Part shown: one piece after another, positions 1 to 64,000 of the stretch
How positions within the stretch are numbered: the first letter of the stretch is position 1
Layout of the letters: the number at the start of each line of letters is the position of its first letter
Made by a program: the position numbers and the translations under genes
DNA from: Bacteroidota bacterium
Lineage (GTDB): Bacteria; Bacteroidota; Ignavibacteria; UBA10030; UBA8401
Reading direction: 5' to 3'
DNA length: 64,000 nt
Assembly: GCA_035298825.1 (NCBI GenBank)
Contig: DATGXR010000444.1
Coordinates: 5,819 to 69,818, forward strand
The notes under the pieces: generated by a model
Database searches by the model: none
What the model was told of the DNA's origin: nothing
The model's input: the letters and a program-made list of their open reading frames with translations, nothing else

Positions 1-1521
1 GAGTGTGTCGGGCAGCCACTGATGATGAATGCGCGGCGCTTCGATTGCCTCGCGGATGTTCATGCCATAATCAATCACGTTCACGATCGTCTGCAGCACG
101 CTTGTGATGATCGTCGAGCCGCCGGGCGAGCCGACAACCATGAAGGGCGCGTGATCCTTCACAAGAATTGTCGGCGCCATCGAACTGAGCATGCGCTTGC
201 CGGGGGCGATCGCATTGGCCTCGGCGCCGATGAGTCCGAACATATTGGGCGTGCCCGGCTTCGCCGAAAAATCGTCCATTTCATTATTGAGCAGAAACCC
301 GGCGCCCTCCACCGTCACGCACGATCCGTAGGCGCCGTTAAGCGTCGTGGTGACACTGACGCAATTCCCGAATCTGTCGACGACCGAATAATGCGTCGTC
401 TCGTTCGATTCATAGGCCACGGGTACGCCGTGTGTGACCGATGCGCTTTTGGTTGCCCGCTCTGTGTCGATCGTGCGGCGCTGCGCTTCGGCATAACGTT
501 TTGAAAGAAGACCGCGCTGCGGCACAGTGTAAAAATCAGGATCGCCAAGATATTCGGCGCGGTCGGCATACACACGGCGCATCGCTTCAACCATCACGTG
601 CGCGCTTTTCGCGGAGTTCCATCCGTACGAGCGGAGATCGAACGGCTCGAGAATATTCAGAAGCTGGATGAGTGCGATGCCGCCCGAACTCGGCGGAGGC
701 ATCGAGATCACTTCGATTCCGCGGTAGGTGCCGCGGACGCAGTCGCGCACAATGGGCACGTACGATTCAAGGTCCTTATGCGTGATCAATCCATGCCCGC
801 GTTTCATTTCAGCCACAAGCAGATCGGCCACGCGTCCCCGATAAAAACCGTCACGTCCGTTTGTCGCGATCGCTTCGAGCGTCCGGGCAAGTTCGGGCTG
901 TTTCCACATTTCTCCTTCCTTGTAGGGAAGGCCGTGACGCGTGAATGATTTCATCGAAGCGGGAAATTTCGAAAATGACGGGATCATCGATTGCATTCCG
1001 TGCGCGAGCTCGCGGGAAAGCGGGAATCCTTCTTCGGCAAGCCGCAGGGCAGGGGTCATCACCTGAGCGCGCTTCATCGTGCCATAGCGCTCGAGCGCTT
1101 CAAGCAGCCCGGCAACCGATCCCGGCACGCCCACGGCAAGATGTCCGACTGTGCTCAGCTCGGGTCGAAAATTTCCGGCGCTGTCCAAATACATCGAACG
1201 CGTCGAAGCCGCGGGCGCCTTTTCCCTGTAATCGATCGCCGCTGTCTTCCCATCTGCCATGCGGATGACCATGAAGCCGCCGCCGCCCAGATTCCCTGCG
1301 CCGGGATATGTCACCGCCAGCGCAAAGCCCGTGGCCACGGCGGCATCGATGGCATTGCCGCCGGCTTCAAGGATTTTTTCTCCCGCGCGCGCCGCCAATG
1401 GATCGGCCGCCACCACCATGCCGTGGCGCGCACGCACGGGTGTACGCGAACCTGACTCGCACGTGTGAGCGCTCAGAAAAAGCAGAGCCGACAGGATCAG
1501 ACACAGTATAGAATTTTTCAT
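1..1521 (-). CDS. ggt: gamma-glutamyltransferase (GGT); partial, C-terminus runs off the window start
   Basis: Minus-strand ATG at 1521 gives a signal peptide MKNSILCLILSALLFLSAHT, then ...GGGGFMVIRMADGKTAAIDYREKAP... typical of GGT. The frame stays open to position 1, where it reads FHHQWLPDTL (E. coli GGT has FHHQWLPDELR near its C-terminus). Not in the ORF track because there is no stop inside the window. Confidence 0.85.
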   Translation of the reverse strand, partial: MKNSILCLILSALLFLSAHTCESGSRTPVRARHGMVVAADPLAARAGEKILEAGGNAIDAAVATGFALAVTYPGAGNLGGGGFMVIRMADGKTAAIDYREKAPAASTRSMYLDSAGNFRPELSTVGHLAVGVPGSVAGLLEALERYGTMKRAQVMTPALRLAEEGFPLSRELAHGMQSMIPSFSKFPASMKSFTRHGLPYKEGEMWKQPELARTLEAIATNGRDGFYRGRVADLLVAEMKRGHGLITHKDLESYVPIVRDCVRGTYRGIEVISMPPPSSGGIALIQLLNILEPFDLRSYGWNSAKSAHVMVEAMRRVYADRAEYLGDPDFYTVPQRGLLSKRYAEAQRRTIDTERATKSASVTHGVPVAYESNETTHYSVVDRFGNCVSVTTTLNGAYGSCVTVEGAGFLLNNEMDDFSAKPGTPNMFGLIGAEANAIAPGKRMLSSMAPTILVKDHAPFMVVGSPGGSTIITSVLQTIVNVIDYGMNIREAIEAPRIHHQWLPDTL

Positions 1522-1552
1522 GGAGGTTACTTTCGCTCAAACTTTTTTGTGA

Positions 1553-2848
1553 TTACTCTTCAGGCGCGCGCGCCGAGGGATCGATCTCGGCGCCGATAAG
1601 ATTGATGCGGTTTTTTTCCGCATGCAGCACAGTGAACCTCACCGCGCCAAAGTCGATTTGTTCGCCTTTGCGCGGGATCTTCCCGAACAAGTGAAGCAGA
1701 AGTCCGCCGAGCGTGTCGAATGTTTCTTCGACGTGGAGATCGATGCCGAGCAGTTCCCCGGCCCGATCGAGATCGATCGCAGCATCGAACCGGAAGCGCG
1801 TCTCCGAGATCCGTTCCACCATCGCCGCCGCATCGGCCGAGACGTCTCCCACATCGCCGACCATGCCGCTGATCACATCCTGAAATGTCACGATGCCTGC
1901 CGTGCCGCCGTACTCATCGACGGCGATGGCGACATTCGTTTTTTTCTGCCGGAATTCTTTCAACAGCGCGGTGATCGATTTGCTTTCCGGCACGAACAGC
2001 GGCTGGTGCAGATACTTGGCGAGCGAAAATGCACGATGCTCCTTCTCATGCGATTCGGGATGCAGAAACGGCAGCAGCTCCTTTGCGAAGATGATGCCCC
2101 TGATCGAGTCGAGCGAATCGGAATAGACGGGGATGCGCGAGTGGCGCTTCTCGACGATGAACGCCATGAGCGCATCGAGCGTCGCATCGTCTTCTTCAAG
2201 CGCGGCCATCTCGGTGCGCGGCGTCATCACCTCGCGCACCACCGTGTCTTTTGCATCAAGCAGATTATGGATGATCGAGCGTTCCTCGTCGTCGATCTCG
2301 CCTTCTTCGCTTCCCACATCAACAAGCGTGCGCAGTTCGTCCGCTTCAAGCGCGCTCAGGCCTTTTCCGGCCATTGCAAGACGTTCCACATTTTTGACGA
2401 TCGCATCGAACGCATCGATCACCGGCGTCAGCACTTTAAAAAACAGATACAGCGGGAATGCCACACGACGCGCCACTGCAAGCGGCGAGCGCGCAGCCAG
2501 GACCTTCGGCGGCAGCTCGCTCACGACGATAATAATGAATGTCAGAAGAACGACCTGAGTCACAAGCGCGACAGTGACGTTCCATCCGAACTGCGACGTC
2601 AGACTCACGGTCATCATCACCGAAACGAGCGCCGCCCCCGTGTTGACAATCGTATTGCCGATCAGGATCGTGATCAACAGTCTGCGCGGATGAGCCAACA
2701 GCGCATTGACAATGCGCACGGATGCGTCGCGTTCATCCTTCAACGGCGGATGCAGGGAAAACAGCGCCACCTCTGATGCGGAAAAAAACGCGGAGCATCC
2801 GAGCAGTCCCAGCAGAATGAAGACATTGACGTAGAGTTCAAGCGCCAT
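1553..2848 (-). CDS. HlyC/CorC (TlyC) family transporter: CNNM/DUF21 TM domain, CBS pair, CorC_HlyC
   Basis: 431-aa ORF. N-terminal 4-TM DUF21 region, central CBS pair (…VREVMTPRTEM…), C-terminal CorC_HlyC-like segment. Confidence 0.9.
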   Translation of the reverse strand: MALELYVNVFILLGLLGCSAFFSASEVALFSLHPPLKDERDASVRIVNALLAHPRRLLITILIGNTIVNTGAALVSVMMTVSLTSQFGWNVTVALVTQVVLLTFIIIVVSELPPKVLAARSPLAVARRVAFPLYLFFKVLTPVIDAFDAIVKNVERLAMAGKGLSALEADELRTLVDVGSEEGEIDDEERSIIHNLLDAKDTVVREVMTPRTEMAALEEDDATLDALMAFIVEKRHSRIPVYSDSLDSIRGIIFAKELLPFLHPESHEKEHRAFSLAKYLHQPLFVPESKSITALLKEFRQKKTNVAIAVDEYGGTAGIVTFQDVISGMVGDVGDVSADAAAMVERISETRFRFDAAIDLDRAGELLGIDLHVEETFDTLGGLLLHLFGKIPRKGEQIDFGAVRFTVLHAEKNRINLIGAEIDPSARAPEE

Positions 2849-2885
2849 ATGTTGAATGTACGCAAATTGCCGATGAGAAAAAAAA

Positions 2886-2925
2886 TCGCCCCGGCAGTTG
2901 AAGAGTCATCTGCGGGGCGATTGAC
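2886..2925 (-). terminator. Rho-independent terminator downstream of ssb
   Basis: Plus strand reads AAAAAAAA-TCGCCCCG-(19 nt)-CGGGGCGA. On the minus strand this is an 8-bp GC stem followed by U8, immediately 3' of the ssb stop. Confidence 0.6.
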
Positions 2926-2978
2926 GGAAAGACACTGAACTTTTTTTACTGCTTCAGACACACACACGCGTGCTTGTG

Positions 2979-3413
2979 TTAGAACGGAAGATCTTCCTCA
3001 GTGCCCATACTCGGCGGCGCCGATTCGGCTGCCTGCGAAATATCCGGGGCTTCCGCTCCCGCTCTTCCTGCATTGGATCCGCCGCCGCCATCGAGCATCA
3101 CAAGCTGGTCGGCGACAATTTCGGTGATGTATTTCTTGATGCCGTCTTTCTCATATGAGCGGGTTTGGATCTTGCCTTCGATGTAAACTTTTTTTCCTTT
3201 TTTAAGATACTCGCCGCAGATCTCGGCAAGCTTTCTCCAGGCGACGATATTATGCCACTCGGTGCGGTCCTGCATGTTGCCCTCGGCATCTTTCCAGGAA
3301 TCGGCTGTCGCAACAGAGAATGTGGCAACGGCAATACCGCTGTTCGTATATTTCAATTCGGGATCTTTCCCCAAATTGCCGATCAGCATGACCTTGTTCA
3401 ATCCTCGAGCCAT
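2979..3413 (-). CDS. ssb: single-stranded DNA-binding protein
   Basis: [23 protein letters not shown]…[12 protein letters not shown]… OB-fold SSB with acidic DLPF tail. Start moved from 3500 to the ATG at 3413, which is preceded by GGGGGGAGGTG (SD). Confidence 0.9.
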
Positions 3414-3547
3414 AGAGCACCTCCCCCCTAATTTTTTAATAGTGATACAACGTGAAAACGAGTGAATAACCGGAATCGAAAGACAGCATCCATCCTTCAT
3501 TTAACATACGAGATATTGCATGAAAATGCAAGATGCAAAAAAAGGTC

Positions 3548-4390
3548 TCAGAGGGGCTTGCCGAAGAGTTTCGTGAATTGCTCGTGGCACCCGCGGCTCA
3601 TAATGAGCGAGGCGTTCGTCGTGAGGAAGATCTTATATTCCCCGTTAAACCAGGGATGCATTTCCTTGATGCGCTCGATGTTGACAATAGTGCCGCGGTG
3701 GATGCGCAGGAATTTCGCGGGATCGAGTTGCGAGAGAATGCTGTTCATCGTCTCGCGCAGCAGATGCGTCTCGGCCCCGCAGTGGACCTTGATGTAATTG
3801 CCCGCGGCCTCGAACCAGTCGATTTCATCCGTCTTCACGAAGACCACGCGGCCTTCGCTTTTAATCATCAAGCGGTCCGGTGCCGACGCGCGCTGAGGCT
3901 GCGAGACGGCTTCAAGCAACGAGCGCAATTGCTCCTGCAGCTGATCGTCAGTGGCGGCGTTCGGCCTTTGCCCGATGAGTTCGCGCGCATGGTCAAGCGC
4001 CTCGATAAAGCGCGTGCGGTCGAACGGCTTCAGGAGGTAATCGATCGCGTGGACTTCGAAGGCGCGCAGCGCGAATTCGTCGTATGCGGTCGTGAAGATG
4101 ACGCGCGGCATTTCAGCATCGGTCAATTCGCACAGCATGGCGAAGCCGTCCATCTCCGGCATTTGGATGTCGAGAAAGATCAGATCGGGCCGCTGTTCAC
4201 GAATCGATACGAGCGCGTCCTGTCCGTTCGAGCATTCATCCAGAATTTCAACGCCCTCTTCAGCCTTGAGGAAATGGCGGAGCTTTTGGATGGCGAGTGG
4301 TTCGTCGTCGATAATGATCACGCGAATCGTTTGCACGGTAGTCACAAGGGCGTTGTGGTTATGAGTGTGTGTCGGCTTCATACTCTTCAA
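3548..4390 (-). CDS. LytTR-family response regulator (REC + LytTR DNA-binding domain)
   Basis: IRVIIIDDEPLAI…DLIFLDIQMPEMDG receiver. C-terminal LMIKSEGRVVFVKTDEIDWFEAAGNYIKVH…RIHRGTIVNIERI is a LytTR domain. Alternative start at 4381 (MKP). Confidence 0.9.
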   Translation of the reverse strand: MKSMKPTHTHNHNALVTTVQTIRVIIIDDEPLAIQKLRHFLKAEEGVEILDECSNGQDALVSIREQRPDLIFLDIQMPEMDGFAMLCELTDAEMPRVIFTTAYDEFALRAFEVHAIDYLLKPFDRTRFIEALDHARELIGQRPNAATDDQLQEQLRSLLEAVSQPQRASAPDRLMIKSEGRVVFVKTDEIDWFEAAGNYIKVHCGAETHLLRETMNSILSQLDPAKFLRIHRGTIVNIERIKEMHPWFNGEYKIFLTTNASLIMSRGCHEQFTKLFGKPL

Positions 4391-7300
4391 TACGGAAAGG
4401 AATGCGCAAAGTTACAGTCACTCCGCCCTCGGGGTTGTTCGAAAACCTGATCTCGTGTCTGTGCGGATACAAGAGTTCGAGGCGTTCCTGTGTATTGCGC
4501 AGGCCCACGCCGTTTGAGGCGCCGGGCGTAAACTCGCGGTCCACTCCTTCTCCGTTGTCCTGAATCGTCAATTCGAGTTCAGAACCGATCCGCCGCGCTC
4601 CCAGTGTCAGGAGGCCGGGAGTTCTGCGCGGCGCAATGCCGTGTTTGATCGCATTTTCAACAAGCGGCTGCCAGAGCATGCTCGGCACAAGCGCGTTGAG
4701 CGTTTCGGCGTCGATGTGCCGCTCCACGCACAGGCGATTGTCGAGGCGCGCCTGTTCGATACATAAATAACTTTCAAGAAATTCGAGTTCCTGCTTCAGC
4801 GGCACTTCCTGTCGTTTCACCCGGGCAAGCGACATCCGCAAGAGATCGCCGAGGTGCGCCACCATCCGATCGGCTTTATCGACGTCGAAGTGCATGAGCG
4901 ATGAAATCGAATTGAGCGTATTGAAAAGAAAATGCGGCTGCAGCTGCATCGACAGCGAATTGAGCTGCGACTCTTTCAAGCGCGCCTCGAGTTGTGCCTG
5001 GCGGCGCGACTGGATGAGCGTCCGGTCCTTCGCGCGGCGATAGAATTTGTGCGTCACGGCGCCGGAAAATGCGATGAACCCGATCGTCAGCAGATAGAAC
5101 ACGGATGTTTGATAAAAATGCGGCTTGAGCACGAACGCCATCGACGCCCCGGTTTCGTTCCAGACGCCGTCGTTGTTCGATGCCGTTACGCGGAAGCGGT
5201 AGCGGCCTGGAGGAATGTTCGTATATGAAACGTAGCGGCGCTTGCCCACATCGGTCCACTCCGCATCAAAGCCCTCGAGCAGCACGCGGAATCTGACCTT
5301 GTCTGATGCCATGTAACTCAGTCCGGTGAACGTAAACTCGAGCACGCCCGCGCCCGGACCGATCTCGATCTCAGATGCCGGCTCGATCGTTTTCTTATCG
5401 GCGCTGAATGATTCGATGACGACAGAGGGCGGGATGCGGTTCAGGGGGAGATTTGCCGGAGTGACCATCACCAGTCCGATCGTTGTCGGAAACCACATGC
5501 TGCCGGTTCTTGATGTGCAGCCGGAATTCATGAATCCGCCGTTGCACTCATCGCTTTTCATGCCGTCGCTCATGCCGTAGACCGTGCACTGCATCGATGG
5601 TCGGCGGCCGTCGCAGACGTCATTTAATTCCTGTTTCGAGACGCGGAAGACGCCGTTGTTCGAACTCATCCACAAGTGTCCGAGCCGGTCTTCCTGGATC
5701 GAAAAAATGGACTCGTCATAAATATTCTGCGCATATCTCAGCGCCGAAAATTTTTCTCCGTTCCAGCGCACGAGTCCCGATGCGAGCGTGCCGAACCACA
5801 TCGTGCCGGAGGAATCTTCGCACATCGAGATTGGACCCTCGGGCGCATTGGGATAGCCCTTGGAATCGTAAACGATGAATGCGCCGTTGTGCAGGCGCGT
5901 GATGCCGCCTGCGGACATGCACATCCACAAATCGCCTTTCCTGTCCTGGTGCACCACACGGACGTCGTTGTTGCCGCCCAGTCCCTGCTCCTTCGTGTAG
6001 TTGGTGACGACGCCCTTGTTGTAATGAAATAATCCGCGTATGGTTCCGGCCCAGATGCCGCCCTGTGCGTCTTCCGTGATCGCGCTCACGAGCCCGGTTT
6101 GATAGAACGTGTAATCGGATTTGGTCAGGACGCGTTTCTTCCAGTTGTGGATGCGGTAGATCCCGCTGCGTCCTCCGCTCCAGAGCACTCCCTGACGATC
6201 GAGCAGCACGGCCATCACCGCGCCCGCACGGAGCGACGAGTCGTCAAACGCCTGAACGAGTCTTCCTTTTTCAAGTCGTAAGAGTGAACCTGTTTCATTG
6301 CCCGCCCAGATCGCGCCCGTGCGGTCTTCGTACACAGACCACACCATCGTCGGACCGGTTGAAGGAAGATACGTCGTGAATTTCGTATTCGTCAATCGGT
6401 TCAATCCGCCGCCGGTGGTGCCGATCCAGAGATTGCCTTCAGCATCTTCGAACACCGATTCGGCAAACGAGCTTGAAAGTCCGTCAGCGACCGTGAAGGA
6501 AGAAAACTTTCCGTCGGCGAACCTGTAGAGTCCGCTTCCGGCCGTGGCGATCCAGAGCGTACCGACTCTGTCCTCATAAATTGAATTGACACCGGCCGCC
6601 GAAAGTGGAAAGCCCGACTCGACGCCGTATGTGGTCACGGAGCTGTCGGAGTTCAGCCGCGCGATTCCGAATTTGCCGGCAAACCAGATCGCGCCATGTT
6701 TGTCGCGGCATAAGGCGCGTATCGGAAACTGCACTGAAGGATGGAGTCGGAATCGGCCGTGTTCAAAAATTGACAGTCCCTGGCGCGTGCTCGCCAGGAT
6801 TGCACCTGTGGTGTCTTCGAGCGAACTTGTGACTGTGTTAAAGGGAAGTCCCTGCTTCATTGTATAGAGCAGCGAGGAAGTATCTTTCGGATTGAAGCGC
6901 AGCAATCCGTCGAACGACGAAAACCAGATCATTCCCTTGCTGTCGCAGAAGACATGCAGATTGCTTGAGGGGATGAACGGTGTCCGGTTCGTCGCGAACG
7001 AAGAGAACTTGCCATTGCGATACGAGACGATGCCGCCCCAGTCTGCAAATACGATCCACAGCGTGCTGTCATTTCCCTCACACAGCGCGCGCACCTGATT
7101 GCTTTTGAACTGTGGTGTGTTGCGAAGGTTGAAGACTTTGAATTGCAACCCGTCGAACCGGGCCAGCCCCTCGTCTGTGCCGAACCAGAGATAGCCATCG
7201 CAGGTTTGTACGATGGCATGGACGGAGTTCTGCGGCAGGCCGTCCTTTTTTTGCCAGATCCGGTGACTGTACTGATACATTTCCTTCGACGGATCGAGCC

Positions 7301-7469
7301 CGTCTCCCTTAAACTCTGCGGGAGCAGCGGCCCGTGTTCCAGCGGCCCCAGAAAAAATTATCAGTATATAATAGAGAAGCTTCTTCACATTTTTTTCCCT
7401 ATGGGCTGATCGAGCAGTGCATGTGGAGCCTGGTGCGTGAAACGTACAATTATTTTCCCCTTCATACAA
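4359..7469 (-). CDS. sensor histidine kinase: periplasmic two-component-regulator beta-propeller repeats + Y_Y_Y, TM, LytS-type His_kinase + HATPase_c
   Basis: About 700 aa of W/F-rich propeller repeats (…LWFGTDEGLARFDG…), Y_Y_Y segment (YRFRVTASNNDGVWN), TM helix, then PHFLFNTLNSISSL (PF06580 LytS motif) and an ATPase domain. Partner of the adjacent LytTR regulator. Possible true start is GTG at 7388 (VKKLLYYILIIFSG signal/TM). Confidence 0.9.
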   Translation of the reverse strand: MYEGENNCTFHAPGSTCTARSAHREKNVKKLLYYILIIFSGAAGTRAAAPAEFKGDGLDPSKEMYQYSHRIWQKKDGLPQNSVHAIVQTCDGYLWFGTDEGLARFDGLQFKVFNLRNTPQFKSNQVRALCEGNDSTLWIVFADWGGIVSYRNGKFSSFATNRTPFIPSSNLHVFCDSKGMIWFSSFDGLLRFNPKDTSSLLYTMKQGLPFNTVTSSLEDTTGAILASTRQGLSIFEHGRFRLHPSVQFPIRALCRDKHGAIWFAGKFGIARLNSDSSVTTYGVESGFPLSAAGVNSIYEDRVGTLWIATAGSGLYRFADGKFSSFTVADGLSSSFAESVFEDAEGNLWIGTTGGGLNRLTNTKFTTYLPSTGPTMVWSVYEDRTGAIWAGNETGSLLRLEKGRLVQAFDDSSLRAGAVMAVLLDRQGVLWSGGRSGIYRIHNWKKRVLTKSDYTFYQTGLVSAITEDAQGGIWAGTIRGLFHYNKGVVTNYTKEQGLGGNNDVRVVHQDRKGDLWMCMSAGGITRLHNGAFIVYDSKGYPNAPEGPISMCEDSSGTMWFGTLASGLVRWNGEKFSALRYAQNIYDESIFSIQEDRLGHLWMSSNNGVFRVSKQELNDVCDGRRPSMQCTVYGMSDGMKSDECNGGFMNSGCTSRTGSMWFPTTIGLVMVTPANLPLNRIPPSVVIESFSADKKTIEPASEIEIGPGAGVLEFTFTGLSYMASDKVRFRVLLEGFDAEWTDVGKRRYVSYTNIPPGRYRFRVTASNNDGVWNETGASMAFVLKPHFYQTSVFYLLTIGFIAFSGAVTHKFYRRAKDRTLIQSRRQAQLEARLKESQLNSLSMQLQPHFLFNTLNSISSLMHFDVDKADRMVAHLGDLLRMSLARVKRQEVPLKQELEFLESYLCIEQARLDNRLCVERHIDAETLNALVPSMLWQPLVENAIKHGIAPRRTPGLLTLGARRIGSELELTIQDNGEGVDREFTPGASNGVGLRNTQERLELLYPHRHEIRFSNNPEGGVTVTLRIPFRIEEYEADTHS

Positions 7470-7564
7470 GTATGAACATCCGGCGCATCATAAGTATTCC
7501 GTTTTTCATCCTTGAACATTGACGCCCCCTTGCACACGCACTGCCTGCACGCGTATGCAGGCAT

Positions 7565-7596
7565 GCGACCGGTATGATCGATGTCGCTTTTTTTTT
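7565..7596 (+). terminator. plus-strand intrinsic-terminator-like hairpin + T9 with no annotated plus-strand gene upstream (orphan)
   Basis: GCGAC-(13 nt)-GTCGC followed by TTTTTTTTT, preceded by a second hairpin GCCTGCA-CGCGTA-TGCAGGC at 7540-7559. Both flanking genes are on the minus strand. Confidence 0.4.
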
Positions 7597-7656
7597 CCGG
7601 CCGCATGCCCGCCCGCGCTTTCAGTCTTCCATTTCAATCGTCAAACAATACCGGCC

Positions 7657-9120
7657 TTACGGCGCCAGAAACGGCGATGCCTGATTGATATTTGCCGCAA
7701 GGATTGCGTTCAAATCATAGGTAATCGTGACCGTTTTCGTTGCGGCGTCGACCGTATACTGATCGAGCCCGTCGGAAAGCGGGATATAACTCGGCACGAC
7801 AACACTTGTTCCCGGCGATCCGGGCGAAATCATCGCATTACCGTCGATTTGCCGCTGGTTCATCGGAAGCCTGATTCCAAGATCGCTCATGCGCCGGCCT
7901 TCGAAAAAGAAGATCTCCTGACGCAGCAGATACAGCGCCCGATAGAGCTCGGCGGCAGTCGCCATCGCCGTAATATCAGTATCAGTCAGGCTCGTGCCCG
8001 ACACCGGGCGGACGACCACTTGCGAGGAACCACCGCGTTTTTTAATGAGACCGGATTTCGGCGCGGCAGTCGGATCGAACTTCACCTGATACGAGGTATC
8101 ATTCGGACGCGTGAGGCGCGTATCCTTGTCGGTAAAGACAAGGGTCGAGCGCGATTTCACGAGCGTGATTGCGTTGATCATCGATTGACGCGCGCCGGCA
8201 AGATTCCCGCCGACAAGCGCCGCTTCGGCGATGATCAGATGCGCCTCTTCTGCCTTCAGCGCAGGGAGGGGAGTATTGGGCTGCGAATATTTCGGATCCA
8301 GAAAATCCAATCGGGGCAGCGGCTGTATGTCGTTGCTCGATCGTGCCACGGCCGCGCCGTAGCAGCGATTGGCCAGCGAGGCTGCATCGAATTGTCCGCT
8401 GAAGACCAGATTCGGTGACAGCGTGAGGGCAGCCTGTGCTTCGGCGACTGCGTTCGTGCGGTCTTTCGCAAGCCGATAGGCGCGCGCCAGCGCGAGCTTG
8501 GTTGCGGCTTTCATCGTTCCATCGGATGTTCCGGCATTTGCAGTCTTGAACTCCTCGATCGCAATCGCAAGCGCCGATGACGCCGGGACGGCGGCGGCTT
8601 GCTCGGCAATCGGAAATGCCGAAAAATTCTCCGCCAGCATCAACAACGCCATGCCCTTATAGAAGTGCACTTCGCTTCGCTGATCATCCGTCGTCGTGGC
8701 GTCGTTTGGCACGATCGTCGAGAGTCCGACATCGGCCATCGCACGCAGAGACTGCAGATAGAAATACATCCCGTCCTGGGGATTGGCGGCGCTTGCGGGA
8801 ACTGCCATCGCATTGGTATTGAGTGTCAGATCACCCGGCTGGATCTCGCGCGGCGAATCAAGGATGTTCGAAAAGTACGAGGCGCGATTATCGTAGTTGT
8901 CCGATACAAGATCGGTCACGAGCGCCGTGTTGCTCTGCGCAATGGCAAAGTACCGTTTGAGTCCCGCAATCAGCGGCGTGGTGCCGCCGATCGCGTTGGC
9001 ATCGAGCGCCTGTTGTGTGATCTGCGGATTCTCCACCTTCGAAGGATCGACCATATCGCATGCACCCAGTGTAAAGACCAACGCCGCACCCGCAATCAAT
9101 GAATATGTGTGTTTGCTCAT
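7657..9120 (-). CDS. SusD/RagB-family outer-membrane lipoprotein
   Basis: Lipoprotein signal MSKHTYSLIAGAALVFTLGAC. Size 487 aa and helical TPR-like composition. Sits immediately downstream of a SusC-like receptor. GGAGAC SD before the ATG at 9120. Confidence 0.75.
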   Translation of the reverse strand: MSKHTYSLIAGAALVFTLGACDMVDPSKVENPQITQQALDANAIGGTTPLIAGLKRYFAIAQSNTALVTDLVSDNYDNRASYFSNILDSPREIQPGDLTLNTNAMAVPASAANPQDGMYFYLQSLRAMADVGLSTIVPNDATTTDDQRSEVHFYKGMALLMLAENFSAFPIAEQAAAVPASSALAIAIEEFKTANAGTSDGTMKAATKLALARAYRLAKDRTNAVAEAQAALTLSPNLVFSGQFDAASLANRCYGAAVARSSNDIQPLPRLDFLDPKYSQPNTPLPALKAEEAHLIIAEAALVGGNLAGARQSMINAITLVKSRSTLVFTDKDTRLTRPNDTSYQVKFDPTAAPKSGLIKKRGGSSQVVVRPVSGTSLTDTDITAMATAAELYRALYLLRQEIFFFEGRRMSDLGIRLPMNQRQIDGNAMISPGSPGTSVVVPSYIPLSDGLDQYTVDAATKTVTITYDLNAILAANINQASPFLAP

Positions 9121-9211
9121 GAATGTCTCCGGAAAATTTTTTCAATTCTTTGTGTGTATGTATAAGTGTTTATCCTGCTTCATCCATCGTTTACTATAAT
9201 CGAAGGAGGAG

Positions 9212-12049
9212 CTAGATGTTGACATCCATGCCGATTCGATACTGGATGGGCGGTGCGAACGTCGCGCCTGTGATGCCGCCGAGTTCAATCGCCGCTCCGG
9301 GAATAAAGCTCAACTCCGGATCGACGTACGTCGTCTTCGTTCCAAAGATCGCAACGTTGCGCACGCTCGCATTAAGCGAGATACCGTTCAGGATACCGGC
9401 CGGAATCTTGTAGCGCAGCGAAATTTCGCGCAGCTTGATCCAGTCGCCGTTTTCCAACAGAATGCTTGACGCCGTGTTGCGGTTGTAGGGACGCGCCGGA
9501 TCGGCCGAGACGGGCAGCTTCGCTATAGCGTCGGGATAGAGTCCCGGCACATTCAACGCATTGACGATCTGACGCGAGAGCGACTGATTCAGGATCTGGT
9601 GGCCCAAGGCGAATTCGCCGAAGGCGGTGATGGACAGATTCTTGAACAAGACAAGATCGATTCCAACGGCGCCCGTCTGCTTCGGCGTGGGATTGCCCAG
9701 GTAGCGCTCGTCGTAATTGCCCTTATATGTGCCGTCGGCTTCAAGTCTCGGGACGTTGACGCGGATAATCCCGATCGGCTTTCCTTCTTCAACGCGCATC
9801 GGCGCAAAGGAGAATCCGGCAATCGTGAATCCCGCTGCACCGCCAAGACTGGTCGCCTCGTTCGTGAGTGTGGCGACAGAGGCGCGCACATTGATATCGA
9901 AGTCTTCGCTTTGCAGAACCTGCGCCCGCATCGCCAGCTCGATGCCGCTATTCTTGATCTTGCCCACATTGCGGCGCTGATTGCCGAATCCGCCTGCGGG
10001 ATCTTCGGCAACGTTGAACAACGCGTCCTTCGTGGTCTGCGTGAAGTACGTGAACTCGAGTCCGATGCGGTCATCGAGCAAGCCCATATCGAATCCCGCA
10101 TCGATCGACGAGGTGCGCTCGGGTCCCAGAAGCGGATCGCCGGCGTTGTTGAACGAGATGGCCGATTCGTTCAGATAGACATTCGAGACGTATGTGCGGT
10201 CGCGCGTGAACGGCGGCGGGAAGTTGCCGGTTTCGCCCCAGGCGGCGCGCACCTTGAAGCTGCTCACAACGGATTTGACCATCTCGGGATAATACGGCTC
10301 TTCGCTCACATTGTATGCCACGCCGATTTTCGGATAGGTTTGCAAACCGACGTCCTTGCCGAATGTCGAGTTGCCGTCCAACCGCAGACCGAGATCGATG
10401 AACACTCTGTCTGCAATGCCGACCTGATGCTGCGCGTAGAAGCCGTAGCTGAAGAGCTGACGGTTATCCTCCTGGGCATCGATCACCGAGGCGTTGTCGA
10501 AGTCGGTCGTGCCCGGGATCTTGAAATTCTGTCCCTGTCCGTATGACTCGTGATCGTCGACGCGGAAGCCCTGCGCGCCCAGGGAGAACGTCTGCGAAAA
10601 GACGCCGAGTTCCGGCAACTTGTACGATCCGGCATAGGCCATTGTCGTGGTGATGTATTCGCGCTGCGACGCGCTTAAGCCGCCGCCCGGCGAGCCCAGA
10701 AAATCGCCCGCCGAGATCGGCGTGAACTGGCGGTCCTCGCTTCGACGGTAGTCGATGCCGACCGTGAATTTATTATTCCATCCGGGCATCGGCGCATAAT
10801 TGAAATTGATCGCGTTGATGAAGCGATTCGAGCGCTCTGTGATGCCGGGCAGAAAATACAGCGCAAGGAGGCTGTCCGGATTCGATGTGACAAGCGGATC
10901 GAAGAGGCCCTCGATCTCGATATCGCTGATGAGTGCGCCGCCCGCGTTGTCGTTGATCATGCGATTGTAGACCGAGTGCGAAAAGCTGGCCGACACTTCG
11001 AGGCTCGATTCGTTCGACAAGAGCGCACGCAAACCGGAGCCGAGCACATACTGCTGATCCTGCAGCTTGTCATGCGGAATGATGCCGCGGCCCTGCGACA
11101 TCCTTCCCGAAGCGGTATAGGTGATGATATCCGAACCGCCGGTGACAGCCGCGCTGTACGATTGGTACTGGCCGTTCTGGAACGCATGATCTTTTGTGTA
11201 CTGTTGCTGAATGAATTTTTCTTCGGGCACGTCGTAGCCCGTTGTCGCGTTGAAGCGCCACCGGGGCGGACCCGGGATGCCTTTTTTCGTGAAGATCTGT
11301 ATGACGCCGTTGGCCGCTTCCGATCCGTAGAGGGTCGAGCCGGCGCCGCCTTTAATCACTTCAACACGATCGATCTCGCCGGTGACGATATCCGAAAGCG
11401 ACGAGGTGACCTGTCCGCCGGTGCCGAATGAGAGCCTGTAGTTCTCGCGATTGTCGAGGCGGATGCCGTCGATATAGATCACGGGCGTCGTCGTTGAAAG
11501 CGCGCTCTTGATGCCGCGCGTGGCAAGGCGTGCGCCCGAGCCCGGCATGCCCGACGGGGCAAACGAGCTTAATCCCGGCACGCGTCCCTGCAGCAGCTGA
11601 TCGACCGAGCGCACAGGCGCCGCTTCGATTTCGCGGGCTGAGATCGTTTCGACCGATGAGGCGAGCTTGCGCTTCTCGGTGGCAACGCCCTGGCCGGTGA
11701 CGACAACCGTGTTCATCTGCACGCTTGTGGCGACGAGGCCGAAATCGAGTTTGGCGCTTTTACCTGCCGTCACGCTTGCCTGCTTCGTCATCGATCGATA
11801 GCCGACAAAACTCGCGGTGACAGAATATGATCCGGCCGCAATATTTTTTACGACATAATTTCCGTTCACATCTGTTGTCGTGCCGCGCACTGTTCCCGTG
11901 ACCATCACGTTCACACCGGGAAGTGTTTCTCCGGTTGCGCCGTCGGTCACCGTGCCACGGATCTCGCTATTTTCCTGGGCCCCTGCCCAACTCGCTATCG
12001 CGGCGACAAAGAGACAAGTGGTAAAGAATCGTTTAATCAAACAATGCAT
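9212..12049 (-). CDS. SusC/RagA-like TonB-dependent receptor with N-terminal carboxypeptidase-regulatory-like domain
   Basis: 945 aa. Signal peptide, IRGTVTDGATGETLPGVNVMV…DVNGNYVV (CarbopepD_reg), plug and 22-strand barrel composition. AGGAGGAA SD before the start. Confidence 0.9.
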   Translation of the reverse strand: MHCLIKRFFTTCLFVAAIASWAGAQENSEIRGTVTDGATGETLPGVNVMVTGTVRGTTTDVNGNYVVKNIAAGSYSVTASFVGYRSMTKQASVTAGKSAKLDFGLVATSVQMNTVVVTGQGVATEKRKLASSVETISAREIEAAPVRSVDQLLQGRVPGLSSFAPSGMPGSGARLATRGIKSALSTTTPVIYIDGIRLDNRENYRLSFGTGGQVTSSLSDIVTGEIDRVEVIKGGAGSTLYGSEAANGVIQIFTKKGIPGPPRWRFNATTGYDVPEEKFIQQQYTKDHAFQNGQYQSYSAAVTGGSDIITYTASGRMSQGRGIIPHDKLQDQQYVLGSGLRALLSNESSLEVSASFSHSVYNRMINDNAGGALISDIEIEGLFDPLVTSNPDSLLALYFLPGITERSNRFINAINFNYAPMPGWNNKFTVGIDYRRSEDRQFTPISAGDFLGSPGGGLSASQREYITTTMAYAGSYKLPELGVFSQTFSLGAQGFRVDDHESYGQGQNFKIPGTTDFDNASVIDAQEDNRQLFSYGFYAQHQVGIADRVFIDLGLRLDGNSTFGKDVGLQTYPKIGVAYNVSEEPYYPEMVKSVVSSFKVRAAWGETGNFPPPFTRDRTYVSNVYLNESAISFNNAGDPLLGPERTSSIDAGFDMGLLDDRIGLEFTYFTQTTKDALFNVAEDPAGGFGNQRRNVGKIKNSGIELAMRAQVLQSEDFDINVRASVATLTNEATSLGGAAGFTIAGFSFAPMRVEEGKPIGIIRVNVPRLEADGTYKGNYDERYLGNPTPKQTGAVGIDLVLFKNLSITAFGEFALGHQILNQSLSRQIVNALNVPGLYPDAIAKLPVSADPARPYNRNTASSILLENGDWIKLREISLRYKIPAGILNGISLNASVRNVAIFGTKTTYVDPELSFIPGAAIELGGITGATFAPPIQYRIGMDVNI

Positions 12050-12113
12050 CGTGGTTCCTCCTGTGTATATCGTGACTGGATTACAACCGAATGAATAGAT
12101 AGAGTGGGACCGC

Positions 12114-12506
12114 TTACTGTCGATGGGCTCCGGCCGCAGTCGTTGTTGTCGAGGCCGTTGTAAGATTGAGCGCCTGCGAAAACGTGGAAAGCGAACCTCT
12201 CACGACAGAGCGCAGCCGCGCATTTTCTTCTTCGAGCCTGCGCGCCCTGTCGTCGTCAACATACATGCGTCGGCTTTGCACCATGTGGCGCGTGTCGTTT
12301 GCAAGCAGCCAATGGAGATCGCATCCGAGCTCCATCAGTTTCAGCAGCATGCCCGCGCCGGGCAGACTTCTGCTGTTGAGATAGCCAGAGTGCAGCGTCA
12401 CCGGATTCATGCCAAGAGCAGCGGCAAACTCTTTGATCGTTCCGAACTTCTGCAATCCGAACGCCCGTAATTTCCGGGCCACTTCTTTTTTATCTGGACC
12501 GTTCAT
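12114..12506 (-). CDS. XRE/CI-like helix-turn-helix transcriptional regulator with C-terminal coiled coil
   Basis: …FGTIKEFAAALGMNPVTLHSGYLNSRS… HTH, then a leucine-rich heptad segment. Start moved to the ATG at 12506, preceded by GGTGGAGGAA. Confidence 0.7.
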   Translation of the reverse strand: MNGPDKKEVARKLRAFGLQKFGTIKEFAAALGMNPVTLHSGYLNSRSLPGAGMLLKLMELGCDLHWLLANDTRHMVQSRRMYVDDDRARRLEEENARLRSVVRGSLSTFSQALNLTTASTTTTAAGAHRQ

Positions 12507-12569
12507 CACAACATTCCTCCACCTCATTTGATTTGAGTATTGATGAGTATTTTCGCTTCTTCTGTGTGA

Positions 12570-12581
12570 TTACAATTGTAA
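12570..12581. promoter_or_regulatory. perfect 12-bp palindrome TTACAATTGTAA, about 64 bp upstream of the XRE regulator, in the divergent intergenic region
   Basis: Read directly from the sequence. Located between divergently transcribed XRE (minus) and OmpR-type regulator (plus) genes. Candidate autoregulatory operator. Confidence 0.4.
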
Positions 12582-12887
12582 AATACGAGCGCCGACATTC
12601 GTGCAAAACAATTATGGGACGAACAGCGTCCATTGTGTGATGAACACGCAAATTCGCGTGATCAGATCGCCTGTGGACGCGCCCTGAATAAATGTGATTA
12701 TCGACACACAGAGGTGACTCGCGACTTGTTTCTTTTCTCCAACTTTGCTATCATTTTAAGTACGTGGCTGAACTCGGGAAAGATGAAAAGAGCGAGAGCC
12801 CCGCATGCGGATGAGAGACAGAGAAGTTGCATAGACGGATGAAGAATTGGATCACAAAAATCTTCACACACCGGGGGAAGAACTTCG

Positions 12888-13586
12888 ATGACGAACCAAC
12901 CGACTAAACTGAATATCTCCATACTCCTCGTTGAAGACGAGAAGCGGCTTGCCCGCTCGGTCGAACGTCAGTTGATACGCGCCGGATACGATGTGGCGCT
13001 CGCGTTCGACGGCGTGACTGCATCGCAGATGATCACGTCGCAGGAGTTTCATCTTGTGCTGCTCGATCTGAACCTCCCTCAGAAATCCGGACTCGAAGTG
13101 CTGCGCGAGCTCCGCACGCAATCGTACACGACTCCCGTACTGATTCTCTCGGCGCGCGACGGCATCGAGGACCGGATCCAGGGTCTGGAGATCGGCGCCG
13201 ACGATTACCTGACCAAACCGTTTGATTCGGGCGAGCTCTTCGCGCGCATTCATGCAATACTGCGCCGATCGGGACTGCTGCGGGCGAACATTCTCCAAGC
13301 CGGCGATTTGACGATGGACGTGATCAAGCGCGTCGTCAAGCGCAACGAAAAAGTGATCTCACTGACGCAGACCGAATTCGCACTGCTTGAATTTTTTCTG
13401 CGCAACAAAAATACGATCCTCACGCGCAAGCGCATTGCCGAACAGGTCTGGGGATATAAATTCGAGACCGGCACGAACATCGTTGATGTGTACATGAGTT
13501 ATCTGCGCGATTCGATCGATAAGGATTTTTCAAAGAAGCTCATTCATACAGTCCGCGGCGAAGGGTTCATCATCAAGGAAGAGTGA
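12888..13586 (+). CDS. OmpR-family response regulator (REC + winged-helix Trans_reg_C)
   Basis: ILLVEDE…LLDLNLPQKSG…ADDYLTKPF receiver. C-terminal …LTQTEFALLEFFLRNKNTILTRKRIAEQVWGY…VDVYMSYLR… winged helix. Confidence 0.95.
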   Translation: MTNQPTKLNISILLVEDEKRLARSVERQLIRAGYDVALAFDGVTASQMITSQEFHLVLLDLNLPQKSGLEVLRELRTQSYTTPVLILSARDGIEDRIQGLEIGADDYLTKPFDSGELFARIHAILRRSGLLRANILQAGDLTMDVIKRVVKRNEKVISLTQTEFALLEFFLRNKNTILTRKRIAEQVWGYKFETGTNIVDVYMSYLRDSIDKDFSKKLIHTVRGEGFIIKEE

Positions 13587-13654
13587 GATCATTCAACCGG
13601 CGACCGTTTGGGTTTAAACACCGAACACGCATTATTGATCATCACACCACACCA

Positions 13655-13663
13655 CCCCCCCCC
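13655..13663. repeat. poly-C9 homopolymeric tract immediately abutting the start codon of the REC-PAS-HK gene
   Basis: …CACCACACCACCCCCCCCC-ATG. No SD is present for this gene. Confidence 0.6.
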
Positions 13664-16600
13664 ATGGAACGTGCGCACATACTGATTGTCGAAGACGAGC
13701 TGATTGTCGCCAAAGGGATCGAGTCTGATCTGAAAAGTTACGGCTACATGATTGACGGCATCGCCCGATCGTCCACCGCTGCGCTTGAGGCCGTGGCCGC
13801 GTCGCATCCCGATGTGATTTTGATGGACATCAAACTCTCGGGACAGATGGACGGCATCGAAGTCGCCGAGCATGTCATGCGATGCAACGATATTCCCGTG
13901 ATCTTCATCTCGGCCTACTCCGACGAGGCCACGCTCCAACGCGCCAAGGAAATCACCCCCTACGGCTACCTCTTAAAACCCTTCGAGTCCAAAGAGCTCT
14001 ACACGACAATCGAGATGGCGCTCTATAAGCATCGGATGGAGCGCCGGCTTAAAGACAGCGAACGCAGGCTGCGCCTGATCACCGACAGTATGCTCGATAT
14101 GGTGAGCGAAGTCGATCGCGAGGGCATGTTCACTTATCTGAGTCCTTCGCATAAACAGGTGCTCGGGTACGAGGATGAAGAGCTGATGCATCACCCGGTC
14201 GAGACGCTGTTTCATCCGGAGGACGTCGAGCGCGTGCGCGGCAGACTCGAGCAGGCCTTTGCTGAGGAACACGATCACATTACGCTTGAGATACGACTGC
14301 GTCACAAGGCCGGACACTATTTATGGCTCGAGGCGAATTGCAGCCGGATGCTCGATGCGAGCGGCGGACTCATCGGCGCCGTGATCGGCTCGCGCGATAT
14401 CACGGCAAAGCACGAAGTTGAAGAGCGCATGCACCGCAGCCAGGCCCAGCTTTCAAGCCTGATCGGCTCGGCGATGGACGCGATCATCATCACCGACGAG
14501 GAGCGCAAGATCGTCTTGTTCAACGCCTCGGCCGAATCGATTTTCAAATGCACGGCCGCCGAGGCGATCGGTCACACGATCAATCGCTTCATTCCCCCGG
14601 CGCTGCGCGAGAAGCACGACAGCTACATTCGCTCCTTCGCTGCGGTGGGCGAAGAGTACAGACGCTTCACTGGCATGATGACAAAGGCCCGGGCCATCCG
14701 CGCCACGGGCGAAGAATTTCCATTCGAGGCCACAGTATCCAAGACCGTGACCGACGGCAAGCGGTACTTCACGGTCATTCTGCGCGATGTGACAGAGCAC
14801 AAGCGGGCCGAGGATGCTCTTCGCGCAAGCGAGGAACGCTATCGCCTGGTGGTCACACAGATGCCGGCGCAGCTCTGGACGACAGATTTACATCTGCACT
14901 TCACCTCGACGCAGGGCATCGGCTTCCACACAATCGGCGTCGAACCCAACCAACTGGACGGTCTGGCCATACAACAGTTCTTCAATACAAGCGATCCATT
15001 GTATGCGCCGATTGCCGCACACCGGCGCGCGTTGGCCGGCGAGTCTCTCAATTACGAAGTCACGATCAACGGCCACACGTTCGAGGGCCATGTCGAACCG
15101 CTGCGCAATGCCCAGCAGGTCATCATCGGCACACTCGGTGTCGCCTTCGACATTACCGAGCGCAAATTTGCCGAAGAGGAACTGCAGAGGGAACGCAATC
15201 TGCTGCGGACGATCATCGAGGCCATTCCTGATGAAGTCTACGTCAAAGACCGTAACTGCCGGATGATTCTTGCCAACCGCACGGCGCTGCGTCAGTGCGG
15301 TGTGGCGACGGTCGACGAGATCCTGGGAAAAACCGACGTCGACTTGTTCGGCACTCCGATCGCCGAACAGCATCTGCGCGACGAACAGAAACTGATCGCC
15401 ACGGGCGTCCCCATGCTCAATGTGGAAAACAACCGCTATCATCCTGAAACCGGTTTTCTGCAGCGCTCGATTCTGATCTCAAAATATCCTCTGCGCGATG
15501 TCCAAGGCGGCATCATCGGACTCGTCGGTATTAACCGCGACAACACCGCCCGGCGACGGTCGATTGAGCAGATCCGCCGGGCTAATCTGGTGATCGAAAA
15601 CACGGACACGGTGATTTTCATCTGGCGCCACTCGCCCGACTTGGCGGTTGAATATGTCTCGAACAATATCTCGATCTTTGGATACACGCAAAGCGAACTC
15701 ATTGGCGGCGCAATTTCATTCTTATCGATCATTCACCCGAAAGATGCGCCCATGGTGCTCGAGCCCGCCGCCGGGCACACGAAGTCCCGTTCCTACCACT
15801 TGAAAGGCGACTTCCGGATCATCTGCAAGAACGGGGAGACACGCTGGGTTTCGTCGCGCACGAACACTGTCCGCAATTCGCATGGTGACGTGACGCATTA
15901 TGAAGGTCTGCTGGAAGATATCACCGAGCGCAAGCGCACAGAACATTCCCTGCAGCTCACGCAATTCTCGGTCGACCATGCCTCGGATTCCGTGTTTTGG
16001 ATCAGCAACACGGGAACATTCGTCTATGTGAACCGGGCTGCGTGTCGGCAGCTTGGGTACACAAGCGAGGAACTCCGCGCCCTTTCCATTCCCGACATCG
16101 ACACACAGTTAACGACCGCCAAGCTCTGGTCGCTTTGGCACGCATGCGAGGCGGCAGGCGACGCGGCGCTCAATTTTGATACAATTCATCGCTCGAAAAC
16201 CGGCGAGGAAATACCGGTTGAAGTCACCATCAACCGTATGGAGTTCGGCGACGTTGAATATTTTTTCGCTTCTGTGCGAAATATAAAAAAGCGCAAAGAA
16301 GCCGAGGAAGCATTACGCACATCGGTGACAAACGCGCTAAAGTTTTCAACACTTGCCGCACACGAACTCAGAACTCCCCTGGCCGTCATCCGGCATCAGT
16401 TGGAGGAAACGCTGACACAGGGCACGCCGGCGAAAAAGCTGCGTGAAACGATCACCACGGTTTACGACGAGATGCTCAACCTCTCCAATATTGTCGCCGA
16501 CCTTTTAAATCTAAGCAAGATGCAGGCCGGCAATTTCGAACTGCGTTCGGAGCGCATCGCGCTCCATACGCTGATACAGGAATTCTACGACGAGGCCCTC

Positions 16601-17032
16601 TTTTTATCGCGCCCGAAAGATATCACGATCGTTCTGAAGAAATTTCCCAAAGCATTCATCAATGCTGATGTGCCGCGCCTGCGCCAGGTGCTTTTCAATC
16701 TTTTAGACAACGCGCTGAAGCACACTCCCCCGCATCGTCAGATCCGCTTCGGGTATACGATCACTGAGACCGCCGCCCGGCTCTATTTCGAAGATACGGG
16801 CGAAGGCATCGTTCCCGAAAAACTTGCACGGATCTTCGATCCATATTACCGGGCGGGCGAGGATCTCGACAAATCGGATGGTATTGGCCTTGGATTGACG
16901 CTTGTGAAGTGGATCGTTGAACTCCACCATGGCACGATTAGCGTTGAAAGCATCCCCGATAAAGGCACATCCTTTTTCATCACCCTGCCGTTGGACCTGA
17001 CCGCGCCGCTGGCGTCGCCTGCGTCGCAGTGA
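13664..17032 (+). CDS. hybrid signalling protein: N-terminal receiver, about five PAS/PAC domains, HisKA, HATPase_c
   Basis: MERAHILIVEDE…ILMDIKLSGQMDG receiver. Repeated PAS-like blocks. H-box AAHELRTPLAVI. N-box LLDNALKHT. G-boxes DTGEGI / GIGLGL. Start set at the ATG at 13664, because the longer ORF from 13583 overlaps the OmpR gene. Confidence 0.9.
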   Translation: MERAHILIVEDELIVAKGIESDLKSYGYMIDGIARSSTAALEAVAASHPDVILMDIKLSGQMDGIEVAEHVMRCNDIPVIFISAYSDEATLQRAKEITPYGYLLKPFESKELYTTIEMALYKHRMERRLKDSERRLRLITDSMLDMVSEVDREGMFTYLSPSHKQVLGYEDEELMHHPVETLFHPEDVERVRGRLEQAFAEEHDHITLEIRLRHKAGHYLWLEANCSRMLDASGGLIGAVIGSRDITAKHEVEERMHRSQAQLSSLIGSAMDAIIITDEERKIVLFNASAESIFKCTAAEAIGHTINRFIPPALREKHDSYIRSFAAVGEEYRRFTGMMTKARAIRATGEEFPFEATVSKTVTDGKRYFTVILRDVTEHKRAEDALRASEERYRLVVTQMPAQLWTTDLHLHFTSTQGIGFHTIGVEPNQLDGLAIQQFFNTSDPLYAPIAAHRRALAGESLNYEVTINGHTFEGHVEPLRNAQQVIIGTLGVAFDITERKFAEEELQRERNLLRTIIEAIPDEVYVKDRNCRMILANRTALRQCGVATVDEILGKTDVDLFGTPIAEQHLRDEQKLIATGVPMLNVENNRYHPETGFLQRSILISKYPLRDVQGGIIGLVGINRDNTARRRSIEQIRRANLVIENTDTVIFIWRHSPDLAVEYVSNNISIFGYTQSELIGGAISFLSIIHPKDAPMVLEPAAGHTKSRSYHLKGDFRIICKNGETRWVSSRTNTVRNSHGDVTHYEGLLEDITERKRTEHSLQLTQFSVDHASDSVFWISNTGTFVYVNRAACRQLGYTSEELRALSIPDIDTQLTTAKLWSLWHACEAAGDAALNFDTIHRSKTGEEIPVEVTINRMEFGDVEYFFASVRNIKKRKEAEEALRTSVTNALKFSTLAAHELRTPLAVIRHQLEETLTQGTPAKKLRETITTVYDEMLNLSNIVADLLNLSKMQAGNFELRSERIALHTLIQEFYDEALFLSRPKDITIVLKKFPKAFINADVPRLRQVLFNLLDNALKHTPPHRQIRFGYTITETAARLYFEDTGEGIVPEKLARIFDPYYRAGEDLDKSDGIGLGLTLVKWIVELHHGTISVESIPDKGTSFFITLPLDLTAPLASPASQ

Positions 17033-17081
17033 ACGCTGATCGTCGCCGCCGCTGGCGGGACGTGTGTGAGACCTTCTTTCC

Positions 17082-17115
17082 TTAGAAGTTTCTAACATAT
17101 ATTAGAAAGTTCTAA
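17082..17115. promoter_or_regulatory. tandem palindromic operator: TTAGAA-GT-TTCTAA, 6-bp spacer, TTAGAA-AG-TTCTAA, followed by TTTGCTT (-35-like) and TATCAT (-10-like)
   Basis: Two perfect TTAGAA/TTCTAA inverted repeats with 20-bp centre-to-centre spacing, 85 bp upstream of the REC-DHp gene. The same architecture recurs at 26278-26311. Confidence 0.5.
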
Positions 17116-17200
17116 TTTGCTTGCAGTGTCGAATCTCCCTATCATTATACTGTAACCTGAACACTAATCTTTCTTACGGACACATCACCAGAAAACGACA

Positions 17201-17959
17201 ATGCCGGCACTTCACCTGCTGTTGATTGATGACGAAGATTCATTTCGACGCACATTCCAACAGACACTTACTTCCCAGGGATACACGGTCGATGTCTGCA
17301 CATCTGGCCAGCAGGCGCTCGACGTCCTTTCACACTCGAGGTTCGATGTCGTACTCCTGGACCATTCAATGCCCGAGATGACCGGCTTGAACGTCCTGCA
17401 GTGGATCCACGATCGGAAGATCGACGTTCCCGTCATCCTGTTGACCGGTCCTGGCATGGAAAGCGTGGCGACGCGCGGACTGAAACTCGGCGCGTATGAT
17501 TATTTGCGCAAGGATTATTTCGAATATAATCATATTCCGATCATCATCGACGGCGTGTACGAACGCTATCTCTTCCGCAAGGACCAGGAGTCGCGCGCGT
17601 TGTTGGAGAAGAAAAAGGAAAAGCAGCTTCCCTCACTCGAGATGTTGCGCGATACAGTCACATCGATTGCGCACATCGTCAATACAAATCTCTCGGTAAT
17701 CTCACTCAACATCGAAGAGCGCGCCCACGAACTTGAGGCGTTCATCTCGAATGAAGGCAAGGAGTATCTTGAAAAGGCCAACAGCGAAATGAAGCAGGAA
17801 TACAACCTCATTTCTTTGGTAAGCAAATCACTGATTGATCTTTCGCATGTTATGTACGAGCGGTTCAAAGGTGTCCAGGATACGCGGATGTTCGAAGAGG
17901 AAATGCAGAATAAAATCAAGACCATACAACGCGAGCACTCCGAGACGATGGAACTCTGA
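17201..17959 (+). CDS. response-regulator receiver fused to a C-terminal DHp/HisKA-like helical domain; no ATPase domain
   Basis: Receiver with all key residues (LLIDDED, phospho-Asp in LLDHSMP, T in LLTGPG, K in YLRKD). The C-terminal 110 aa are coiled-coil, with …TSIAHIVNTNLSVISL… resembling the HisKA H-box (SHELRTPLTAI). Confidence 0.8.
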   Translation: MPALHLLLIDDEDSFRRTFQQTLTSQGYTVDVCTSGQQALDVLSHSRFDVVLLDHSMPEMTGLNVLQWIHDRKIDVPVILLTGPGMESVATRGLKLGAYDYLRKDYFEYNHIPIIIDGVYERYLFRKDQESRALLEKKKEKQLPSLEMLRDTVTSIAHIVNTNLSVISLNIEERAHELEAFISNEGKEYLEKANSEMKQEYNLISLVSKSLIDLSHVMYERFKGVQDTRMFEEEMQNKIKTIQREHSETMEL

Positions 17960-17981
17960 AGACAGGAAAGGCATCCCTTCC

Positions 17982-18989
17982 ATGATTCAGCAGCGCATAG
18001 ACACCGCTTCTTCGACTGATGCAGACGCGTCGTGCCTTCCGGGCGCCGAGCGGCCGTTGCCTGTTTTTCTCAGCAGAAGCCCGGTGATCGAACAGATGAT
18101 GGCAACCATCTCGATGATCGCAAACTCTCCTGCCTCGGTGCTTATCACAGGGGAAAGCGGATCCGGCAAAGAGGTCATTGCCCAGTACATCCACGCCTGC
18201 AGCAACCGCTCGGCGCAACCGTTTATCGCCATCAATGCCGCGGCGCTGCCCAAAGATGTGATCGACAATGAACTCTTCGGACATGAGAAAGAAGCCTTCA
18301 CCGGCGCCATCTCGAAAAAATCAGGCTGCTTTGAGATGGCCGATCGCGGTACGCTCTTTCTTGATGAGATCGCCGAGATGCATCCCCAGACGCAGGCAAA
18401 GCTCCTGCGCGCCATCGAATCAAAGTCCTTCAGGAGGCTTGGAGGGAAGGAAGAAGTCACTGTCGATGTACGCGTGGTGGCTGCGACCAATAAGAACATT
18501 CAGCAGGCGATCCAATCCGGAGAATTCCGCGAGGACTTATTTTATCGCCTGAGCGTGATTGAACTGGCGCTTCCGCCCCTGCGCTCCCGACGGGAAGACG
18601 TTCCGCTGCTGACGGATTACTTTCTTGCTTTCTTTGCTCGAAAGTATGAACTTGCGCCGAAGACGGTGTCCCCTGAAGCGATGGAAATGATGAGCGCGTT
18701 CAACTGGCCGGGCAACGTCCGCGAGTTGCGCAACCTCACCGAAGGACTGACGCTTATGTGTCCGGATTGCTCGATCACACCCAAGGCGCTTCCCGAACGC
18801 ATCTCGAACCATGCGCCGCAGCCGCTGACGGTGTCGATTCCTGTGGGCACGCCGCTTGATATGGCCGAGCGCATCTTCATCAATCATACGCTTGCCTCTG
18901 TCGAGCAGAACAAATCGGCCGCTGCGAAAATTCTCGGAATCAGCCGCAAGACGCTTCACAACAAACTCAATGTGTTGCCCACTTCGTGA
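17982..18989 (+). CDS. sigma-54-dependent transcriptional activator (AAA+ sigma54-interaction domain + Fis-type HTH) lacking any N-terminal regulatory domain
   Basis: Walker A GESGSGKE. EAFTGA (GAFTGA variant). Walker B GTLFLDEI. Arg-finger region. C-terminal …KSAAAKILGISRKTLHNKL HTH. Start at the ATG at 17982 with AGGAAAGG upstream; the longer ORF from 17835 overlaps the upstream gene. Confidence 0.9.
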   Translation: MIQQRIDTASSTDADASCLPGAERPLPVFLSRSPVIEQMMATISMIANSPASVLITGESGSGKEVIAQYIHACSNRSAQPFIAINAAALPKDVIDNELFGHEKEAFTGAISKKSGCFEMADRGTLFLDEIAEMHPQTQAKLLRAIESKSFRRLGGKEEVTVDVRVVAATNKNIQQAIQSGEFREDLFYRLSVIELALPPLRSRREDVPLLTDYFLAFFARKYELAPKTVSPEAMEMMSAFNWPGNVRELRNLTEGLTLMCPDCSITPKALPERISNHAPQPLTVSIPVGTPLDMAERIFINHTLASVEQNKSAAAKILGISRKTLHNKLNVLPTS

Positions 18990-19059
18990 AGCGAGTCTGC
19001 ACGCAGTGGAAATTCTGCGCATCTGTCGAGACTGATCGCATCATGAGCGGGCTTCTTCC

Positions 19060-20091
19060 TTATTTTGTCAACACCATTCTCTTTACCGAGACGTACGAAC
19101 CCGCCTGCATCCGACAGAGGTACATGCCGCTGGCCAGACCTGCGGCGCTCCACGAGGTTTGATACCACCCCGGCAGCAACTCCCCATCGACAAGCACGGC
19201 CGAGACCCGACCAAGCATATCATACACTGTCACATTCACTCGCTGGCCCGAGGGAATGGAGAACCAGATTGAAGTTTCCGGATTGAAGGGATTCGGAAAA
19301 TTCTGTTCGAGCTTGAATTCACTGGCCGTTCGTTTCCCGTCAGAGACATGGCTCACCGCCGCTGTGGTTGTAAAATGATAGACGGAAGAAAAAACGCTCT
19401 TCCCATTCGGACTCGCACTCCTGACACGCCAGTAATAGGTTGTGTGGTTGTCGAGCATCAGCGTCTGCGTTGAGCACGCGCCCGCCACACTGCCCGAATC
19501 ACAAAGCGTCGCAAACAACGAATCACTCGAAAGTTGATACTCGTACCATGCCGCATGCGCTGTCTGTTGCCAATGAAGCATCACGCGTTGAGGCTGCTCG
19601 ATAGCATCGTTCACTGGCGTTAACAAAACGGGAGCCGTGGATACGTGCGGCAAGACTGCAGTCATCGATGCAATCACTGCGATGCCGTTGGGGACAAACA
19701 CATCCGGACCCGTGACGTAACGCGTTTGGACTGACGCATATTCGATATCCGTGCTGTGGCTCCAGAGACGGAACGTGATGTGCTCACCGATCGTGATGCC
19801 ATCCACCTCAGGGGTGAACACGTTGTCTCCCCAAACAGTCACTGCGCAATTCGTCCCATTCCAGATGACGCCTCCCACGCACATTCCGGAGACAGTGAAC
19901 GCACCGATCTCATCTCCTGGTGTCAGGCAGACCGTGTCGATCATCGGAGTGCTCGAGACCGGGATCGCCACGATCGCATCCAGCCCCGTGCCCGCGGAGA
20001 ATGAAAAATGGAGACACTGCGATCGTACCGAAAGCGGTGCAGCGATCATCAATGCCATCAGCATGGTTGCACGAATCATTGCTCGTCTCAT
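19060..20091 (-). CDS. secreted protein with Fn3-like domain and T9SS (Por) C-terminal sorting domain
   Basis: Signal peptide MRRAMIRATMLMALMIAAPLSVRSQ. C-terminus …FKLEQNFPNPFNPETSIWFSIPSGQRVNVTVYDMLGRV…YLCRMQAGSYVSVKRMVLTK matches the Por_Secre_tail pattern. Confidence 0.75.
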   Translation of the reverse strand: MRRAMIRATMLMALMIAAPLSVRSQCLHFSFSAGTGLDAIVAIPVSSTPMIDTVCLTPGDEIGAFTVSGMCVGGVIWNGTNCAVTVWGDNVFTPEVDGITIGEHITFRLWSHSTDIEYASVQTRYVTGPDVFVPNGIAVIASMTAVLPHVSTAPVLLTPVNDAIEQPQRVMLHWQQTAHAAWYEYQLSSDSLFATLCDSGSVAGACSTQTLMLDNHTTYYWRVRSASPNGKSVFSSVYHFTTTAAVSHVSDGKRTASEFKLEQNFPNPFNPETSIWFSIPSGQRVNVTVYDMLGRVSAVLVDGELLPGWYQTSWSAAGLASGMYLCRMQAGSYVSVKRMVLTK

Positions 20092-20161
20092 CGGTATTGG
20101 TTTCGTTTTTTTCACTGCATCGTCGTCACTGCAATGTGTCTTCGTTGAAGCCAACAGGAGA

Positions 20162-21982
20162 TCAATCGGGAAGAGGATTCGCCGGATAGACAAGCCTCAC
20201 CGGAGCAGAAACATAGACCATGTATCCGGCGCCCGGTTCGAGTGATACGAACTCCCTTATTCCCTTCGCCGGCCAGTAAATTTTGTTTGCACCGTTGACG
20301 ACAACAAGTTGCATATCCTTAATGCCTGCAAACGCTTCTGCCAGTGTCATGGAATCGGATCGCAGGTACGGAATGAGATTCATTCCCTGCTTGAGTTGTA
20401 ACGGCATGGTCGCCGGATTGATCATGCATCCGCTGAATGTGAGTGTCGTCTCCCTCTCGGCATAGATCCTGTAGCCGGAGCGTGGATCCCAGGTTGTGAT
20501 TGCGTCAATTGAAAGTGCGGGCCAGTACACGCTTCCGGCTCCATTCTTAACAATCACGCCCACCGAGCGAAGATCCCCGCAGATTGAACTCAACGATGAA
20601 TCATTGGGCTGAAGATAACTCGACACCATATTCCATCCCGGCTGCAGATGGACAATTTGTGTTGCCTGCGCCTCAGACGGTTCGACTGGTACCGGAGAGG
20701 CCAAACCGAGTGCGACTGCGATCGCACGCTGCAGCGGATGACGCCTGCCCGATGAGATTGTTTGAGCGGCATCCAGATCCGACACGAAATCGTATGTCAT
20801 GATGCCGCCGAAATGATTGGCATCCATCCAATTTACTTTTTCGACGAGACTCCGCGGCGATTCACCCACCGCAAAAAATTTCATTCCGGTCGCTACGCCG
20901 CCTTGGCCCCATCCCACCACGCCCTCATTGCGCAGAGCCGTGCCGCGTATCGAACGCACTTTGCGCACGTCATCCCATTCCTCCGTGCCGCCATTCGACT
21001 TGAGGGCTTCGATGCGATGATACGAGGCGTTCCCGTAATCAATGCCACCGATCGCCTGAAACAAGCTATCGACGTGACGAAGGACATACCCGAATGTCGG
21101 CACGCCGAGTCCGATGCGTTTCGGATCATGACCGGCGGCCACCCACTGCAGCGGCCCGCGCGTATCGTAGGCCTGGCCTTCGAATGTCGGATCGACCGTG
21201 CCTTTATGCAGAGGCGAGATGTGCCACGAGACGTTCGAATTGATCTTGCCATACCATGCATAAACATAATCATAGAGCTGCAGGTTGAACTGTTCGACCA
21301 TGTAATCCTGTTCGGGCGAATACAAGTCCTGTTGTCCGCTGCCTGCTGAGACCATCAGGAGTCCCGGAGCGCCCGAGGGGGTCTTCATCGTGTGAACACG
21401 GCGATGGAGCATGCGGATAAAGCGATTCACGATCTGGGATGAAGGAAGCGGAGCTGCCCAGGCTTCCCAGTCGAGTTCGACGCCGTCAAAATGTTTCCGT
21501 TCCGCCCACGTCACAAGCGTAGTGATGAAGAGCTCCGTACGCGCGGAATCAGCCGTCACATAATTTAAGTTCTTTGAATTGACCGCCTGGATCGTAATGA
21601 CAACTTTTACTCCCTTGCGGTGTGCGATCGTGACGAGTGAATCCAGATAGTGGGGATATCTTCCATCTCCCGGATTAGCCACACCGTTGAACTCCACGCA
21701 GACTGAATCCGATTCTGTATCCGAGGGCCGCGAAGGCGGCGGCCCGAACATATACGCCCAATAGGGCGCGGTCTTTGTGATATTCCCATTGTCGAACAAG
21801 ACCAAATGCGTCAGTCCGGTCCAATCGATTTCCCAGGGGGGCAAGGCATAGTCCGTCACGCCCAATGGCATCATCGACCATGTGGCATAATATGTGGTAA
21901 ACCATTTTGCCTGCCCCGCAGCGCTCAGCGAGAACAGGATACACAGCAGCACCCCCTGCAACAACCGATATGCGTGCTTCAC
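20162..21982 (-). CDS. glycoside hydrolase family 18 (chitinase-like) with about 280-aa C-terminal extension
   Basis: …FDGVELDWEAW… (DGxxxDWE catalytic motif, with E in place of the middle Asp). TIM-barrel N-half. Start moved to the GTG at 21982 (VKHAYRLLQGVLLCILFSLSAAGQ signal peptide), preceded by GGAGG. This removes the overlap with the next gene. Confidence 0.85.
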   Translation of the reverse strand: MKHAYRLLQGVLLCILFSLSAAGQAKWFTTYYATWSMMPLGVTDYALPPWEIDWTGLTHLVLFDNGNITKTAPYWAYMFGPPPSRPSDTESDSVCVEFNGVANPGDGRYPHYLDSLVTIAHRKGVKVVITIQAVNSKNLNYVTADSARTELFITTLVTWAERKHFDGVELDWEAWAAPLPSSQIVNRFIRMLHRRVHTMKTPSGAPGLLMVSAGSGQQDLYSPEQDYMVEQFNLQLYDYVYAWYGKINSNVSWHISPLHKGTVDPTFEGQAYDTRGPLQWVAAGHDPKRIGLGVPTFGYVLRHVDSLFQAIGGIDYGNASYHRIEALKSNGGTEEWDDVRKVRSIRGTALRNEGVVGWGQGGVATGMKFFAVGESPRSLVEKVNWMDANHFGGIMTYDFVSDLDAAQTISSGRRHPLQRAIAVALGLASPVPVEPSEAQATQIVHLQPGWNMVSSYLQPNDSSLSSICGDLRSVGVIVKNGAGSVYWPALSIDAITTWDPRSGYRIYAERETTLTFSGCMINPATMPLQLKQGMNLIPYLRSDSMTLAEAFAGIKDMQLVVVNGANKIYWPAKGIREFVSLEPGAGYMVYVSAPVRLVYPANPLPD

Positions 21983-22070
21983 TGATAACCTCCAATAAGA
22001 AAGAGAGTGAAAGTGGATACAGCGTGCCGATGATTCTCCAGGCACATGACATCTTTTGCACCGCGCTTTC

Positions 22071-24005
22071 TTAGTGCTTGGATCTCTGCGCAAACGGCTG
22101 GACCGAACGCAGACGGATATTGTCGTAATAGACGCATGCATGTCCGGGCATGTCGCGCCTCAGGAAAAATTTTGTGAAAGGCTCGGCTCCCGAAATCGGA
22201 ACGGTGATCGCATTCCATTGATCGGCTGTCAGCCGGACTTTCTGTGAAGTGTTGTTCGAGAAAACGATCTCGAGCAAGAACGATTCCGAGGGATAGGCAT
22301 CGAACGAGAGTTCCTTATACTCTGTTGCGAGGATCGGCGTTTCTTCGCCCCACGTGCCGTGTTGAAGCCAAAGCGCACCATGGTCTCCGTACTCGACTTT
22401 GATCGATCGTGAACCTGATTTGAATCGCTCCGTCGATTTAAAATTATTCACAACGCCCCAGGAGGCATCAATAAACGGCGCGCGTAGTTCCTCGTCGAAC
22501 ACCACAAGATCATCGAACGATGGACCTTTGCCCCGGTTGCTGACTGTAACGGTGATTTGCGATGCGCCGATATTATTTGCCTCATCCCATGCTTCGATTC
22601 TGATGAGATGGGTTCCGTTTGTCAGTCGCCAGGTATTGAGCGGCGCAGATACGGCGGGTGATTCTTCACACACCGGTCCGTAGGGGACGCCATCGATGAG
22701 AAATCGCAGGCCAACAATGCCGCGATTGTCCTGTGCTTCGGCCTTCAGGCTGATCACACCATTGATCGTTGCTTTTTCTTTGGGAAATGTGACACGCGCC
22801 CGCGGTTTTTCCGTGTCCTGTGTGCGAGGGCGAAGATCGCCCAGCGCGCGCGCGCGCGTGCAAACGGCAGCTGCCACACTTTGCATGAGCTGATTGCGGG
22901 CGCCCGGTTTTTCAGCCGGGAGATATCCCGCGCCCAGTTCGTAGACCATCACGCCGCCGAGACCGAGCGATCTGGCATATTCGACTTTCAGTCTGCAGCT
23001 CGAAGTATCCTCATATGAAATAAAGGTCGTGCCGTCGCCAAACCATGGCACTTGTGAAGAGTGATCCCAGTGCCGTCCTCGTTTTGGAATATCGCGCACC
23101 GTGCCCCAGTTGTGCTCGCCATAGGGACGCGAAGGTTCCACCGGCGGCGTTACATTGGTGAAGACTGTTGTGGTAAACGAAATGCTTACGCCGATTTTTG
23201 AGGCAGGATAGCCTTGGTCGAGCCACGACTTTGGTCCATGCCCGACCTGATCGATAGAAGTGCCGATATACGGTGTAAATTGGGTCGATGAAAAAACCGG
23301 CCCATTATACCCGGTGAGATTTTTCGAGTAATCGCCTCTGTAAAGCTCATATGTCATCGGATTGATCTGGTCGAACACTTCAACCATCGTCTTGCGATCA
23401 TAGGCCGGCAGCGGCGATTCGTTCGTTGCGGCGATAAAGATGCCGCGGGGCGATGACTGATCAAGCTCCTTGCGAAAGCGCCGGATGAGTTGATTGTGCC
23501 GCCATTTGTCCGCGAACTGAGGAAATTCCCAATCGAGTTCAATGCCGTCAATTTTCCATCGCCGCGCAAAGGCGCACGCGGCTGTCACGAAAACATCGAT
23601 GCGCCGATCGTCCTGGGCGATAAAACGCATATTGTCTGCTCCTGGCCCCCAAATGCCGCCGACTGAAAGAATGACCTTGACTCCTTTTTGATGAGCCGCG
23701 GAGACGAGTTCCTTTAAAAATTCGCCAGGCCGTCCGCAATCGACACCGTTGACAAGATTGGCGCTGTCCCGTCGTGTGACGAGCACATCAAGATACGGAG
23801 CCTGTCTCACCGGATTGGCAGAGAACAGCACCACATGCGTCATCAAAGAAAAATCAATCTCCGACACGGGCATCTGGTTATAATACCACCATGGATAATA
23901 TGCCGTGATCCACATCGGTTGACGTTGGGCCTCGAGCCGAATCGCAGAGACGCTGATGAGGACGCTCACAAGAAAGGCGGTGATCATTGCATGTCGTCGT
24001 CGCAT
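22071..24005 (-). CDS. glycoside hydrolase family 18 paralogue with C-terminal Ig-like and CBM-like domains
   Basis: Signal peptide MRRRHAMITAFLVSVLISVSAIRLEAQ. …IDGIELDWEFP… GH18 motif. Then an Ig-like segment and beta-sandwich-like tail. About 35-40% alignable by eye to the preceding GH18. Confidence 0.85.
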   Translation of the reverse strand: MRRRHAMITAFLVSVLISVSAIRLEAQRQPMWITAYYPWWYYNQMPVSEIDFSLMTHVVLFSANPVRQAPYLDVLVTRRDSANLVNGVDCGRPGEFLKELVSAAHQKGVKVILSVGGIWGPGADNMRFIAQDDRRIDVFVTAACAFARRWKIDGIELDWEFPQFADKWRHNQLIRRFRKELDQSSPRGIFIAATNESPLPAYDRKTMVEVFDQINPMTYELYRGDYSKNLTGYNGPVFSSTQFTPYIGTSIDQVGHGPKSWLDQGYPASKIGVSISFTTTVFTNVTPPVEPSRPYGEHNWGTVRDIPKRGRHWDHSSQVPWFGDGTTFISYEDTSSCRLKVEYARSLGLGGVMVYELGAGYLPAEKPGARNQLMQSVAAAVCTRARALGDLRPRTQDTEKPRARVTFPKEKATINGVISLKAEAQDNRGIVGLRFLIDGVPYGPVCEESPAVSAPLNTWRLTNGTHLIRIEAWDEANNIGASQITVTVSNRGKGPSFDDLVVFDEELRAPFIDASWGVVNNFKSTERFKSGSRSIKVEYGDHGALWLQHGTWGEETPILATEYKELSFDAYPSESFLLEIVFSNNTSQKVRLTADQWNAITVPISGAEPFTKFFLRRDMPGHACVYYDNIRLRSVQPFAQRSKH

Positions 24006-24069
24006 ATGGTATCTTGTCGGTTTCGTGATTGAATGGCGGCGGTTGTGATCAGCTGTGCGAAAAATCGGT

Positions 24070-26106
24070 TCAGGCAAATCTGGACTTCATCGGCCGCACA
24101 CACACACCTCCTGATGTATGCCTGCGGGCATGTGCGTCTTCAGCCACGGTCACAGCGTCTCCCGATTCACCTGCGCCGGCCGGTGCGTCAATGATGATGC
24201 TCCCACTGGCCTCCGTGGTATGCACGCGTTCTTCGTGCAAGATGTCTTCACAGATGACGCGCATCTTCCTGATCGGAATGTGATGTAGCTGCGCTGTCAG
24301 CCGAAGACGGGTCATCGACGTTTCCTTAATCGAATCAGAGCAAAGAATAATCTCGTCGACGCCGATCGTGCGGAGAAGGAATGAGAGTTTCCAATGTCCG
24401 CCATAGATCGGATAACCGTTGAGGGTCTTGCCTTCCAGCGTTGAATCATCGTCTAAAAATCCGATGGGCGAATAATTCGTCACTGTTGAATCCAGGATCC
24501 GATCAAGCATCATGATTCCGTTATCATCGGCGCCATAGAACAATACCCGCTTGCCGGCTTTGAGATCTTTATGTGACAAGTACTGCAAGACGCGAAACGA
24601 CATGCGAAAGCCGACAACAAGCGTCAACAGGAAATAGAAATCCAGCATCAATGTGAGCACGTGATCGGTCTTGAGTGGAGAGACAACGATGATTCCGGTG
24701 ATGATTGTGGCGGTGAGCGCGAATCCGACGCACTTGATCATTCGCAGCACATCGCCTAATCCCAAGAGCCTGAAGGTGCCGCGGTAGAGTCCAGAAATCC
24801 TGAACACGCTTACCTGGATCACCGTTACGGCAGCAAGCAGCTCCACCACGACGCGGGGTTGTTCTTGAGGCAGTCCATAGAGCCAGTGCGTGAGCGCGTA
24901 TGCGCAGGAAAAGGAAACAAGAATGAACGCGACATCAAAGAAGACCTGGAGCGCGTCCCGTTTCATCAACGGATGATTATAGAGCGGAAGAAATACTCCG
25001 TTTTGAAGTACGGCCATTTCTCTGTAGCGCAGTTGTCGAACACCAATCACGGTCGAGGCGCCGACGGCACCGAGCACAAATGAAGCGTCGAAATTACTCA
25101 TCACTGTCAACGAGAACGCGGTGATCCCGAGCGCGAACGAAATGGCATAGAGCACAAGCACCGCGTTGCGATGCGACAAACCGCGGGCGAGCAGTCGATG
25201 ATGGATGTGGCTCTTATCCGGCTGAAACATGGATTTCAATTTATTGAGGAGCGACGAATTGGCCGTTTGAGCATCGGGGAGGAACGAACGCAACAGCCGG
25301 CGGGCCATCGACAAGAAGGTGTCCATGATCGGCAGGCCCAGGGCCAGGATCGGAACAACGATTGCGAAGGCGGCCGAGCCTTTTGTCGATGAATGCATCG
25401 AAAGCACCGACAGGGCAAATCCCAGGAAAAGGCTTCCCGAGTCACCCAGGAAGATCCGGGCCGGATTGAAGTTGAACCGCAAAAATCCGATCAGTGCGCC
25501 CGACAGCAGGAGTGCCATGCATGCTGTTCCCATATCACCGTTGAATATCGCGATGGGTGAAATGGTGAGAAAAGCAATCGTTGCCACACCGGAAGCCAGG
25601 CCGTCGAGCCCATCGATCAGATTGATGGCATTCGTGATGCCGATCATCCAGATCATTGTCAATGGATAGTCGAACAGGCCGAGGCAGAGGGTCTGGTTCA
25701 TGAACGGAAGGCTGATCGTTGAGATCCTGAATCCGGCAAGATAAATGATGGTACTTAAAAGCAGCTGCACGAGAAATTTTTGCGCCGGTCCAAGCGGATC
25801 AATATCATCCCAGATGCCAAGCGCGAGCACAAGAAAAAGCACCATCGCGAGCGACAACCCCTCAGCAGTCGAAAGCCATGTCTGGGCGATTATCGACGAG
25901 TCGATCGTCACCAGCAGCAGGAACGAGGCGAAAAATCCCCCACAAATTGCAACGCCCCCCATCCTGGGCATGGCCTTCGTATGCACCTTTCGGGCATTCG
26001 GATAATCCATCGCACCGACTGCCGCAGCCAATTTCATGACCTGAGGTGTGAGAACGAGCGATATTCCCACCGACGCCGCAAACGCTATCATCAGATGTAG
26101 CACCAT
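24070..26106 (-). CDS. polyprenyl-phosphate HexNAc-1-phosphate transferase (WecA/MraY GT4-family) fused to a C-terminal TM + nucleotide-sugar-enzyme N-terminal-like domain (as in PglF/WbpM/CapD)
   Basis: N-half: multi-TM MraY/WecA-like (…DYPNARKVHTKAMPRMGGVAI…DGLDGLASG…). C-half: 4 TM then …KRVLFYGADDNGIMMLDRILDSTVTNYSPIGFLDDDSTLEGKTLNGYPIYGG… resembling the CoA-binding/Rossmann N-terminal region of CapD-type proteins. Start at 26106 preceded by GGGGAGGG. Confidence 0.85.
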   Translation of the reverse strand: MVLHLMIAFAASVGISLVLTPQVMKLAAAVGAMDYPNARKVHTKAMPRMGGVAICGGFFASFLLLVTIDSSIIAQTWLSTAEGLSLAMVLFLVLALGIWDDIDPLGPAQKFLVQLLLSTIIYLAGFRISTISLPFMNQTLCLGLFDYPLTMIWMIGITNAINLIDGLDGLASGVATIAFLTISPIAIFNGDMGTACMALLLSGALIGFLRFNFNPARIFLGDSGSLFLGFALSVLSMHSSTKGSAAFAIVVPILALGLPIMDTFLSMARRLLRSFLPDAQTANSSLLNKLKSMFQPDKSHIHHRLLARGLSHRNAVLVLYAISFALGITAFSLTVMSNFDASFVLGAVGASTVIGVRQLRYREMAVLQNGVFLPLYNHPLMKRDALQVFFDVAFILVSFSCAYALTHWLYGLPQEQPRVVVELLAAVTVIQVSVFRISGLYRGTFRLLGLGDVLRMIKCVGFALTATIITGIIVVSPLKTDHVLTLMLDFYFLLTLVVGFRMSFRVLQYLSHKDLKAGKRVLFYGADDNGIMMLDRILDSTVTNYSPIGFLDDDSTLEGKTLNGYPIYGGHWKLSFLLRTIGVDEIILCSDSIKETSMTRLRLTAQLHHIPIRKMRVICEDILHEERVHTTEASGSIIIDAPAGAGESGDAVTVAEDAHARRHTSGGVCVRPMKSRFA

Positions 26107-26277
26107 CGCACCCTCCCCTTTCACACTTACGAATTGATTCACCCGGCGTGTGTATGTGTGTGATGTTCCGCATCGCAATCTTTCTCTTGCAATGGATCAT
26201 GCCGCCCCCCGGCGCTGGAGAAAGATGTCATCACAACGAACACTTTCAACATAGAGTAATTCATGCGCCGATGCAAA

Positions 26278-26311
26278 TTAGAACACGCTAATATGAATTA
26301 GAATATTCTAA
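26278..26311. promoter_or_regulatory. second copy of the tandem palindromic operator: TTAGAA-CA-CGCTAA, 6-bp spacer, TTAGAA-TA-TTCTAA; on the minus strand followed by TTTGCAT (-35-like), 17 bp, TATGTT (-10-like)
   Basis: About 170 bp upstream of the WecA-like gene start (26106) and 82 bp downstream of the EBP-like gene stop. The motif, spacing and flanking GTTCTAATTTGC are shared with site 17082-17115. Confidence 0.5.
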
Positions 26312-26392
26312 CGCATCGTCACACGCCAAGGCGAAAGAGAAGGAGGAACGGCTCACCTGCAATCGTTCAAGAGGAAGAAGAGCGGGGGGCGT

Positions 26393-27175
26393 TTAGCGTC
26401 GTACGTAGGCAGGCAAATTATCGGGTTCAATCCACTTGCCAGGGCACATGACCGCGGCATATTCAATTGCATTTTTCAAGTGACGCGTATTGCCGGGCCA
26501 ATGGTATGCCTGGCACAATTCAATGGCTTTCGGCGAGATGCCGACAACAGTCGAGTTAGAGCGGGCGCGCAATTCACGTAAAATTTTTTTTATCATCGGC
26601 GGAATGTCCTCTTTGCGATCTCTGAGCGCAGGCAGTTCGATAACGAGAGGACTGATGCGATAATACATCTCCCTGAGGAGGACGCCTTCGTCCATCAACG
26701 CTTCAGGATGGCGGTTGAGTGTGCCGATGATGCGGGTATGGATGTGGATGAGTTGCTCGCCTCCGACGCGTGTGATCGTCTGGTATTCGAGGGCCCGGGC
26801 CATTTTCATTTGCACAGGCAAGGGTAGCAATGCCAATTCGTTGATCAATACCGTGCCTCCGTCGGCTTCTTCAAACGCTCCGCGTCTGAGCACGACACCT
26901 TCGCGCGTCACGGCTTCGTAGCCGAAGAGATCCTTTTCCATCATCTCAGGAGAAAGCGCTCCGCAGTCGAATGGCAGAAACGGACTGCGTGCGCGTCGGC
27001 TGAGGCGATGAATGAATCGTGCAGCCCATTCTTTGCCCGTCCCCTGCTCGCCCACCAAGACAACACTGAGATCGCTCGCCGCGACCCGTTCCATTATCTT
27101 GAGCACTTCCTGCATCGCCGCGCTGCGCACGATATCGAGATCACGTTCGTTCACTGTATGTATGGATTCCATCAT
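26393..27175 (-). CDS. degenerate sigma54-EBP-like AAA+ domain protein (no receiver, no HTH; GAFTGA and Walker B motifs altered)
   Basis: Walker A GEQGTGKE is present. The GAFTGA position reads RRGAFEEADGG. Walker B reads GGTVLINEL (hhhhNE instead of hhhhDE). Sensor-II/Arg region RISPLVIELPALRDRKEDI is retained. The protein ends right after the AAA+ lid. Confidence 0.8.
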   Translation of the reverse strand: MMESIHTVNERDLDIVRSAAMQEVLKIMERVAASDLSVVLVGEQGTGKEWAARFIHRLSRRARSPFLPFDCGALSPEMMEKDLFGYEAVTREGVVLRRGAFEEADGGTVLINELALLPLPVQMKMARALEYQTITRVGGEQLIHIHTRIIGTLNRHPEALMDEGVLLREMYYRISPLVIELPALRDRKEDIPPMIKKILRELRARSNSTVVGISPKAIELCQAYHWPGNTRHLKNAIEYAAVMCPGKWIEPDNLPAYVRR

Positions 27176-27260
27176 GATTATAATAGAGATAGTAGAGAGT
27201 GTATGAATGAGTTGTTAAAGCATGGGCACATGCGGGGAAGCATGTGCCGGCGCCGGGCGA

Positions 27261-28175
27261 TCAATGGAGCGACAGCGGAACAGCAAGCGTCACATAGTGC
27301 ATGCGTTCGGCAGCGACACTTGAAGACACTCCATAATCGATCTCGAGATAGCGCGTGAGAATACCGACTCCCGCCCTTCCAACTGCGGTCACGGGACCGG
27401 AGACGATACCTCCTCTGAGCACCAGAAATTTCCATGGAAAAAGTTCGACTCCAAGCCGGTAGACCAGACGCTCTTCGCCGCTGATGCTTTGGTTCGATAG
27501 ACAGATCGCGACAATCGGCCGGTCGTGTGTCGCCGGATAGCGCCAGGCAGCACCGAAAGTGACCGAGCGTGGAATGTTCGCCTGGGTCTCGAGGATCTCA
27601 GCTCCATGGTCATCCCGCTTCACGACGATGCCTGAACCTAATCCGATGAAGGAGACTCCGTAGGTAAGTGAAGGAAAGACCGAATACATCATACCGAAAC
27701 CCGCCGTATGGCTCGAAGCGCGCCGGCCGTTGAGGTCAACTGAACGAAAATTATAGACCATGCCGATCGCCCATGATGTCATTGGACGCAGCGCATAACT
27801 GATTTCGGCTCCCATCATCTTGCCGGTACTTTTCGTCCACTCGGATTGATCGAACAGCGCGCCTTCGGCGCCCAGCGCAACGGAGTGAGACTCGGTCGCA
27901 AGGACAGGCAGTGTGACGAGTGAGCGCATAAGACGTTCATCCATGCGCACGCCTGCGGTAGCAGTCACATCAAGCGACTGCAGGAACGCAAGACAGGCCG
28001 GATTCCAAAGCACACTGCCAGCGTCGTGGATGTCGGCGACAGCCGCATCGCCCAACGATACGCTGCGTGCCGAAGCAAGCGACTGCGTGAATGAAAAACT
28101 GTTATCCGTCTGTGCACGGGCACACAAGGCAGCCGCCACAATCATCAACACCAGATATCCGCCGTGTCGTCGCAT
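27261..28175 (-). CDS. outer-membrane beta-barrel protein, PorV/PorQ (FadL-like) family candidate
   Basis: Signal peptide MRRHGGYLVLMIVAAALCARAQ. N-terminal …SVSLGDAAVADIHDAGSVLWNPACLA… matches the PorV/PorQ-type motif (S.GLG.A.vA…D…NPAgLA). Alternating beta-strand pattern. AAGGAGA SD upstream. Confidence 0.6.
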   Translation of the reverse strand: MRRHGGYLVLMIVAAALCARAQTDNSFSFTQSLASARSVSLGDAAVADIHDAGSVLWNPACLAFLQSLDVTATAGVRMDERLMRSLVTLPVLATESHSVALGAEGALFDQSEWTKSTGKMMGAEISYALRPMTSWAIGMVYNFRSVDLNGRRASSHTAGFGMMYSVFPSLTYGVSFIGLGSGIVVKRDDHGAEILETQANIPRSVTFGAAWRYPATHDRPIVAICLSNQSISGEERLVYRLGVELFPWKFLVLRGGIVSGPVTAVGRAGVGILTRYLEIDYGVSSSVAAERMHYVTLAVPLSLH

Positions 28176-28256
28176 CCTTGCTTGTCTCCTTGAGCGTGAA
28201 ACCACAGATCCATCACACGATGAGTGTTCTTTTCCACCTGTCGTGTTGTGGTGTGA

Positions 28257-28970
28257 TTAGCGTGCGATCGAAAAGAGTCCGAACAAAAAAAGCGTGTCTC
28301 TCAAGTAGCCCGAGAATTCACGAATAAAATTTTCTTCTCTCGGCACATAGACAATATCGCCGGGACCGATCGTCGGCACCTCGGCAAAATTGCCGGTACT
28401 GAAGTAGCGCGTCAGATCGACTTCGATCGGCGGCGCATTCGCATTGCGGCGAAACACCTTGATGCGCCGGAGATCCGATTCGGATGTGGTGCCGCCGCAT
28501 GCGGCGAGGGCTTCAAGAAGCGAGATGGGCGACGTCAGCGCGAATGTATCCTGCCGCGCGACAGCACCCAGCATTACCACCTTTGCATTCGTGGCCGGGA
28601 GCACAGTCATGCCCACGCTTAATTTTGGATTGCGCGCAAAGACTGAAAATCTTTCGCGCAGAAATTCGATCGCTTGTGTCTTCGACAATCCTTCGAGACG
28701 AACTTCGCCCAGCAGTTTGACAGGGATCATCCCGGTTTCGCTGATGATGGCCGTCGTATCGAATTCCGGATACTCAATCACCCAGATCTTGACTTGATCA
28801 CCCTGCCTGAGCACATAGGCTCCGGAAAGAACATTGCTTGACTGGGATGTTGAAGCCTTTAAGATTGCCTCATCGATCACAACGGCGCGGCTGAAGCAGC
28901 CGGAAAACAATACTCCTGCCGCGGCCATGACCATGAGAGCATACCTGTGGACACCGGAAGAAATTTGCAC
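28257..28970 (-). CDS. polysaccharide export protein, Wza/GumB/BexD family (Poly_export + SLBB)
   Basis: Lipoprotein-like signal …LFSGC. …YVLRQGDQVKIWV… and PGDIVYVP SLBB-type motifs. Confidence 0.85.
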   Translation of the reverse strand: MQISSGVHRYALMVMAAAGVLFSGCFSRAVVIDEAILKASTSQSSNVLSGAYVLRQGDQVKIWVIEYPEFDTTAIISETGMIPVKLLGEVRLEGLSKTQAIEFLRERFSVFARNPKLSVGMTVLPATNAKVVMLGAVARQDTFALTSPISLLEALAACGGTTSESDLRRIKVFRRNANAPPIEVDLTRYFSTGNFAEVPTIGPGDIVYVPREENFIREFSGYLRDTLFLFGLFSIAR

Positions 28971-29418
28971 GCTATTGGACCTTTCGCAGGGGTGTGAAAA
29001 AAAATTTTCTTTTTTTAAAGAAATAATTTGACAAAATCAATCCACTCAGCGATATTACAGTATCTCACCTTTATCAACACACGACAGGCATCCGGTTTCA
29101 CTGTGGAATAGCCCGACGCTCAAGCGGGGAGACGTGTTGGTTCCTGCACCAAATCTACACTAAATTGTTTCAAGAAATGTGCCAAAAGATCGGCGCGCGC
29201 GGATGATCACAGATTCATCCTTGTTTTACGTCACATTGCGCGCACGATGCACTGCCGAAGGTCTGTCTGTACGCAAACCTTCAATGGGTCATGTGAGTCG
29301 TTTTTACACACATGCCACGATCGCAGAGTGTTCTTTTTACGCACATCCGGGAAGGGGTCCCGGCCTCTCATGAGCATTTTTTCTCAAAACTCGTCATGAT
29401 CACGCCATTGCCTTTTCT

Positions 29419-29434
29419 GGGCATACAGATTGCT
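29419..29434 (+). promoter_or_regulatory. candidate sigma54 (-24/-12) promoter: TGGGCATACAGATTGCT
   Basis: GGCA-N8-TTGCT with canonical 12-bp GG-to-GC spacing, 50-75 bp upstream of the wzz-like gene. A weaker divergent candidate lies on the minus strand at 29171-29187 (TGGCACatttcTTGA). Confidence 0.35.
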
Positions 29435-29484
29435 TTTTTATAATCTGAGTCGGCATCCATACCAATGCACTGTAGTGACAATGA

Positions 29485-30846
29485 TTGTGTACCAATCAAG
29501 GGGGAACCACCGTGCAGACCTCTCAATTTTCATTCCGTGAAATTGGCTCGGTATTCTATCGCCGGATCAAGCTGTTGAGTATCCCGCCCATTGCCGTTAC
29601 AGCGCTTGCCGTGGCAGTGACCTCCCAGTTGCCAAGGATGTACGAATCGTCCACCTCTATTCTTGTACAACGCAATGAGGTCCAAAATCCGATCTCCGGG
29701 ATGACCGCCACTGCGCCGTCCTACCAGATGGAAGATGACCCGCTTCGCTTCATCGATGAGATCCTCTATAGCCGAAAGACGATCGAGATGCTGCTGGACA
29801 GTCTGAACGTCGAATACCTCTCGCTGCCCGAGGCACTACGCCGCAAGCTTATCGACGACAGAATGTCCAATATCAAGATCCAGCGTCAGGCACGGGAATC
29901 CTTTTCAATCATCTACGCCGATGACGATCCGATTCGGGCGCAGCGCGGAGCCGGCGTGCTCGCCGATCTGTTCATGCAGACCACCTCATCCACTCTCAAT
30001 CAGCGTAATGAAGTCACCGTGCGCTTTTATGAGCAGAAGCTCGAGGAGTTCCGTCAGAAACTCGAGCAAAGCCAGGAGCAGCTCATGCCCCGGCTGCGCG
30101 ATCGGATGCAGGATAATCCGGCAGCCGGCACATATCTGCGCGATGTCGAAAAGCAGATGCAGGAGAGCGAAGCGCGCGCAAAGGAATTAAAACATGATCT
30201 CGTCTTAATCCGCGAACTGCCCGAAGATCTCTCCTCGAAACCGGCGCGACAGACGCTTTTCGAACTTTCCAGGCTCGACATTCCCTATGCGAGTGAATTA
30301 CGGGGACTTGTCACAAAGCATGACGACGCCCTCGGACGTTATACCGAACGCCATCCGGAAGTCACAACCGTACAGGTTACGATTCTGGAGATGCTCGAAC
30401 GGATGGCGGCCGGCATACAGGGCGAGATCAACAAACAGGAGTCGCGCACAGGCGATCTGCGTCGGACGCGGACGCAAATGATGAGCGATATGCTCGGCGC
30501 ATCGGCGCAATCCGGGCAGGAGAAGGAGTCGAATCTTGCGGTGTATCAACGGCTCTATGACGGCATGAAAGTGAAACTCGAAGAGGCCCAGATCCAGCGC
30601 GCGATTGGAAAAACCGCCAACAATCAATTCACGATCATCGATCCGCCCCTTGTGCCCTTGAAGCCGTCGAAGCCGAACCGGGCGCTTATTGTCGGAGGCG
30701 GATTCGGCCTCGGATTGCTGCTGGGGATTGTATCGGCGATCCTTTCCGAATTATTCGATTCGACAATTCGAACAACACATATCGTAGAACTCTATCATAA
30801 ACCGATCATTGCCTTTCTTCCGGAACGTCCGCGCTTAAAAGACTAG
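29485..30846 (+). CDS. polysaccharide chain-length determinant (Wzz/GumC/EpsF-like, PCP family)
   Basis: N-terminal TM, long coiled-coil periplasmic region, C-terminal TM (ALIVGGGFGLGLLLGIVSAIL). Alternative GTG start at 29512 with GGGGGAA SD. Confidence 0.85.
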   Translation: MCTNQGGTTVQTSQFSFREIGSVFYRRIKLLSIPPIAVTALAVAVTSQLPRMYESSTSILVQRNEVQNPISGMTATAPSYQMEDDPLRFIDEILYSRKTIEMLLDSLNVEYLSLPEALRRKLIDDRMSNIKIQRQARESFSIIYADDDPIRAQRGAGVLADLFMQTTSSTLNQRNEVTVRFYEQKLEEFRQKLEQSQEQLMPRLRDRMQDNPAAGTYLRDVEKQMQESEARAKELKHDLVLIRELPEDLSSKPARQTLFELSRLDIPYASELRGLVTKHDDALGRYTERHPEVTTVQVTILEMLERMAAGIQGEINKQESRTGDLRRTRTQMMSDMLGASAQSGQEKESNLAVYQRLYDGMKVKLEEAQIQRAIGKTANNQFTIIDPPLVPLKPSKPNRALIVGGGFGLGLLLGIVSAILSELFDSTIRTTHIVELYHKPIIAFLPERPRLKD

Positions 30847-30917
30847 CGCTGATGCGACCGTGCGCACGTAGCAACACAGTTGATCTTGTTCCCGGGAGCC
30901 ACTCATGCGGAGGGCCA

Positions 30918-31751
30918 ATGCAATCAGGTGTGGAATTCATACAGTCCGATGATGGTGATGAAATCGGGTCCGTTCCGCTTCATCGAAGCGATGACGATCC
31001 GACGATATCGCAAGCCGAACGCGTTCCCCACAGCCTTGTGCGTCTGGAAAAGAACGTGGTCTTTTCGCATGTGACCGGCAAGAAAATCGACGGTTCGACG
31101 GTCAATCACCAATTCTACGATCACTTCAAATACTCGCTCCTGCCGAAGGAGCATTCCCACGGCAAGCTCACTCTCGGCATCACGAGCCCGAATCAGGGCG
31201 AAGGCAAAACACTTGTCGCGGCAAATCTTGCCGCTTCCCTTGCCATGGCCAACCAGCGCGAAACGCTCCTTGTCGATCTGAACATCCGCCGGCCGAAACT
31301 CCATGAAATCTTCGGCACACCGTTGACGCCGGGACTCTTGGAGTCGTTCCACCAGTCGACGATCACTGTCGCTAAGACGCACATCAAGCATTTGCATGTG
31401 CTCTCGGCCGGAAACGCCGCAGAAAATGCGCTTGAATCGGTGCGCATGAGTTCGATGAAAAGCAGCTCGTCGTCCAAGCCATCGTCGACCGTCGGACTCG
31501 AACAGCTTACCGAATTCCGAAATGTGCTCCTTTCACTCGAAAGCAAATACGAGCTCATTATCGTTGATCTGCCGTCGATCAACGAATCGGCGATTCCGAC
31601 ACTCTTCACGTCGCAACTCGGCGGAGTGATTGTCGTTGTCAATGCCGGACGCACCAAACAGCGGGACCTCGAGCGGCTTATTGCCACGCTCAACGAAGGT
31701 CAGGTCATGGGATTTGTCTTCAATCGAGTCGGAAAGCACAATCTGTCGTAA
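30918..31751 (+). CDS. Wzc C-terminal-domain-like P-loop ATPase (BY-kinase/MinD-ParA fold) without a C-terminal tyrosine cluster
   Basis: Walker A LGITSPNQGEGKT. Walker A'/B …LLVDLN… / …LIIVDLPS… The C-terminus …NEGQVMGFVFNRVGKHNLS has no tyrosines. Start at the ATG at 30918, preceded by GGAGGG. Confidence 0.8.
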   Translation: MQSGVEFIQSDDGDEIGSVPLHRSDDDPTISQAERVPHSLVRLEKNVVFSHVTGKKIDGSTVNHQFYDHFKYSLLPKEHSHGKLTLGITSPNQGEGKTLVAANLAASLAMANQRETLLVDLNIRRPKLHEIFGTPLTPGLLESFHQSTITVAKTHIKHLHVLSAGNAAENALESVRMSSMKSSSSSKPSSTVGLEQLTEFRNVLLSLESKYELIIVDLPSINESAIPTLFTSQLGGVIVVVNAGRTKQRDLERLIATLNEGQVMGFVFNRVGKHNLS

Positions 31752-32042
31752 ACGGCCGACTTTCTCTTTCGCCAAAAAAAAGCAGAGACATCGATGACGA
31801 TTTTGGTAATTATCCTGTTCACTGCCTCGGGCATCCTTCTTGGCAAGCGCAGCTCTCATATGGGTGCGAAAGAGTATCTGATAATTTTTTGGATCACGCT
31901 TCTGCAAATCCTGTATTTCCTCATCGTGTTTTTAACGATGCAGCAGCCTCCGATCTATTGGTAAAGTGGACTCAGAATTATGCTCGACACACAGAATTCG
32001 CAGTCATCAACCATGCGGCTCCCTTCCCGCACCGGAGGCGGC

Positions 32043-33512
32043 ATGGAATCGCTCTGGCTTGCCTCGGCACTTGCCATGTCGGGCCTGATTGCATTGGCGC
32101 TTGTTGCGACAAATGGCAGCATCGTTGCCGGCATTGCGCTCGTCATTCTGTATAGTGTCGTGATGCTCACGATCTACCGCGTGGAGTGGGGATTTTTCAT
32201 CTTCGTTTTTTTCGTCCTGTTCTTCGATCAGCACAATGTGAAGTATGTGATGCCTTTTACCTCGGTGGCAAATTATTTCTCGAATATCAATCTCATCCCC
32301 GGAATGCCGCGTTATATGATCATCTCGGCAATGGAACTCCACTTGCTCTTCGTGCTCTTTGTTTGGATCGTACGAGTCGCCGCACAACAAAAGTATGGCT
32401 TCATCTCCCTCGGGCTGAAAGTTCCGGCCCTGCTCTGGAGCAGCGCGCTCCTGGCCTCGACGCTCCATGGGATAGGAACGGGAGCCGATCCGATTATCGT
32501 CATCTGGGAAATACGCGCATTACTCTATCTCGGCATCCTGTATTGGTGGACGCCTCAGATCATCCGTACAAAGCAGCACATTATCGCACTTGTCTGGATC
32601 CTGATTATCGGCATCACGATCAAGGCGCTGCAGGGGGCGTTTTTTTATGCAAGCAACGGTTTCTCTTTCGGCGTCTGGCCCGAGATCATCGAAACCTACA
32701 CCAACCACGAAGATCCGGTGTTTATGGTGCTGTTGTTCATGTTGCTTGGCATGATGCTCATTCTCCGTGTGAAGTCGAAACAGAAAACGGCACTCCTGGC
32801 ACTCACGCTGCCACTCCTTGTCGGCTTCATCTCCGCACAGCGCCGTGCGACGTATGCCTCGGGCATAGCCTCGACAATCGGGCTGATCTTCCTGCTTCCG
32901 CGCCAGCATCTGGCCGCCGTCATGAAAGCCCTTGCCGTGTTTCTTGTGTTCGTGACAATCTATATGGCCGTCTTCTGGAACAGCTACAGCAGACTGGGGT
33001 ATGTGGCCCAGCAATTAAAGTCGACGCTCTTCGATGAAGCCGGTGTGCGGGGAGAAAAGGATATTGAGTCGACGCTCTACCGAAAGGCAGAAAATTTCAA
33101 TCTGGCATACACGTTCCGCCAGGCTCCCGCAATTGGCATCGGATACGGCAAGGCCTATGAACGTCCGCTCAAGCCGTGGGGTGGAGATTTTCCGCTCTCG
33201 GATTACATTCCCCATAACCAGATCTTCTGGATCTTTGTGAAGATGGGCGCCGTGGGAGGATTTTGTTTCTGGTTCCTGTTCAACTCATTTGTCATCCATG
33301 GATCGATCGTCTTTCGCCGCCTTCGCGATCCGTATCTGCAGGCGGTCTGCGCCATGTGCGTCATCTCTGTGCTCAACCAAATGGTCGTCTCCTATGTCGA
33401 TATGCAGCTCACATTCAGCCGCAACATGGTCGTGCTTGGCGTGCTGATGGGCGTGATGCTGTATCTCGATCGGAGTTCGGCATCGGCGCATGGACGCACG
33501 ACGGACGATTGA
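32043..33512 (+). CDS. O-antigen polymerase/ligase family membrane protein (Wzy_C domain)
   Basis: About 11 TM segments. …PHNQIFWIFVKMGAVGG… matches the Wzy_C signature (H-N…G..G). Start chosen at the ATG at 32043, preceded by GGAGG. In-frame alternatives at 31980 and 32013. Confidence 0.7.
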   Translation: MESLWLASALAMSGLIALALVATNGSIVAGIALVILYSVVMLTIYRVEWGFFIFVFFVLFFDQHNVKYVMPFTSVANYFSNINLIPGMPRYMIISAMELHLLFVLFVWIVRVAAQQKYGFISLGLKVPALLWSSALLASTLHGIGTGADPIIVIWEIRALLYLGILYWWTPQIIRTKQHIIALVWILIIGITIKALQGAFFYASNGFSFGVWPEIIETYTNHEDPVFMVLLFMLLGMMLILRVKSKQKTALLALTLPLLVGFISAQRRATYASGIASTIGLIFLLPRQHLAAVMKALAVFLVFVTIYMAVFWNSYSRLGYVAQQLKSTLFDEAGVRGEKDIESTLYRKAENFNLAYTFRQAPAIGIGYGKAYERPLKPWGGDFPLSDYIPHNQIFWIFVKMGAVGGFCFWFLFNSFVIHGSIVFRRLRDPYLQAVCAMCVISVLNQMVVSYVDMQLTFSRNMVVLGVLMGVMLYLDRSSASAHGRTTDD

Positions 33513-33541
33513 ATTTTTCCTTTACGAAAGGACTCATTCAC

Positions 33542-34246
33542 ATGACCGAAGAAAATCCTGAGCTCGAACAACAAGTCGACCAATTGCTGGCCGGTCGGAA
33601 TCCGCGACGAGTCCTGGAAGCAGGCTGCGGTTCGGCGAGTCACCTCCGGTTCCCCGAAGGCACGTTGTTATGCGGGATCGATATTTCTCAAAAACAGCTC
33701 GACAAGAACGAGCACATGCATGAGAAAATCGTGGGCGACTTGCAAACTTACCCCCTCCCTGAAAACACATACGATATGGTCGTCTGCTGGGATGTGCTCG
33801 AGCATTTGCCGGAACCGACGAAGGCGCTCGAGAATTTCTTCCGCACGGTGAACGAAGGCGGCATCGTGATCATGGCATCGCCCAATGTCTTTACACTCAG
33901 AGGACTGATCACGAAACTCTCGCCACAGTGGTTCCACGTCTTCTACGCGCGTTACATCGCGGGATATGACTGGGCCGGCCAGGAGGAAGGCTACCCGTTC
34001 GTGACATTCCACCGCTGGGCCATCGCACCCAAGGCAATCGAGCGACTTGCGCAATCACGAAACATGAAAGTCATTTCATCGGACACCTTTGGTTTTGATC
34101 ATCCTGAAAAACGACACGCGATCTTCTACGCGTTATGGAGCGCGGTCGACAAGCTGGCGAACATTATTTCGTTCGGCAAACTGGAAACTGATGCAGCGGC
34201 GGCATTTTGCATCATTCTCCAAAAAAGATCACGAATCATCACATAG
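33542..34246 (+). CDS. class I SAM-dependent methyltransferase (type 11)
   Basis: …RVLEAGCGSASHL… (motif I, GxGxG), …MVVCWDVLEHLPEP… (motif II). Start at the ATG at 33542; the upstream part of the track ORF overlaps the wzy-like gene. Confidence 0.85.
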   Translation: MTEENPELEQQVDQLLAGRNPRRVLEAGCGSASHLRFPEGTLLCGIDISQKQLDKNEHMHEKIVGDLQTYPLPENTYDMVVCWDVLEHLPEPTKALENFFRTVNEGGIVIMASPNVFTLRGLITKLSPQWFHVFYARYIAGYDWAGQEEGYPFVTFHRWAIAPKAIERLAQSRNMKVISSDTFGFDHPEKRHAIFYALWSAVDKLANIISFGKLETDAAAAFCIILQKRSRIIT

Positions 34247-34253
34247 CCGACAC

Positions 34254-35081
34254 ATGATGGATACTGCACGAGAGTTAGAAGCTCAGATATTGGAACACCC
34301 GACCGTACATTTTGCATCGGTCGACATTCTTGGTGTCGCGATTCATAATCTGACGCTCGATGAGACGCTTCGCGCGATGACCGAGATGGCCTTGAGCGGT
34401 CAACCGCACCATGTGATGACAGTCAATCCGGAATTCGTGATGATTGCGCAGCGCGATCCGGACTTTCGCAGCGTGCTTGAGCGCGCCACAATCTGCGTGG
34501 CCGACGGCATGGGCATCATCTGGGGTTCACGCATTCTGGGCCGGCCGCTGAAAGAACGCATCACGGGGTCCGATACAATTCCCGCGTTTGCGCATCGGGC
34601 GGCACAGTACGGCATACGGATATTCCTTCTGGGCGCAGCTCCGGGTGTGGCCGAAGAAACCGCCGCCATCCTCACAGCTCGCAACCCGGGACTCGTGATC
34701 GCAGGCACGTTTGCCGGTTCGCCTCGGGCGGAGGAGGAAGACGAGATCTGCCGGCTCATCGAGCGCTCGCGTGCCCACGTGCTCCTGGTGGCCTACGGTC
34801 CTCCGAAACAGGATTTGTGGATTGCCCGCACACAATCGCGCCTTCGGATTCCGCTTGCCATTGGCGTTGGAGGCACATTCGACTTCATCGCCGGCAAGGT
34901 CAGACGCGCTCCGGTCTGGATGCAGAAGCTGGGACTCGAATGGCTCTTCAGGCTGTTGCGCGAGCCAAGGCGATGGCGCCGCATGCTCACGCTTCCGGAA
35001 TTTGCGGCGGCAATCGTACGAGAAAAAATATTCCCTCAACCAAATGAAATCCGATGGTCAGTGAAGCGGCAAAATCAGTAA
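34254..35081 (+). CDS. WecB/TagA/CpsF-family glycosyltransferase (GT26)
   Basis: …VMTVNPEFVMIAQRD…ATICVADGMGIIWGSRILG…IFLLGAAPGVAEE…VAYGPPKQDLWIA… Hallmark TagA/WecG pattern. Confidence 0.9.
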   Translation: MMDTARELEAQILEHPTVHFASVDILGVAIHNLTLDETLRAMTEMALSGQPHHVMTVNPEFVMIAQRDPDFRSVLERATICVADGMGIIWGSRILGRPLKERITGSDTIPAFAHRAAQYGIRIFLLGAAPGVAEETAAILTARNPGLVIAGTFAGSPRAEEEDEICRLIERSRAHVLLVAYGPPKQDLWIARTQSRLRIPLAIGVGGTFDFIAGKVRRAPVWMQKLGLEWLFRLLREPRRWRRMLTLPEFAAAIVREKIFPQPNEIRWSVKRQNQ

Positions 35082-36544
35082 CGAAGAACGTCGCGGTCCT
35101 GTCGTTTACGCGCGTCATCACGACGTCGTCGACGCTCTTGTTAATGGTGTTTCTTCCCCGGTATCTGGGCGCGGTCGGATACGGCAGGCTCTATCTGGGA
35201 CAGTCGATCGTCGGCATCTTCGCGTTGTTGATCGAGTTCGGAGGTAACTATTCGATCATGAAGGCTGTTGCGCGTCATCCCGATGAGACCGGGTCGATCT
35301 TCGTGAACTCAATCGGCGTGCGCGTTTTTCTCTGGGTGGTCTCCTTTGCGTTAATGATGATCTACGCAATGTCGGTCGGCTATCCGACGGATGTCGTGTT
35401 GATCGTCGGCATCTCCGGTGTCGGCTCAATGTGGGCCGGTTTCAATAACGTGATAGGCAACTGCTACCGCGGCGTCGAGTTAATGAAGTATCCCTCATTC
35501 GCTGCAATCGCCGAGACGGTCTTCATCGCCACAGCCGGCATTACGGCGCTGCTGCTCGGAGTCGGCCCCGTGGAATATGCAACGATCTCGGTCCTGGGCA
35601 CGCTTTCGGGATCGATCGTACTGGCACGGTTTCGCTGGACGCTCTTTGCGAGCCTTCCGCGCGTCGACTGGTCAAAGGCCATTGCAATGCTGAAGGAAGG
35701 ACTGCCGTATTTTTTAAACACAGTCTTTGGCGTCATCTATTACCGGATCGATACGGTGATGCTCTCTCTGCTCGCGCCGGAGCAGGTCGTTGGATGGTAT
35801 GCGGCAAGCTATCGCTTCTTCGATTCGCTCATGGTCATCCCGGTTGTTTTCACGGTGTCGATCTTCCCGGTGATGTCGCGCCGCTGGGGCACCAATGCGG
35901 CTGTCGAGTCGCTGATGATGCAAAAAAGTCTCGATGTTATTTTAATGACGGCCATTCCGATGGCGATCGGCGCCTTTGCGTTTTCGCCGCAGATCATCCA
36001 TATCTTTTTCGGCGCCACGGACTACGAGCCGTCGATCATGATCTTGAAGATCTTCTCTGTGGGACTAATCCTGCTCTATGTCGACTTTATCCTGGGGACG
36101 GTGCTCTTGTCGTCCGATCAGCAGAATAAAATGCTCCGCATGGGTTTTCTTGCAATCTTCGTGAATGTGGGTTTGAATTATCTGATGATTCCATATGCGC
36201 AGGAACGCCTGGGCAACGGCGGTATCGGCTCGGCCGTTGCGACGCTGGCCACGGAACTCTTTGTGATGGCCAACATGCTCTCATTGATTCCGCGTCGATA
36301 TTTCACAGGCAACACGATTCGCGTTCAGTTGAAGACGATTGTCTCGGGCAGCGCAATGATCGCGTCGCTTTTTGTGCTGCAACAGTTGGGGACCAATTGG
36401 ATCATCAGTGCCATTGGTTCAAGCTCAGTGTATGCGACGGCACTTGCATTCTTACGCGTATTTTCGGAATCCGACAAAGCCCTTGCCCGCTCGATCCTCG
36501 GATCGCTCGTACCGCGCCTGGGATTTTCCCGCTCCGATGCCTAA
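35054..36544 (+). CDS. wzx: oligosaccharide flippase Wzx (MOP/PST family)
   Basis: 496 aa, about 12-14 TM. …AVLSFTRVITTSSTLLLMVFLPRYLGAVGYG… polysaccharide-biosynthesis-protein N-terminus. 28-nt overlap with the upstream gene. Confidence 0.9.
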   Translation: MVSEAAKSVTKNVAVLSFTRVITTSSTLLLMVFLPRYLGAVGYGRLYLGQSIVGIFALLIEFGGNYSIMKAVARHPDETGSIFVNSIGVRVFLWVVSFALMMIYAMSVGYPTDVVLIVGISGVGSMWAGFNNVIGNCYRGVELMKYPSFAAIAETVFIATAGITALLLGVGPVEYATISVLGTLSGSIVLARFRWTLFASLPRVDWSKAIAMLKEGLPYFLNTVFGVIYYRIDTVMLSLLAPEQVVGWYAASYRFFDSLMVIPVVFTVSIFPVMSRRWGTNAAVESLMMQKSLDVILMTAIPMAIGAFAFSPQIIHIFFGATDYEPSIMILKIFSVGLILLYVDFILGTVLLSSDQQNKMLRMGFLAIFVNVGLNYLMIPYAQERLGNGGIGSAVATLATELFVMANMLSLIPRRYFTGNTIRVQLKTIVSGSAMIASLFVLQQLGTNWIISAIGSSSVYATALAFLRVFSESDKALARSILGSLVPRLGFSRSDA

Positions 36545-36615
36545 GATGTGGCGCCAAGTCGGTCACGATAAACAATCGCACAGAAAACGTTCGCTTAGGG
36601 AAGGAACAGCCAACC

Positions 36616-37512
36616 GTGAAAAATCTGGGACCACGCGACGGAGATCCTGAAAGAATCCGTGTACTTTTTTATCATCGCATCAGCAGTACCGCTTCCCGTT
36701 TTGAACGGGCAAGAGATACAGTATCGGAGCGGACATTTCGAACGCATCTCGCTTTGCTGGAACGGTGGGGGTATGATGCAATCACATTTCAGGATTACAA
36801 TCTCTACTTGCAGGGCACATTGAGCCTTCCCAGAAAGCCGGTCATTATCACATTCGACGACGGATACCGCGACGTCTATACGCATGCCTTTCCGGTGATG
36901 AAAGAGTTTGGCTTGCGCGGCGTCATCTTTGTTGTCGGTGAACGTTCGATGCGTACAAACGAGTGGGATCGAGGCATCACTCCATCCTACGAGCTCCTGA
37001 GCAACGAGGAGATTCTCGAATTTCACAACGCGGGATTCGAGATCGGCGCCCATTCAATGCATCACGTGAGACTCACGGATGTGCAAGCGATCGAGGCATG
37101 GGAAGAGCTCTATCAGGCCCGCGTCACAACCGAGAGTCTTTTAAATGCACCCGTCCACACATTCGCTTACCCGTACGGTCTGGTCAACGAAGAGGTTAAA
37201 AAAATGGCGCTCAATGCCGGCTACACTGTCGCCTGCGCAGCGTTCACAGGTCCGCCCATTTTTGGGACAGACTTGCTCGAGGTCAGGCGCATTAGGATCA
37301 TCGACTCGCAAAATCCGGTTGTATTCTGGTTCCAGTTGCAGTCGGTCTATCTCCATTACAGGTTTCTGTGGGGACAGGGAAAAAAGCTAGCCCTTCGGCT
37401 TTTCAGGCGACTTGCCGGTTTATTCAACCATCATCCGGAATTTGTACAGAATTCGGATCGTCTGGCCCGTACACCGCGCGTGCACGATGTAAAATCGGAG
37501 ACACGACAATGA
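36616..37512 (+). CDS. polysaccharide deacetylase (NodB/CE4 family)
   Basis: …VIITFDDGYRDVYTHAFPVMKEFGLRGVIFVVG… (TFDDG motif), …HSMHHVRLT… Start at the GTG at 36616, preceded by GGGAAGGAA. Confidence 0.85.
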   Translation: MKNLGPRDGDPERIRVLFYHRISSTASRFERARDTVSERTFRTHLALLERWGYDAITFQDYNLYLQGTLSLPRKPVIITFDDGYRDVYTHAFPVMKEFGLRGVIFVVGERSMRTNEWDRGITPSYELLSNEEILEFHNAGFEIGAHSMHHVRLTDVQAIEAWEELYQARVTTESLLNAPVHTFAYPYGLVNEEVKKMALNAGYTVACAAFTGPPIFGTDLLEVRRIRIIDSQNPVVFWFQLQSVYLHYRFLWGQGKKLALRLFRRLAGLFNHHPEFVQNSDRLARTPRVHDVKSETRQ

Positions 37513-38600
37513 ACACTCTCACGCTTGTGGGCGCTCATAATCTGCGCCCCGAATGGAACGAACTGCGCCGGCTCGAAGCCGAGGATTTGCATCCGCGCGC
37601 ATCGTATTTCAACAGCGAGCTCAACACGGAACTGATGGACGAGCGGTATTTGATGCGCGCACCGGCGTATCGTCGCACACTCTACGGGCGGATGCCGATC
37701 TGGATGGCGCAAGTATCCGAGGCCTACTGCGTACGCCATCGCTACGACGCCGTCATCTCCTGGAACGAAAAAGTGGGAATCCCGTTCGCCGGTTTGTTGA
37801 AGGCGCGAGGCGCCCCGATGCCGCATGTGGCGATCTTTTCCTGGATCTCGAAGCCGAAGACATCCCGGATGCTTCGCGCGACGCACTCGCACTTCGACCG
37901 GATTATTTTAATGTCGTCGCACCAGCGCGCGCATGCGATTAATGAACTCGGCATCCCCGAATCGAAACTGCCGCTGTTGCGCTGGCCGGTCGACACGCAG
38001 TTTTGGCGTCCGCTGCCCGCGATCACACCGATGATGATCAGCGCCGTCGGACGCGAGATGCGGGATTACGAGACACTCATTGCGGCAGTCGCAGGCTGCA
38101 CGATTCCACTGCATATCGCCGCCAATGTCGTTCAGGGCAAGAACGATCCATGGATTAAGACGATCAACGAGGCACAGCATAAATATCCGAACATTACAGC
38201 TGGCAGGAAAAATTTCTGCGAGTTGCGCGAGCTCTATGCACGGAGCCGGTTCCTGGTGATGCCGGTGCTGCCAACGGACACCGACAATGGCTCGACAAGC
38301 ATTCTGGAAGCAATGGCGATGGGCAAAGCCGTCATCTGCTCGCGCACCGAAGGACAGATCGACATCATCGAGCATGGCAAAACCGGACTCTTCGTCCCGA
38401 CAAAAGATCCCCGCGCGATGCGCGAAGCGATCGACTATCTCTGGAACAATCCGGATGTTGCCGAACGCATGGGCTGCGAAGCCTACGCCTATGCCATGGC
38501 CCATCACCGATTGGAAGACTGGGTCTCGCACATCAAAGGATATGTCGAAGACGCCATCGGCATCCATACCCATCACGATACGAAATCTGCTGAGTCATGA
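37509..38600 (+). CDS. glycosyltransferase, GT4-like (GT-B)
   Basis: C-terminal …STSILEAMAMGKAVICSRTEGQIDIIEHGKTGLFV… (EX7E-type GT4 motif). ATGA start/stop overlap with the upstream gene. Confidence 0.8.
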   Translation: MNTLTLVGAHNLRPEWNELRRLEAEDLHPRASYFNSELNTELMDERYLMRAPAYRRTLYGRMPIWMAQVSEAYCVRHRYDAVISWNEKVGIPFAGLLKARGAPMPHVAIFSWISKPKTSRMLRATHSHFDRIILMSSHQRAHAINELGIPESKLPLLRWPVDTQFWRPLPAITPMMISAVGREMRDYETLIAAVAGCTIPLHIAANVVQGKNDPWIKTINEAQHKYPNITAGRKNFCELRELYARSRFLVMPVLPTDTDNGSTSILEAMAMGKAVICSRTEGQIDIIEHGKTGLFVPTKDPRAMREAIDYLWNNPDVAERMGCEAYAYAMAHHRLEDWVSHIKGYVEDAIGIHTHHDTKSAES

Positions 38601-39820
38601 AAATCTTAATGGTATTCCCCTACGCGCCTCTTCCTCCGCCGCACGATCTGGGAGGCACGAAACGCAATCTGCCATTCTTTCGCGAGCTTGCCTCGCGAAA
38701 TGATGTGACCGTACTGTCATACGGAACGAAAAGCGACGAAGCGCTCTTCCGCGCCGAGTACGAAGCGTTGTGCACAGAGATCATCTTCGTCAACAAGAAG
38801 CGTCCGAGAATCTACCACGCGCTTGAAGCCCTCTGGCTTCTGGGCACTGGCCGCTCGACGTTCCGCCAGCTCTATCGGCGCGCGATGCAGCGCGCGCTCA
38901 ACCGGCTCGGTGCGCACATCCGGTTCGATGTGGTCTATTGCATGACGCAGGCATTCGGATATTTTCGCTTCTTCAAGGGTACGCCTGTCGTCAGCGACGC
39001 ACATAACGTGGAGAGCGATATCATTTTTCGGACCTATCAGCACGCACACAACGGTTTCTGGAAATTGTTTCATTATCTCGCCTATCGCTACGGCGAACGC
39101 GATGAGAAACGCAACCTTCGGCGCTTCAGCGCCATCACCGCCACGACCGAGCGCGATGCCGCCATCTTCCGCTCGTGGCTGCCGGAGCAGTCGATCTCGG
39201 TCATCCAAAATGGCGTTGATGCGATTTTTTTCAGTCAACTCGATATCACACCCGAACCTCATTCATTGGTCTTTACAGGATTAATGTCGTATCACCCGAA
39301 CGATTCGGGCATACAGTATTTTCTGGATGAAATACTGCCTCGTATCATCGAGAAGGTCCCCGATACCAAAATCACGATCGTCGGCAAAGATCCGAGTTCC
39401 CGACTGTGCGCCCGACGCTCGGAGCGCGTGACGGTCACCGGATTTGTGGACGACGTGCGGCCCTTTATCGCGCGGGCCTCGGTCTTCATCATTCCGCTGA
39501 AGATTGGAGGAGGCGTGAGAGGCAAGGCACTTGAAGCGATGGCAATGCGCACGCCGATCGTCACAACGACGATCGGTGTCGAAGGAATCAATTTGACGCA
39601 TGAGCATTCGGCGTTGTTTGCCGATACGCCTGAGAAGTTTGCCGCAGCCGTCGTCCGTATGTTTTCTGATGACGCACTGCGTTTCAGGCTGGCTTCGAAC
39701 GCTTTTACAACCGTGGCGCAGGAAAACAACTGGCACGCCAAAGGCGAAGCGCTTGAGCAGCTTCTTGCCCGTGTGGCGGCTGTGAGGCAGCCGGTGGCAA
39801 CAGCAGCGGTCGCGGTGTGA
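38597..39820 (+). CDS. glycosyltransferase family 4
   Basis: …IIPLKIGGGVRGKALEAMAMRTPIVTTTIGVEGI… GT4 C-terminal motif. ATGA overlap with the previous gene. Confidence 0.85.
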   Translation: MKILMVFPYAPLPPPHDLGGTKRNLPFFRELASRNDVTVLSYGTKSDEALFRAEYEALCTEIIFVNKKRPRIYHALEALWLLGTGRSTFRQLYRRAMQRALNRLGAHIRFDVVYCMTQAFGYFRFFKGTPVVSDAHNVESDIIFRTYQHAHNGFWKLFHYLAYRYGERDEKRNLRRFSAITATTERDAAIFRSWLPEQSISVIQNGVDAIFFSQLDITPEPHSLVFTGLMSYHPNDSGIQYFLDEILPRIIEKVPDTKITIVGKDPSSRLCARRSERVTVTGFVDDVRPFIARASVFIIPLKIGGGVRGKALEAMAMRTPIVTTTIGVEGINLTHEHSALFADTPEKFAAAVVRMFSDDALRFRLASNAFTTVAQENNWHAKGEALEQLLARVAAVRQPVATAAVAV

Positions 39821-40779
39821 ATGAGATGAGATCGATTAACCATTCTTTTTTTCTTCATACAGGGAAAATGCGAATGAACCAACTACTGATTATCAAATGC
39901 GGCGCTGCCGGTGATGTCGTGCGCACAACAACACTGCTTCATCCGTTTGCCGGCTGGGAGATCGACTGGCTGGTTGCCAAAGAAAACAGCATGCTCCTTC
40001 CCACGTCGCGGCTGCGCTCGGTTTACGACGACCCTGATCGGCTTTCGGGCGAGGTCACCTACGATCTCGTGATCAATCTTGAGGACGATACAGAGTATGT
40101 TAATACCGTCTGCGCACGCGTGCGCGCTCACACAATCTTCGGAGCCTATGCCTGTTCCGATGGCAGTCTGGCCTATACACCTGACGCCGCAGGATGGTTC
40201 GACATGGGACTCATCAGTCGATACGGACTTGCCCGGGCCAACGAGCTCAAGTTTAAGAATCGCCGTTCCTATCAGGAGATCATCTTCGAAGGCCTGGGGC
40301 TGCGTTTCAATGGCGAACCCTATGTGATGCCCGACCAAATCCCAACAAGCCCGCTCGCCGGAGACATCGCTGTGGCGCCGACTGCAGGCAAGCGCTGGCC
40401 GATGAAGAACTGGGCGTACATCGACGATCTGATCAGCGAGCTTTCGCTGAGCTATCGGGTCAATGTGCTGCCGGTGCGACCAACAATGCTGGAGCATCTG
40501 GCCGACATTAACAACCACGTGTATGTGATCTCGCCCGACAGTTTGCCGATGCATCTGGCGATCGGAGTCGGCAAGCCGTGCATGGCCATCTTTCCATGCA
40601 CAAGTCCGTGGGAAATTTTTGACTACGACCTGCTCACGAAAATCGTGTCGCCGAAACTCGAGCGCTACTTCTTCGGCAAGGCATTCATCGAGGACGCCGT
40701 GACATGCATTCCGTACAACCACGTGCGATTGGCCGTGCTCTCAGACCTCGCACGTCACACGATCGGGGTATCAGTATAA
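39817..40779 (+). CDS. glycosyltransferase family 9 (heptosyltransferase-like)
   Basis: …MRMNQLLIIKCGAAGDVVRTTTLL… (GT9 N-terminal lGDv motif). …ISPDSLPMHLAIGVGKPCMAIF… (GT9 C-terminal motif). Alternative start at 39868. Confidence 0.8.
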   Translation: MNEMRSINHSFFLHTGKMRMNQLLIIKCGAAGDVVRTTTLLHPFAGWEIDWLVAKENSMLLPTSRLRSVYDDPDRLSGEVTYDLVINLEDDTEYVNTVCARVRAHTIFGAYACSDGSLAYTPDAAGWFDMGLISRYGLARANELKFKNRRSYQEIIFEGLGLRFNGEPYVMPDQIPTSPLAGDIAVAPTAGKRWPMKNWAYIDDLISELSLSYRVNVLPVRPTMLEHLADINNHVYVISPDSLPMHLAIGVGKPCMAIFPCTSPWEIFDYDLLTKIVSPKLERYFFGKAFIEDAVTCIPYNHVRLAVLSDLARHTIGVSV

Positions 40780-40864
40780 TCAGTCAGCGTAAATGATACA
40801 TCCAGTTGATTCGATCCCTCTTCAAGCGACATTTTTTCTTATCATATTAAAAGGTTTCATACCA

Positions 40865-42001
40865 ATGTCGAATAAAAAAAAATATCGGTTTTTATTTTCT
40901 GTTGCAATGTTCAGCGGCAACGCCACCTATTATAAAAATCTGGTGGACCTCGTCTCGGCCATGGAGGATATCGATCCGACTTGGCTGCCGATCGAATGGT
41001 CGCCTCCGGAATGGTTCGCACGCATTCCTCCCGCTTCGCTGAACTGGAGCATTAAAGGCGGACTCGTCACGCATTCGCGCGTGCAGGCGCTTGAGCGCTC
41101 CGGACGAAGATTCGACGCCGCGCTGTTCCATCATCAGCTGCTTCCGTTGTGGCTCTTCGATTTCAGGAAGCGCGTGCCGATGGTCATCACGACCGATGCA
41201 ACACCGGTGCTGCACGACAACTACGGGAAGTGGTACGAAAAACGCATGAGCCTGAAGTATTCGCTGCTGTCTTCAGCTAAACGAAGCATGACCCGTGCGG
41301 TCTTCCAGGACGCGCATTACGTGTTGCCATTTTCTGACTGGGTGAAGCGATCGCTGATCGACGATTATCAGACACCGGCTGAGCACATTGAAGTAATTCC
41401 GCCAGGAATCAATCTCTCGGTGTGGAACAACGCTGCGAAATCCTCCGACTCACAGCGTCCGCTGCGTGTATTGTTTGTCGGCGGACACTTCATGCGCAAA
41501 GGCGGCGACATGGTTGTGCGCGCGGCAGGCAGGAAGGAATTCTCCAACTGCCAGTTCGATATCGTCACACAGGATGCGCCGATGGCGCTTCCTGAAAATG
41601 TCCGCATTCATACGCATGTCACAGCCAACAGCAAAGAGATGATCGATCTGTATAATGCGGCCGACGTCTTCGTGCTGCCGACAAGGGCCGATTTCCATTC
41701 CTGGGTCAGCCTGGAGGCCATGGCGATGCATCTGCCGGTGATCACGACCAATGTGGGCGCGATGAGCGAGATCGTCGACGACGGCGCCTCGGGCTTCATT
41801 ATTCCGGTCGACGACGAAGACGCGTTTACCGATCGCCTGCATCGCCTTGTCGAGAGCGAGCCGATGCGCGCCAGGTTTGGCCAATGCGGCCGCAACCGGG
41901 TCGAGCACAAGTTCGATCTGCATGTGAATATTGAAAAAACAATCCAATACCTGAAACGGGCGGCAGATAAAAAACAATCGGCTACATCCGTCCATCACTA
42001 A
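40865..42001 (+). CDS. glycosyltransferase family 4
   Basis: …VFVLPTRADFHSWVSLEAMAMHLPVITTNVGAMSEIVDDGASGFII… Start at the ATG at 40865 (MSNKKKYRF). Contains an A9 tract at codons 3-6. Confidence 0.85.
   Translation: MSNKKKYRFLFSVAMFSGNATYYKNLVDLVSAMEDIDPTWLPIEWSPPEWFARIPPASLNWSIKGGLVTHSRVQALERSGRRFDAALFHHQLLPLWLFDFRKRVPMVITTDATPVLHDNYGKWYEKRMSLKYSLLSSAKRSMTRAVFQDAHYVLPFSDWVKRSLIDDYQTPAEHIEVIPPGINLSVWNNAAKSSDSQRPLRVLFVGGHFMRKGGDMVVRAAGRKEFSNCQFDIVTQDAPMALPENVRIHTHVTANSKEMIDLYNAADVFVLPTRADFHSWVSLEAMAMHLPVITTNVGAMSEIVDDGASGFIIPVDDEDAFTDRLHRLVESEPMRARFGQCGRNRVEHKFDLHVNIEKTIQYLKRAADKKQSATSVHH
40874..40882. repeat. A9 homopolymeric tract inside the 5' coding region of a GT4 gene
   Basis: ATG TCG AAT AAA AAA AAA TAT in a 60% GC genome. 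A classic slipped-strand mispairing substrate. Confidence 0.6.
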
Positions 42002-42032
42002 ACCGGAACGCTGATCGCGCGCGCATACACAC

Positions 42033-42944
42033 ATGAAATCTCCCAAACTGACGATGGGCATGCCTGTCTACAACGGTGAGCAGTTTCTTGCCACCGCGAT
42101 CGAATGCGCTCTCGGACAGACATTCACCGATTTCGAACTGATCATCTCCGACAACGGATCGACTGATTGCACGCGTGAGATCTGCGAACGCTATGCGGCG
42201 CACGATGAGCGCGTGCGGATCGTGCGTTTTGAAACAAATCATGGACTCCTGGCGAATTTCAACCGCGTGTACGAACTGGCCCGCGGAGAGTATTTCAAGT
42301 GGACGCCGCACGACGACACATACGATCCGGCGTTCATCGAACGATGCGTGCGCGTGCTCGATACCGATCCGACCGTCGTGGCATGCTCGTGTCCGTTTCT
42401 GATCATCGACGAGAGGGGAGCGATCGTGGGTCCGAGCGGCGCCGATATCGACGCCGATTCGCCCATGCTGCATGAACGGTTCTACGCGCTCTTGAACAAC
42501 ACGAAATGTTTCGACTTGTTTGCCGTCATCCGAAAATCAGCGCTCGATCTTCTGCCCAAACCGCTGTATGCCGCCTACGGCCATGCCGACGGCGTCCTGC
42601 TTGCGCGTCTGGGAATGCTCGGACGGATTCATCACCTGAGCGAAGCGCTGTATTATAACCGCGACCATAAGGACCGCGGTCATTATAAATTCAAGACCTA
42701 TCGGGAACTGATTTATTTTCTCGATCCGTCGAAACAAGGATCGATCGTCTTTCCGCGCTGGCGCATGGCGGCAGAATTTTTCAAAACCGTCGGCATGTTT
42801 CCTCTTCCTCCCGGCGAGCGTCTGAAGTGCTACGGACTTGTCGTGCGCTGGTGCGGCTGGTATTGGACGAGCTTCGTCTGGAATCTGGCGGACGTTGCCC
42901 GAATGATCGTCACAGGCGAACCGTTTCGCAAAAAGCGCACATAG
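42033..42944 (+). CDS. glycosyltransferase family 2
   Basis: …LTMGMPVYNGEQFLATAIECALGQTFTDFELIISDNGSTD… GT2 N-terminus with a DxD-type region. Confidence 0.9.
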   Translation: MKSPKLTMGMPVYNGEQFLATAIECALGQTFTDFELIISDNGSTDCTREICERYAAHDERVRIVRFETNHGLLANFNRVYELARGEYFKWTPHDDTYDPAFIERCVRVLDTDPTVVACSCPFLIIDERGAIVGPSGADIDADSPMLHERFYALLNNTKCFDLFAVIRKSALDLLPKPLYAAYGHADGVLLARLGMLGRIHHLSEALYYNRDHKDRGHYKFKTYRELIYFLDPSKQGSIVFPRWRMAAEFFKTVGMFPLPPGERLKCYGLVVRWCGWYWTSFVWNLADVARMIVTGEPFRKKRT

Positions 42945-43043
42945 CGCGCGTCATTAAGTTATTCATCTGTCCCAATTGTTTTTGGCTGACTCGCATACAT
43001 CTATCACGCATTCTTCATCACATATACACATACACACACATCG

Positions 43044-44111
43044 ATGAACGCAGATTTTTGGAAATCGAAAAAAGTGCTTATCACGGGGCACACCGGCTTC
43101 AAGGGCGCATGGCTCTGTCTGTGGCTTCAGCGTCTGGGCGCCGAAGTGACCGGCTTCGCGCTTGAGCCGCCCACAGACCCGAACCTCTTTCGGCTGGCAC
43201 ACGCCGGGCGCGACATGCACTCGATCACGGGCGATGTGCGAAACCAGGAGGCGCTTGTGCGCGCGATGCAGGACGCGCGACCCGAGATCGTCATTCACAT
43301 GGCGGCGCAGACCGTCGTTCGCACCGGCTACGACGATCCCTTCGGCACCTATGAAACCAACGTGATGGGCACGGTCAATGTGCTGGAGGCCGTGCGCAAG
43401 ACCGAGTCTGTACGCTCGGTGGTGAATGTGACAACGGACAAATGTTATGAAAACAGGGAATGGGAATGGGCCTACAGGGAGAATGAGGCCTTGGGCGGAT
43501 TCGATCCGTATTCGAACAGCAAGGCATGCTCTGAGCTTGTAACATCGGCGTACAAAAATTCATTCTTCCTCGCGCGGGAAAAGGAAATCGGCATTGCCAC
43601 CGCCCGGGCCGGCAACGTGCTCGGAGGCGGAGACTGGACGCGCGACCAGCTCATTCCGGACATCATGCGCGCCTGCATGGAACACCGCACGGTGCTCATC
43701 CGCAGTCCGCATGCCACACGTCCCTGGCAGTTTGTGCTCGAACCGCTGCGCGGGTATCTGACGATCGCCGAATGCCTCTATGACGATCCGGCGCGGTTTT
43801 CACAGGCCTGGAACTTCGGTCCCACGGATGACGACGCCAAACCTGTTTCGTGGATCGTGGACAGACTCTGCCGATTGTGGGGCGCAGACGCCGCCTGGAA
43901 ACTCGACACCGAGGTTCATCCGCATGAAGCCAATTATCTCAAGGTCGATTCATCGAAGGCAAAGGCGCATCTGGCGTGGACGCCCCGCATGCATATCGGC
44001 CAAACGCTCGAATTTGTCGTTGAATGGTACAAATCCTATTATCACAGGCATGACGAGAGAGAACTGACCGACATGCACATCACGCGTTATGAACTTATGG
44101 AGCATCCATGA
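43044..44111 (+). CDS. rfbG: CDP-glucose 4,6-dehydratase
   Basis: …KVLITGHTGFKGAWL… (Rossmann), …DPYSNSKAC… (YxxxK), and overall co-linearity with RfbG/DdhB. Adjacent to rfbF. Confidence 0.9.
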   Translation: MNADFWKSKKVLITGHTGFKGAWLCLWLQRLGAEVTGFALEPPTDPNLFRLAHAGRDMHSITGDVRNQEALVRAMQDARPEIVIHMAAQTVVRTGYDDPFGTYETNVMGTVNVLEAVRKTESVRSVVNVTTDKCYENREWEWAYRENEALGGFDPYSNSKACSELVTSAYKNSFFLAREKEIGIATARAGNVLGGGDWTRDQLIPDIMRACMEHRTVLIRSPHATRPWQFVLEPLRGYLTIAECLYDDPARFSQAWNFGPTDDDAKPVSWIVDRLCRLWGADAAWKLDTEVHPHEANYLKVDSSKAKAHLAWTPRMHIGQTLEFVVEWYKSYYHRHDERELTDMHITRYELMEHP

Positions 44112-44656
44112 TCTTCACTGAAACATCGCTGAAGGGTGCCTTCACGATTGACCTTGCACCGCACTCGGATGAGCGCGGATTTTTCGCCCGCTCGTTCTGC
44201 CGCAAAGAATTTGAAGCACACGGACTCGATCCCGCGGTCCTGCAGTGCAATATCTCGCTCAATCACAAGAAGGGCACACTGCGCGGTATGCACTTCCAGA
44301 CTGCGCCGTTCGAAGAAGTCAAGATTGTGCGCTGCACGCGCGGCGAGATCGTCGATACCATCATCGACCTGAGACGGGAATCTTCGACATACCTGCAGTG
44401 GATTTCGGTGCATCTAACCGAAAATAATCATACAATGCTCTATGTGCCACGACATTTTGCGCACGGCTTCCAGGCTTTGGCCGACAATACAGAATTGATG
44501 TACCAGGTGTCACAGGAATACTCCCCCGCGCACGCAACGGGCGTCCGCTTCGACGATCCTGCCTTCGGCATCAAATGGCCGCTTCCTGTGAGTGTCATTT
44601 CGAAGGCCGACAGCTCATGGCCGTTATACACACCGCAGGCGGCAGTCTGGGTATAA
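44108..44656 (+). CDS. RmlC-family cupin: NDP-4-keto-6-deoxyhexose 3,5-epimerase-like
   Basis: …RGFFARSF…GLDPAVLQCNISLNHKKGTLRGMHFQ…EVKIVRCTRGEIVDTIIDLRRES… matches the dTDP-4-dehydrorhamnose 3,5-epimerase fold and active-site His/Lys positions. Confidence 0.85.
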   Translation: MIFTETSLKGAFTIDLAPHSDERGFFARSFCRKEFEAHGLDPAVLQCNISLNHKKGTLRGMHFQTAPFEEVKIVRCTRGEIVDTIIDLRRESSTYLQWISVHLTENNHTMLYVPRHFAHGFQALADNTELMYQVSQEYSPAHATGVRFDDPAFGIKWPLPVSVISKADSSWPLYTPQAAVWV

Positions 44657-44724
44657 ACACGACAGGCAAATTTTTTTTATTTATTCATCTTTTTATTATT
44701 GAGAAAGGATACGGGGTTGAGGCT

Positions 44725-46008
44725 ATGGTGATCGTAGACACACAATTGCTGGAACTCGAACGCAAAGGCACGCCTGTGCGAGTTGGCCTGGTCGGAGCAG
44801 GCGTGATGGGACGGATGATTGCGCTGCAGCTGTTGACGCCGCTAACCGGCATTCGTTTGGTGGCAATCGCCAACCGGACAATCGACAAAGCGAGCCAGGC
44901 ATACACTGAAAACGGTGCGGCCGAAGTACAGACCGTATGTTCGGTCGCGCAATTAACTGAAGCCATCCGGCAGCGCCGGGCGGCCATTACCGATGATCCC
45001 GTATTACTATGCGCATCGAATGAGATCGACGTCATCGTCGAATCCACCGGCACAATCGAATTCGCCGCGCACACAGTGATGAATGCGATCGAACAAAAAA
45101 AACATATCGTGCTGGTCAATGCCGAACTCGACTCGACACTCGGTCCGATCCTGAAGCATTATGCCGACAAGGCCGGCGTCATCATCACCAACGTCGACGG
45201 AGACGAACCCGGCGTCGCGATGAACCTCGTGCGCTATCTGCGCTCGCTCGGATTCGAAACAGTCGGCGCCGGCAATCTGAAAGGTATGATCGATCGCTAT
45301 CGCACCCCCGCCACGCAGCGCGCCTTCGCCGATCAGTACGGGCAGAACGCGGCGATCATCACCTCATTCGCCGACGGCACAAAGCTCGCGATGGAGGAAA
45401 CGATCCTGGCCAATGCCGCCGGCTTCCGGGTCGGCACGCGCGGCATGTATGGACCGAAGTGCACGCACGTCAAAGAGATCGCCTCGCTGCTTCCGGCCGA
45501 ACAATTGCTCAACGGCGGACTCGTCGATTACGCGCTCGGGGCCGAACCCTTCTCGGGCGCATTTGTGATCGTGCACGAAACGCACCCCGTCAAGCAGAAG
45601 CATCTCGCGTATCTCAAAATGGGAAGCGGCCCGTTCTATGTGTTCTATACGCCGTATCATCTGCCGCATATTCAGCTGCCCTCGTCGATTGCCCGGGCGG
45701 CGCTCTTCGGCGATGCCACCACTGCTCCCATCGGCGATCCGAAAACGGAAGTCATCACCATCACAAAAAAAGATCTCGTGGAGGGAGAATTCCTGGACGG
45801 CGTGGGCGGATTCTGCACATACGGCACGATCGAGAACTCGCCCGTCGCCCGGCGCGAGAACCTGCTTCCAATGGGACTCTCGGAAGGATGCCAGGTGAAG
45901 CACAAGATCGCCAAGAACACACCGCTCACATTCGACGACGTGCTCCTGCCGCAAAACCGGTTGTGTGACCGGCTCTGGAACGAACAACGCGCGATCTTTT
46001 CTTTCTGA
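44725..46008 (+). CDS. NAD(P)-binding oxidoreductase with C-terminal SAF domain (COG4091 'predicted homoserine dehydrogenase'-like); probable NDP-ketosugar reductase
   Basis: …VGLVGAGVMGRMIA… Rossmann N-terminus, then a C-terminal beta-rich SAF-like segment. The upstream 68-bp intergenic is AT-rich. Confidence 0.65.
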   Translation: MVIVDTQLLELERKGTPVRVGLVGAGVMGRMIALQLLTPLTGIRLVAIANRTIDKASQAYTENGAAEVQTVCSVAQLTEAIRQRRAAITDDPVLLCASNEIDVIVESTGTIEFAAHTVMNAIEQKKHIVLVNAELDSTLGPILKHYADKAGVIITNVDGDEPGVAMNLVRYLRSLGFETVGAGNLKGMIDRYRTPATQRAFADQYGQNAAIITSFADGTKLAMEETILANAAGFRVGTRGMYGPKCTHVKEIASLLPAEQLLNGGLVDYALGAEPFSGAFVIVHETHPVKQKHLAYLKMGSGPFYVFYTPYHLPHIQLPSSIARAALFGDATTAPIGDPKTEVITITKKDLVEGEFLDGVGGFCTYGTIENSPVARRENLLPMGLSEGCQVKHKIAKNTPLTFDDVLLPQNRLCDRLWNEQRAIFSF

Positions 46009-46065
46009 CATTGACAACGCACGTGAGCAGCATTCATCATCGAACAGACACACAAGGGGGAAGCT

Positions 46066-46878
46066 ATGAAAGTCGTCATCTTCTGCGGAGGGATGGGCAC
46101 CAGACTGCGCGAATATTCGGAGCACATTCCAAAGCCGCTTGTCAATATCGGATACAGGCCTATCCTCTGGCATGTGATGAAATATTATGCCCACTACGGG
46201 CACAAAGATTTCATTCTCTGCCTCGGATACAAAGCCGATATGATCAAGAACTATTTCCTCAATTACAACGAATACGTCTCGAACGACTTCGTCTTCTCAC
46301 GAGGCGGACAGGACATCCAGCTCCTGAAGAGCGACATCGACGACTGGAGGATCACGTTTGTCGATACGGGATTGAAATCGAACATCGGTGAACGCCTCAG
46401 GAAAGTGGAGCATTATCTTGACGGCGAGGAAATTTTCATGGCGAATTACTCCGACGGCCTGACCGATATGCCGCTGCCGGAGATGATCAAGTCCTTCAAG
46501 GAAAGCGGGAAGATCGCTTCAATGATCTGCCCGGTCCCCTCGCAGAGTTTCCATGTGGTCCACATCGCCGAGGGCAGCCGCGTCACCAATATCCAGTACG
46601 TGCGCGATGCGGGCATCGTCGTCAACGGCGGCTTCTTCATCTTTAGGAAGGAAATCTTCAAGTATATGCGTCCGGGTGAAGAGCTCGTCATCGATCCCTT
46701 CCGCAGACTCATCGCCGAGAATCAGCTCATGGGATACCGGTATGACAATTACTGGGCCATGGACACATTCAAGGAGCAGCAGGAACTCTCCGATATGGAC
46801 AGCCTGGGCAACGCGCCGTGGGAAGTATGGAAGCACAACGGCAATCATACAGCAGTACATTCAACGGAGCATTTATGA
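46066..46878 (+). CDS. rfbF: glucose-1-phosphate cytidylyltransferase
   Basis: MKVVIFCGGMGTRLREYSEHIPKPLVNIGYRPILWHVMKYY… nearly canonical RfbF/DdhA. C-terminus …APWEVW. Confidence 0.95.
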   Translation: MKVVIFCGGMGTRLREYSEHIPKPLVNIGYRPILWHVMKYYAHYGHKDFILCLGYKADMIKNYFLNYNEYVSNDFVFSRGGQDIQLLKSDIDDWRITFVDTGLKSNIGERLRKVEHYLDGEEIFMANYSDGLTDMPLPEMIKSFKESGKIASMICPVPSQSFHVVHIAEGSRVTNIQYVRDAGIVVNGGFFIFRKEIFKYMRPGEELVIDPFRRLIAENQLMGYRYDNYWAMDTFKEQQELSDMDSLGNAPWEVWKHNGNHTAVHSTEHL

Positions 46879-48182
46879 CATTTGCGCGATCACTCGAAAT
46901 CCAAAAAAAGATCCATGCCGTCATACCCGGCGGATCTCATACATACGCCAAAGGTGACGATCAGTATCCTGAATTCATGCCGCCGTATCTCACACACGGT
47001 CATGGCTGCCATGTGTGGGATGCGGATGGGAATGAATTCATCGAGTATGGGATGGGACTGCGCGCCGTCACGCTCGGACACGGCTTTGAGCCGGTTGTGG
47101 AAGCGGCATATGCCCAGATGCGCAAGGGATCCAATTACACTCGCCCCGCTGTGATCGAGCTCGAGGCGGCCGAAGAGCTGCTCTCGATCGTGAAGTCGGC
47201 CGAGATGGTGAAGTTCGCCAAGAACGGATCGGACGCCAATAATGGCGCCGTGAAACTCGCGCGCGCCTACACCGGACGCGACTTGGTAGCCATCTGCGGC
47301 ACACAGCCTTTTTTCTCGGTCGATGACTGGTTCATCGGCGCCACGGCGATGGATGCAGGCATCCCCCAGGCCATCAAGGACCTGACCTTGAAATTCCGCT
47401 ACAACGATATCGAAAGCGTCAGGCAACTCTTTGCCGAACATCCCAAGAGAATTGCCTGCATCATTCTCGAAGCCGAAAAGGAACAACCGCCCCAGAACGA
47501 TTTTCTGCTCAAGTTGCAGACCCTTTGCAGAAGCGAAGGTGCAGTCTTCATCCTCGATGAAATGATCACCGGTTTCCGCTGGCACCTTTCAGGTGCGCAG
47601 GCGGTGTACGGACTCGATCCCGATCTCTCGACATTCGGCAAAGCGATGAGCAACGGGTTTTCGCTTTCGGCTCTGACCGGCAAGCGCAAGATCATGCGCC
47701 TGGGCGGACTCGACCACGACAAGCCCCGCGTGTTTTTAGGATCGACCACGCACGGCGCAGAAAATCATGCCTTGGCTGCGGGCATTGCCGTGATGCGCTA
47801 TTATCAATCACATCCCGTCGTCGAGACGCTCTGCCGTCAGGGCACGCGCCTTGCACAGGGATTTTCACAGGCAATCACGCATCATCGCATGGAACACTAT
47901 GTCTTGGCGCTCGGCCGACCAGAATGCCTCGTCTTCGGCACGCGTGATATCGAAGGCAAGCCGTCACAGCCAATGCGCACGCTCTTTATGCAGGAACTCC
48001 TGAAACGCGGCGTGCTCGCCTCGTCGCTTGTGGTGAGTTACGCGCATACCGACGAGGATATCGATCGCACGATCCAGGCGCTCGATGAATCCCTTGGCGT
48101 CTACCGCAAAGGCCTTGAAAATGGCGTCGAGCGCTATTTGGTCGGACGTCCGGTCAGCCCGGTCTTCCGGAAATTCAACTGA
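46875..48182 (+). CDS. class-III (GSA-aminomutase-like) PLP-dependent aminotransferase; probable nucleotide-sugar aminotransferase
   Basis: …IPGGSHTY…, …DEMITGFRW…, …TFGKAMSNGFSLSALTG… (PLP-Lys). ATGA overlap with rfbF. Confidence 0.85.
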   Translation: MTFARSLEIQKKIHAVIPGGSHTYAKGDDQYPEFMPPYLTHGHGCHVWDADGNEFIEYGMGLRAVTLGHGFEPVVEAAYAQMRKGSNYTRPAVIELEAAEELLSIVKSAEMVKFAKNGSDANNGAVKLARAYTGRDLVAICGTQPFFSVDDWFIGATAMDAGIPQAIKDLTLKFRYNDIESVRQLFAEHPKRIACIILEAEKEQPPQNDFLLKLQTLCRSEGAVFILDEMITGFRWHLSGAQAVYGLDPDLSTFGKAMSNGFSLSALTGKRKIMRLGGLDHDKPRVFLGSTTHGAENHALAAGIAVMRYYQSHPVVETLCRQGTRLAQGFSQAITHHRMEHYVLALGRPECLVFGTRDIEGKPSQPMRTLFMQELLKRGVLASSLVVSYAHTDEDIDRTIQALDESLGVYRKGLENGVERYLVGRPVSPVFRKFN

Positions 48183-48204
48183 TTAGAATCATTGGTACGA
48201 TGTT

Positions 48205-48858
48205 ATGCTTACATCCACACTGGGTGTGAAACCCGCAGAACCGTTGTCGATCCTTTGCCTGGGCGCCCACTCGGACGATATTGAGATCGGCTGCGGCGGC
48301 ACCATCCTCAAACTGCTTGCGCTCCATCCGCAGAGCCGGCTCACCTGGGTCGTCTTCAGTGCGGCCGGAAGCCGCGCCGATGAAGCGCGCCGTGGCGCCG
48401 CATGCTTTTCACAGCAGTCCCGGTGCGCCGATGTGCGCGTATTGTCCTTCCGCGACGGATTTTTCCCGTACGAAGGCGTCGAGATCAAGGAATATTTCGA
48501 AACACTCAAGTCGCAAATCCAACCCGATCTTGTCTTCACGCATTACCGGCAGGACCGGCATCAGGATCACCGGATCATCTCGGATTTCACATGGAATACA
48601 TTTCGCAATCATTTGATCTTTGAATATGAAATTCCGAAATTCGACGGCGACTTTGGCCAACCCAATATGTATGTACGCCTGGACGACGAGGCGGCCTCGG
48701 CCAAATGCGCGGCGGTGATGGAGACGTTCGTCTCGCAAAAAATCAAGCATTGGCTCTCTGAGGATCTGCTCTTCGCCGTGTTGCGCATCCGCGGCATGGA
48801 AGCCGGCGGCTCGACGAGGTATGCCGAAGCATTTTATTCACGAAAGATGACACTATGA
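48205..48858 (+). CDS. PIG-L/LmbE-family N-acetylglucosaminyl deacetylase
   Basis: …ILCLGAHSDDIEIGCGGTILKL… (AHPDDE motif variant), …HYRQDRHQDHR… metal-binding His cluster. Confidence 0.85.
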   Translation: MLTSTLGVKPAEPLSILCLGAHSDDIEIGCGGTILKLLALHPQSRLTWVVFSAAGSRADEARRGAACFSQQSRCADVRVLSFRDGFFPYEGVEIKEYFETLKSQIQPDLVFTHYRQDRHQDHRIISDFTWNTFRNHLIFEYEIPKFDGDFGQPNMYVRLDDEAASAKCAAVMETFVSQKIKHWLSEDLLFAVLRIRGMEAGGSTRYAEAFYSRKMTL

Positions 48859-49640
48859 TCATTTCAACAATCCAAACAAATCCCTCATTCGGCATGAAGG
48901 AAGCAAATACGATCGAGGCGTTGACGCTGATGCGCTCGGTTGAAGCCGATGTGTACGTGCTGCCGGAACTCTTCGCCTCGGGATATCATTTCGCATCGGC
49001 AGCCGAAGCGGCATCGCTTGCCGAAGCCTTCAAGACGGGACCGACATTTACGGCCCTTACGCAATTTGCCGAAGCGACCAAATCGTTCGTCGTCTTCGGA
49101 TTTGCAGAAACCGATAATGGCACGCTCTATAATTCCTCGGCCATCGTCGGGTACGACGGCACATGCGTACTCTACCGTAAAGTTCACTTGTTCGACCGAG
49201 AGAAACTTTTTTTCGCTCCCGGCAATCTTGAATTCACTGTTGTGACGACGCCCGTGGCGCGCATCGGCATGATGATCTGCTTCGACTGGTATTTTCCTGA
49301 AAGCGCCCGCACGCTGGCGCTCAAAGGAGCGCAGCTCATCGCACATCCCTCGAATCTTGTGCTGCCTCACTGCCCGAATTCGATGCCGGTGCGTTCGCTC
49401 GAGAATCGCGTCTTCACAGCGACGGCAAACCGTGTGGGCGCCGATCTCCGTCCGCACGGGACGCTCTCATTTATCGGGCAAAGCCAGATCACCAGTCCCA
49501 TGGGCGAAATTCTTCACCGCTCATCGGCCACGTGCGCTGAAGCCGCACGTGTCACGATCGAACCCGGACGCGCCGACAATAAATCTGCCACCGAGCGCAA
49601 CAATCTCTTTGCAGACCGGCGCCCGGAATTTTATGCATAA
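48855..49640 (+). CDS. carbon-nitrogen hydrolase (nitrilase superfamily amidase)
   Basis: Glu-Lys-Cys triad contexts: …YVLPELF…, …YRKVHLF…, …MMICFDWYFPE… ATGA overlap with the upstream gene. Confidence 0.9.
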   Translation: MIISTIQTNPSFGMKEANTIEALTLMRSVEADVYVLPELFASGYHFASAAEAASLAEAFKTGPTFTALTQFAEATKSFVVFGFAETDNGTLYNSSAIVGYDGTCVLYRKVHLFDREKLFFAPGNLEFTVVTTPVARIGMMICFDWYFPESARTLALKGAQLIAHPSNLVLPHCPNSMPVRSLENRVFTATANRVGADLRPHGTLSFIGQSQITSPMGEILHRSSATCAEAARVTIEPGRADNKSATERNNLFADRRPEFYA

Positions 49641-49659
49641 GACGAGTGAGGCATCGCAC

Positions 49660-50970
49660 ATGCAGATATCAGCAATCCCGAGTAAGATGCCGGAGCGCAT
49701 CGCCGTCGTGGACATCCTGCGCGGATTCGCGCTTGGCGGGATTCTTGCGGCGAATATGGCCGATTTCACATCTCCGTATTTCGCCGCGCCGCTTGAAGTC
49801 CTCTGGCCCCAGACGCACAACCGCATTGTCCTGGGTCTGATCGAGATCTTCGTCATCAACAATTTTTTCACGATCTTCTCGTTCCTCTTCGGCCTCGGCC
49901 TTGCGCTACAGATGATGCGTCTTGAAGCCCGGGGCATCCGCTTCGTGCCCCTCTACTTGCGACGCCAATCGGTGTTGCTTGCGATCGGTTTGCTGCAGGG
50001 ATTGTTCATCTGGTATGGCGATATTCTCGCACCGTATGCGCTCTTTGGCTGCCTGTTACTCCTTGTGCGCCGTCTGGATCCGAAGCGCCTTGCGCTCATC
50101 GCCGCCGCATTCATCCTCATCCCTGTCACAATTTCGCTTGTGCGATTGACAGTGACGCAACCGGCATCGCATGTCTCCCCGGCGCTGAGCGATCCGGTCA
50201 TGATTTCAGGCGCAATTACCGAGGCCTCGCGCGTCACACAAATCTATGCACACGGCAGCTGGAGCGAGATTTTCACTCAACGCGCGAACGAACTTGTCAT
50301 CAATTACAACGGATGGATCGGACGCAGCTACGGTCTGACCGTTGCGGCGATGTTTCTTCTGGGTCTGGCGGCGGGAAAACTGAAACTCTTTCAATCGCCC
50401 GAACTCTTCCGGTCGTTTGCGCGCCGCTTCAGAGTGCCGGGACTTGTCTGCCTTTTCATCACAGGCGCCGGCGTCACCATCCGAATGACGTCAGCACCCG
50501 GGACACTTCCGTTCGTTGCCGAATTGATTTTTTATCAATTCATGAAAATTGCGCATATTGTGATTTCCTTCTTCTATATTTCAAGTGTGACGCTGCTTGC
50601 CTGGCGCCCTCGTTCGGCGCGCATGCTTTCGGTGCTGGCCGCGCCCGGACGCATGGCATTGACGAATTATCTGTTGCAGTCAATCATCTGCACGACGATC
50701 TTTAACAGTTATGGGTTGGGTCTCTTCGGTTCAGTCAGTCCCGCTGCAGGTCTTGGCATGACGGCAGTCTTCTTTTCCGCTCAAGTGGCATTCAGCAATT
50801 GGTTCTTGTCGCGATTCCGATTCGGTCCCGCAGAATGGCTGTGGAAATCGCTGACCTATGGAACGCGCCAACCCTTTTTAATCGGGTTGGCTCCATTGCA
50901 CACACATGATGAATATACGAAAGGCAGAACACACAATGACAGCGTGCATACACCCGTTCACCGCATGTAA
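49660..50970 (+). CDS. DUF418/DUF1624 (YeiB/HGSNAT-like) polytopic membrane protein, possible acyltransferase
   Basis: …RIAVVDILRGFALGGILAANM… N-terminal motif typical of YeiB/DUF418. About 10 TM. Start at the ATG at 49660. Confidence 0.55.
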   Translation: MQISAIPSKMPERIAVVDILRGFALGGILAANMADFTSPYFAAPLEVLWPQTHNRIVLGLIEIFVINNFFTIFSFLFGLGLALQMMRLEARGIRFVPLYLRRQSVLLAIGLLQGLFIWYGDILAPYALFGCLLLLVRRLDPKRLALIAAAFILIPVTISLVRLTVTQPASHVSPALSDPVMISGAITEASRVTQIYAHGSWSEIFTQRANELVINYNGWIGRSYGLTVAAMFLLGLAAGKLKLFQSPELFRSFARRFRVPGLVCLFITGAGVTIRMTSAPGTLPFVAELIFYQFMKIAHIVISFFYISSVTLLAWRPRSARMLSVLAAPGRMALTNYLLQSIICTTIFNSYGLGLFGSVSPAAGLGMTAVFFSAQVAFSNWFLSRFRFGPAEWLWKSLTYGTRQPFLIGLAPLHTHDEYTKGRTHNDSVHTPVHRM

Positions 50971-51910
50971 GGAAGAGACGCGTGCGGCACTGCAAACACA
51001 CCTTCCCTGGTCTCCGATGGATTTCATGCGGGGCATTTCGCTTGAAGGCGACAAAAAAAATTATCTTGACACTGTGTGCCGCGATCTCGATCCTGCAAAC
51101 GATCTGCGCGTGATATATGAAGACGCCGCGCTCAAATTGCGCACGGCAGTGATGGCGGAACGGCTTGTATGGGACAGCCAGTTTTTTGGCTACGGTATCG
51201 CAAAGCTCCATGGGATATTCCAGCTTGATGATCCCGGCTATCGCCCGTTTGTCGATCTGACCGACCCGCTGCGGAATTTTCTTGCCAGGGCGAACGATGC
51301 CGGCATCCGATATATCTTCACACAGATCGACCCGCGCGATCTCGCGCTCCTGCGCGCGCTGGGCGAGCAGGGATTTTGCATGATCGAGCCGCGCTTGTAT
51401 TATCACCGCGGCATACATGACTATGAGTATATCAAGCGGTATCCGGTGCGCGAGGCGCGCGAAGACGATCTGCCGTTTATCACCACCGTGGTGCGCGACA
51501 CGGTCAATATCTACGACCGCTTCCATGCCGATCCGTTCATCGCTCAGGCTGATGCCGATCGACTCATGGAGGAATGGATCCACGCATCGTTCGCGAAAAA
51601 ATTTTCAGACGTCGTCCTGGTTCCCGATCTTCCTGGAGATCCCGTCGCCGTGGTAACAGGCCGGTATTTGAAAAACGAATGGGCGCAATGGAATCTGAAC
51701 GTAAGCCAGGTCGTGCTCGGAGCCAGCTCGGGCCAGGCGCCGGGCTGGGCTGTCAAGCTCCTGTCGGAACTCTTGTATCACTTTGAAGACATCGGCACGC
51801 AGCACGTTTATTTGTCCACGCAGGCAACCAATATCCGCATCATCAAAGTGTGCGAGCATCTGGGAATACATCTGGGCAAATCGGAATTTGTGCTGCGTCG
51901 GGTCTTGTGA
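50936..51910 (+). CDS. GNAT-fold N-acetyltransferase-like protein (WecD-like), two-domain
   Basis: The C-terminal 100 aa show GNAT beta-alpha pattern (…VVLGASSGQAPGWAVKLLSEL…YLSTQATNIRIIKVCEHLGIHL…). The start is uncertain (50936 with GAAAGG SD, or 51017). Contains an A8 tract at 51053-51060. Confidence 0.5.
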   Translation: MTACIHPFTACKEETRAALQTHLPWSPMDFMRGISLEGDKKNYLDTVCRDLDPANDLRVIYEDAALKLRTAVMAERLVWDSQFFGYGIAKLHGIFQLDDPGYRPFVDLTDPLRNFLARANDAGIRYIFTQIDPRDLALLRALGEQGFCMIEPRLYYHRGIHDYEYIKRYPVREAREDDLPFITTVVRDTVNIYDRFHADPFIAQADADRLMEEWIHASFAKKFSDVVLVPDLPGDPVAVVTGRYLKNEWAQWNLNVSQVVLGASSGQAPGWAVKLLSELLYHFEDIGTQHVYLSTQATNIRIIKVCEHLGIHLGKSEFVLRRVL

Positions 51911-51952
51911 GCAGCACCGCAACAAACGAGCGAGGACGAAGGAGGATGTCCT

Positions 51953-52939
51953 GTGCAAAAATTATCGATTGTTGTTCCGGTCTATTATAATGCGCCGACT
52001 CTTCCGGTATTGTACGAGGAATTTGTCCGCGTCATGAAAATCCTCGACGACGTTGAAGGCGAATTCATTTTCGTCGACGACGCCTCGGGCGACTCATCGG
52101 CCCGGATTTTGTCGGATCTTGCAAGCGCCGACAATCGCGTGAAGCTTGTCCAGCTGTCGAAAAACCACGGCTCAGGCATTGCGGTCTTCGCGGGATTGTC
52201 GTACGCAACGGGCGACTGCGCCGTCATCATCAGCGCCGATCTTCAGGATCCGCCGTCGCTCATTGTCGAGCTCTTCCGCGGATGGAAAGAAGGCTTTCCG
52301 GCCGTGCTTGCCGTGCGTTCATCGCGCAAGGATCCCTGGCCGACGAAAGTGATGGCGTCGCTTTTTTATCGTCTCATGCGGCGCTTCGGCGTCAAAAATA
52401 TTCCGGAAGGCGGATGCGATTTCGGATTGATCGACCGAAAGATCATCACGGCGATTTTGCAGATGGAAGAAAAAAATTCACATCTCATCATCCAGGTGCT
52501 CTGGACCGGTTTCGACCGGAAGCTGATTCCCTATGAGCGGCGGGCACGTGTGCATGGCAAATCGAAATGGTCGATCGCCAAAAAGCTGAAACTCTTTATT
52601 GACTCCTTTACCGCCTTTTCGTACTTTCCGTTGCGCCTGGTCAGCAGCCTCGGATTCACGATCGCGGCCCTGGGTCTCATCTATGCGCTGTTCATCATAG
52701 GATTGCGCCTTGTCCATGGCGTGGTGATCGAGGGCTGGTCGTCGCTGATGGTTGTGGTATTGATCGCTTCCGGCGCCCAACTGATCGGACTGGGCATCAT
52801 CGGCGAATACCTCTGGCGCGTCCTTGATGAGGTGCGCAAACGCCCCATCTTTCTTGTGAAACGCACGATCGGGTTCGACGCCGATTGCGGCGCCGCAGTC
52901 TCCATTGGCTCAGCGGCGACAAGAGCGTCACACGTATGA
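51953..52939 (+). CDS. GT2 polyprenyl-phosphate sugar transferase (ArnC/GtrB/DPM1-like)
   Basis: …LSIVVPVYYNAPTLPVLYEE…FIFVDDASGDSS…ADLQDPP… plus two C-terminal TM helices. Hallmark of the ArnC/GtrB family. Confidence 0.9.
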   Translation: MQKLSIVVPVYYNAPTLPVLYEEFVRVMKILDDVEGEFIFVDDASGDSSARILSDLASADNRVKLVQLSKNHGSGIAVFAGLSYATGDCAVIISADLQDPPSLIVELFRGWKEGFPAVLAVRSSRKDPWPTKVMASLFYRLMRRFGVKNIPEGGCDFGLIDRKIITAILQMEEKNSHLIIQVLWTGFDRKLIPYERRARVHGKSKWSIAKKLKLFIDSFTAFSYFPLRLVSSLGFTIAALGLIYALFIIGLRLVHGVVIEGWSSLMVVVLIASGAQLIGLGIIGEYLWRVLDEVRKRPIFLVKRTIGFDADCGAAVSIGSAATRASHV

Positions 52940-54579
52940 AGAAGAATCGTTCCTTCGGCATGAGAATGATGATGCCCCCGTATGCGATGAACCAGGCACG
53001 GCTCCGTCAGTGGATCGACATTGTTCCGTTTCTGCTGTTCGGATATTTTTTCTGGACGATCATGCACTCTCCAATGCGCATTAATCACGACTGCGCGTAC
53101 GTGTTGCAGTGCTCGAAGATTCTTGTCGACGGCGGTTTGCCCTATGTGGATTTCATCGACATCAATCCGCCTCTGATTTTTTATATGAACATGGCGCCCG
53201 TTGTTGTGGCCCAGACGGCAGGAATCACGCTGCCTCAGGCGTTTTCCCTCTTTGTGACACTGCAACTGGCTGCATCCGCCTTATTGTTATTCTATCTCTT
53301 CCGTCTTGAAGAGCTTAATCTGAAGGCGCCGGCGCGCTTTGCGCTGTTGCTTGCATGGATTCTGTGCTCGCTCTTTGTGTACGCCACGGGTGACTACGGC
53401 CAGCGCGATCATCTTGTGATGTTGATGGTCTTCCCGTTTATCCTTGTGCGCGTGATCCGCTACTACGGAGATCGTGTGAGTCTTTTGCCTTCACTTGTGA
53501 TCGGAGTGATGACGGGGCTCGGACTGAGCCTCAAGCCGAATTTTTATTTCATCGTGCTTGTGCCGGAGTTTGTGGCGCTTGTGCGTACCCGGCGCATCCG
53601 CACGCTGTTCACGCCGGAAATGTATGCTGCGATCGCATTCAGTCTTGCCTACGTGCTGCATTTTTTACTGCTGCCCGCGCTTGTCCAAACAGAACTCTTT
53701 GGCCGGTGGATGCCGTTTTTCATGCAATATTACGGCACGATCAACATGAATTTGTTCCACCATGTCTTCATGCAACCTCTGGTGATCGCCGGATTGATCG
53801 TGCTTGCATTCGTTGTCGGTATCGGGCTTGTGATCATCCGGCAACGCGGCATGAGCAGCCTGCGCATGGAAATCCTCTCAGCCGCAGCGATCGGCTCGTT
53901 CCTCTCGTATTGGATACAGCAGAAAGGATATTCGTATCACTCGGTGCCATTGAAGCTGGTGTTCGTGATGCTGGCGCTGTTTGTCTCATTCTGGCTCTAT
54001 GAAGAGATCATGCACCGCACAGAAGAGATCCCTTTGCGCCGTTTTGTGGCCGTGAGTCCGACGCTGGTTGTGCTTGCCGGACTGATCGCCTTGACGGCGC
54101 GGGCATTCGCCTCCAACAGCTCCTATGTGAGTTATGAGTCTTTTGCGCCATACAGGCAGGCGATCAGCGCATATTCGAAGAAAGACGACCGCGTGTTGTT
54201 CCTCAACACGATATTGTTCCCGGCGTATCCGACGCTTGTGCAAATGGACCGGATGCCGGGCAGCAGATATCTGACGATCTTTCCGATTGCAGGATTTTAT
54301 TACGGCATGCATGCAGACAGCGCATTTCCGTACAGGTCGCGCGGGCAAATGAATCAGGAGGAACTCCGATTCCTGTGCGAGCTCGAAGTTGATATTGATC
54401 GATTCAAACCCTCGCTTATCTTCATCCATTCGGGAGATACATCTTCGGCTATGCCTCAGGGATTCGATATCCATGAATATTTTATTCGCTCGCACTTTAC
54501 CACCGATGCCATGCACGATTATGAGCGCTCGGGTTCGGTGGGCGACTTTTTCCTTTATCGGCGAAAGAAGCAGATCTGA
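52936..54579 (+). CDS. GT-C fold membrane glycosyltransferase (ArnT/PMT/GT39-GT83-like)
   Basis: 547 aa, at least 11 TM. N-terminal loop …NHDCAYVLQCSKILVDGGLPYVDFIDINPPLIFYM… resembles the GT-C first-loop acidic motif. Genetically paired with the polyprenol-P GT2. ATGA overlap. Confidence 0.6.
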   Translation: MKKNRSFGMRMMMPPYAMNQARLRQWIDIVPFLLFGYFFWTIMHSPMRINHDCAYVLQCSKILVDGGLPYVDFIDINPPLIFYMNMAPVVVAQTAGITLPQAFSLFVTLQLAASALLLFYLFRLEELNLKAPARFALLLAWILCSLFVYATGDYGQRDHLVMLMVFPFILVRVIRYYGDRVSLLPSLVIGVMTGLGLSLKPNFYFIVLVPEFVALVRTRRIRTLFTPEMYAAIAFSLAYVLHFLLLPALVQTELFGRWMPFFMQYYGTINMNLFHHVFMQPLVIAGLIVLAFVVGIGLVIIRQRGMSSLRMEILSAAAIGSFLSYWIQQKGYSYHSVPLKLVFVMLALFVSFWLYEEIMHRTEEIPLRRFVAVSPTLVVLAGLIALTARAFASNSSYVSYESFAPYRQAISAYSKKDDRVLFLNTILFPAYPTLVQMDRMPGSRYLTIFPIAGFYYGMHADSAFPYRSRGQMNQEELRFLCELEVDIDRFKPSLIFIHSGDTSSAMPQGFDIHEYFIRSHFTTDAMHDYERSGSVGDFFLYRRKKQI

Positions 54580-54603
54580 TAGAACCGACTAATACTTTCT
54601 CCC

Positions 54604-55893
54604 ATGCTTATCCTTGATATCATTCATCTTGCCGTGTGGATCGTCTTCGGACTGCCGCTGGTCTATCTGGCCATGCTCACGCTCGCAGCGTTGACCGTGA
54701 AATTGAAGCCGGAGATGCCTTCGCGCGGCGTGCACATGCGCTCATTCGCCATCGTCGTGCCGGCGCACAATGAAGCCATCGCCATACAAAAGACGATCCG
54801 CAGTCTGCAGGCAATCGACTATCCGCGGGTGCTCTTCGAGGTGATCGTCATCGCAGACAACTGCACAGATCACACAGCCGCGCTTGCGCGGACCGAAGGC
54901 GCAACGGTCCTTGAACGATTCAACACACAGCAGCGGGGCAAGGGATATGCACTGCGCTGGTGCTTCGACCGGCTTCTTCACGATGAGACAAAAAGGTATG
55001 AGGCCTTCGTCGTGATCGATGCCGACACGGTTGTGTCAGGCAACTATCTTTCAATGCTCACTGTTGCAATAGAAGACGGCGCGCACGTGATGCAGACAAG
55101 CGATCTGGTCGAACCCTGTCCGGGTGCGTGGACGACCGAAGCGCTTCGCCTTGCCTTTGTGCTCTATAATTACGTTCGGCCTCTGGGACGAAAGGCGCTC
55201 GGCTTTTCGGCAGGATTGCGGGGTAACGGTATGTGCTTCACGCGCCAGGCCCTTGCAAGCGTCCCGTGGCAGGCTTACTCGAAGGCCGAAGATCTTGAGT
55301 ACGGATTGCAGATGCTCCTCTCGGGCTACTCGACCAGATTCGTGCCTGAAGCTGTGGCGCTGGCGACAATGCCGCAGCAGGCGGTCAACGCAGAAAGCCA
55401 GCGCGCGCGCTGGGAAGGCGGCCGCCTCCCCCTGATCCGGCGTTATGCGGGGCCGTTGCTTTGGTTTGCGCTGCGCCGAAGATCGATCGCCGCACTGGAT
55501 GCCTTTATCGACCTTGCCACGCCGGCCTTCGTCAATATGATGGCAATCGCCCTCGGCGCATCGTTTCTGTGTGCGGTGGTATTTGTGACAATCGCCGGAG
55601 CAGATGCGGCCGGGATGTACGCGCTGGTGTGGTTGGGAGCAATCGTCTCCGGAGTATTCCATGTGACGGCCGGATTGAAAGTGGCGCGCGATCCGTCCCT
55701 TGTACAGACGGTGCTCGCCATCCCGCGGTATGTGGTGTGGAAAACGCTGTTATATGTGAAACTTGCACGAAGAAAAAAATCAGACGAGTGGGTGCGCACG
55801 ACACGTGAAACCTCTGGCACACCACCCCATTCAGTGTCTCCCCCGGCGTCTTCGATGTCAACCGAAGATCCAGGCGCTCCGGACACGCCGTAA
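54604..55893 (+). CDS. membrane-embedded GT2 (PgaC/cellulose-synthase-like processive HexNAc/hexose transferase candidate)
   Basis: N-terminal TM. …FAIVVPAHNEAIAI…VIVIADNCTDHTA…VVIDADTVV… (D, DxD). …QRARWEGG… (Q(R/Q)xRW motif). C-terminal TM bundle. Confidence 0.85.
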   Translation: MLILDIIHLAVWIVFGLPLVYLAMLTLAALTVKLKPEMPSRGVHMRSFAIVVPAHNEAIAIQKTIRSLQAIDYPRVLFEVIVIADNCTDHTAALARTEGATVLERFNTQQRGKGYALRWCFDRLLHDETKRYEAFVVIDADTVVSGNYLSMLTVAIEDGAHVMQTSDLVEPCPGAWTTEALRLAFVLYNYVRPLGRKALGFSAGLRGNGMCFTRQALASVPWQAYSKAEDLEYGLQMLLSGYSTRFVPEAVALATMPQQAVNAESQRARWEGGRLPLIRRYAGPLLWFALRRRSIAALDAFIDLATPAFVNMMAIALGASFLCAVVFVTIAGADAAGMYALVWLGAIVSGVFHVTAGLKVARDPSLVQTVLAIPRYVVWKTLLYVKLARRKKSDEWVRTTRETSGTPPHSVSPPASSMSTEDPGAPDTP

Positions 55894-55931
55894 AAATGTC
55901 CGCAACAATCCGTAAGGAGCAAGGTGCAGCT

Positions 55932-56300
55932 ATGGCAAAGATCCTGATCATCGACGACGATGAGCTTGTGCTCAACGCCTTGAGCAGTCTGCTTCATCAT
56001 GCAGGGCATGAACTCTTTATCACGGCCGACGGTCCGCGCTCCATTGCACTATTTAAAGAGCATAGTCCGGATGTGGTCATCCTTGATCTTGGACTTCCAA
56101 CGACAAGCGGAATGGATGTGCTCACGGAGATCCGGACGATCAACGCAGAGGCAAAAGTGATCATGATCTCAGGCTATACTGCGCCCCAAGTGATCGATGA
56201 AGCAAAGCACAAGGGCGCCTATGCGTTCCTTGAAAAGCCGTTCGAGATCCGCACGCTGATCAATCTGATCGCCACACTGATTCAGCCGGCCCAGAATTAA
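55932..56300 (+). CDS. single-domain CheY-like response regulator
   Basis: …KILIIDDDELV…VVILDLGLPTTSGMDV…VIMISGYT…KGAYAFLEKPF… TAAGGAG SD upstream. Confidence 0.9.
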   Translation: MAKILIIDDDELVLNALSSLLHHAGHELFITADGPRSIALFKEHSPDVVILDLGLPTTSGMDVLTEIRTINAEAKVIMISGYTAPQVIDEAKHKGAYAFLEKPFEIRTLINLIATLIQPAQN

Positions 56301-56365
56301 CCTCGCGAGGCCAACTGAGTGCCTGTGCGGCCCCGCGAGATGGAGAGAGATCAAATTTTTTTTCG

Positions 56366-57892
56366 TTACTGCTGTTCGGTGCGTTTGATCTTGCCGCCCT
56401 GCGTCTTGGGCAGCGAGTCGACGAACTCGATATGGTGGGGCACCTTGAAATCTTCGATATTCTTCCTGCAGTGCGCTTTGACTTCCTGGGCCGTGAGCGT
56501 CCGGTTTTCTTTCAGCACGATCTCGGCGCGGATCGCCTGCCCGAGCACGCCGTCCGGCACGCCGATCACGCGCGTTTCCTGAACCGCATCGAGCCGGTAG
56601 AGCACATCTTCCACTTCAACAGGAGAGACCTTCTCTCCGCGGCTTTTAATGAGCTCGTCCTCGCGCGCCACAAAGTGAAAATCCCCGTCCTCGTCTTCCA
56701 CAAACAAATCACGCGTCCGCAGCACTCGCTCCCAGGGATACCGTCCCGGTTTGAGCACTTTCGCGGTCGATTCGGGATCGTTCCAGTAGCCCTGCATGAT
56801 GTTCGAGCCGCGCACCATCATTTCACCGACCTGCCCCTGCGGCACCCGGTTGCCCGAAGCGTCTTCAAGCCACAGTTCGACATTTTTCATCCCCGAACCG
56901 ACGGAAGTCGGTTTGATATCAATCTCATCGGGAGGAAGAAATGTCGTGCGCAGACATTCGGTCAGGCCGTGCATCAGATAGATCTTCGCCTGCGGAAAAA
57001 TCTTGCGCAGCTGCGGAATGAACGCAGCAGGCAGCGCGGCCGCGGCGTTGGTCAGATAGCGAAGGTGCGAGAAATCTTCGCGCTCGAGGCCTTCCAATTT
57101 CAACATGATCGCATAGACAGTCGGAGCACCGGCGAATCCCGTGACGCGCTCATCCTTCAAACGCTGGATGATCTCGTAGGGATAGCCAAACCCTCGTTCG
57201 AGCACAATGCGGCCTCCGGTTTTGAATGTGACAAGCACCTGCAGCAATCCGTAGCTTGACGACAGGGGAAGCAGGCCCAGGATGACGTCGTTCTCCGTGT
57301 GTTCGAGATATTCGGCCACGACGTCGACGACGCTGTTGATCGTGCGGTGCAGGTGTGTCACTCCTTTAGGCTGGCCCGTCGAACCCGAAGTGTAAATGAT
57401 CGCAGCCAGATCGGCGTCGATGATCTTCACCGGTGTAAAAGGCAGGAGCGTGTTGGTGACCTGCTCAAAACTCATATAGCGATCGTCATCTTCGGCCGGC
57501 CCCGTGAGGATGATACCGGGACGCGCAGGCAGCGAGGAATTCTTGAGTGCTTGTTCGACCGTCGCGAGTTTTTCAACGGAAGCGACGATGAACTTCGCTC
57601 CGGCATCGTTGAGAATGAAGCCGAGCCGTTCAGCATGTGTTGAGGGATTGACGATCACCAGGCATCCGCCGGCTTCCAGGATGCCAAAAATCGCGACAAC
57701 CGTTTCGAGACTGCTGTCGATGAACACCGCCACACGGTCTCCCCGTTCAAGTTCCTGCGTGCGCAGGAAGGCGGCGAAATTCTTCGCCCTCTCATCGATC
57801 ATCCTGTATGAGGCCCGCAGCTTGCCGCAGACCAGGGCGGTCTTCTCTGGAAGCCGTGTCGCTGTGCGTGAAAGATACTCATGTATCAGCAT
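56366..57892 (-). CDS. AMP-forming acyl-CoA/acyl-ACP ligase (adenylate-forming enzyme superfamily)
   Basis: …IIYTSGSTGQPKGV… (AMP-binding core). …GEMMVRGSNIMQGYWN… and C-terminal …GKIKR. Start at 57892, preceded by GAAGGGGA. Confidence 0.9.
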   Translation of the reverse strand: MLIHEYLSRTATRLPEKTALVCGKLRASYRMIDERAKNFAAFLRTQELERGDRVAVFIDSSLETVVAIFGILEAGGCLVIVNPSTHAERLGFILNDAGAKFIVASVEKLATVEQALKNSSLPARPGIILTGPAEDDDRYMSFEQVTNTLLPFTPVKIIDADLAAIIYTSGSTGQPKGVTHLHRTINSVVDVVAEYLEHTENDVILGLLPLSSSYGLLQVLVTFKTGGRIVLERGFGYPYEIIQRLKDERVTGFAGAPTVYAIMLKLEGLEREDFSHLRYLTNAAAALPAAFIPQLRKIFPQAKIYLMHGLTECLRTTFLPPDEIDIKPTSVGSGMKNVELWLEDASGNRVPQGQVGEMMVRGSNIMQGYWNDPESTAKVLKPGRYPWERVLRTRDLFVEDEDGDFHFVAREDELIKSRGEKVSPVEVEDVLYRLDAVQETRVIGVPDGVLGQAIRAEIVLKENRTLTAQEVKAHCRKNIEDFKVPHHIEFVDSLPKTQGGKIKRTEQQ

Positions 57893-58036
57893 TGGAATGA
57901 TCCCCTTCGATTGTTCGTACGCCTCCCCGCGCGCGCACTCTCTCTCGCATCGATGCCGCGGCGGGTCCATCCGCACACACACATACTTTCTCTGGTTTTC
58001 GGGTCTTTATCTTTCTGTGTGATCAAACAAGAAACA

Positions 58037-58297
58037 TCATTGGCGGCCATTGACTTTCGTTGAAAGGAAGTCCGTGATCTTGTCGATCGAGTCAAAATTT
58101 TCGCCGACCAGTTCATTGTCTTGAAATTTCAATCCGTATGTCGTTTCAAGAAAACCGATGAGTTCCAGAATCCCCGTCGAATCAATGATACCGCTGCCAA
58201 GCAGGGATGTCGATCCGTCGATCGTGCGTGTGTCGTCGAATGTAAAATTTTTCTGGATGAAGCGCTGGACTTCTTCGTGTACCTTCTCCTGTATCAT
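58037..58297 (-). CDS. acyl carrier protein-like
   Basis: 86 aa. …LGSGIIDSTGILELIGFLE… (phosphopantetheine Ser in a DS motif, 4-helix length). Immediately upstream of the ligase on the same strand. GAGGAACC SD. Confidence 0.75.
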   Translation of the reverse strand: MIQEKVHEEVQRFIQKNFTFDDTRTIDGSTSLLGSGIIDSTGILELIGFLETTYGLKFQDNELVGENFDSIDKITDFLSTKVNGRQ

Positions 58298-58399
58298 AGA
58301 GTGGTTCCTCAAGGATGTGCGTAGTTGATACGATGCTGCCTTCAATGTTTGTTAATTCAGGAACGTGTATCCTGTGGAGCATGCAAGTGAACACAACGT

Positions 58400-59410
58400 C
58401 TATGAACCCTTCTTCACATCATCGATCAAGGCGCAGATCGGCTCAACCGGTTCCATCGTGAGCGCCGGCAGATGCAGCGACAATGTCGCCCGCCGCTTCG
58501 ATTCGATGTCCTTGTAGATGCGCTCAACCTGCTCGGGCCTCAAACCGAGCTCGGCGGCGGCATCGTCGGGTGTGATATTGTTATTGTATGAGTAGAGGCA
58601 AAGATCCATTTTATCGTACGGCAGCGCGAAATAAAATTCCTCCTGCGTCTGTTCAAGCGAGTACGTATCGGTGGTGGGCGTACGCGAGACGATTTCGTCG
58701 GGCACACCGAGCGCGCGCGCCAATTGGTAGACCTGCGTCTTATACAAGTGGGCGATCGGCTTGAAGTCGGCAAGTCCGTCGCCGCCCTTGACGAAAAATC
58801 CCTGGTCGTATTCAAGCCGGTTGGGCGTACCGCACACGGCGTAGTTGAGACGGTCGGCGTGATAATATTCCATCATCGCGCGGATGCGCTGCTTGAAATT
58901 TGTTGCCGCCACAAGCTGCAGGTAGTCCTCCATCGACAGCCGCTCGGTGCAATACTCGCCCTGCGGCGTTTGCACGGTCAGGCGCGAAACATTCAGCCGG
59001 TCGCCGTCGAGGATCGAAGGAAGCACGATCTTGTTTTTCCATCCTTCGCCGTACTGCGGAAACAGATGGCGGATGGCCTCAAGCTGCCGTCTGTAGCATC
59101 CGGCGCCTTCGAGCACGGGCGTGATATCTTCTTCGACGCACGGGATCTGGAATCGCTCGGCCAGTTGCCGGCCCAGTCTGCGCGACGTCTCAGAAGAGTC
59201 GCGTTCGGGCATCAGCAGGGCCAGGACGTGTGCGCTGCCAAAGGCGCGCACGCACAACGCCGCACAGACGGCACTGTCGATCCCGCCTGAGACGCCGACG
59301 ACGGCTCCCCGTCGGCGAACCGTTTGGCGCACGGTGGTCCGAATGGTCTGCGCGATTTTTTCGATTTCACGTTCGGCATCGACCATTAGCACATCGCTGC
59401 TTGTGAGCAT
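58400..59410 (-). CDS. nadE: NH3-dependent NAD+ synthetase-family PP-loop ATP pyrophosphatase
   Basis: …VVGVSGGIDSAV… (SGGxDS PP-loop). …VCGTPNRLEYDQGFFVKGGDGLADFKPIAHLYKTQVYQLARALGVP… NadE core. Start at 59410 with AAAGGAAT SD. Confidence 0.75.
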   Translation of the reverse strand: MLTSSDVLMVDAEREIEKIAQTIRTTVRQTVRRRGAVVGVSGGIDSAVCAALCVRAFGSAHVLALLMPERDSSETSRRLGRQLAERFQIPCVEEDITPVLEGAGCYRRQLEAIRHLFPQYGEGWKNKIVLPSILDGDRLNVSRLTVQTPQGEYCTERLSMEDYLQLVAATNFKQRIRAMMEYYHADRLNYAVCGTPNRLEYDQGFFVKGGDGLADFKPIAHLYKTQVYQLARALGVPDEIVSRTPTTDTYSLEQTQEEFYFALPYDKMDLCLYSYNNNITPDDAAAELGLRPEQVERIYKDIESKRRATLSLHLPALTMEPVEPICALIDDVKKGS

Positions 59411-59562
59411 AGAACGGATTCCTTTATTTGGACATGGATGAGTGAGTGATGTCTCTTGTGCAGACCGCGCCTGCAACTGTACCAGGATGATTGTGTCGGC
59501 GTGTGTCTGCGTCTGTGTTGATAGAACACCAAATCATGGCAGAATGGTGCCGCGCATGTGCC

Positions 59563-60654
59563 TTATGTGCGTCCCGGTTCGTGCCGGGAAATCGATCGTG
59601 CGATCACGACGGTGACAAGGGCGCCGAGCGCCGCTCCGAGCGTGTTGCTCACCACATCGAGCAGGCTCGAGAACCGGCTCGGTAAAAAGATCTGCAGCGA
59701 TTCAATACTCACACTCAAGATCATACCGAAACACATCGACAGGATCGTGACAAACACCATCCCGTTGACAGTGCGCCGTAGCGCTAACGCAGAAAAAAAA
59801 CCAATCGGAAGGAAGAAAAACACATTGGCAACGATATCGCGGATATATAAGCGCTGCCTCCCCATAATGCGAAATGAATCGAACAGCGTACTCCGGTTAT
59901 ACGGCATATAGAACGCCGGAATGAACACCGAATCAGGATCCGAACCGATCGATGGTATGAACTGCTCCGCGCGCCGACCGAATTCATAATGGATGATAGA
60001 TGAATATTTCCTAAAAATCAAGTCCGGATGCCGAAGTTCTGCCGCTTTAAATGCACGATCGAAAATCGCCGCCGAATGAATGGTTCCCTCCCACTGCTGT
60101 TTTCCCGACGGATCGGTGCCGAAGATGATCGGATAGGTTGAATCCCACTGCGTCAACGCCATCGGCCCTGTGCGGCGCTCGGCCTTCTTGATCCCGTCCA
60201 CATAACACCGCACGGTTGTCCCGTTGAACGTGAGGGCGATCCAGGACTGCTTTCCCTTCCTGAAGACATCGGGAATGGTTAGTTCGTTGAACTGTTTCGA
60301 ATCACGATTGAAGAATTGCACATTGAGCTGGCTCCTCCATTGGCCGATCGAAAAATTCTGGTCGTAGACATTGCGGCCCGAGCTCATTATGCGCGCAAAC
60401 CTTCCGACTTCTTCACCTTCATCGGGCGTCACCTGAAGCAGAAACGTGAACTGATAGAGGTACGACAGCGCCTCGTGCGGCCTGATCGTATAGGCGGTGC
60501 CGGGCAGTGAAAATGCGAGCCCGTCGCCTTCCGGACGGACGTTGTTGCGCTGTAGGAAATTATACGGATAGAGCGTCAGGAGGCAGATAATAAGGACGCA
60601 CACGAAGAGATAGCGCAGAGGATAAGTCTGAAACGATCTAAATAGTGTGCGCAT
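59563..60654 (-). CDS. LamG/concanavalin-like domain fused to C-terminal VanZ-like membrane domain
   Basis: N-terminal TM. About 200-aa beta-sandwich region (…WIALTFNGTTVRCYVDGIKKA…). C-terminal 4-TM VanZ-like (…NVFFFLPIGFFSAL…LLDVVSNTLGAALG…). Start at the ATG at 60654. Confidence 0.6.
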   Translation of the reverse strand: MRTLFRSFQTYPLRYLFVCVLIICLLTLYPYNFLQRNNVRPEGDGLAFSLPGTAYTIRPHEALSYLYQFTFLLQVTPDEGEEVGRFARIMSSGRNVYDQNFSIGQWRSQLNVQFFNRDSKQFNELTIPDVFRKGKQSWIALTFNGTTVRCYVDGIKKAERRTGPMALTQWDSTYPIIFGTDPSGKQQWEGTIHSAAIFDRAFKAAELRHPDLIFRKYSSIIHYEFGRRAEQFIPSIGSDPDSVFIPAFYMPYNRSTLFDSFRIMGRQRLYIRDIVANVFFFLPIGFFSALALRRTVNGMVFVTILSMCFGMILSVSIESLQIFLPSRFSSLLDVVSNTLGAALGALVTVVIARSISRHEPGRT

Positions 60655-60874
60655 GGAATCGGCATGGATAATAATGCTGCGTGTGAGTTGTGAGAGTGAG
60701 CGAGTGTGTGTGTATGTATGGCTCCTTTCCTTATCAATGATACCAACAAATGGGCAGACATTCAATATGTCGGGAATGGATTCTTCACGCGGCTTGCTTC
60801 TCTGCGGTCTTCGTCTTATTTTGCAGATACTTCTTCTGTCGGTACATATTAGAGAAAGGAGCGTGTGCGACACG

Positions 60875-62626
60875 ATGACGATGCGGCGCGGCATGTGTGT
60901 TCTCCTGGGGGGATGTGCCATCTGCGTTTCAACACTGACATCACAAATACGCACCTTCCCCTATCACGAATCATTCGATTCGGCGCGCGCGCCACTGCTG
61001 CCTGCCGGATGGAGCACGACGAAGGCGAAAGCCTCATCGGGCGATTTTTCCACAACGTCATCGACCGCCTATTCGGCGCCGAATGCCGTCCTTGCCACCG
61101 ACGCGCGCATCCCGCAGGCGCTCGTGAGCCCGTTGTTTTCATTCCGATCGCGCACGGCGCAGACGCTTGAATTTTTTGAACGCCGCTCGAGCTCCTTCAC
61201 ATCCGGACTCGTTGTCGAGTATGCCATCGGGAACGATTCGCTTGCCTGGAGACGCTTCTCGGATACGCTCTTGCTTGCCTCCTCATCAGCCTATGTCCGG
61301 CGCGTCCTCGCGCTTCCTGATTCGATCAACGATCGCGACTCGGTACGCTTTCGCTGGCGCACGCTTGGCAACGGCACGGGCGCAACCGGTACGCTCCGAT
61401 TCGACGACATCACACTCACAGTCGCACGCGCGCGCGATCTCAGTCTTGATTCAATGGTGAAGCTGCCGTCAGGCCCATTGCTGCCGAACACGGATATCGC
61501 CTGCATCCTGAATGTGCGCAACCGCGCCAGCACGCCGTGCACCTGCACCTGGACTGCCGAGCTCTATGATTCGACGCTCGGACGCGTGGCGGCATCGGCC
61601 GCATTCACGCACGCATTTGCCGCCTCCGGAGATTCGTGCCCGTGCACGATTGTCTATCCTTCTGTCGCTCCCGGCACGCACGTCTTGAGCGGCCGCATCA
61701 TCGTCGGTGAGGGCGATGAGGATACGACGAACAATACCGTCCGTTTTGTGTTGACGACATCCATACGCGAACGCTCATTGGTGATCAACGAGATCATGTA
61801 CGAGCCGTCGTCGACAGCCGGACAATGCGAATACATCGAGTTCTATAATCGCTCAACCGAGAACTGCGATCTCTTCGGATGTTTCATCACCGATGATCCG
61901 CACGCCACAAACACCGATCGCACGGTGATCGGCCTGTCGCCGCGCGCACACCGGATGATTCCCGCAGGATCGTACGGTGTCATCGCTGCGGACTCTTCGA
62001 TCGGCGCGATGATCTCACGAGTCGCATCAGTTACTGATCCTCCGATCCTGTTCGTGGTCTCGTCACTCGGCCTGAACAATACAGGAGACACGATCGCACT
62101 GTGCGACCACACAGGCACGGTAATCGACGAAGTCGCATACGCCCCCTCGTGGCACCGTGCGCGCACTGCGACTGCCGGGCGATCGCTTGAACGGATCAAT
62201 CCCGAACTTCCGGCACAGGACGCGCGCAACTGGAGCACATGCGTCAACCGCGAAGGAGGAACGCCGGGATCGAAGAATTCAATCTTCACCCTATCCCTTC
62301 CGCGCGATGCGTCGCTTGTGCTTTCGCCCAATCCGTTCTCACCCGATGGAGACGGCAGGGACGACTTCCTTGGAATTTCCTACGCGCTGCAATCGACGTC
62401 GCTTTCCATCCGCGTGCGTATCTACGATCTTGCAGGCAGACTCGTGCGCACGCTTGCCAACAATGAACCCTCGGCATCGACCGGCACGTTTTTTTGGAAT
62501 GGAATGGATGATGCCGGCCGCCGTGTGCGCCTGGGCATTTACATTGTCTATCTTGAAGCGCTCAATCTCGAGGGCACGGTCTATCGCACGCTCAAAGATG
62601 CGGCCGTCGTGGCCGCGCCGCTTTAG
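60875..62626 (+). CDS. secreted lamin-tail-domain (LTD) protein with C-terminal FlgD-Ig/T9SS-type sorting domain
   Basis: Signal peptide. …LVINEIMYEPSSTAGQCEYIEFYNRS… (LTD signature). C-terminal …LSPNPFSPDGDGRDD…IRVRIYDLAGRLVRTL…GTFFWNGMDDAGRRVRLGIYIVYLEA… CTD pattern. AAAGGAG SD. Confidence 0.7.
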   Translation: MTMRRGMCVLLGGCAICVSTLTSQIRTFPYHESFDSARAPLLPAGWSTTKAKASSGDFSTTSSTAYSAPNAVLATDARIPQALVSPLFSFRSRTAQTLEFFERRSSSFTSGLVVEYAIGNDSLAWRRFSDTLLLASSSAYVRRVLALPDSINDRDSVRFRWRTLGNGTGATGTLRFDDITLTVARARDLSLDSMVKLPSGPLLPNTDIACILNVRNRASTPCTCTWTAELYDSTLGRVAASAAFTHAFAASGDSCPCTIVYPSVAPGTHVLSGRIIVGEGDEDTTNNTVRFVLTTSIRERSLVINEIMYEPSSTAGQCEYIEFYNRSTENCDLFGCFITDDPHATNTDRTVIGLSPRAHRMIPAGSYGVIAADSSIGAMISRVASVTDPPILFVVSSLGLNNTGDTIALCDHTGTVIDEVAYAPSWHRARTATAGRSLERINPELPAQDARNWSTCVNREGGTPGSKNSIFTLSLPRDASLVLSPNPFSPDGDGRDDFLGISYALQSTSLSIRVRIYDLAGRLVRTLANNEPSASTGTFFWNGMDDAGRRVRLGIYIVYLEALNLEGTVYRTLKDAAVVAAPL

Positions 62627-62684
62627 CGCACGAAACCCGGCCAGTCGTTGTGCCGAGACGAGGAACAAGAAGAAGGAAGTTCTG

Positions 62685-63716
62685 ATGTATTTCAAGGGAT
62701 ACGCATATACATCATTTGCATGCGACGGATTCGAGCAGGGCGCAAGAGGCTCGGCCATCCGTGATTTGCGCGCGCAGACAGGAAGCACCTGGATCGCGCT
62801 CACATTCTTTGAATTCCAACGGCATGCTCATTCGGTTGAGATCGCTCCGCATACAACACACACGAATCCCGAAACCGGCAAGCCGTGGTATGGCACATCG
62901 AGCCGGGACGATCTCCGCATTGCCGTACGCGACGCTCGCAGCGAGCACGTTCGCATCATGTTGAAGCCCCATGTGGATTGTTACTCGGGAGAGTGGCGTG
63001 CCAGGATCACACCCGATAGAGCCGGTGCATGGTTTACTGCATACGCGCAGATGATGATGAAGTACGCCCGGCTTGCATCCGAGGAACACATCGAGATGCT
63101 CTGTATCGGCACCGAGCTCATCTCGGCGACACAGGAACGATTCAGCGCACAGTGGCGCTCACTCATCGCCGATATCCGTTCGGTCTACTCTGGGATGCTC
63201 ACCTATTCATCGAACTGGACCGGGCTATTCGATGCCGTCCCCGAATACGAACAGATCTCATTCTGGAACGAGCTGGACTTGATCGGCGTGAGCGCGTATC
63301 TCCCGATCGCCGGCTCGGTCACACACGCGCTGCCGGCCGACGCCGAGGCGGAATCAAGACTTCACGCGCACGGCGCGAGACTCTCGGCGCTTGCCGTGCG
63401 CACAGGCAGAAGAGTCGTGCTCACCGAATGCGGCTGCCGCTCGGTTGCAGGCGCGCTCATCGATCCGGCCGACTCTTCAGACGCGTCCCATGGCTCGACG
63501 CGCGCGGATGAATCGGCGCAGGCATGCTACTACACTGCCGTCTTGAAATACTTCGGAAGCCGGCCATGGTGCGCCGGAATATTCTGGTGGAATTGGGAAG
63601 CGGTGCCGGGAGCGCGCGAAGCGATCGATTATACCTGCCGCGGAAAGTTCGCCGCGCGCGTGCTGAAGGAATTCTACACAACAGGAAACGAACCGCGTCC
63701 GGGCCCGATCGTATGA
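62685..63716 (+). CDS. TIM-barrel glycoside-hydrolase-like protein (clan GH-A-like)
   Basis: …RIMLKPHVD…, …IGTELI…, …VVLTECGC… (candidate nucleophile Glu in an NEP/TEC context), …WWNWE… Start at 62685 with GAAGGAAG SD. Confidence 0.55.
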   Translation: MYFKGYAYTSFACDGFEQGARGSAIRDLRAQTGSTWIALTFFEFQRHAHSVEIAPHTTHTNPETGKPWYGTSSRDDLRIAVRDARSEHVRIMLKPHVDCYSGEWRARITPDRAGAWFTAYAQMMMKYARLASEEHIEMLCIGTELISATQERFSAQWRSLIADIRSVYSGMLTYSSNWTGLFDAVPEYEQISFWNELDLIGVSAYLPIAGSVTHALPADAEAESRLHAHGARLSALAVRTGRRVVLTECGCRSVAGALIDPADSSDASHGSTRADESAQACYYTAVLKYFGSRPWCAGIFWWNWEAVPGAREAIDYTCRGKFAARVLKEFYTTGNEPRPGPIV

Positions 63717-63719
63717 TAC

Positions 63720-63986
63720 TCAGGCCGCTGGCTCGAGCGCTTCGGCAATAATGATGCCTGTATCGTCCTTGAACTTTGCAAGATAATCATGCAGCGGCGC
63801 CTGTGTGATTTGCACCTTCGCTCCCGCAATCGGCGCATGGAGAAAATGCAGCTCGCCGGTATCGAGACGGATGGCCAATCCCGTGTGCTTGATATCCATG
63901 CCCTTGAGGTTCGTCGTGATGCCGATGAGGCTGCCGGTCTTGATCTTGTCTGCGAACATATGCACGTTGCCCTTCGGAAGGAACAC
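63720..63986 (-). CDS. hypothetical protein, possibly the C-terminal part of a gene continuing past the window end
   Basis: 88-aa ORF with protein-like composition. Its upstream continuation cannot be assessed within the window. Confidence 0.3.
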   Translation of the reverse strand: MFLPKGNVHMFADKIKTGSLIGITTNLKGMDIKHTGLAIRLDTGELHFLHAPIAGAKVQITQAPLHDYLAKFKDDTGIIIAEALEPAA

Positions 63987-64000
63987 GAGATCTCGCGCAT

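Follow-up and report, generated by a model that had tools for sequence, protein, structure and literature searches.

A conserved, stand-alone and degenerate sigma54-activator AAA+ protein in a polysaccharide-export operon of uncultivated Bacteroidota-type bacteria

Described relatives of the protein and of its locus

Binding of enhancer DNA through a helix-turn-helix (HTH) domain is not universal among the sigma54 activators (bEBPs); the domain is absent in FleT, CtcC and FlgR. FleT of Rhodobacter (Cereibacter) sphaeroides is an AAA+-only protein; its gene lies in a sigma54-dependent operon that is switched on by FleQ, the activator with which FleT assembles into hetero-oligomers (PMC7277832, PMC3162934, PMC10084136). 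The protein described here, which we call pseudo-EBP, is encoded in a 64-kb window (the whole stretch of DNA that was analysed), and like FleT it is a sigma54-activator homologue that consists of the AAA+ region alone and lacks both a receiver and a DNA-binding domain. However, FleT is listed as a functional EBP in a census filtered for GAFTGA (PMC3162934), and this filter implies intact motifs for sigma54 contact and ATPase activity, whereas in our alignments pseudo-EBP lacks the Phe and Thr of GAFTGA, the Walker B Asp and the sensor I Thr. The settings also differ: FleT belongs to the flagellar genes of an alphaproteobacterium, whereas the pseudo-EBP family is found in MAGs of uncultivated bacteria labelled Bacteroidota, in an operon for polysaccharide export.

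TyrR, DhaR, HupR and VpsR are bEBP homologues that lack GAFTGA and act without sigma54 (PMC3162934, PMC6158489), and one of them, VpsR, controls biofilm polysaccharide (PMC6158489, PMC3162934). They share with pseudo-EBP a Sigma54_activat-type AAA+ domain in which GAFTGA is disrupted. However, all four retain both DNA-binding and sensory domains and work on DNA as regulators of the sigma70 type; pseudo-EBP has neither domain and, therefore, would not be able to act alone as TyrR or VpsR do. Published censuses of sigma54 activators drop homologues without GAFTGA (PMC3162934, PMC12316311), and so this family is invisible to them.

PspF and HrpR/S come under the control of other proteins, which bind to their AAA+ domains, and HrpR and HrpS form hetero-hexamers (PMC10084136). 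Both HrpR and HrpS are needed and both have an HTH, whereas pseudo-EBP has no HTH and has lost the catalytic and sigma54-contacting residues. The protein in our window that has the PspF and HrpR/S architecture, AAA+ plus HTH only, is a second, competent EBP (Table 1). Inactive forms of RedR inhibit active ones via their central domains (PMC10084136).

XrtA/PEP-CTERM loci are sigma54-controlled via PrsR (PMC1569441). The ATPase of these loci, and PrmE of the promonan cluster of Sphingomonas LM7, occupy the same slot as pseudo-EBP near an OMP, a short Wza, Wzz and a kinase-like gene. This is a likeness of cluster position alone; pseudo-EBP has profile matches to sigma54-activator models only. 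The neighbours of pseudo-EBP are also distant relatives of those in XrtA/PEP-CTERM-type loci: the best NCBIfam matches of the export, chain-length and kinase proteins are pepcterm_export (66.8 against a cutoff of 180), pepcterm_ChnLen (143 against 279) and pepcterm_TyrKin (101 against 231), all below cutoff. Pfam searches with E-value limits between 1e-3 and 1e-4, which covered most ORFs of 90 aa or more in the 64-kb window, gave no exosortase match, and the secreted proteins in the window bear T9SS tails.

Domains, motifs and homologues of pseudo-EBP

The original prediction described a real ORF for a stand-alone sigma54-interaction AAA+ domain with neither an HTH nor a receiver, and this description holds. 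Pfam assigns Sigma54_activat (PF00158, 2e-42) to residues 16-179 and AAA_lid_14 (PF25601, 2.4e-22) to residues 185-259 of the 260-aa protein, which ends one residue past the lid, and no further domain was matched. In the flanks, tblastn found neither an HTH remnant 3' of the stop codon nor a receiver remnant 5' of the gene (every match had E>0.2), and the protein has neither a membrane segment nor an additional docking domain. The AF2 model is confident (pLDDT 92), and Foldseek aligns it with the AAA+ domain of FleQ and with NtrC1 at a TM of 0.88. Both the alignment and the model retain the bEBP-specific L1 hairpin and the pre-sensor-I insertion. By its sequence, pseudo-EBP can be classed as a degenerate AAA+ module of the sigma54-activator type that stands alone with its lid, and as a small and confidently modelled protein it is well defined for testing.

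Table 1. Positions of the features discussed, in the coordinates of the window; bp, nt and residue numbers as given.
Feature	Position	Strand	Basis or remark
Competent EBP without a receiver (AAA+ and HTH_8; EAFTGA, DE)	17982-18989	+	Pfam, motifs; presumed cognate activator
Receiver (REC) protein, 252 aa	17201-17959		Stand-alone, with a C-terminal extension of ~140 aa
GT4 (WecA/MraY-type) transferase	24070-26178		Other neighbour of pseudo-EBP
Pseudo-EBP CDS	26393-27175	-	ORF, 260 aa; sigma54-activator AAA+ domain and lid only
Sensor II R231 (= PspF R227), kept	26483-26485	-	R in 68/72 family members
Arginine-finger segment: L167 for PspF R162; R173 = PspF R168, kept	26657-26677	-	Alignment, family counts
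Degenerate Walker B, V-L-I-N112-E113 (canonical hhhhDE)	26837-26851	-	Alignment
GAFEEA, ordinary GxFExA motif before Walker B, residues 99-104	26864-26881	-	Alignment to canonical bEBPs
GAFTGA-equivalent tip of L1 loop, A88-V-T-R-E-G93	26897-26914	-	Alignment to PspF (83-88), FlrA, FleQ, ZraR
Walker A, G42-E-Q-G-T-G-K48-E, then family-specific W50	27029-27052	-	Alignment, family counts
Stem-loop between OMP stop and pseudo-EBP start	27219-27254	-	dG -20.2 kcal/mol, z -4.9; core at 27225-27248
Beta-barrel-type OMP gene, operon gene 2	27261-28205	-	Ortholog position; no Pfam match above threshold
Short Wza-type gene (Poly_export and SLBB), operon gene 1	28257-28970	-	Pfam; best NCBIfam pepcterm_export, below cutoff
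-24/-12 sigma54-type element TGGCACATTTCTTGAA	29169-29184	-	Points into wza-omp-pseudoEBP
Candidate enhancer (UAS) palindrome CATGTGTGTAAAAACGACTCACATG	29290-29314	-	Some 105 nt 5' of the wza promoter
-24/-12-like element GGGCATACAGATTGCT	29419-29434	+	Points into the wzz operon

The motifs were placed by HMMER alignments to the solved bEBPs PspF, FlrA, FleQ and ZraR. It had been claimed that the GAFTGA loop of pseudo-EBP reads GAFEEA, and this was a misplacement: in every one of these alignments, GAFEEA pairs with G-R-F-E-L-A of FlrA and FleQ, G-R-F-V-E-A of ZraR and G94-R-F-E-R-A99 of PspF, that is, with a GxFExA motif that is conserved in this family and in canonical bEBPs alike. The position of GAFTGA itself reads AVTREG, so that the signature is indeed lost, although at another stretch than the one named, and none of 72 family members retains F85 or T86. 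The L1 beta-hairpin is still present in the AF2 model, and its loop follows a semi-conserved pattern of the family's own, [LIV]-[TS]-[RWKH]-[EDN]-G-[VI]; this is not simple decay and hints at a new partner.

The predicted replacement of the Walker B DE by NE is borne out by the alignment, and neither GAFTGA nor DE is intact elsewhere in the protein. Across the family, the equivalent of PspF D107 is N in 47 members, K in 12 and D in 7, and that of E108 is E in 43, D in 16 and G in 6. Only 7 of 72 members have an intact DE pair, the others including NE, ND, KD, KG, RS, HD, NH and NN. Sensor I of pseudo-EBP is L153-N154, and its Thr is kept in 4/72 members; the R162-equivalent is R in about 21 of 73.

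What the family keeps are residues for nucleotide binding and for action in trans: the Walker A Lys (72/72), the R168-equivalent (R in 72/72) and the sensor II Arg. A Trp replaces the canonical Leu after Walker A in 67 of 73 members. The residues lost are those for the protein's own catalysis and for sigma54 contact. Compared with a functional bEBP, pseudo-EBP has the Sigma54_activat AAA+ domain with its lid; of the catalytic set (Walker B D-E, sensor I T/N and the two arginines) it keeps only R173 (= R168), and it is without the Phe and Thr of GAFTGA and the HTH.

Because the L1 signature is lost, pseudo-EBP should be blind to sigma54. With other residues in place of the Walker B Asp, the sensor I Thr and the second arginine, it should not hydrolyze its own ATP, and lacking both HTH and receiver, it should neither bind DNA nor be phosphorylated. 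The corrected alignments and the family counts, therefore, agree with the earlier expectation that the protein is unlikely to engage sigma54 or to split ATP efficiently. Probably it still binds a nucleotide and offers an arginine finger to the neighbouring protomer. Binding of c-di-GMP as in FleQ was set aside after a weak check, in which the residues that we take to be responsible in FleQ (an Asn after Walker A, and ExxxR) were unmatched by eye in the alignment.

About 70 stand-alone homologues (counted as clusters at 90% identity with a length of 245-300 aa) have the same architecture at 42-79% identity, and 20 columns of the family alignment are invariant. Across loci, the identity of pseudo-EBP decays about as fast as the identities of Wzz and the kinase-like gene, and more slowly than those of Wza and the OMP. 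These patterns point to strong purifying selection.

The export operon and its sigma54-type promoters

The Wza (Poly_export/SLBB), OMP and WecA-like GT4 genes lie beside pseudo-EBP where the original prediction had put them; however, the PorV/PorQ likeness claimed for the OMP is sub-threshold (PorV_fam, 39 bits against a cutoff of 90). A metagenome-contig profile search with the OMP alignment gave no match. The linkage to wza is conserved: pseudo-EBP lies directly 3' of the OMP orthologue in all 11 further places examined, and the order short Wza, beta-barrel OMP, pseudo-EBP is found in 10 of the 10 places that reach far enough. Divergent to these three genes is an operon for Wzz, a kinase-like protein, a 55-aa protein and Wzy. 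The gene that follows pseudo-EBP varies, and it may encode a PGT, a giant adhesin, a carbamoyltransferase, an AMP-ligase or a methyltransferase.

The spacers between the OMP and pseudo-EBP genes are short across loci (30-122 nt). In the window, this spacer holds the hairpin that had been noted ahead of the gene, and it is real, with a 9-bp stem, a 6-nt loop and 4 more pairs beyond this core. No U-tract follows it, an Rfam scan of 24000-32000 gave no match, and its position is unconserved, the gap being only 30-39 nt in loci L001 and L003.

Two elements in the divergent spacer have the -24/-12 pattern of sigma54 promoters. The one facing wza, TGGCACATTTCTTGAA, is the sole exact TGGCAC-N5-TTG in the 64-kb window, and all nine complete divergent spacers have -24/-12 elements into both operons. 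In 9/9 loci, the element lies 54-214 nt before wza. An element towards wzz is likewise present in 9/9, in eight of them 63-134 nt before the start codon; the L003 match on this side is weak and only 10 nt before the start. From the -24/-12 elements and the short OMP-pseudoEBP spacers, we predict that the wza-omp-pseudoEBP operon is sigma54-dependent. The palindrome CATGTGTGTAAAAACGACTCACATG may be the enhancer (UAS). TGTGTA(A/G)A motifs related to it occur in L001, L007 and L009; the assignment is tentative because the motif is missing from some loci. A scan for sigma70-type promoters and for terminators gave 7 promoter matches against 3.1 expected and 5 terminators against 3.2; it is uninformative, and the promoters of Bacteroidota differ from the consensus used.

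Since the -24/-12 elements before the operon are conserved, the link to sigma54 control is concrete, and it would place under this form of control a large locus for exopolysaccharide in uncultivated Bacteroidota-type bacteria.

Possible roles of the pseudo-protomer

The sequence features above make it most likely that pseudo-EBP modulates either the true activator or the export machine, and that it is no gene switch in its own right. The presumed activator is the competent EBP, whose orthologues conserve EAFTGA and DE and share a contig with pseudo-EBP in L001 and L003/L089. In the split cluster, L005 and L090, the orthologues suggest that the two contigs belong to one genome; here pseudo-EBP remains beside wza-omp, apart from the EBP, and the REC protein, whose gene is always just upstream of that for the receiver-less EBP, goes with the EBP instead of pseudo-EBP.

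The explanation that we tentatively put first, and hold to be plausible, is that pseudo-EBP, a protomer blind to sigma54 and unable to hydrolyze ATP, enters assemblies of the true EBP and in this way exerts feedback on transcription of the export genes, in the manner of FleT. The receiver-less activator would switch on the two divergent export operons, and pseudo-EBP, as the product of the last gene of the wza-omp operon, would then build up and co-assemble with the AAA+ domains of the activator. In such mixed rings, the loops that contact sigma54 and the catalytic sites would be reduced in number, and the output of the rings would be altered, either as a damping feedback or as a shift of preference between the divergent promoters similar to that of FleT/FleQ. 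The retention of the complete bEBP AAA+ and lid fold, with its L1 hairpin and pre-sensor-I insertion, is consistent with this, as are the sparing of residues for nucleotide binding and trans action while those for catalysis and sigma54 contact are lost, the purifying selection, the constant adjacency to the OMP gene, the -24/-12 elements in 9/9 spacers and the competent EBP in the same cluster or genome. FleT provides a precedent for hetero-oligomers and RedR one for inhibition through central domains. Against mixing, pseudo-EBP is only 33% identical to the competent EBP, and so it is not a close or recent paralogue of it; the split cluster leaves it with wza-omp; and its L1 loop has a pattern of its own. 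Should pseudo-EBP prove to be a natural 'poison' protomer, or one that switches specificity, this would imply that bacteria regulate AAA+ transcription rings with catalytically dead subunits encoded in the target operon. That principle is known mostly from engineered mixing of PspF and NtrC1, and from FleT, which is active.

A competing explanation, somewhat unlikely in our view, is that pseudo-EBP has no role in transcription and is an accessory of the Wzx/Wzy export machine, an exapted scaffold or switch that binds nucleotide without hydrolysis. It would take the place that an unrelated AAA+ ATPase has in related clusters and act on cytoplasmic parts of the assembly, for example the large GT4 transferase for initiation, the co-polymerase Wzz or the P-loop protein that resembles a kinase. 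The gene is invariably coupled to wza-omp whereas its downstream neighbour varies, pseudo-EBP is as conserved as the core machinery, and the L1 loop pattern may be read in the same sense, as may the sub-cutoff matches of the neighbours to XrtA/PEP-CTERM families. The cluster of Sphingomonas LM7 runs prmC (OMP), prmD (Wza), prmE (AAA+ ATPase), prmF (Wzz) and prmG (kinase), and deletion of prmE abolishes the polymer (PMC11340318). A related export cluster thus requires an unrelated AAA+ ATPase at the position of pseudo-EBP, which also counts against mixing, and Pfam found no other AAA/ExeA-like ATPase in the cluster of the window. However, the analogy to PrmE is one of position only, pseudo-EBP has no membrane segment or docking domain for such a task, and all of its detectable homology is to transcription activators. 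As the operon has sigma54-type promoters, a regulatory role takes fewer assumptions. That a bEBP AAA+ domain has been exapted as a non-transcriptional nucleotide sensor of the Wzx/Wzy machine, which would be the first such case, we consider rather unlikely. A role in the export machine, if true, would explain the second, so far unexplained ATPase-like protein that several Wzy-type clusters need.

It is improbable, though in keeping with the architecture, that pseudo-EBP serves as a decoy, not for the true EBP but for one of its regulators, binding the REC protein or some other anti-activator and so releasing or buffering the activator. The true EBP has no receiver of its own and the REC gene always precedes it, and anti-activators that bind bEBP AAA+ domains are established, namely PspA, HrpV and FleN (PMC10084136, PMC8528422). 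However, this support is architectural only, the sequence does not separate a decoy from direct mixing, and the REC protein goes with the EBP when the cluster splits. Analogies for a decoy are HrpG, which relieves the inhibition of HrpS by HrpV, and mimicry of the AAA+ surface that PspA/FleN-type anti-activators target.

Still less probable is an active ATPase with relocated catalytic residues. The position of PspF N64 (the 'glutamate-switch') is D or E in 71 of 72 members and position 107 is N, K, R, H, Q or D, so that an acidic residue at the first together with the Asn that the family usually has at the Walker B Asp position could be a reciprocal swap that preserves Mg-ATP chemistry, giving a working motor with a new substrate; the intact Walker A, R168-equivalent and sensor II would fit this. 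However, the Walker B pair is highly variable, with Lys or Arg at the metal-ligand position in about 17 members, and the sensor I Thr and R162-equivalent are mostly gone. Conserved catalysis would not tolerate such variation, which weakens this reading.

That pseudo-EBP is a decaying remnant, a truncated and functionless pseudogene of a full-length activator, would account for the loss of the signature motifs and of both flanking domains, but it is effectively refuted by the roughly 70 clusters of the same length and architecture down to 42% identity, the 20 invariant columns, the synteny in 11 places, the confident model and the absence of domain remnants from the flanks.

In a search of genome contigs with the family alignment, all of the matches listed were canonical activators of no more than 42% identity. 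In a profile search of 1.84 billion representatives, the best matches listed were mostly multi-domain canonical or tandem EBPs. One apparent HTH-bearing member, P0070, was rejected, since from the shared WPGNVRQL motif on its C-terminus is identical to that of the canonical P0390, which indicates a chimeric 1.3-kb assembly. The matches listed in the profile search also included at least about ten further stand-alone members of the family, and two proteins with an HTH, P0156 and P0157, that share the GTGKEW motif with it.

Domains, motifs and family of the protein

The 260-aa minus-strand protein, here called pseudo-EBP, consists in Pfam of a Sigma54_activat domain (residues 16-179, 2e-42) and an AAA+ lid (residues 185-259, 2.4e-22), with no other domain, and it ends one residue past the lid. 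Its NCBIfam matches are all below cutoff, involve varied sigma54 activators (PrdR, NifA, AtoC, NtrC and others) and cover only the central domain of each; the protein lies outside every curated family. As originally predicted, it has neither an HTH nor a receiver, and a tblastn search of the 214-nt spacer 3' of its stop codon and of the upstream OMP gene gave no remnant of either (all E>0.2). The AlphaFold2 model, with the family alignment as input, is confident (pLDDT 92, pTM 0.85) and retains the L1 beta-hairpin (strands 86-90 and 93-97) specific to bacterial enhancer-binding proteins (bEBPs), the activators of sigma54 RNA polymerase. Foldseek matches this model to the AAA+ domains of FleQ, NtrC1, ZraR, FlrC and PspF (TM <=0.88). 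The fold places the protein in the bEBP superfamily, and its sequence indicates that it lacks the defining functional features, i.e., the catalytic set and GAFTGA, the sigma54-contact signature on the L1 loop.

The motifs were aligned with HMMER against the solved structures of FlrA, FleQ and ZraR, and with MAFFT together with PspF and 49 canonical activators; the two alignments agree that GAFTGA and the Walker B DE are both degenerate. The Walker B had been read correctly as NE (V-L-I-N112-E113). The GAFTGA loop had been read as GAFEEA, which was the wrong hexapeptide: residues 99-104 align to G-R-F-E-L-A or G-R-F-E-R-A, the conserved GxFExA motif that precedes Walker B in all bEBPs. The signature is lost all the same, as A88-V-T-R-E-G93 occupies its position (PspF 83-88). 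Other substitutions are D70 at the glutamate switch (PspF N64), L153 at sensor I (PspF T148) and L167 at PspF R162. Walker A K48, R173 (equivalent to R168), sensor II R231, GxFExA and the pre-sensor-I RxGG are kept.

Of 5.8 billion proteins searched, about 72 were stand-alone homologues (245-303 aa, 42-79% identity), all with AAA+ and lid domains only, and an identical protein is recorded from an NCBI MAG with a Bacteroidota label. The Walker A Lys and the R168 equivalent (PspF numbering) are kept in 72/72 members and the sensor II Arg in 68/72. The F and T of GAFTGA are kept in 0/72, the sensor I Thr in 4/72 and a Walker B DE pair in 7/72 (the others have NE, ND, KD, KG, RS, HD and more), and the R162 equivalent is Arg in about 21/73. 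An acidic residue occupies position 64 in 71/72, in part a mirror image of the Walker B Asp loss, and the replaced L1 tip has a loose family-wide consensus of its own, [LIV]-[TS]-[RWKH]-[EDN]-G-[VI]. Judged from the alignment, this loss is selective: the residues kept are those predicted to hold nucleotide and reach into the neighbouring protomer's site, and those lost are the ones predicted to serve the protein's own ATP hydrolysis and the grip on sigma54. This family would have been missed by censuses that select for GAFTGA. We found no description of such a GAFTGA-less stand-alone AAA+ family in the full-text literature, and we know of none.

One apparent member with an HTH_8 domain, P0070, was rejected as a chimeric assembly (Logan contig, 1333 nt); it is 89% identical to the stand-alone protein P0052 up to the WPGNVRQL motif and, starting at that motif, matches the canonical REC-AAA-HTH protein P0390 exactly.

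Gene neighborhood and promoters

The window carries a large Wzx/Wzy-type exopolysaccharide locus. The predicted gene order, with pseudo-EBP between the Wza and OMP genes and a WecA-like gene, was correct; the similarity of the OMP to PorV/PorQ is only sub-threshold. The Wza, Wzz and kinase-like proteins have XrtA/PEP-CTERM families as best NCBIfam matches, all below cutoff. Neither an exosortase nor a further AAA-type ATPase was found within the window.

Features of the locus (window positions unless a locus is named)
Feature	Position	Strand	Remarks
Receiver protein	17201-17959	+	Stand-alone, 252 aa, ~140-aa C-terminal extension
REC-less EBP	17982-18989	+	AAA+ and HTH_8; EAFTGA and DE
Two large GH18 (chitinase-like) proteins and T9SS-tailed protein	20162-24077 and 19060-20193	-	Beyond transferase
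GT4 (WecA/MraY-type) transferase		-	702 aa, CoA_binding_3; 214-nt spacer after pseudo-EBP
Palindrome TTCTAAT-N7-ATTAGAA, then TAnnTTTG-like box	26271-26311	-	Box: TTCTAATTTGCAT
Pseudo-EBP	26393-27175	-	After OMP
Stem-loop	27225-27248		12 nt past OMP stop codon
OMP	27261-28205	-	314 aa
Short Wza	28257-28970	-	
TGGCAC-N5-TTG	29169-29184	-	Points into wza
TGTGTA(A/G)A-containing palindrome	29290-29314	-	
Same, L001	8073, 8105		
Same, L007	7931		
Same, L009	8005		
Kinase-like P-loop protein	30852-31751	+	Divergent, with Wzz/GNVR and Wzy_C
Small membrane ORF	31794-31964	+	56 aa
Methyltransferase, WecG, flippase, deacetylase, glycosyltransferases, sugar-nucleotide enzymes		+	Further along

Synteny was compared in 11 further places, with 10 different family proteins on 10 different contigs (42-78% identity to the window protein; loci L001-L009, L092, L093, L094 and the contig of protein P0067). 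The OMP gene directly precedes pseudo-EBP in 11/11, Wza lies ahead of the OMP gene in all 10 places long enough to show it, and the divergent Wzz/kinase-like/55-57-aa/Wzy operon is present wherever the contig extends further. The 3' neighbor is the GT4 transferase in most loci, and a 3630-aa adhesin (L005), a carbamoyltransferase (L008), an AMP-ligase (L092) or a methyltransferase (L093) in others. One lineage has the cluster in two parts, with the REC protein, EBP, GH18 genes and transferase in L090 and Wza, OMP and pseudo-EBP with the wzz operon in L005; therefore, the unit of inheritance is wza-omp-pseudoEBP. Pseudo-EBP identity decays across loci (78, 61, 53, 49, 44, 42%) about as in Wzz and the kinase-like protein, and more slowly than in Wza and OMP. 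That pseudo-EBP is a real, conserved feature is well supported.

The -24/-12 (sigma54-type) promoter element pointing into wza is the sole exact TGGCAC-N5-TTG on either strand of the 64 kb, where 0.51 would be expected, and some 0.002 if only this spacer and strand are counted. In a weighted scan, all nine complete divergent spacers have a wza-directed match 54-214 nt ahead of wza (e.g., TGGCACATTCCTTGCA in L009 and TGGCACGGTTGTTGAC in L003). All nine also have a wzz-directed element (TGGCACGTGAGTTGCA in L005, TGGCACGTGAATTGCC in L093), in eight of them 63-134 nt ahead of the start codon; the L003 one is a weak match at 10 nt. Sigma54 control of export genes and PEP-CTERM-type loci is established (PMC1569441, PMC12316311). 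Between the two divergent -24/-12 elements, several loci, though not all, have TGTGT...ACACA-type palindromes, which may be enhancer sites.

The pseudo-EBP/transferase spacer has a conserved palindrome followed by a box resembling TAnnTTTG, the Bacteroidota promoter consensus, with equivalents in L001 and L003; this is likely an operator and separate promoter for the transferase-GH18 operon. The arrangement suggests that the sigma54-type operon ends with pseudo-EBP. The hairpin predicted ahead of pseudo-EBP is confirmed (dG -20.2 kcal/mol, z -4.9) and lacks a U-tract. Its position is not conserved, because L001 and L003 have just 30-39 nt there; some other loci have, by eye only, apparent stem-loops of their own at this junction. 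The hairpin may keep pseudo-EBP expression below that of Wza and OMP.

Possible roles of pseudo-EBP

Upstream in the window are a PAS hybrid kinase, the receiver protein and the REC-less EBP. Among the closest 120 matches listed for this EBP, 78 have EAFTGA and 114 have DE. It is predicted to be the cluster's true activator, a 'split NtrC'. The receiver gene is always directly upstream of it (window, L001, L089 and L090).

The explanation that we tentatively favor is that pseudo-EBP, made from the sigma54-type operon, would be a protomer that neither contacts sigma54 nor hydrolyses ATP and that mixes with the competent REC-less EBP, and that the mixed ring would have a changed output. The closest precedent is FleT, an AAA+-only protein encoded in a FleQ/sigma54-dependent operon that forms hetero-oligomers with FleQ (PMC7277832, PMC3162934); unlike FleT, pseudo-EBP lacks the activity motifs. 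With RedR1 and RedR2, an inactive partner has been shown to inhibit an active activator via the central domains (PMC10084136). The GAFTGA-less homologues described so far (TyrR, DhaR, HupR, VpsR) all have DNA-binding and sensory domains, which pseudo-EBP lacks as well. The mechanism, which we infer, is directly testable.

The main rival, somewhat less likely, is that pseudo-EBP serves the export machine outside transcription. It is suggested by the strict linkage to wza-omp and by PrmE, a AAA+ ATPase that occupies this position in the promonan cluster of Sphingomonas and is needed there for polymer production (PMC11340318). It is quite improbable that pseudo-EBP is a decoy for the trans-acting REC protein or another anti-activator, and still more so that it is an active ATPase with relocated catalytic residues. 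A dead remnant is hardly credible: the roughly 72 homologues of the same architecture, 20 invariant alignment columns and synteny in 11 places do not fit a pseudogene fragment.

Other observations on the locus

The MAG that contains the L001 locus (GCA_050258555.1, 78% identity) is labelled Acidobacteriota, and the record of the window's identical protein Bacteroidota. Since T9SS sorting tails are encoded in both loci, the Acidobacteriota label probably reflects an error in binning or labelling.

The kinase-like protein resembles a BY-kinase (best match pepcterm_TyrKin, below cutoff). By eye, a C-terminal tyrosine cluster is absent from it and Walker A' is D-L-N instead of D-x-D; this protein may also be non-canonical or degenerate. 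The small hydrophobic ORF between this gene and Wzy apparently has two membrane segments and is kept in every locus, with 55-57-aa equivalents in L001, L003, L005, L007-L009, L092 and L093; it has no Pfam match.

The GH18 pair and the T9SS-tailed protein are regularly beside the initiating transferase (L001, L003, L007, L009, L090 and L093); this suggests that the polymer is rich in GlcNAc and has secreted hydrolases dedicated to it.
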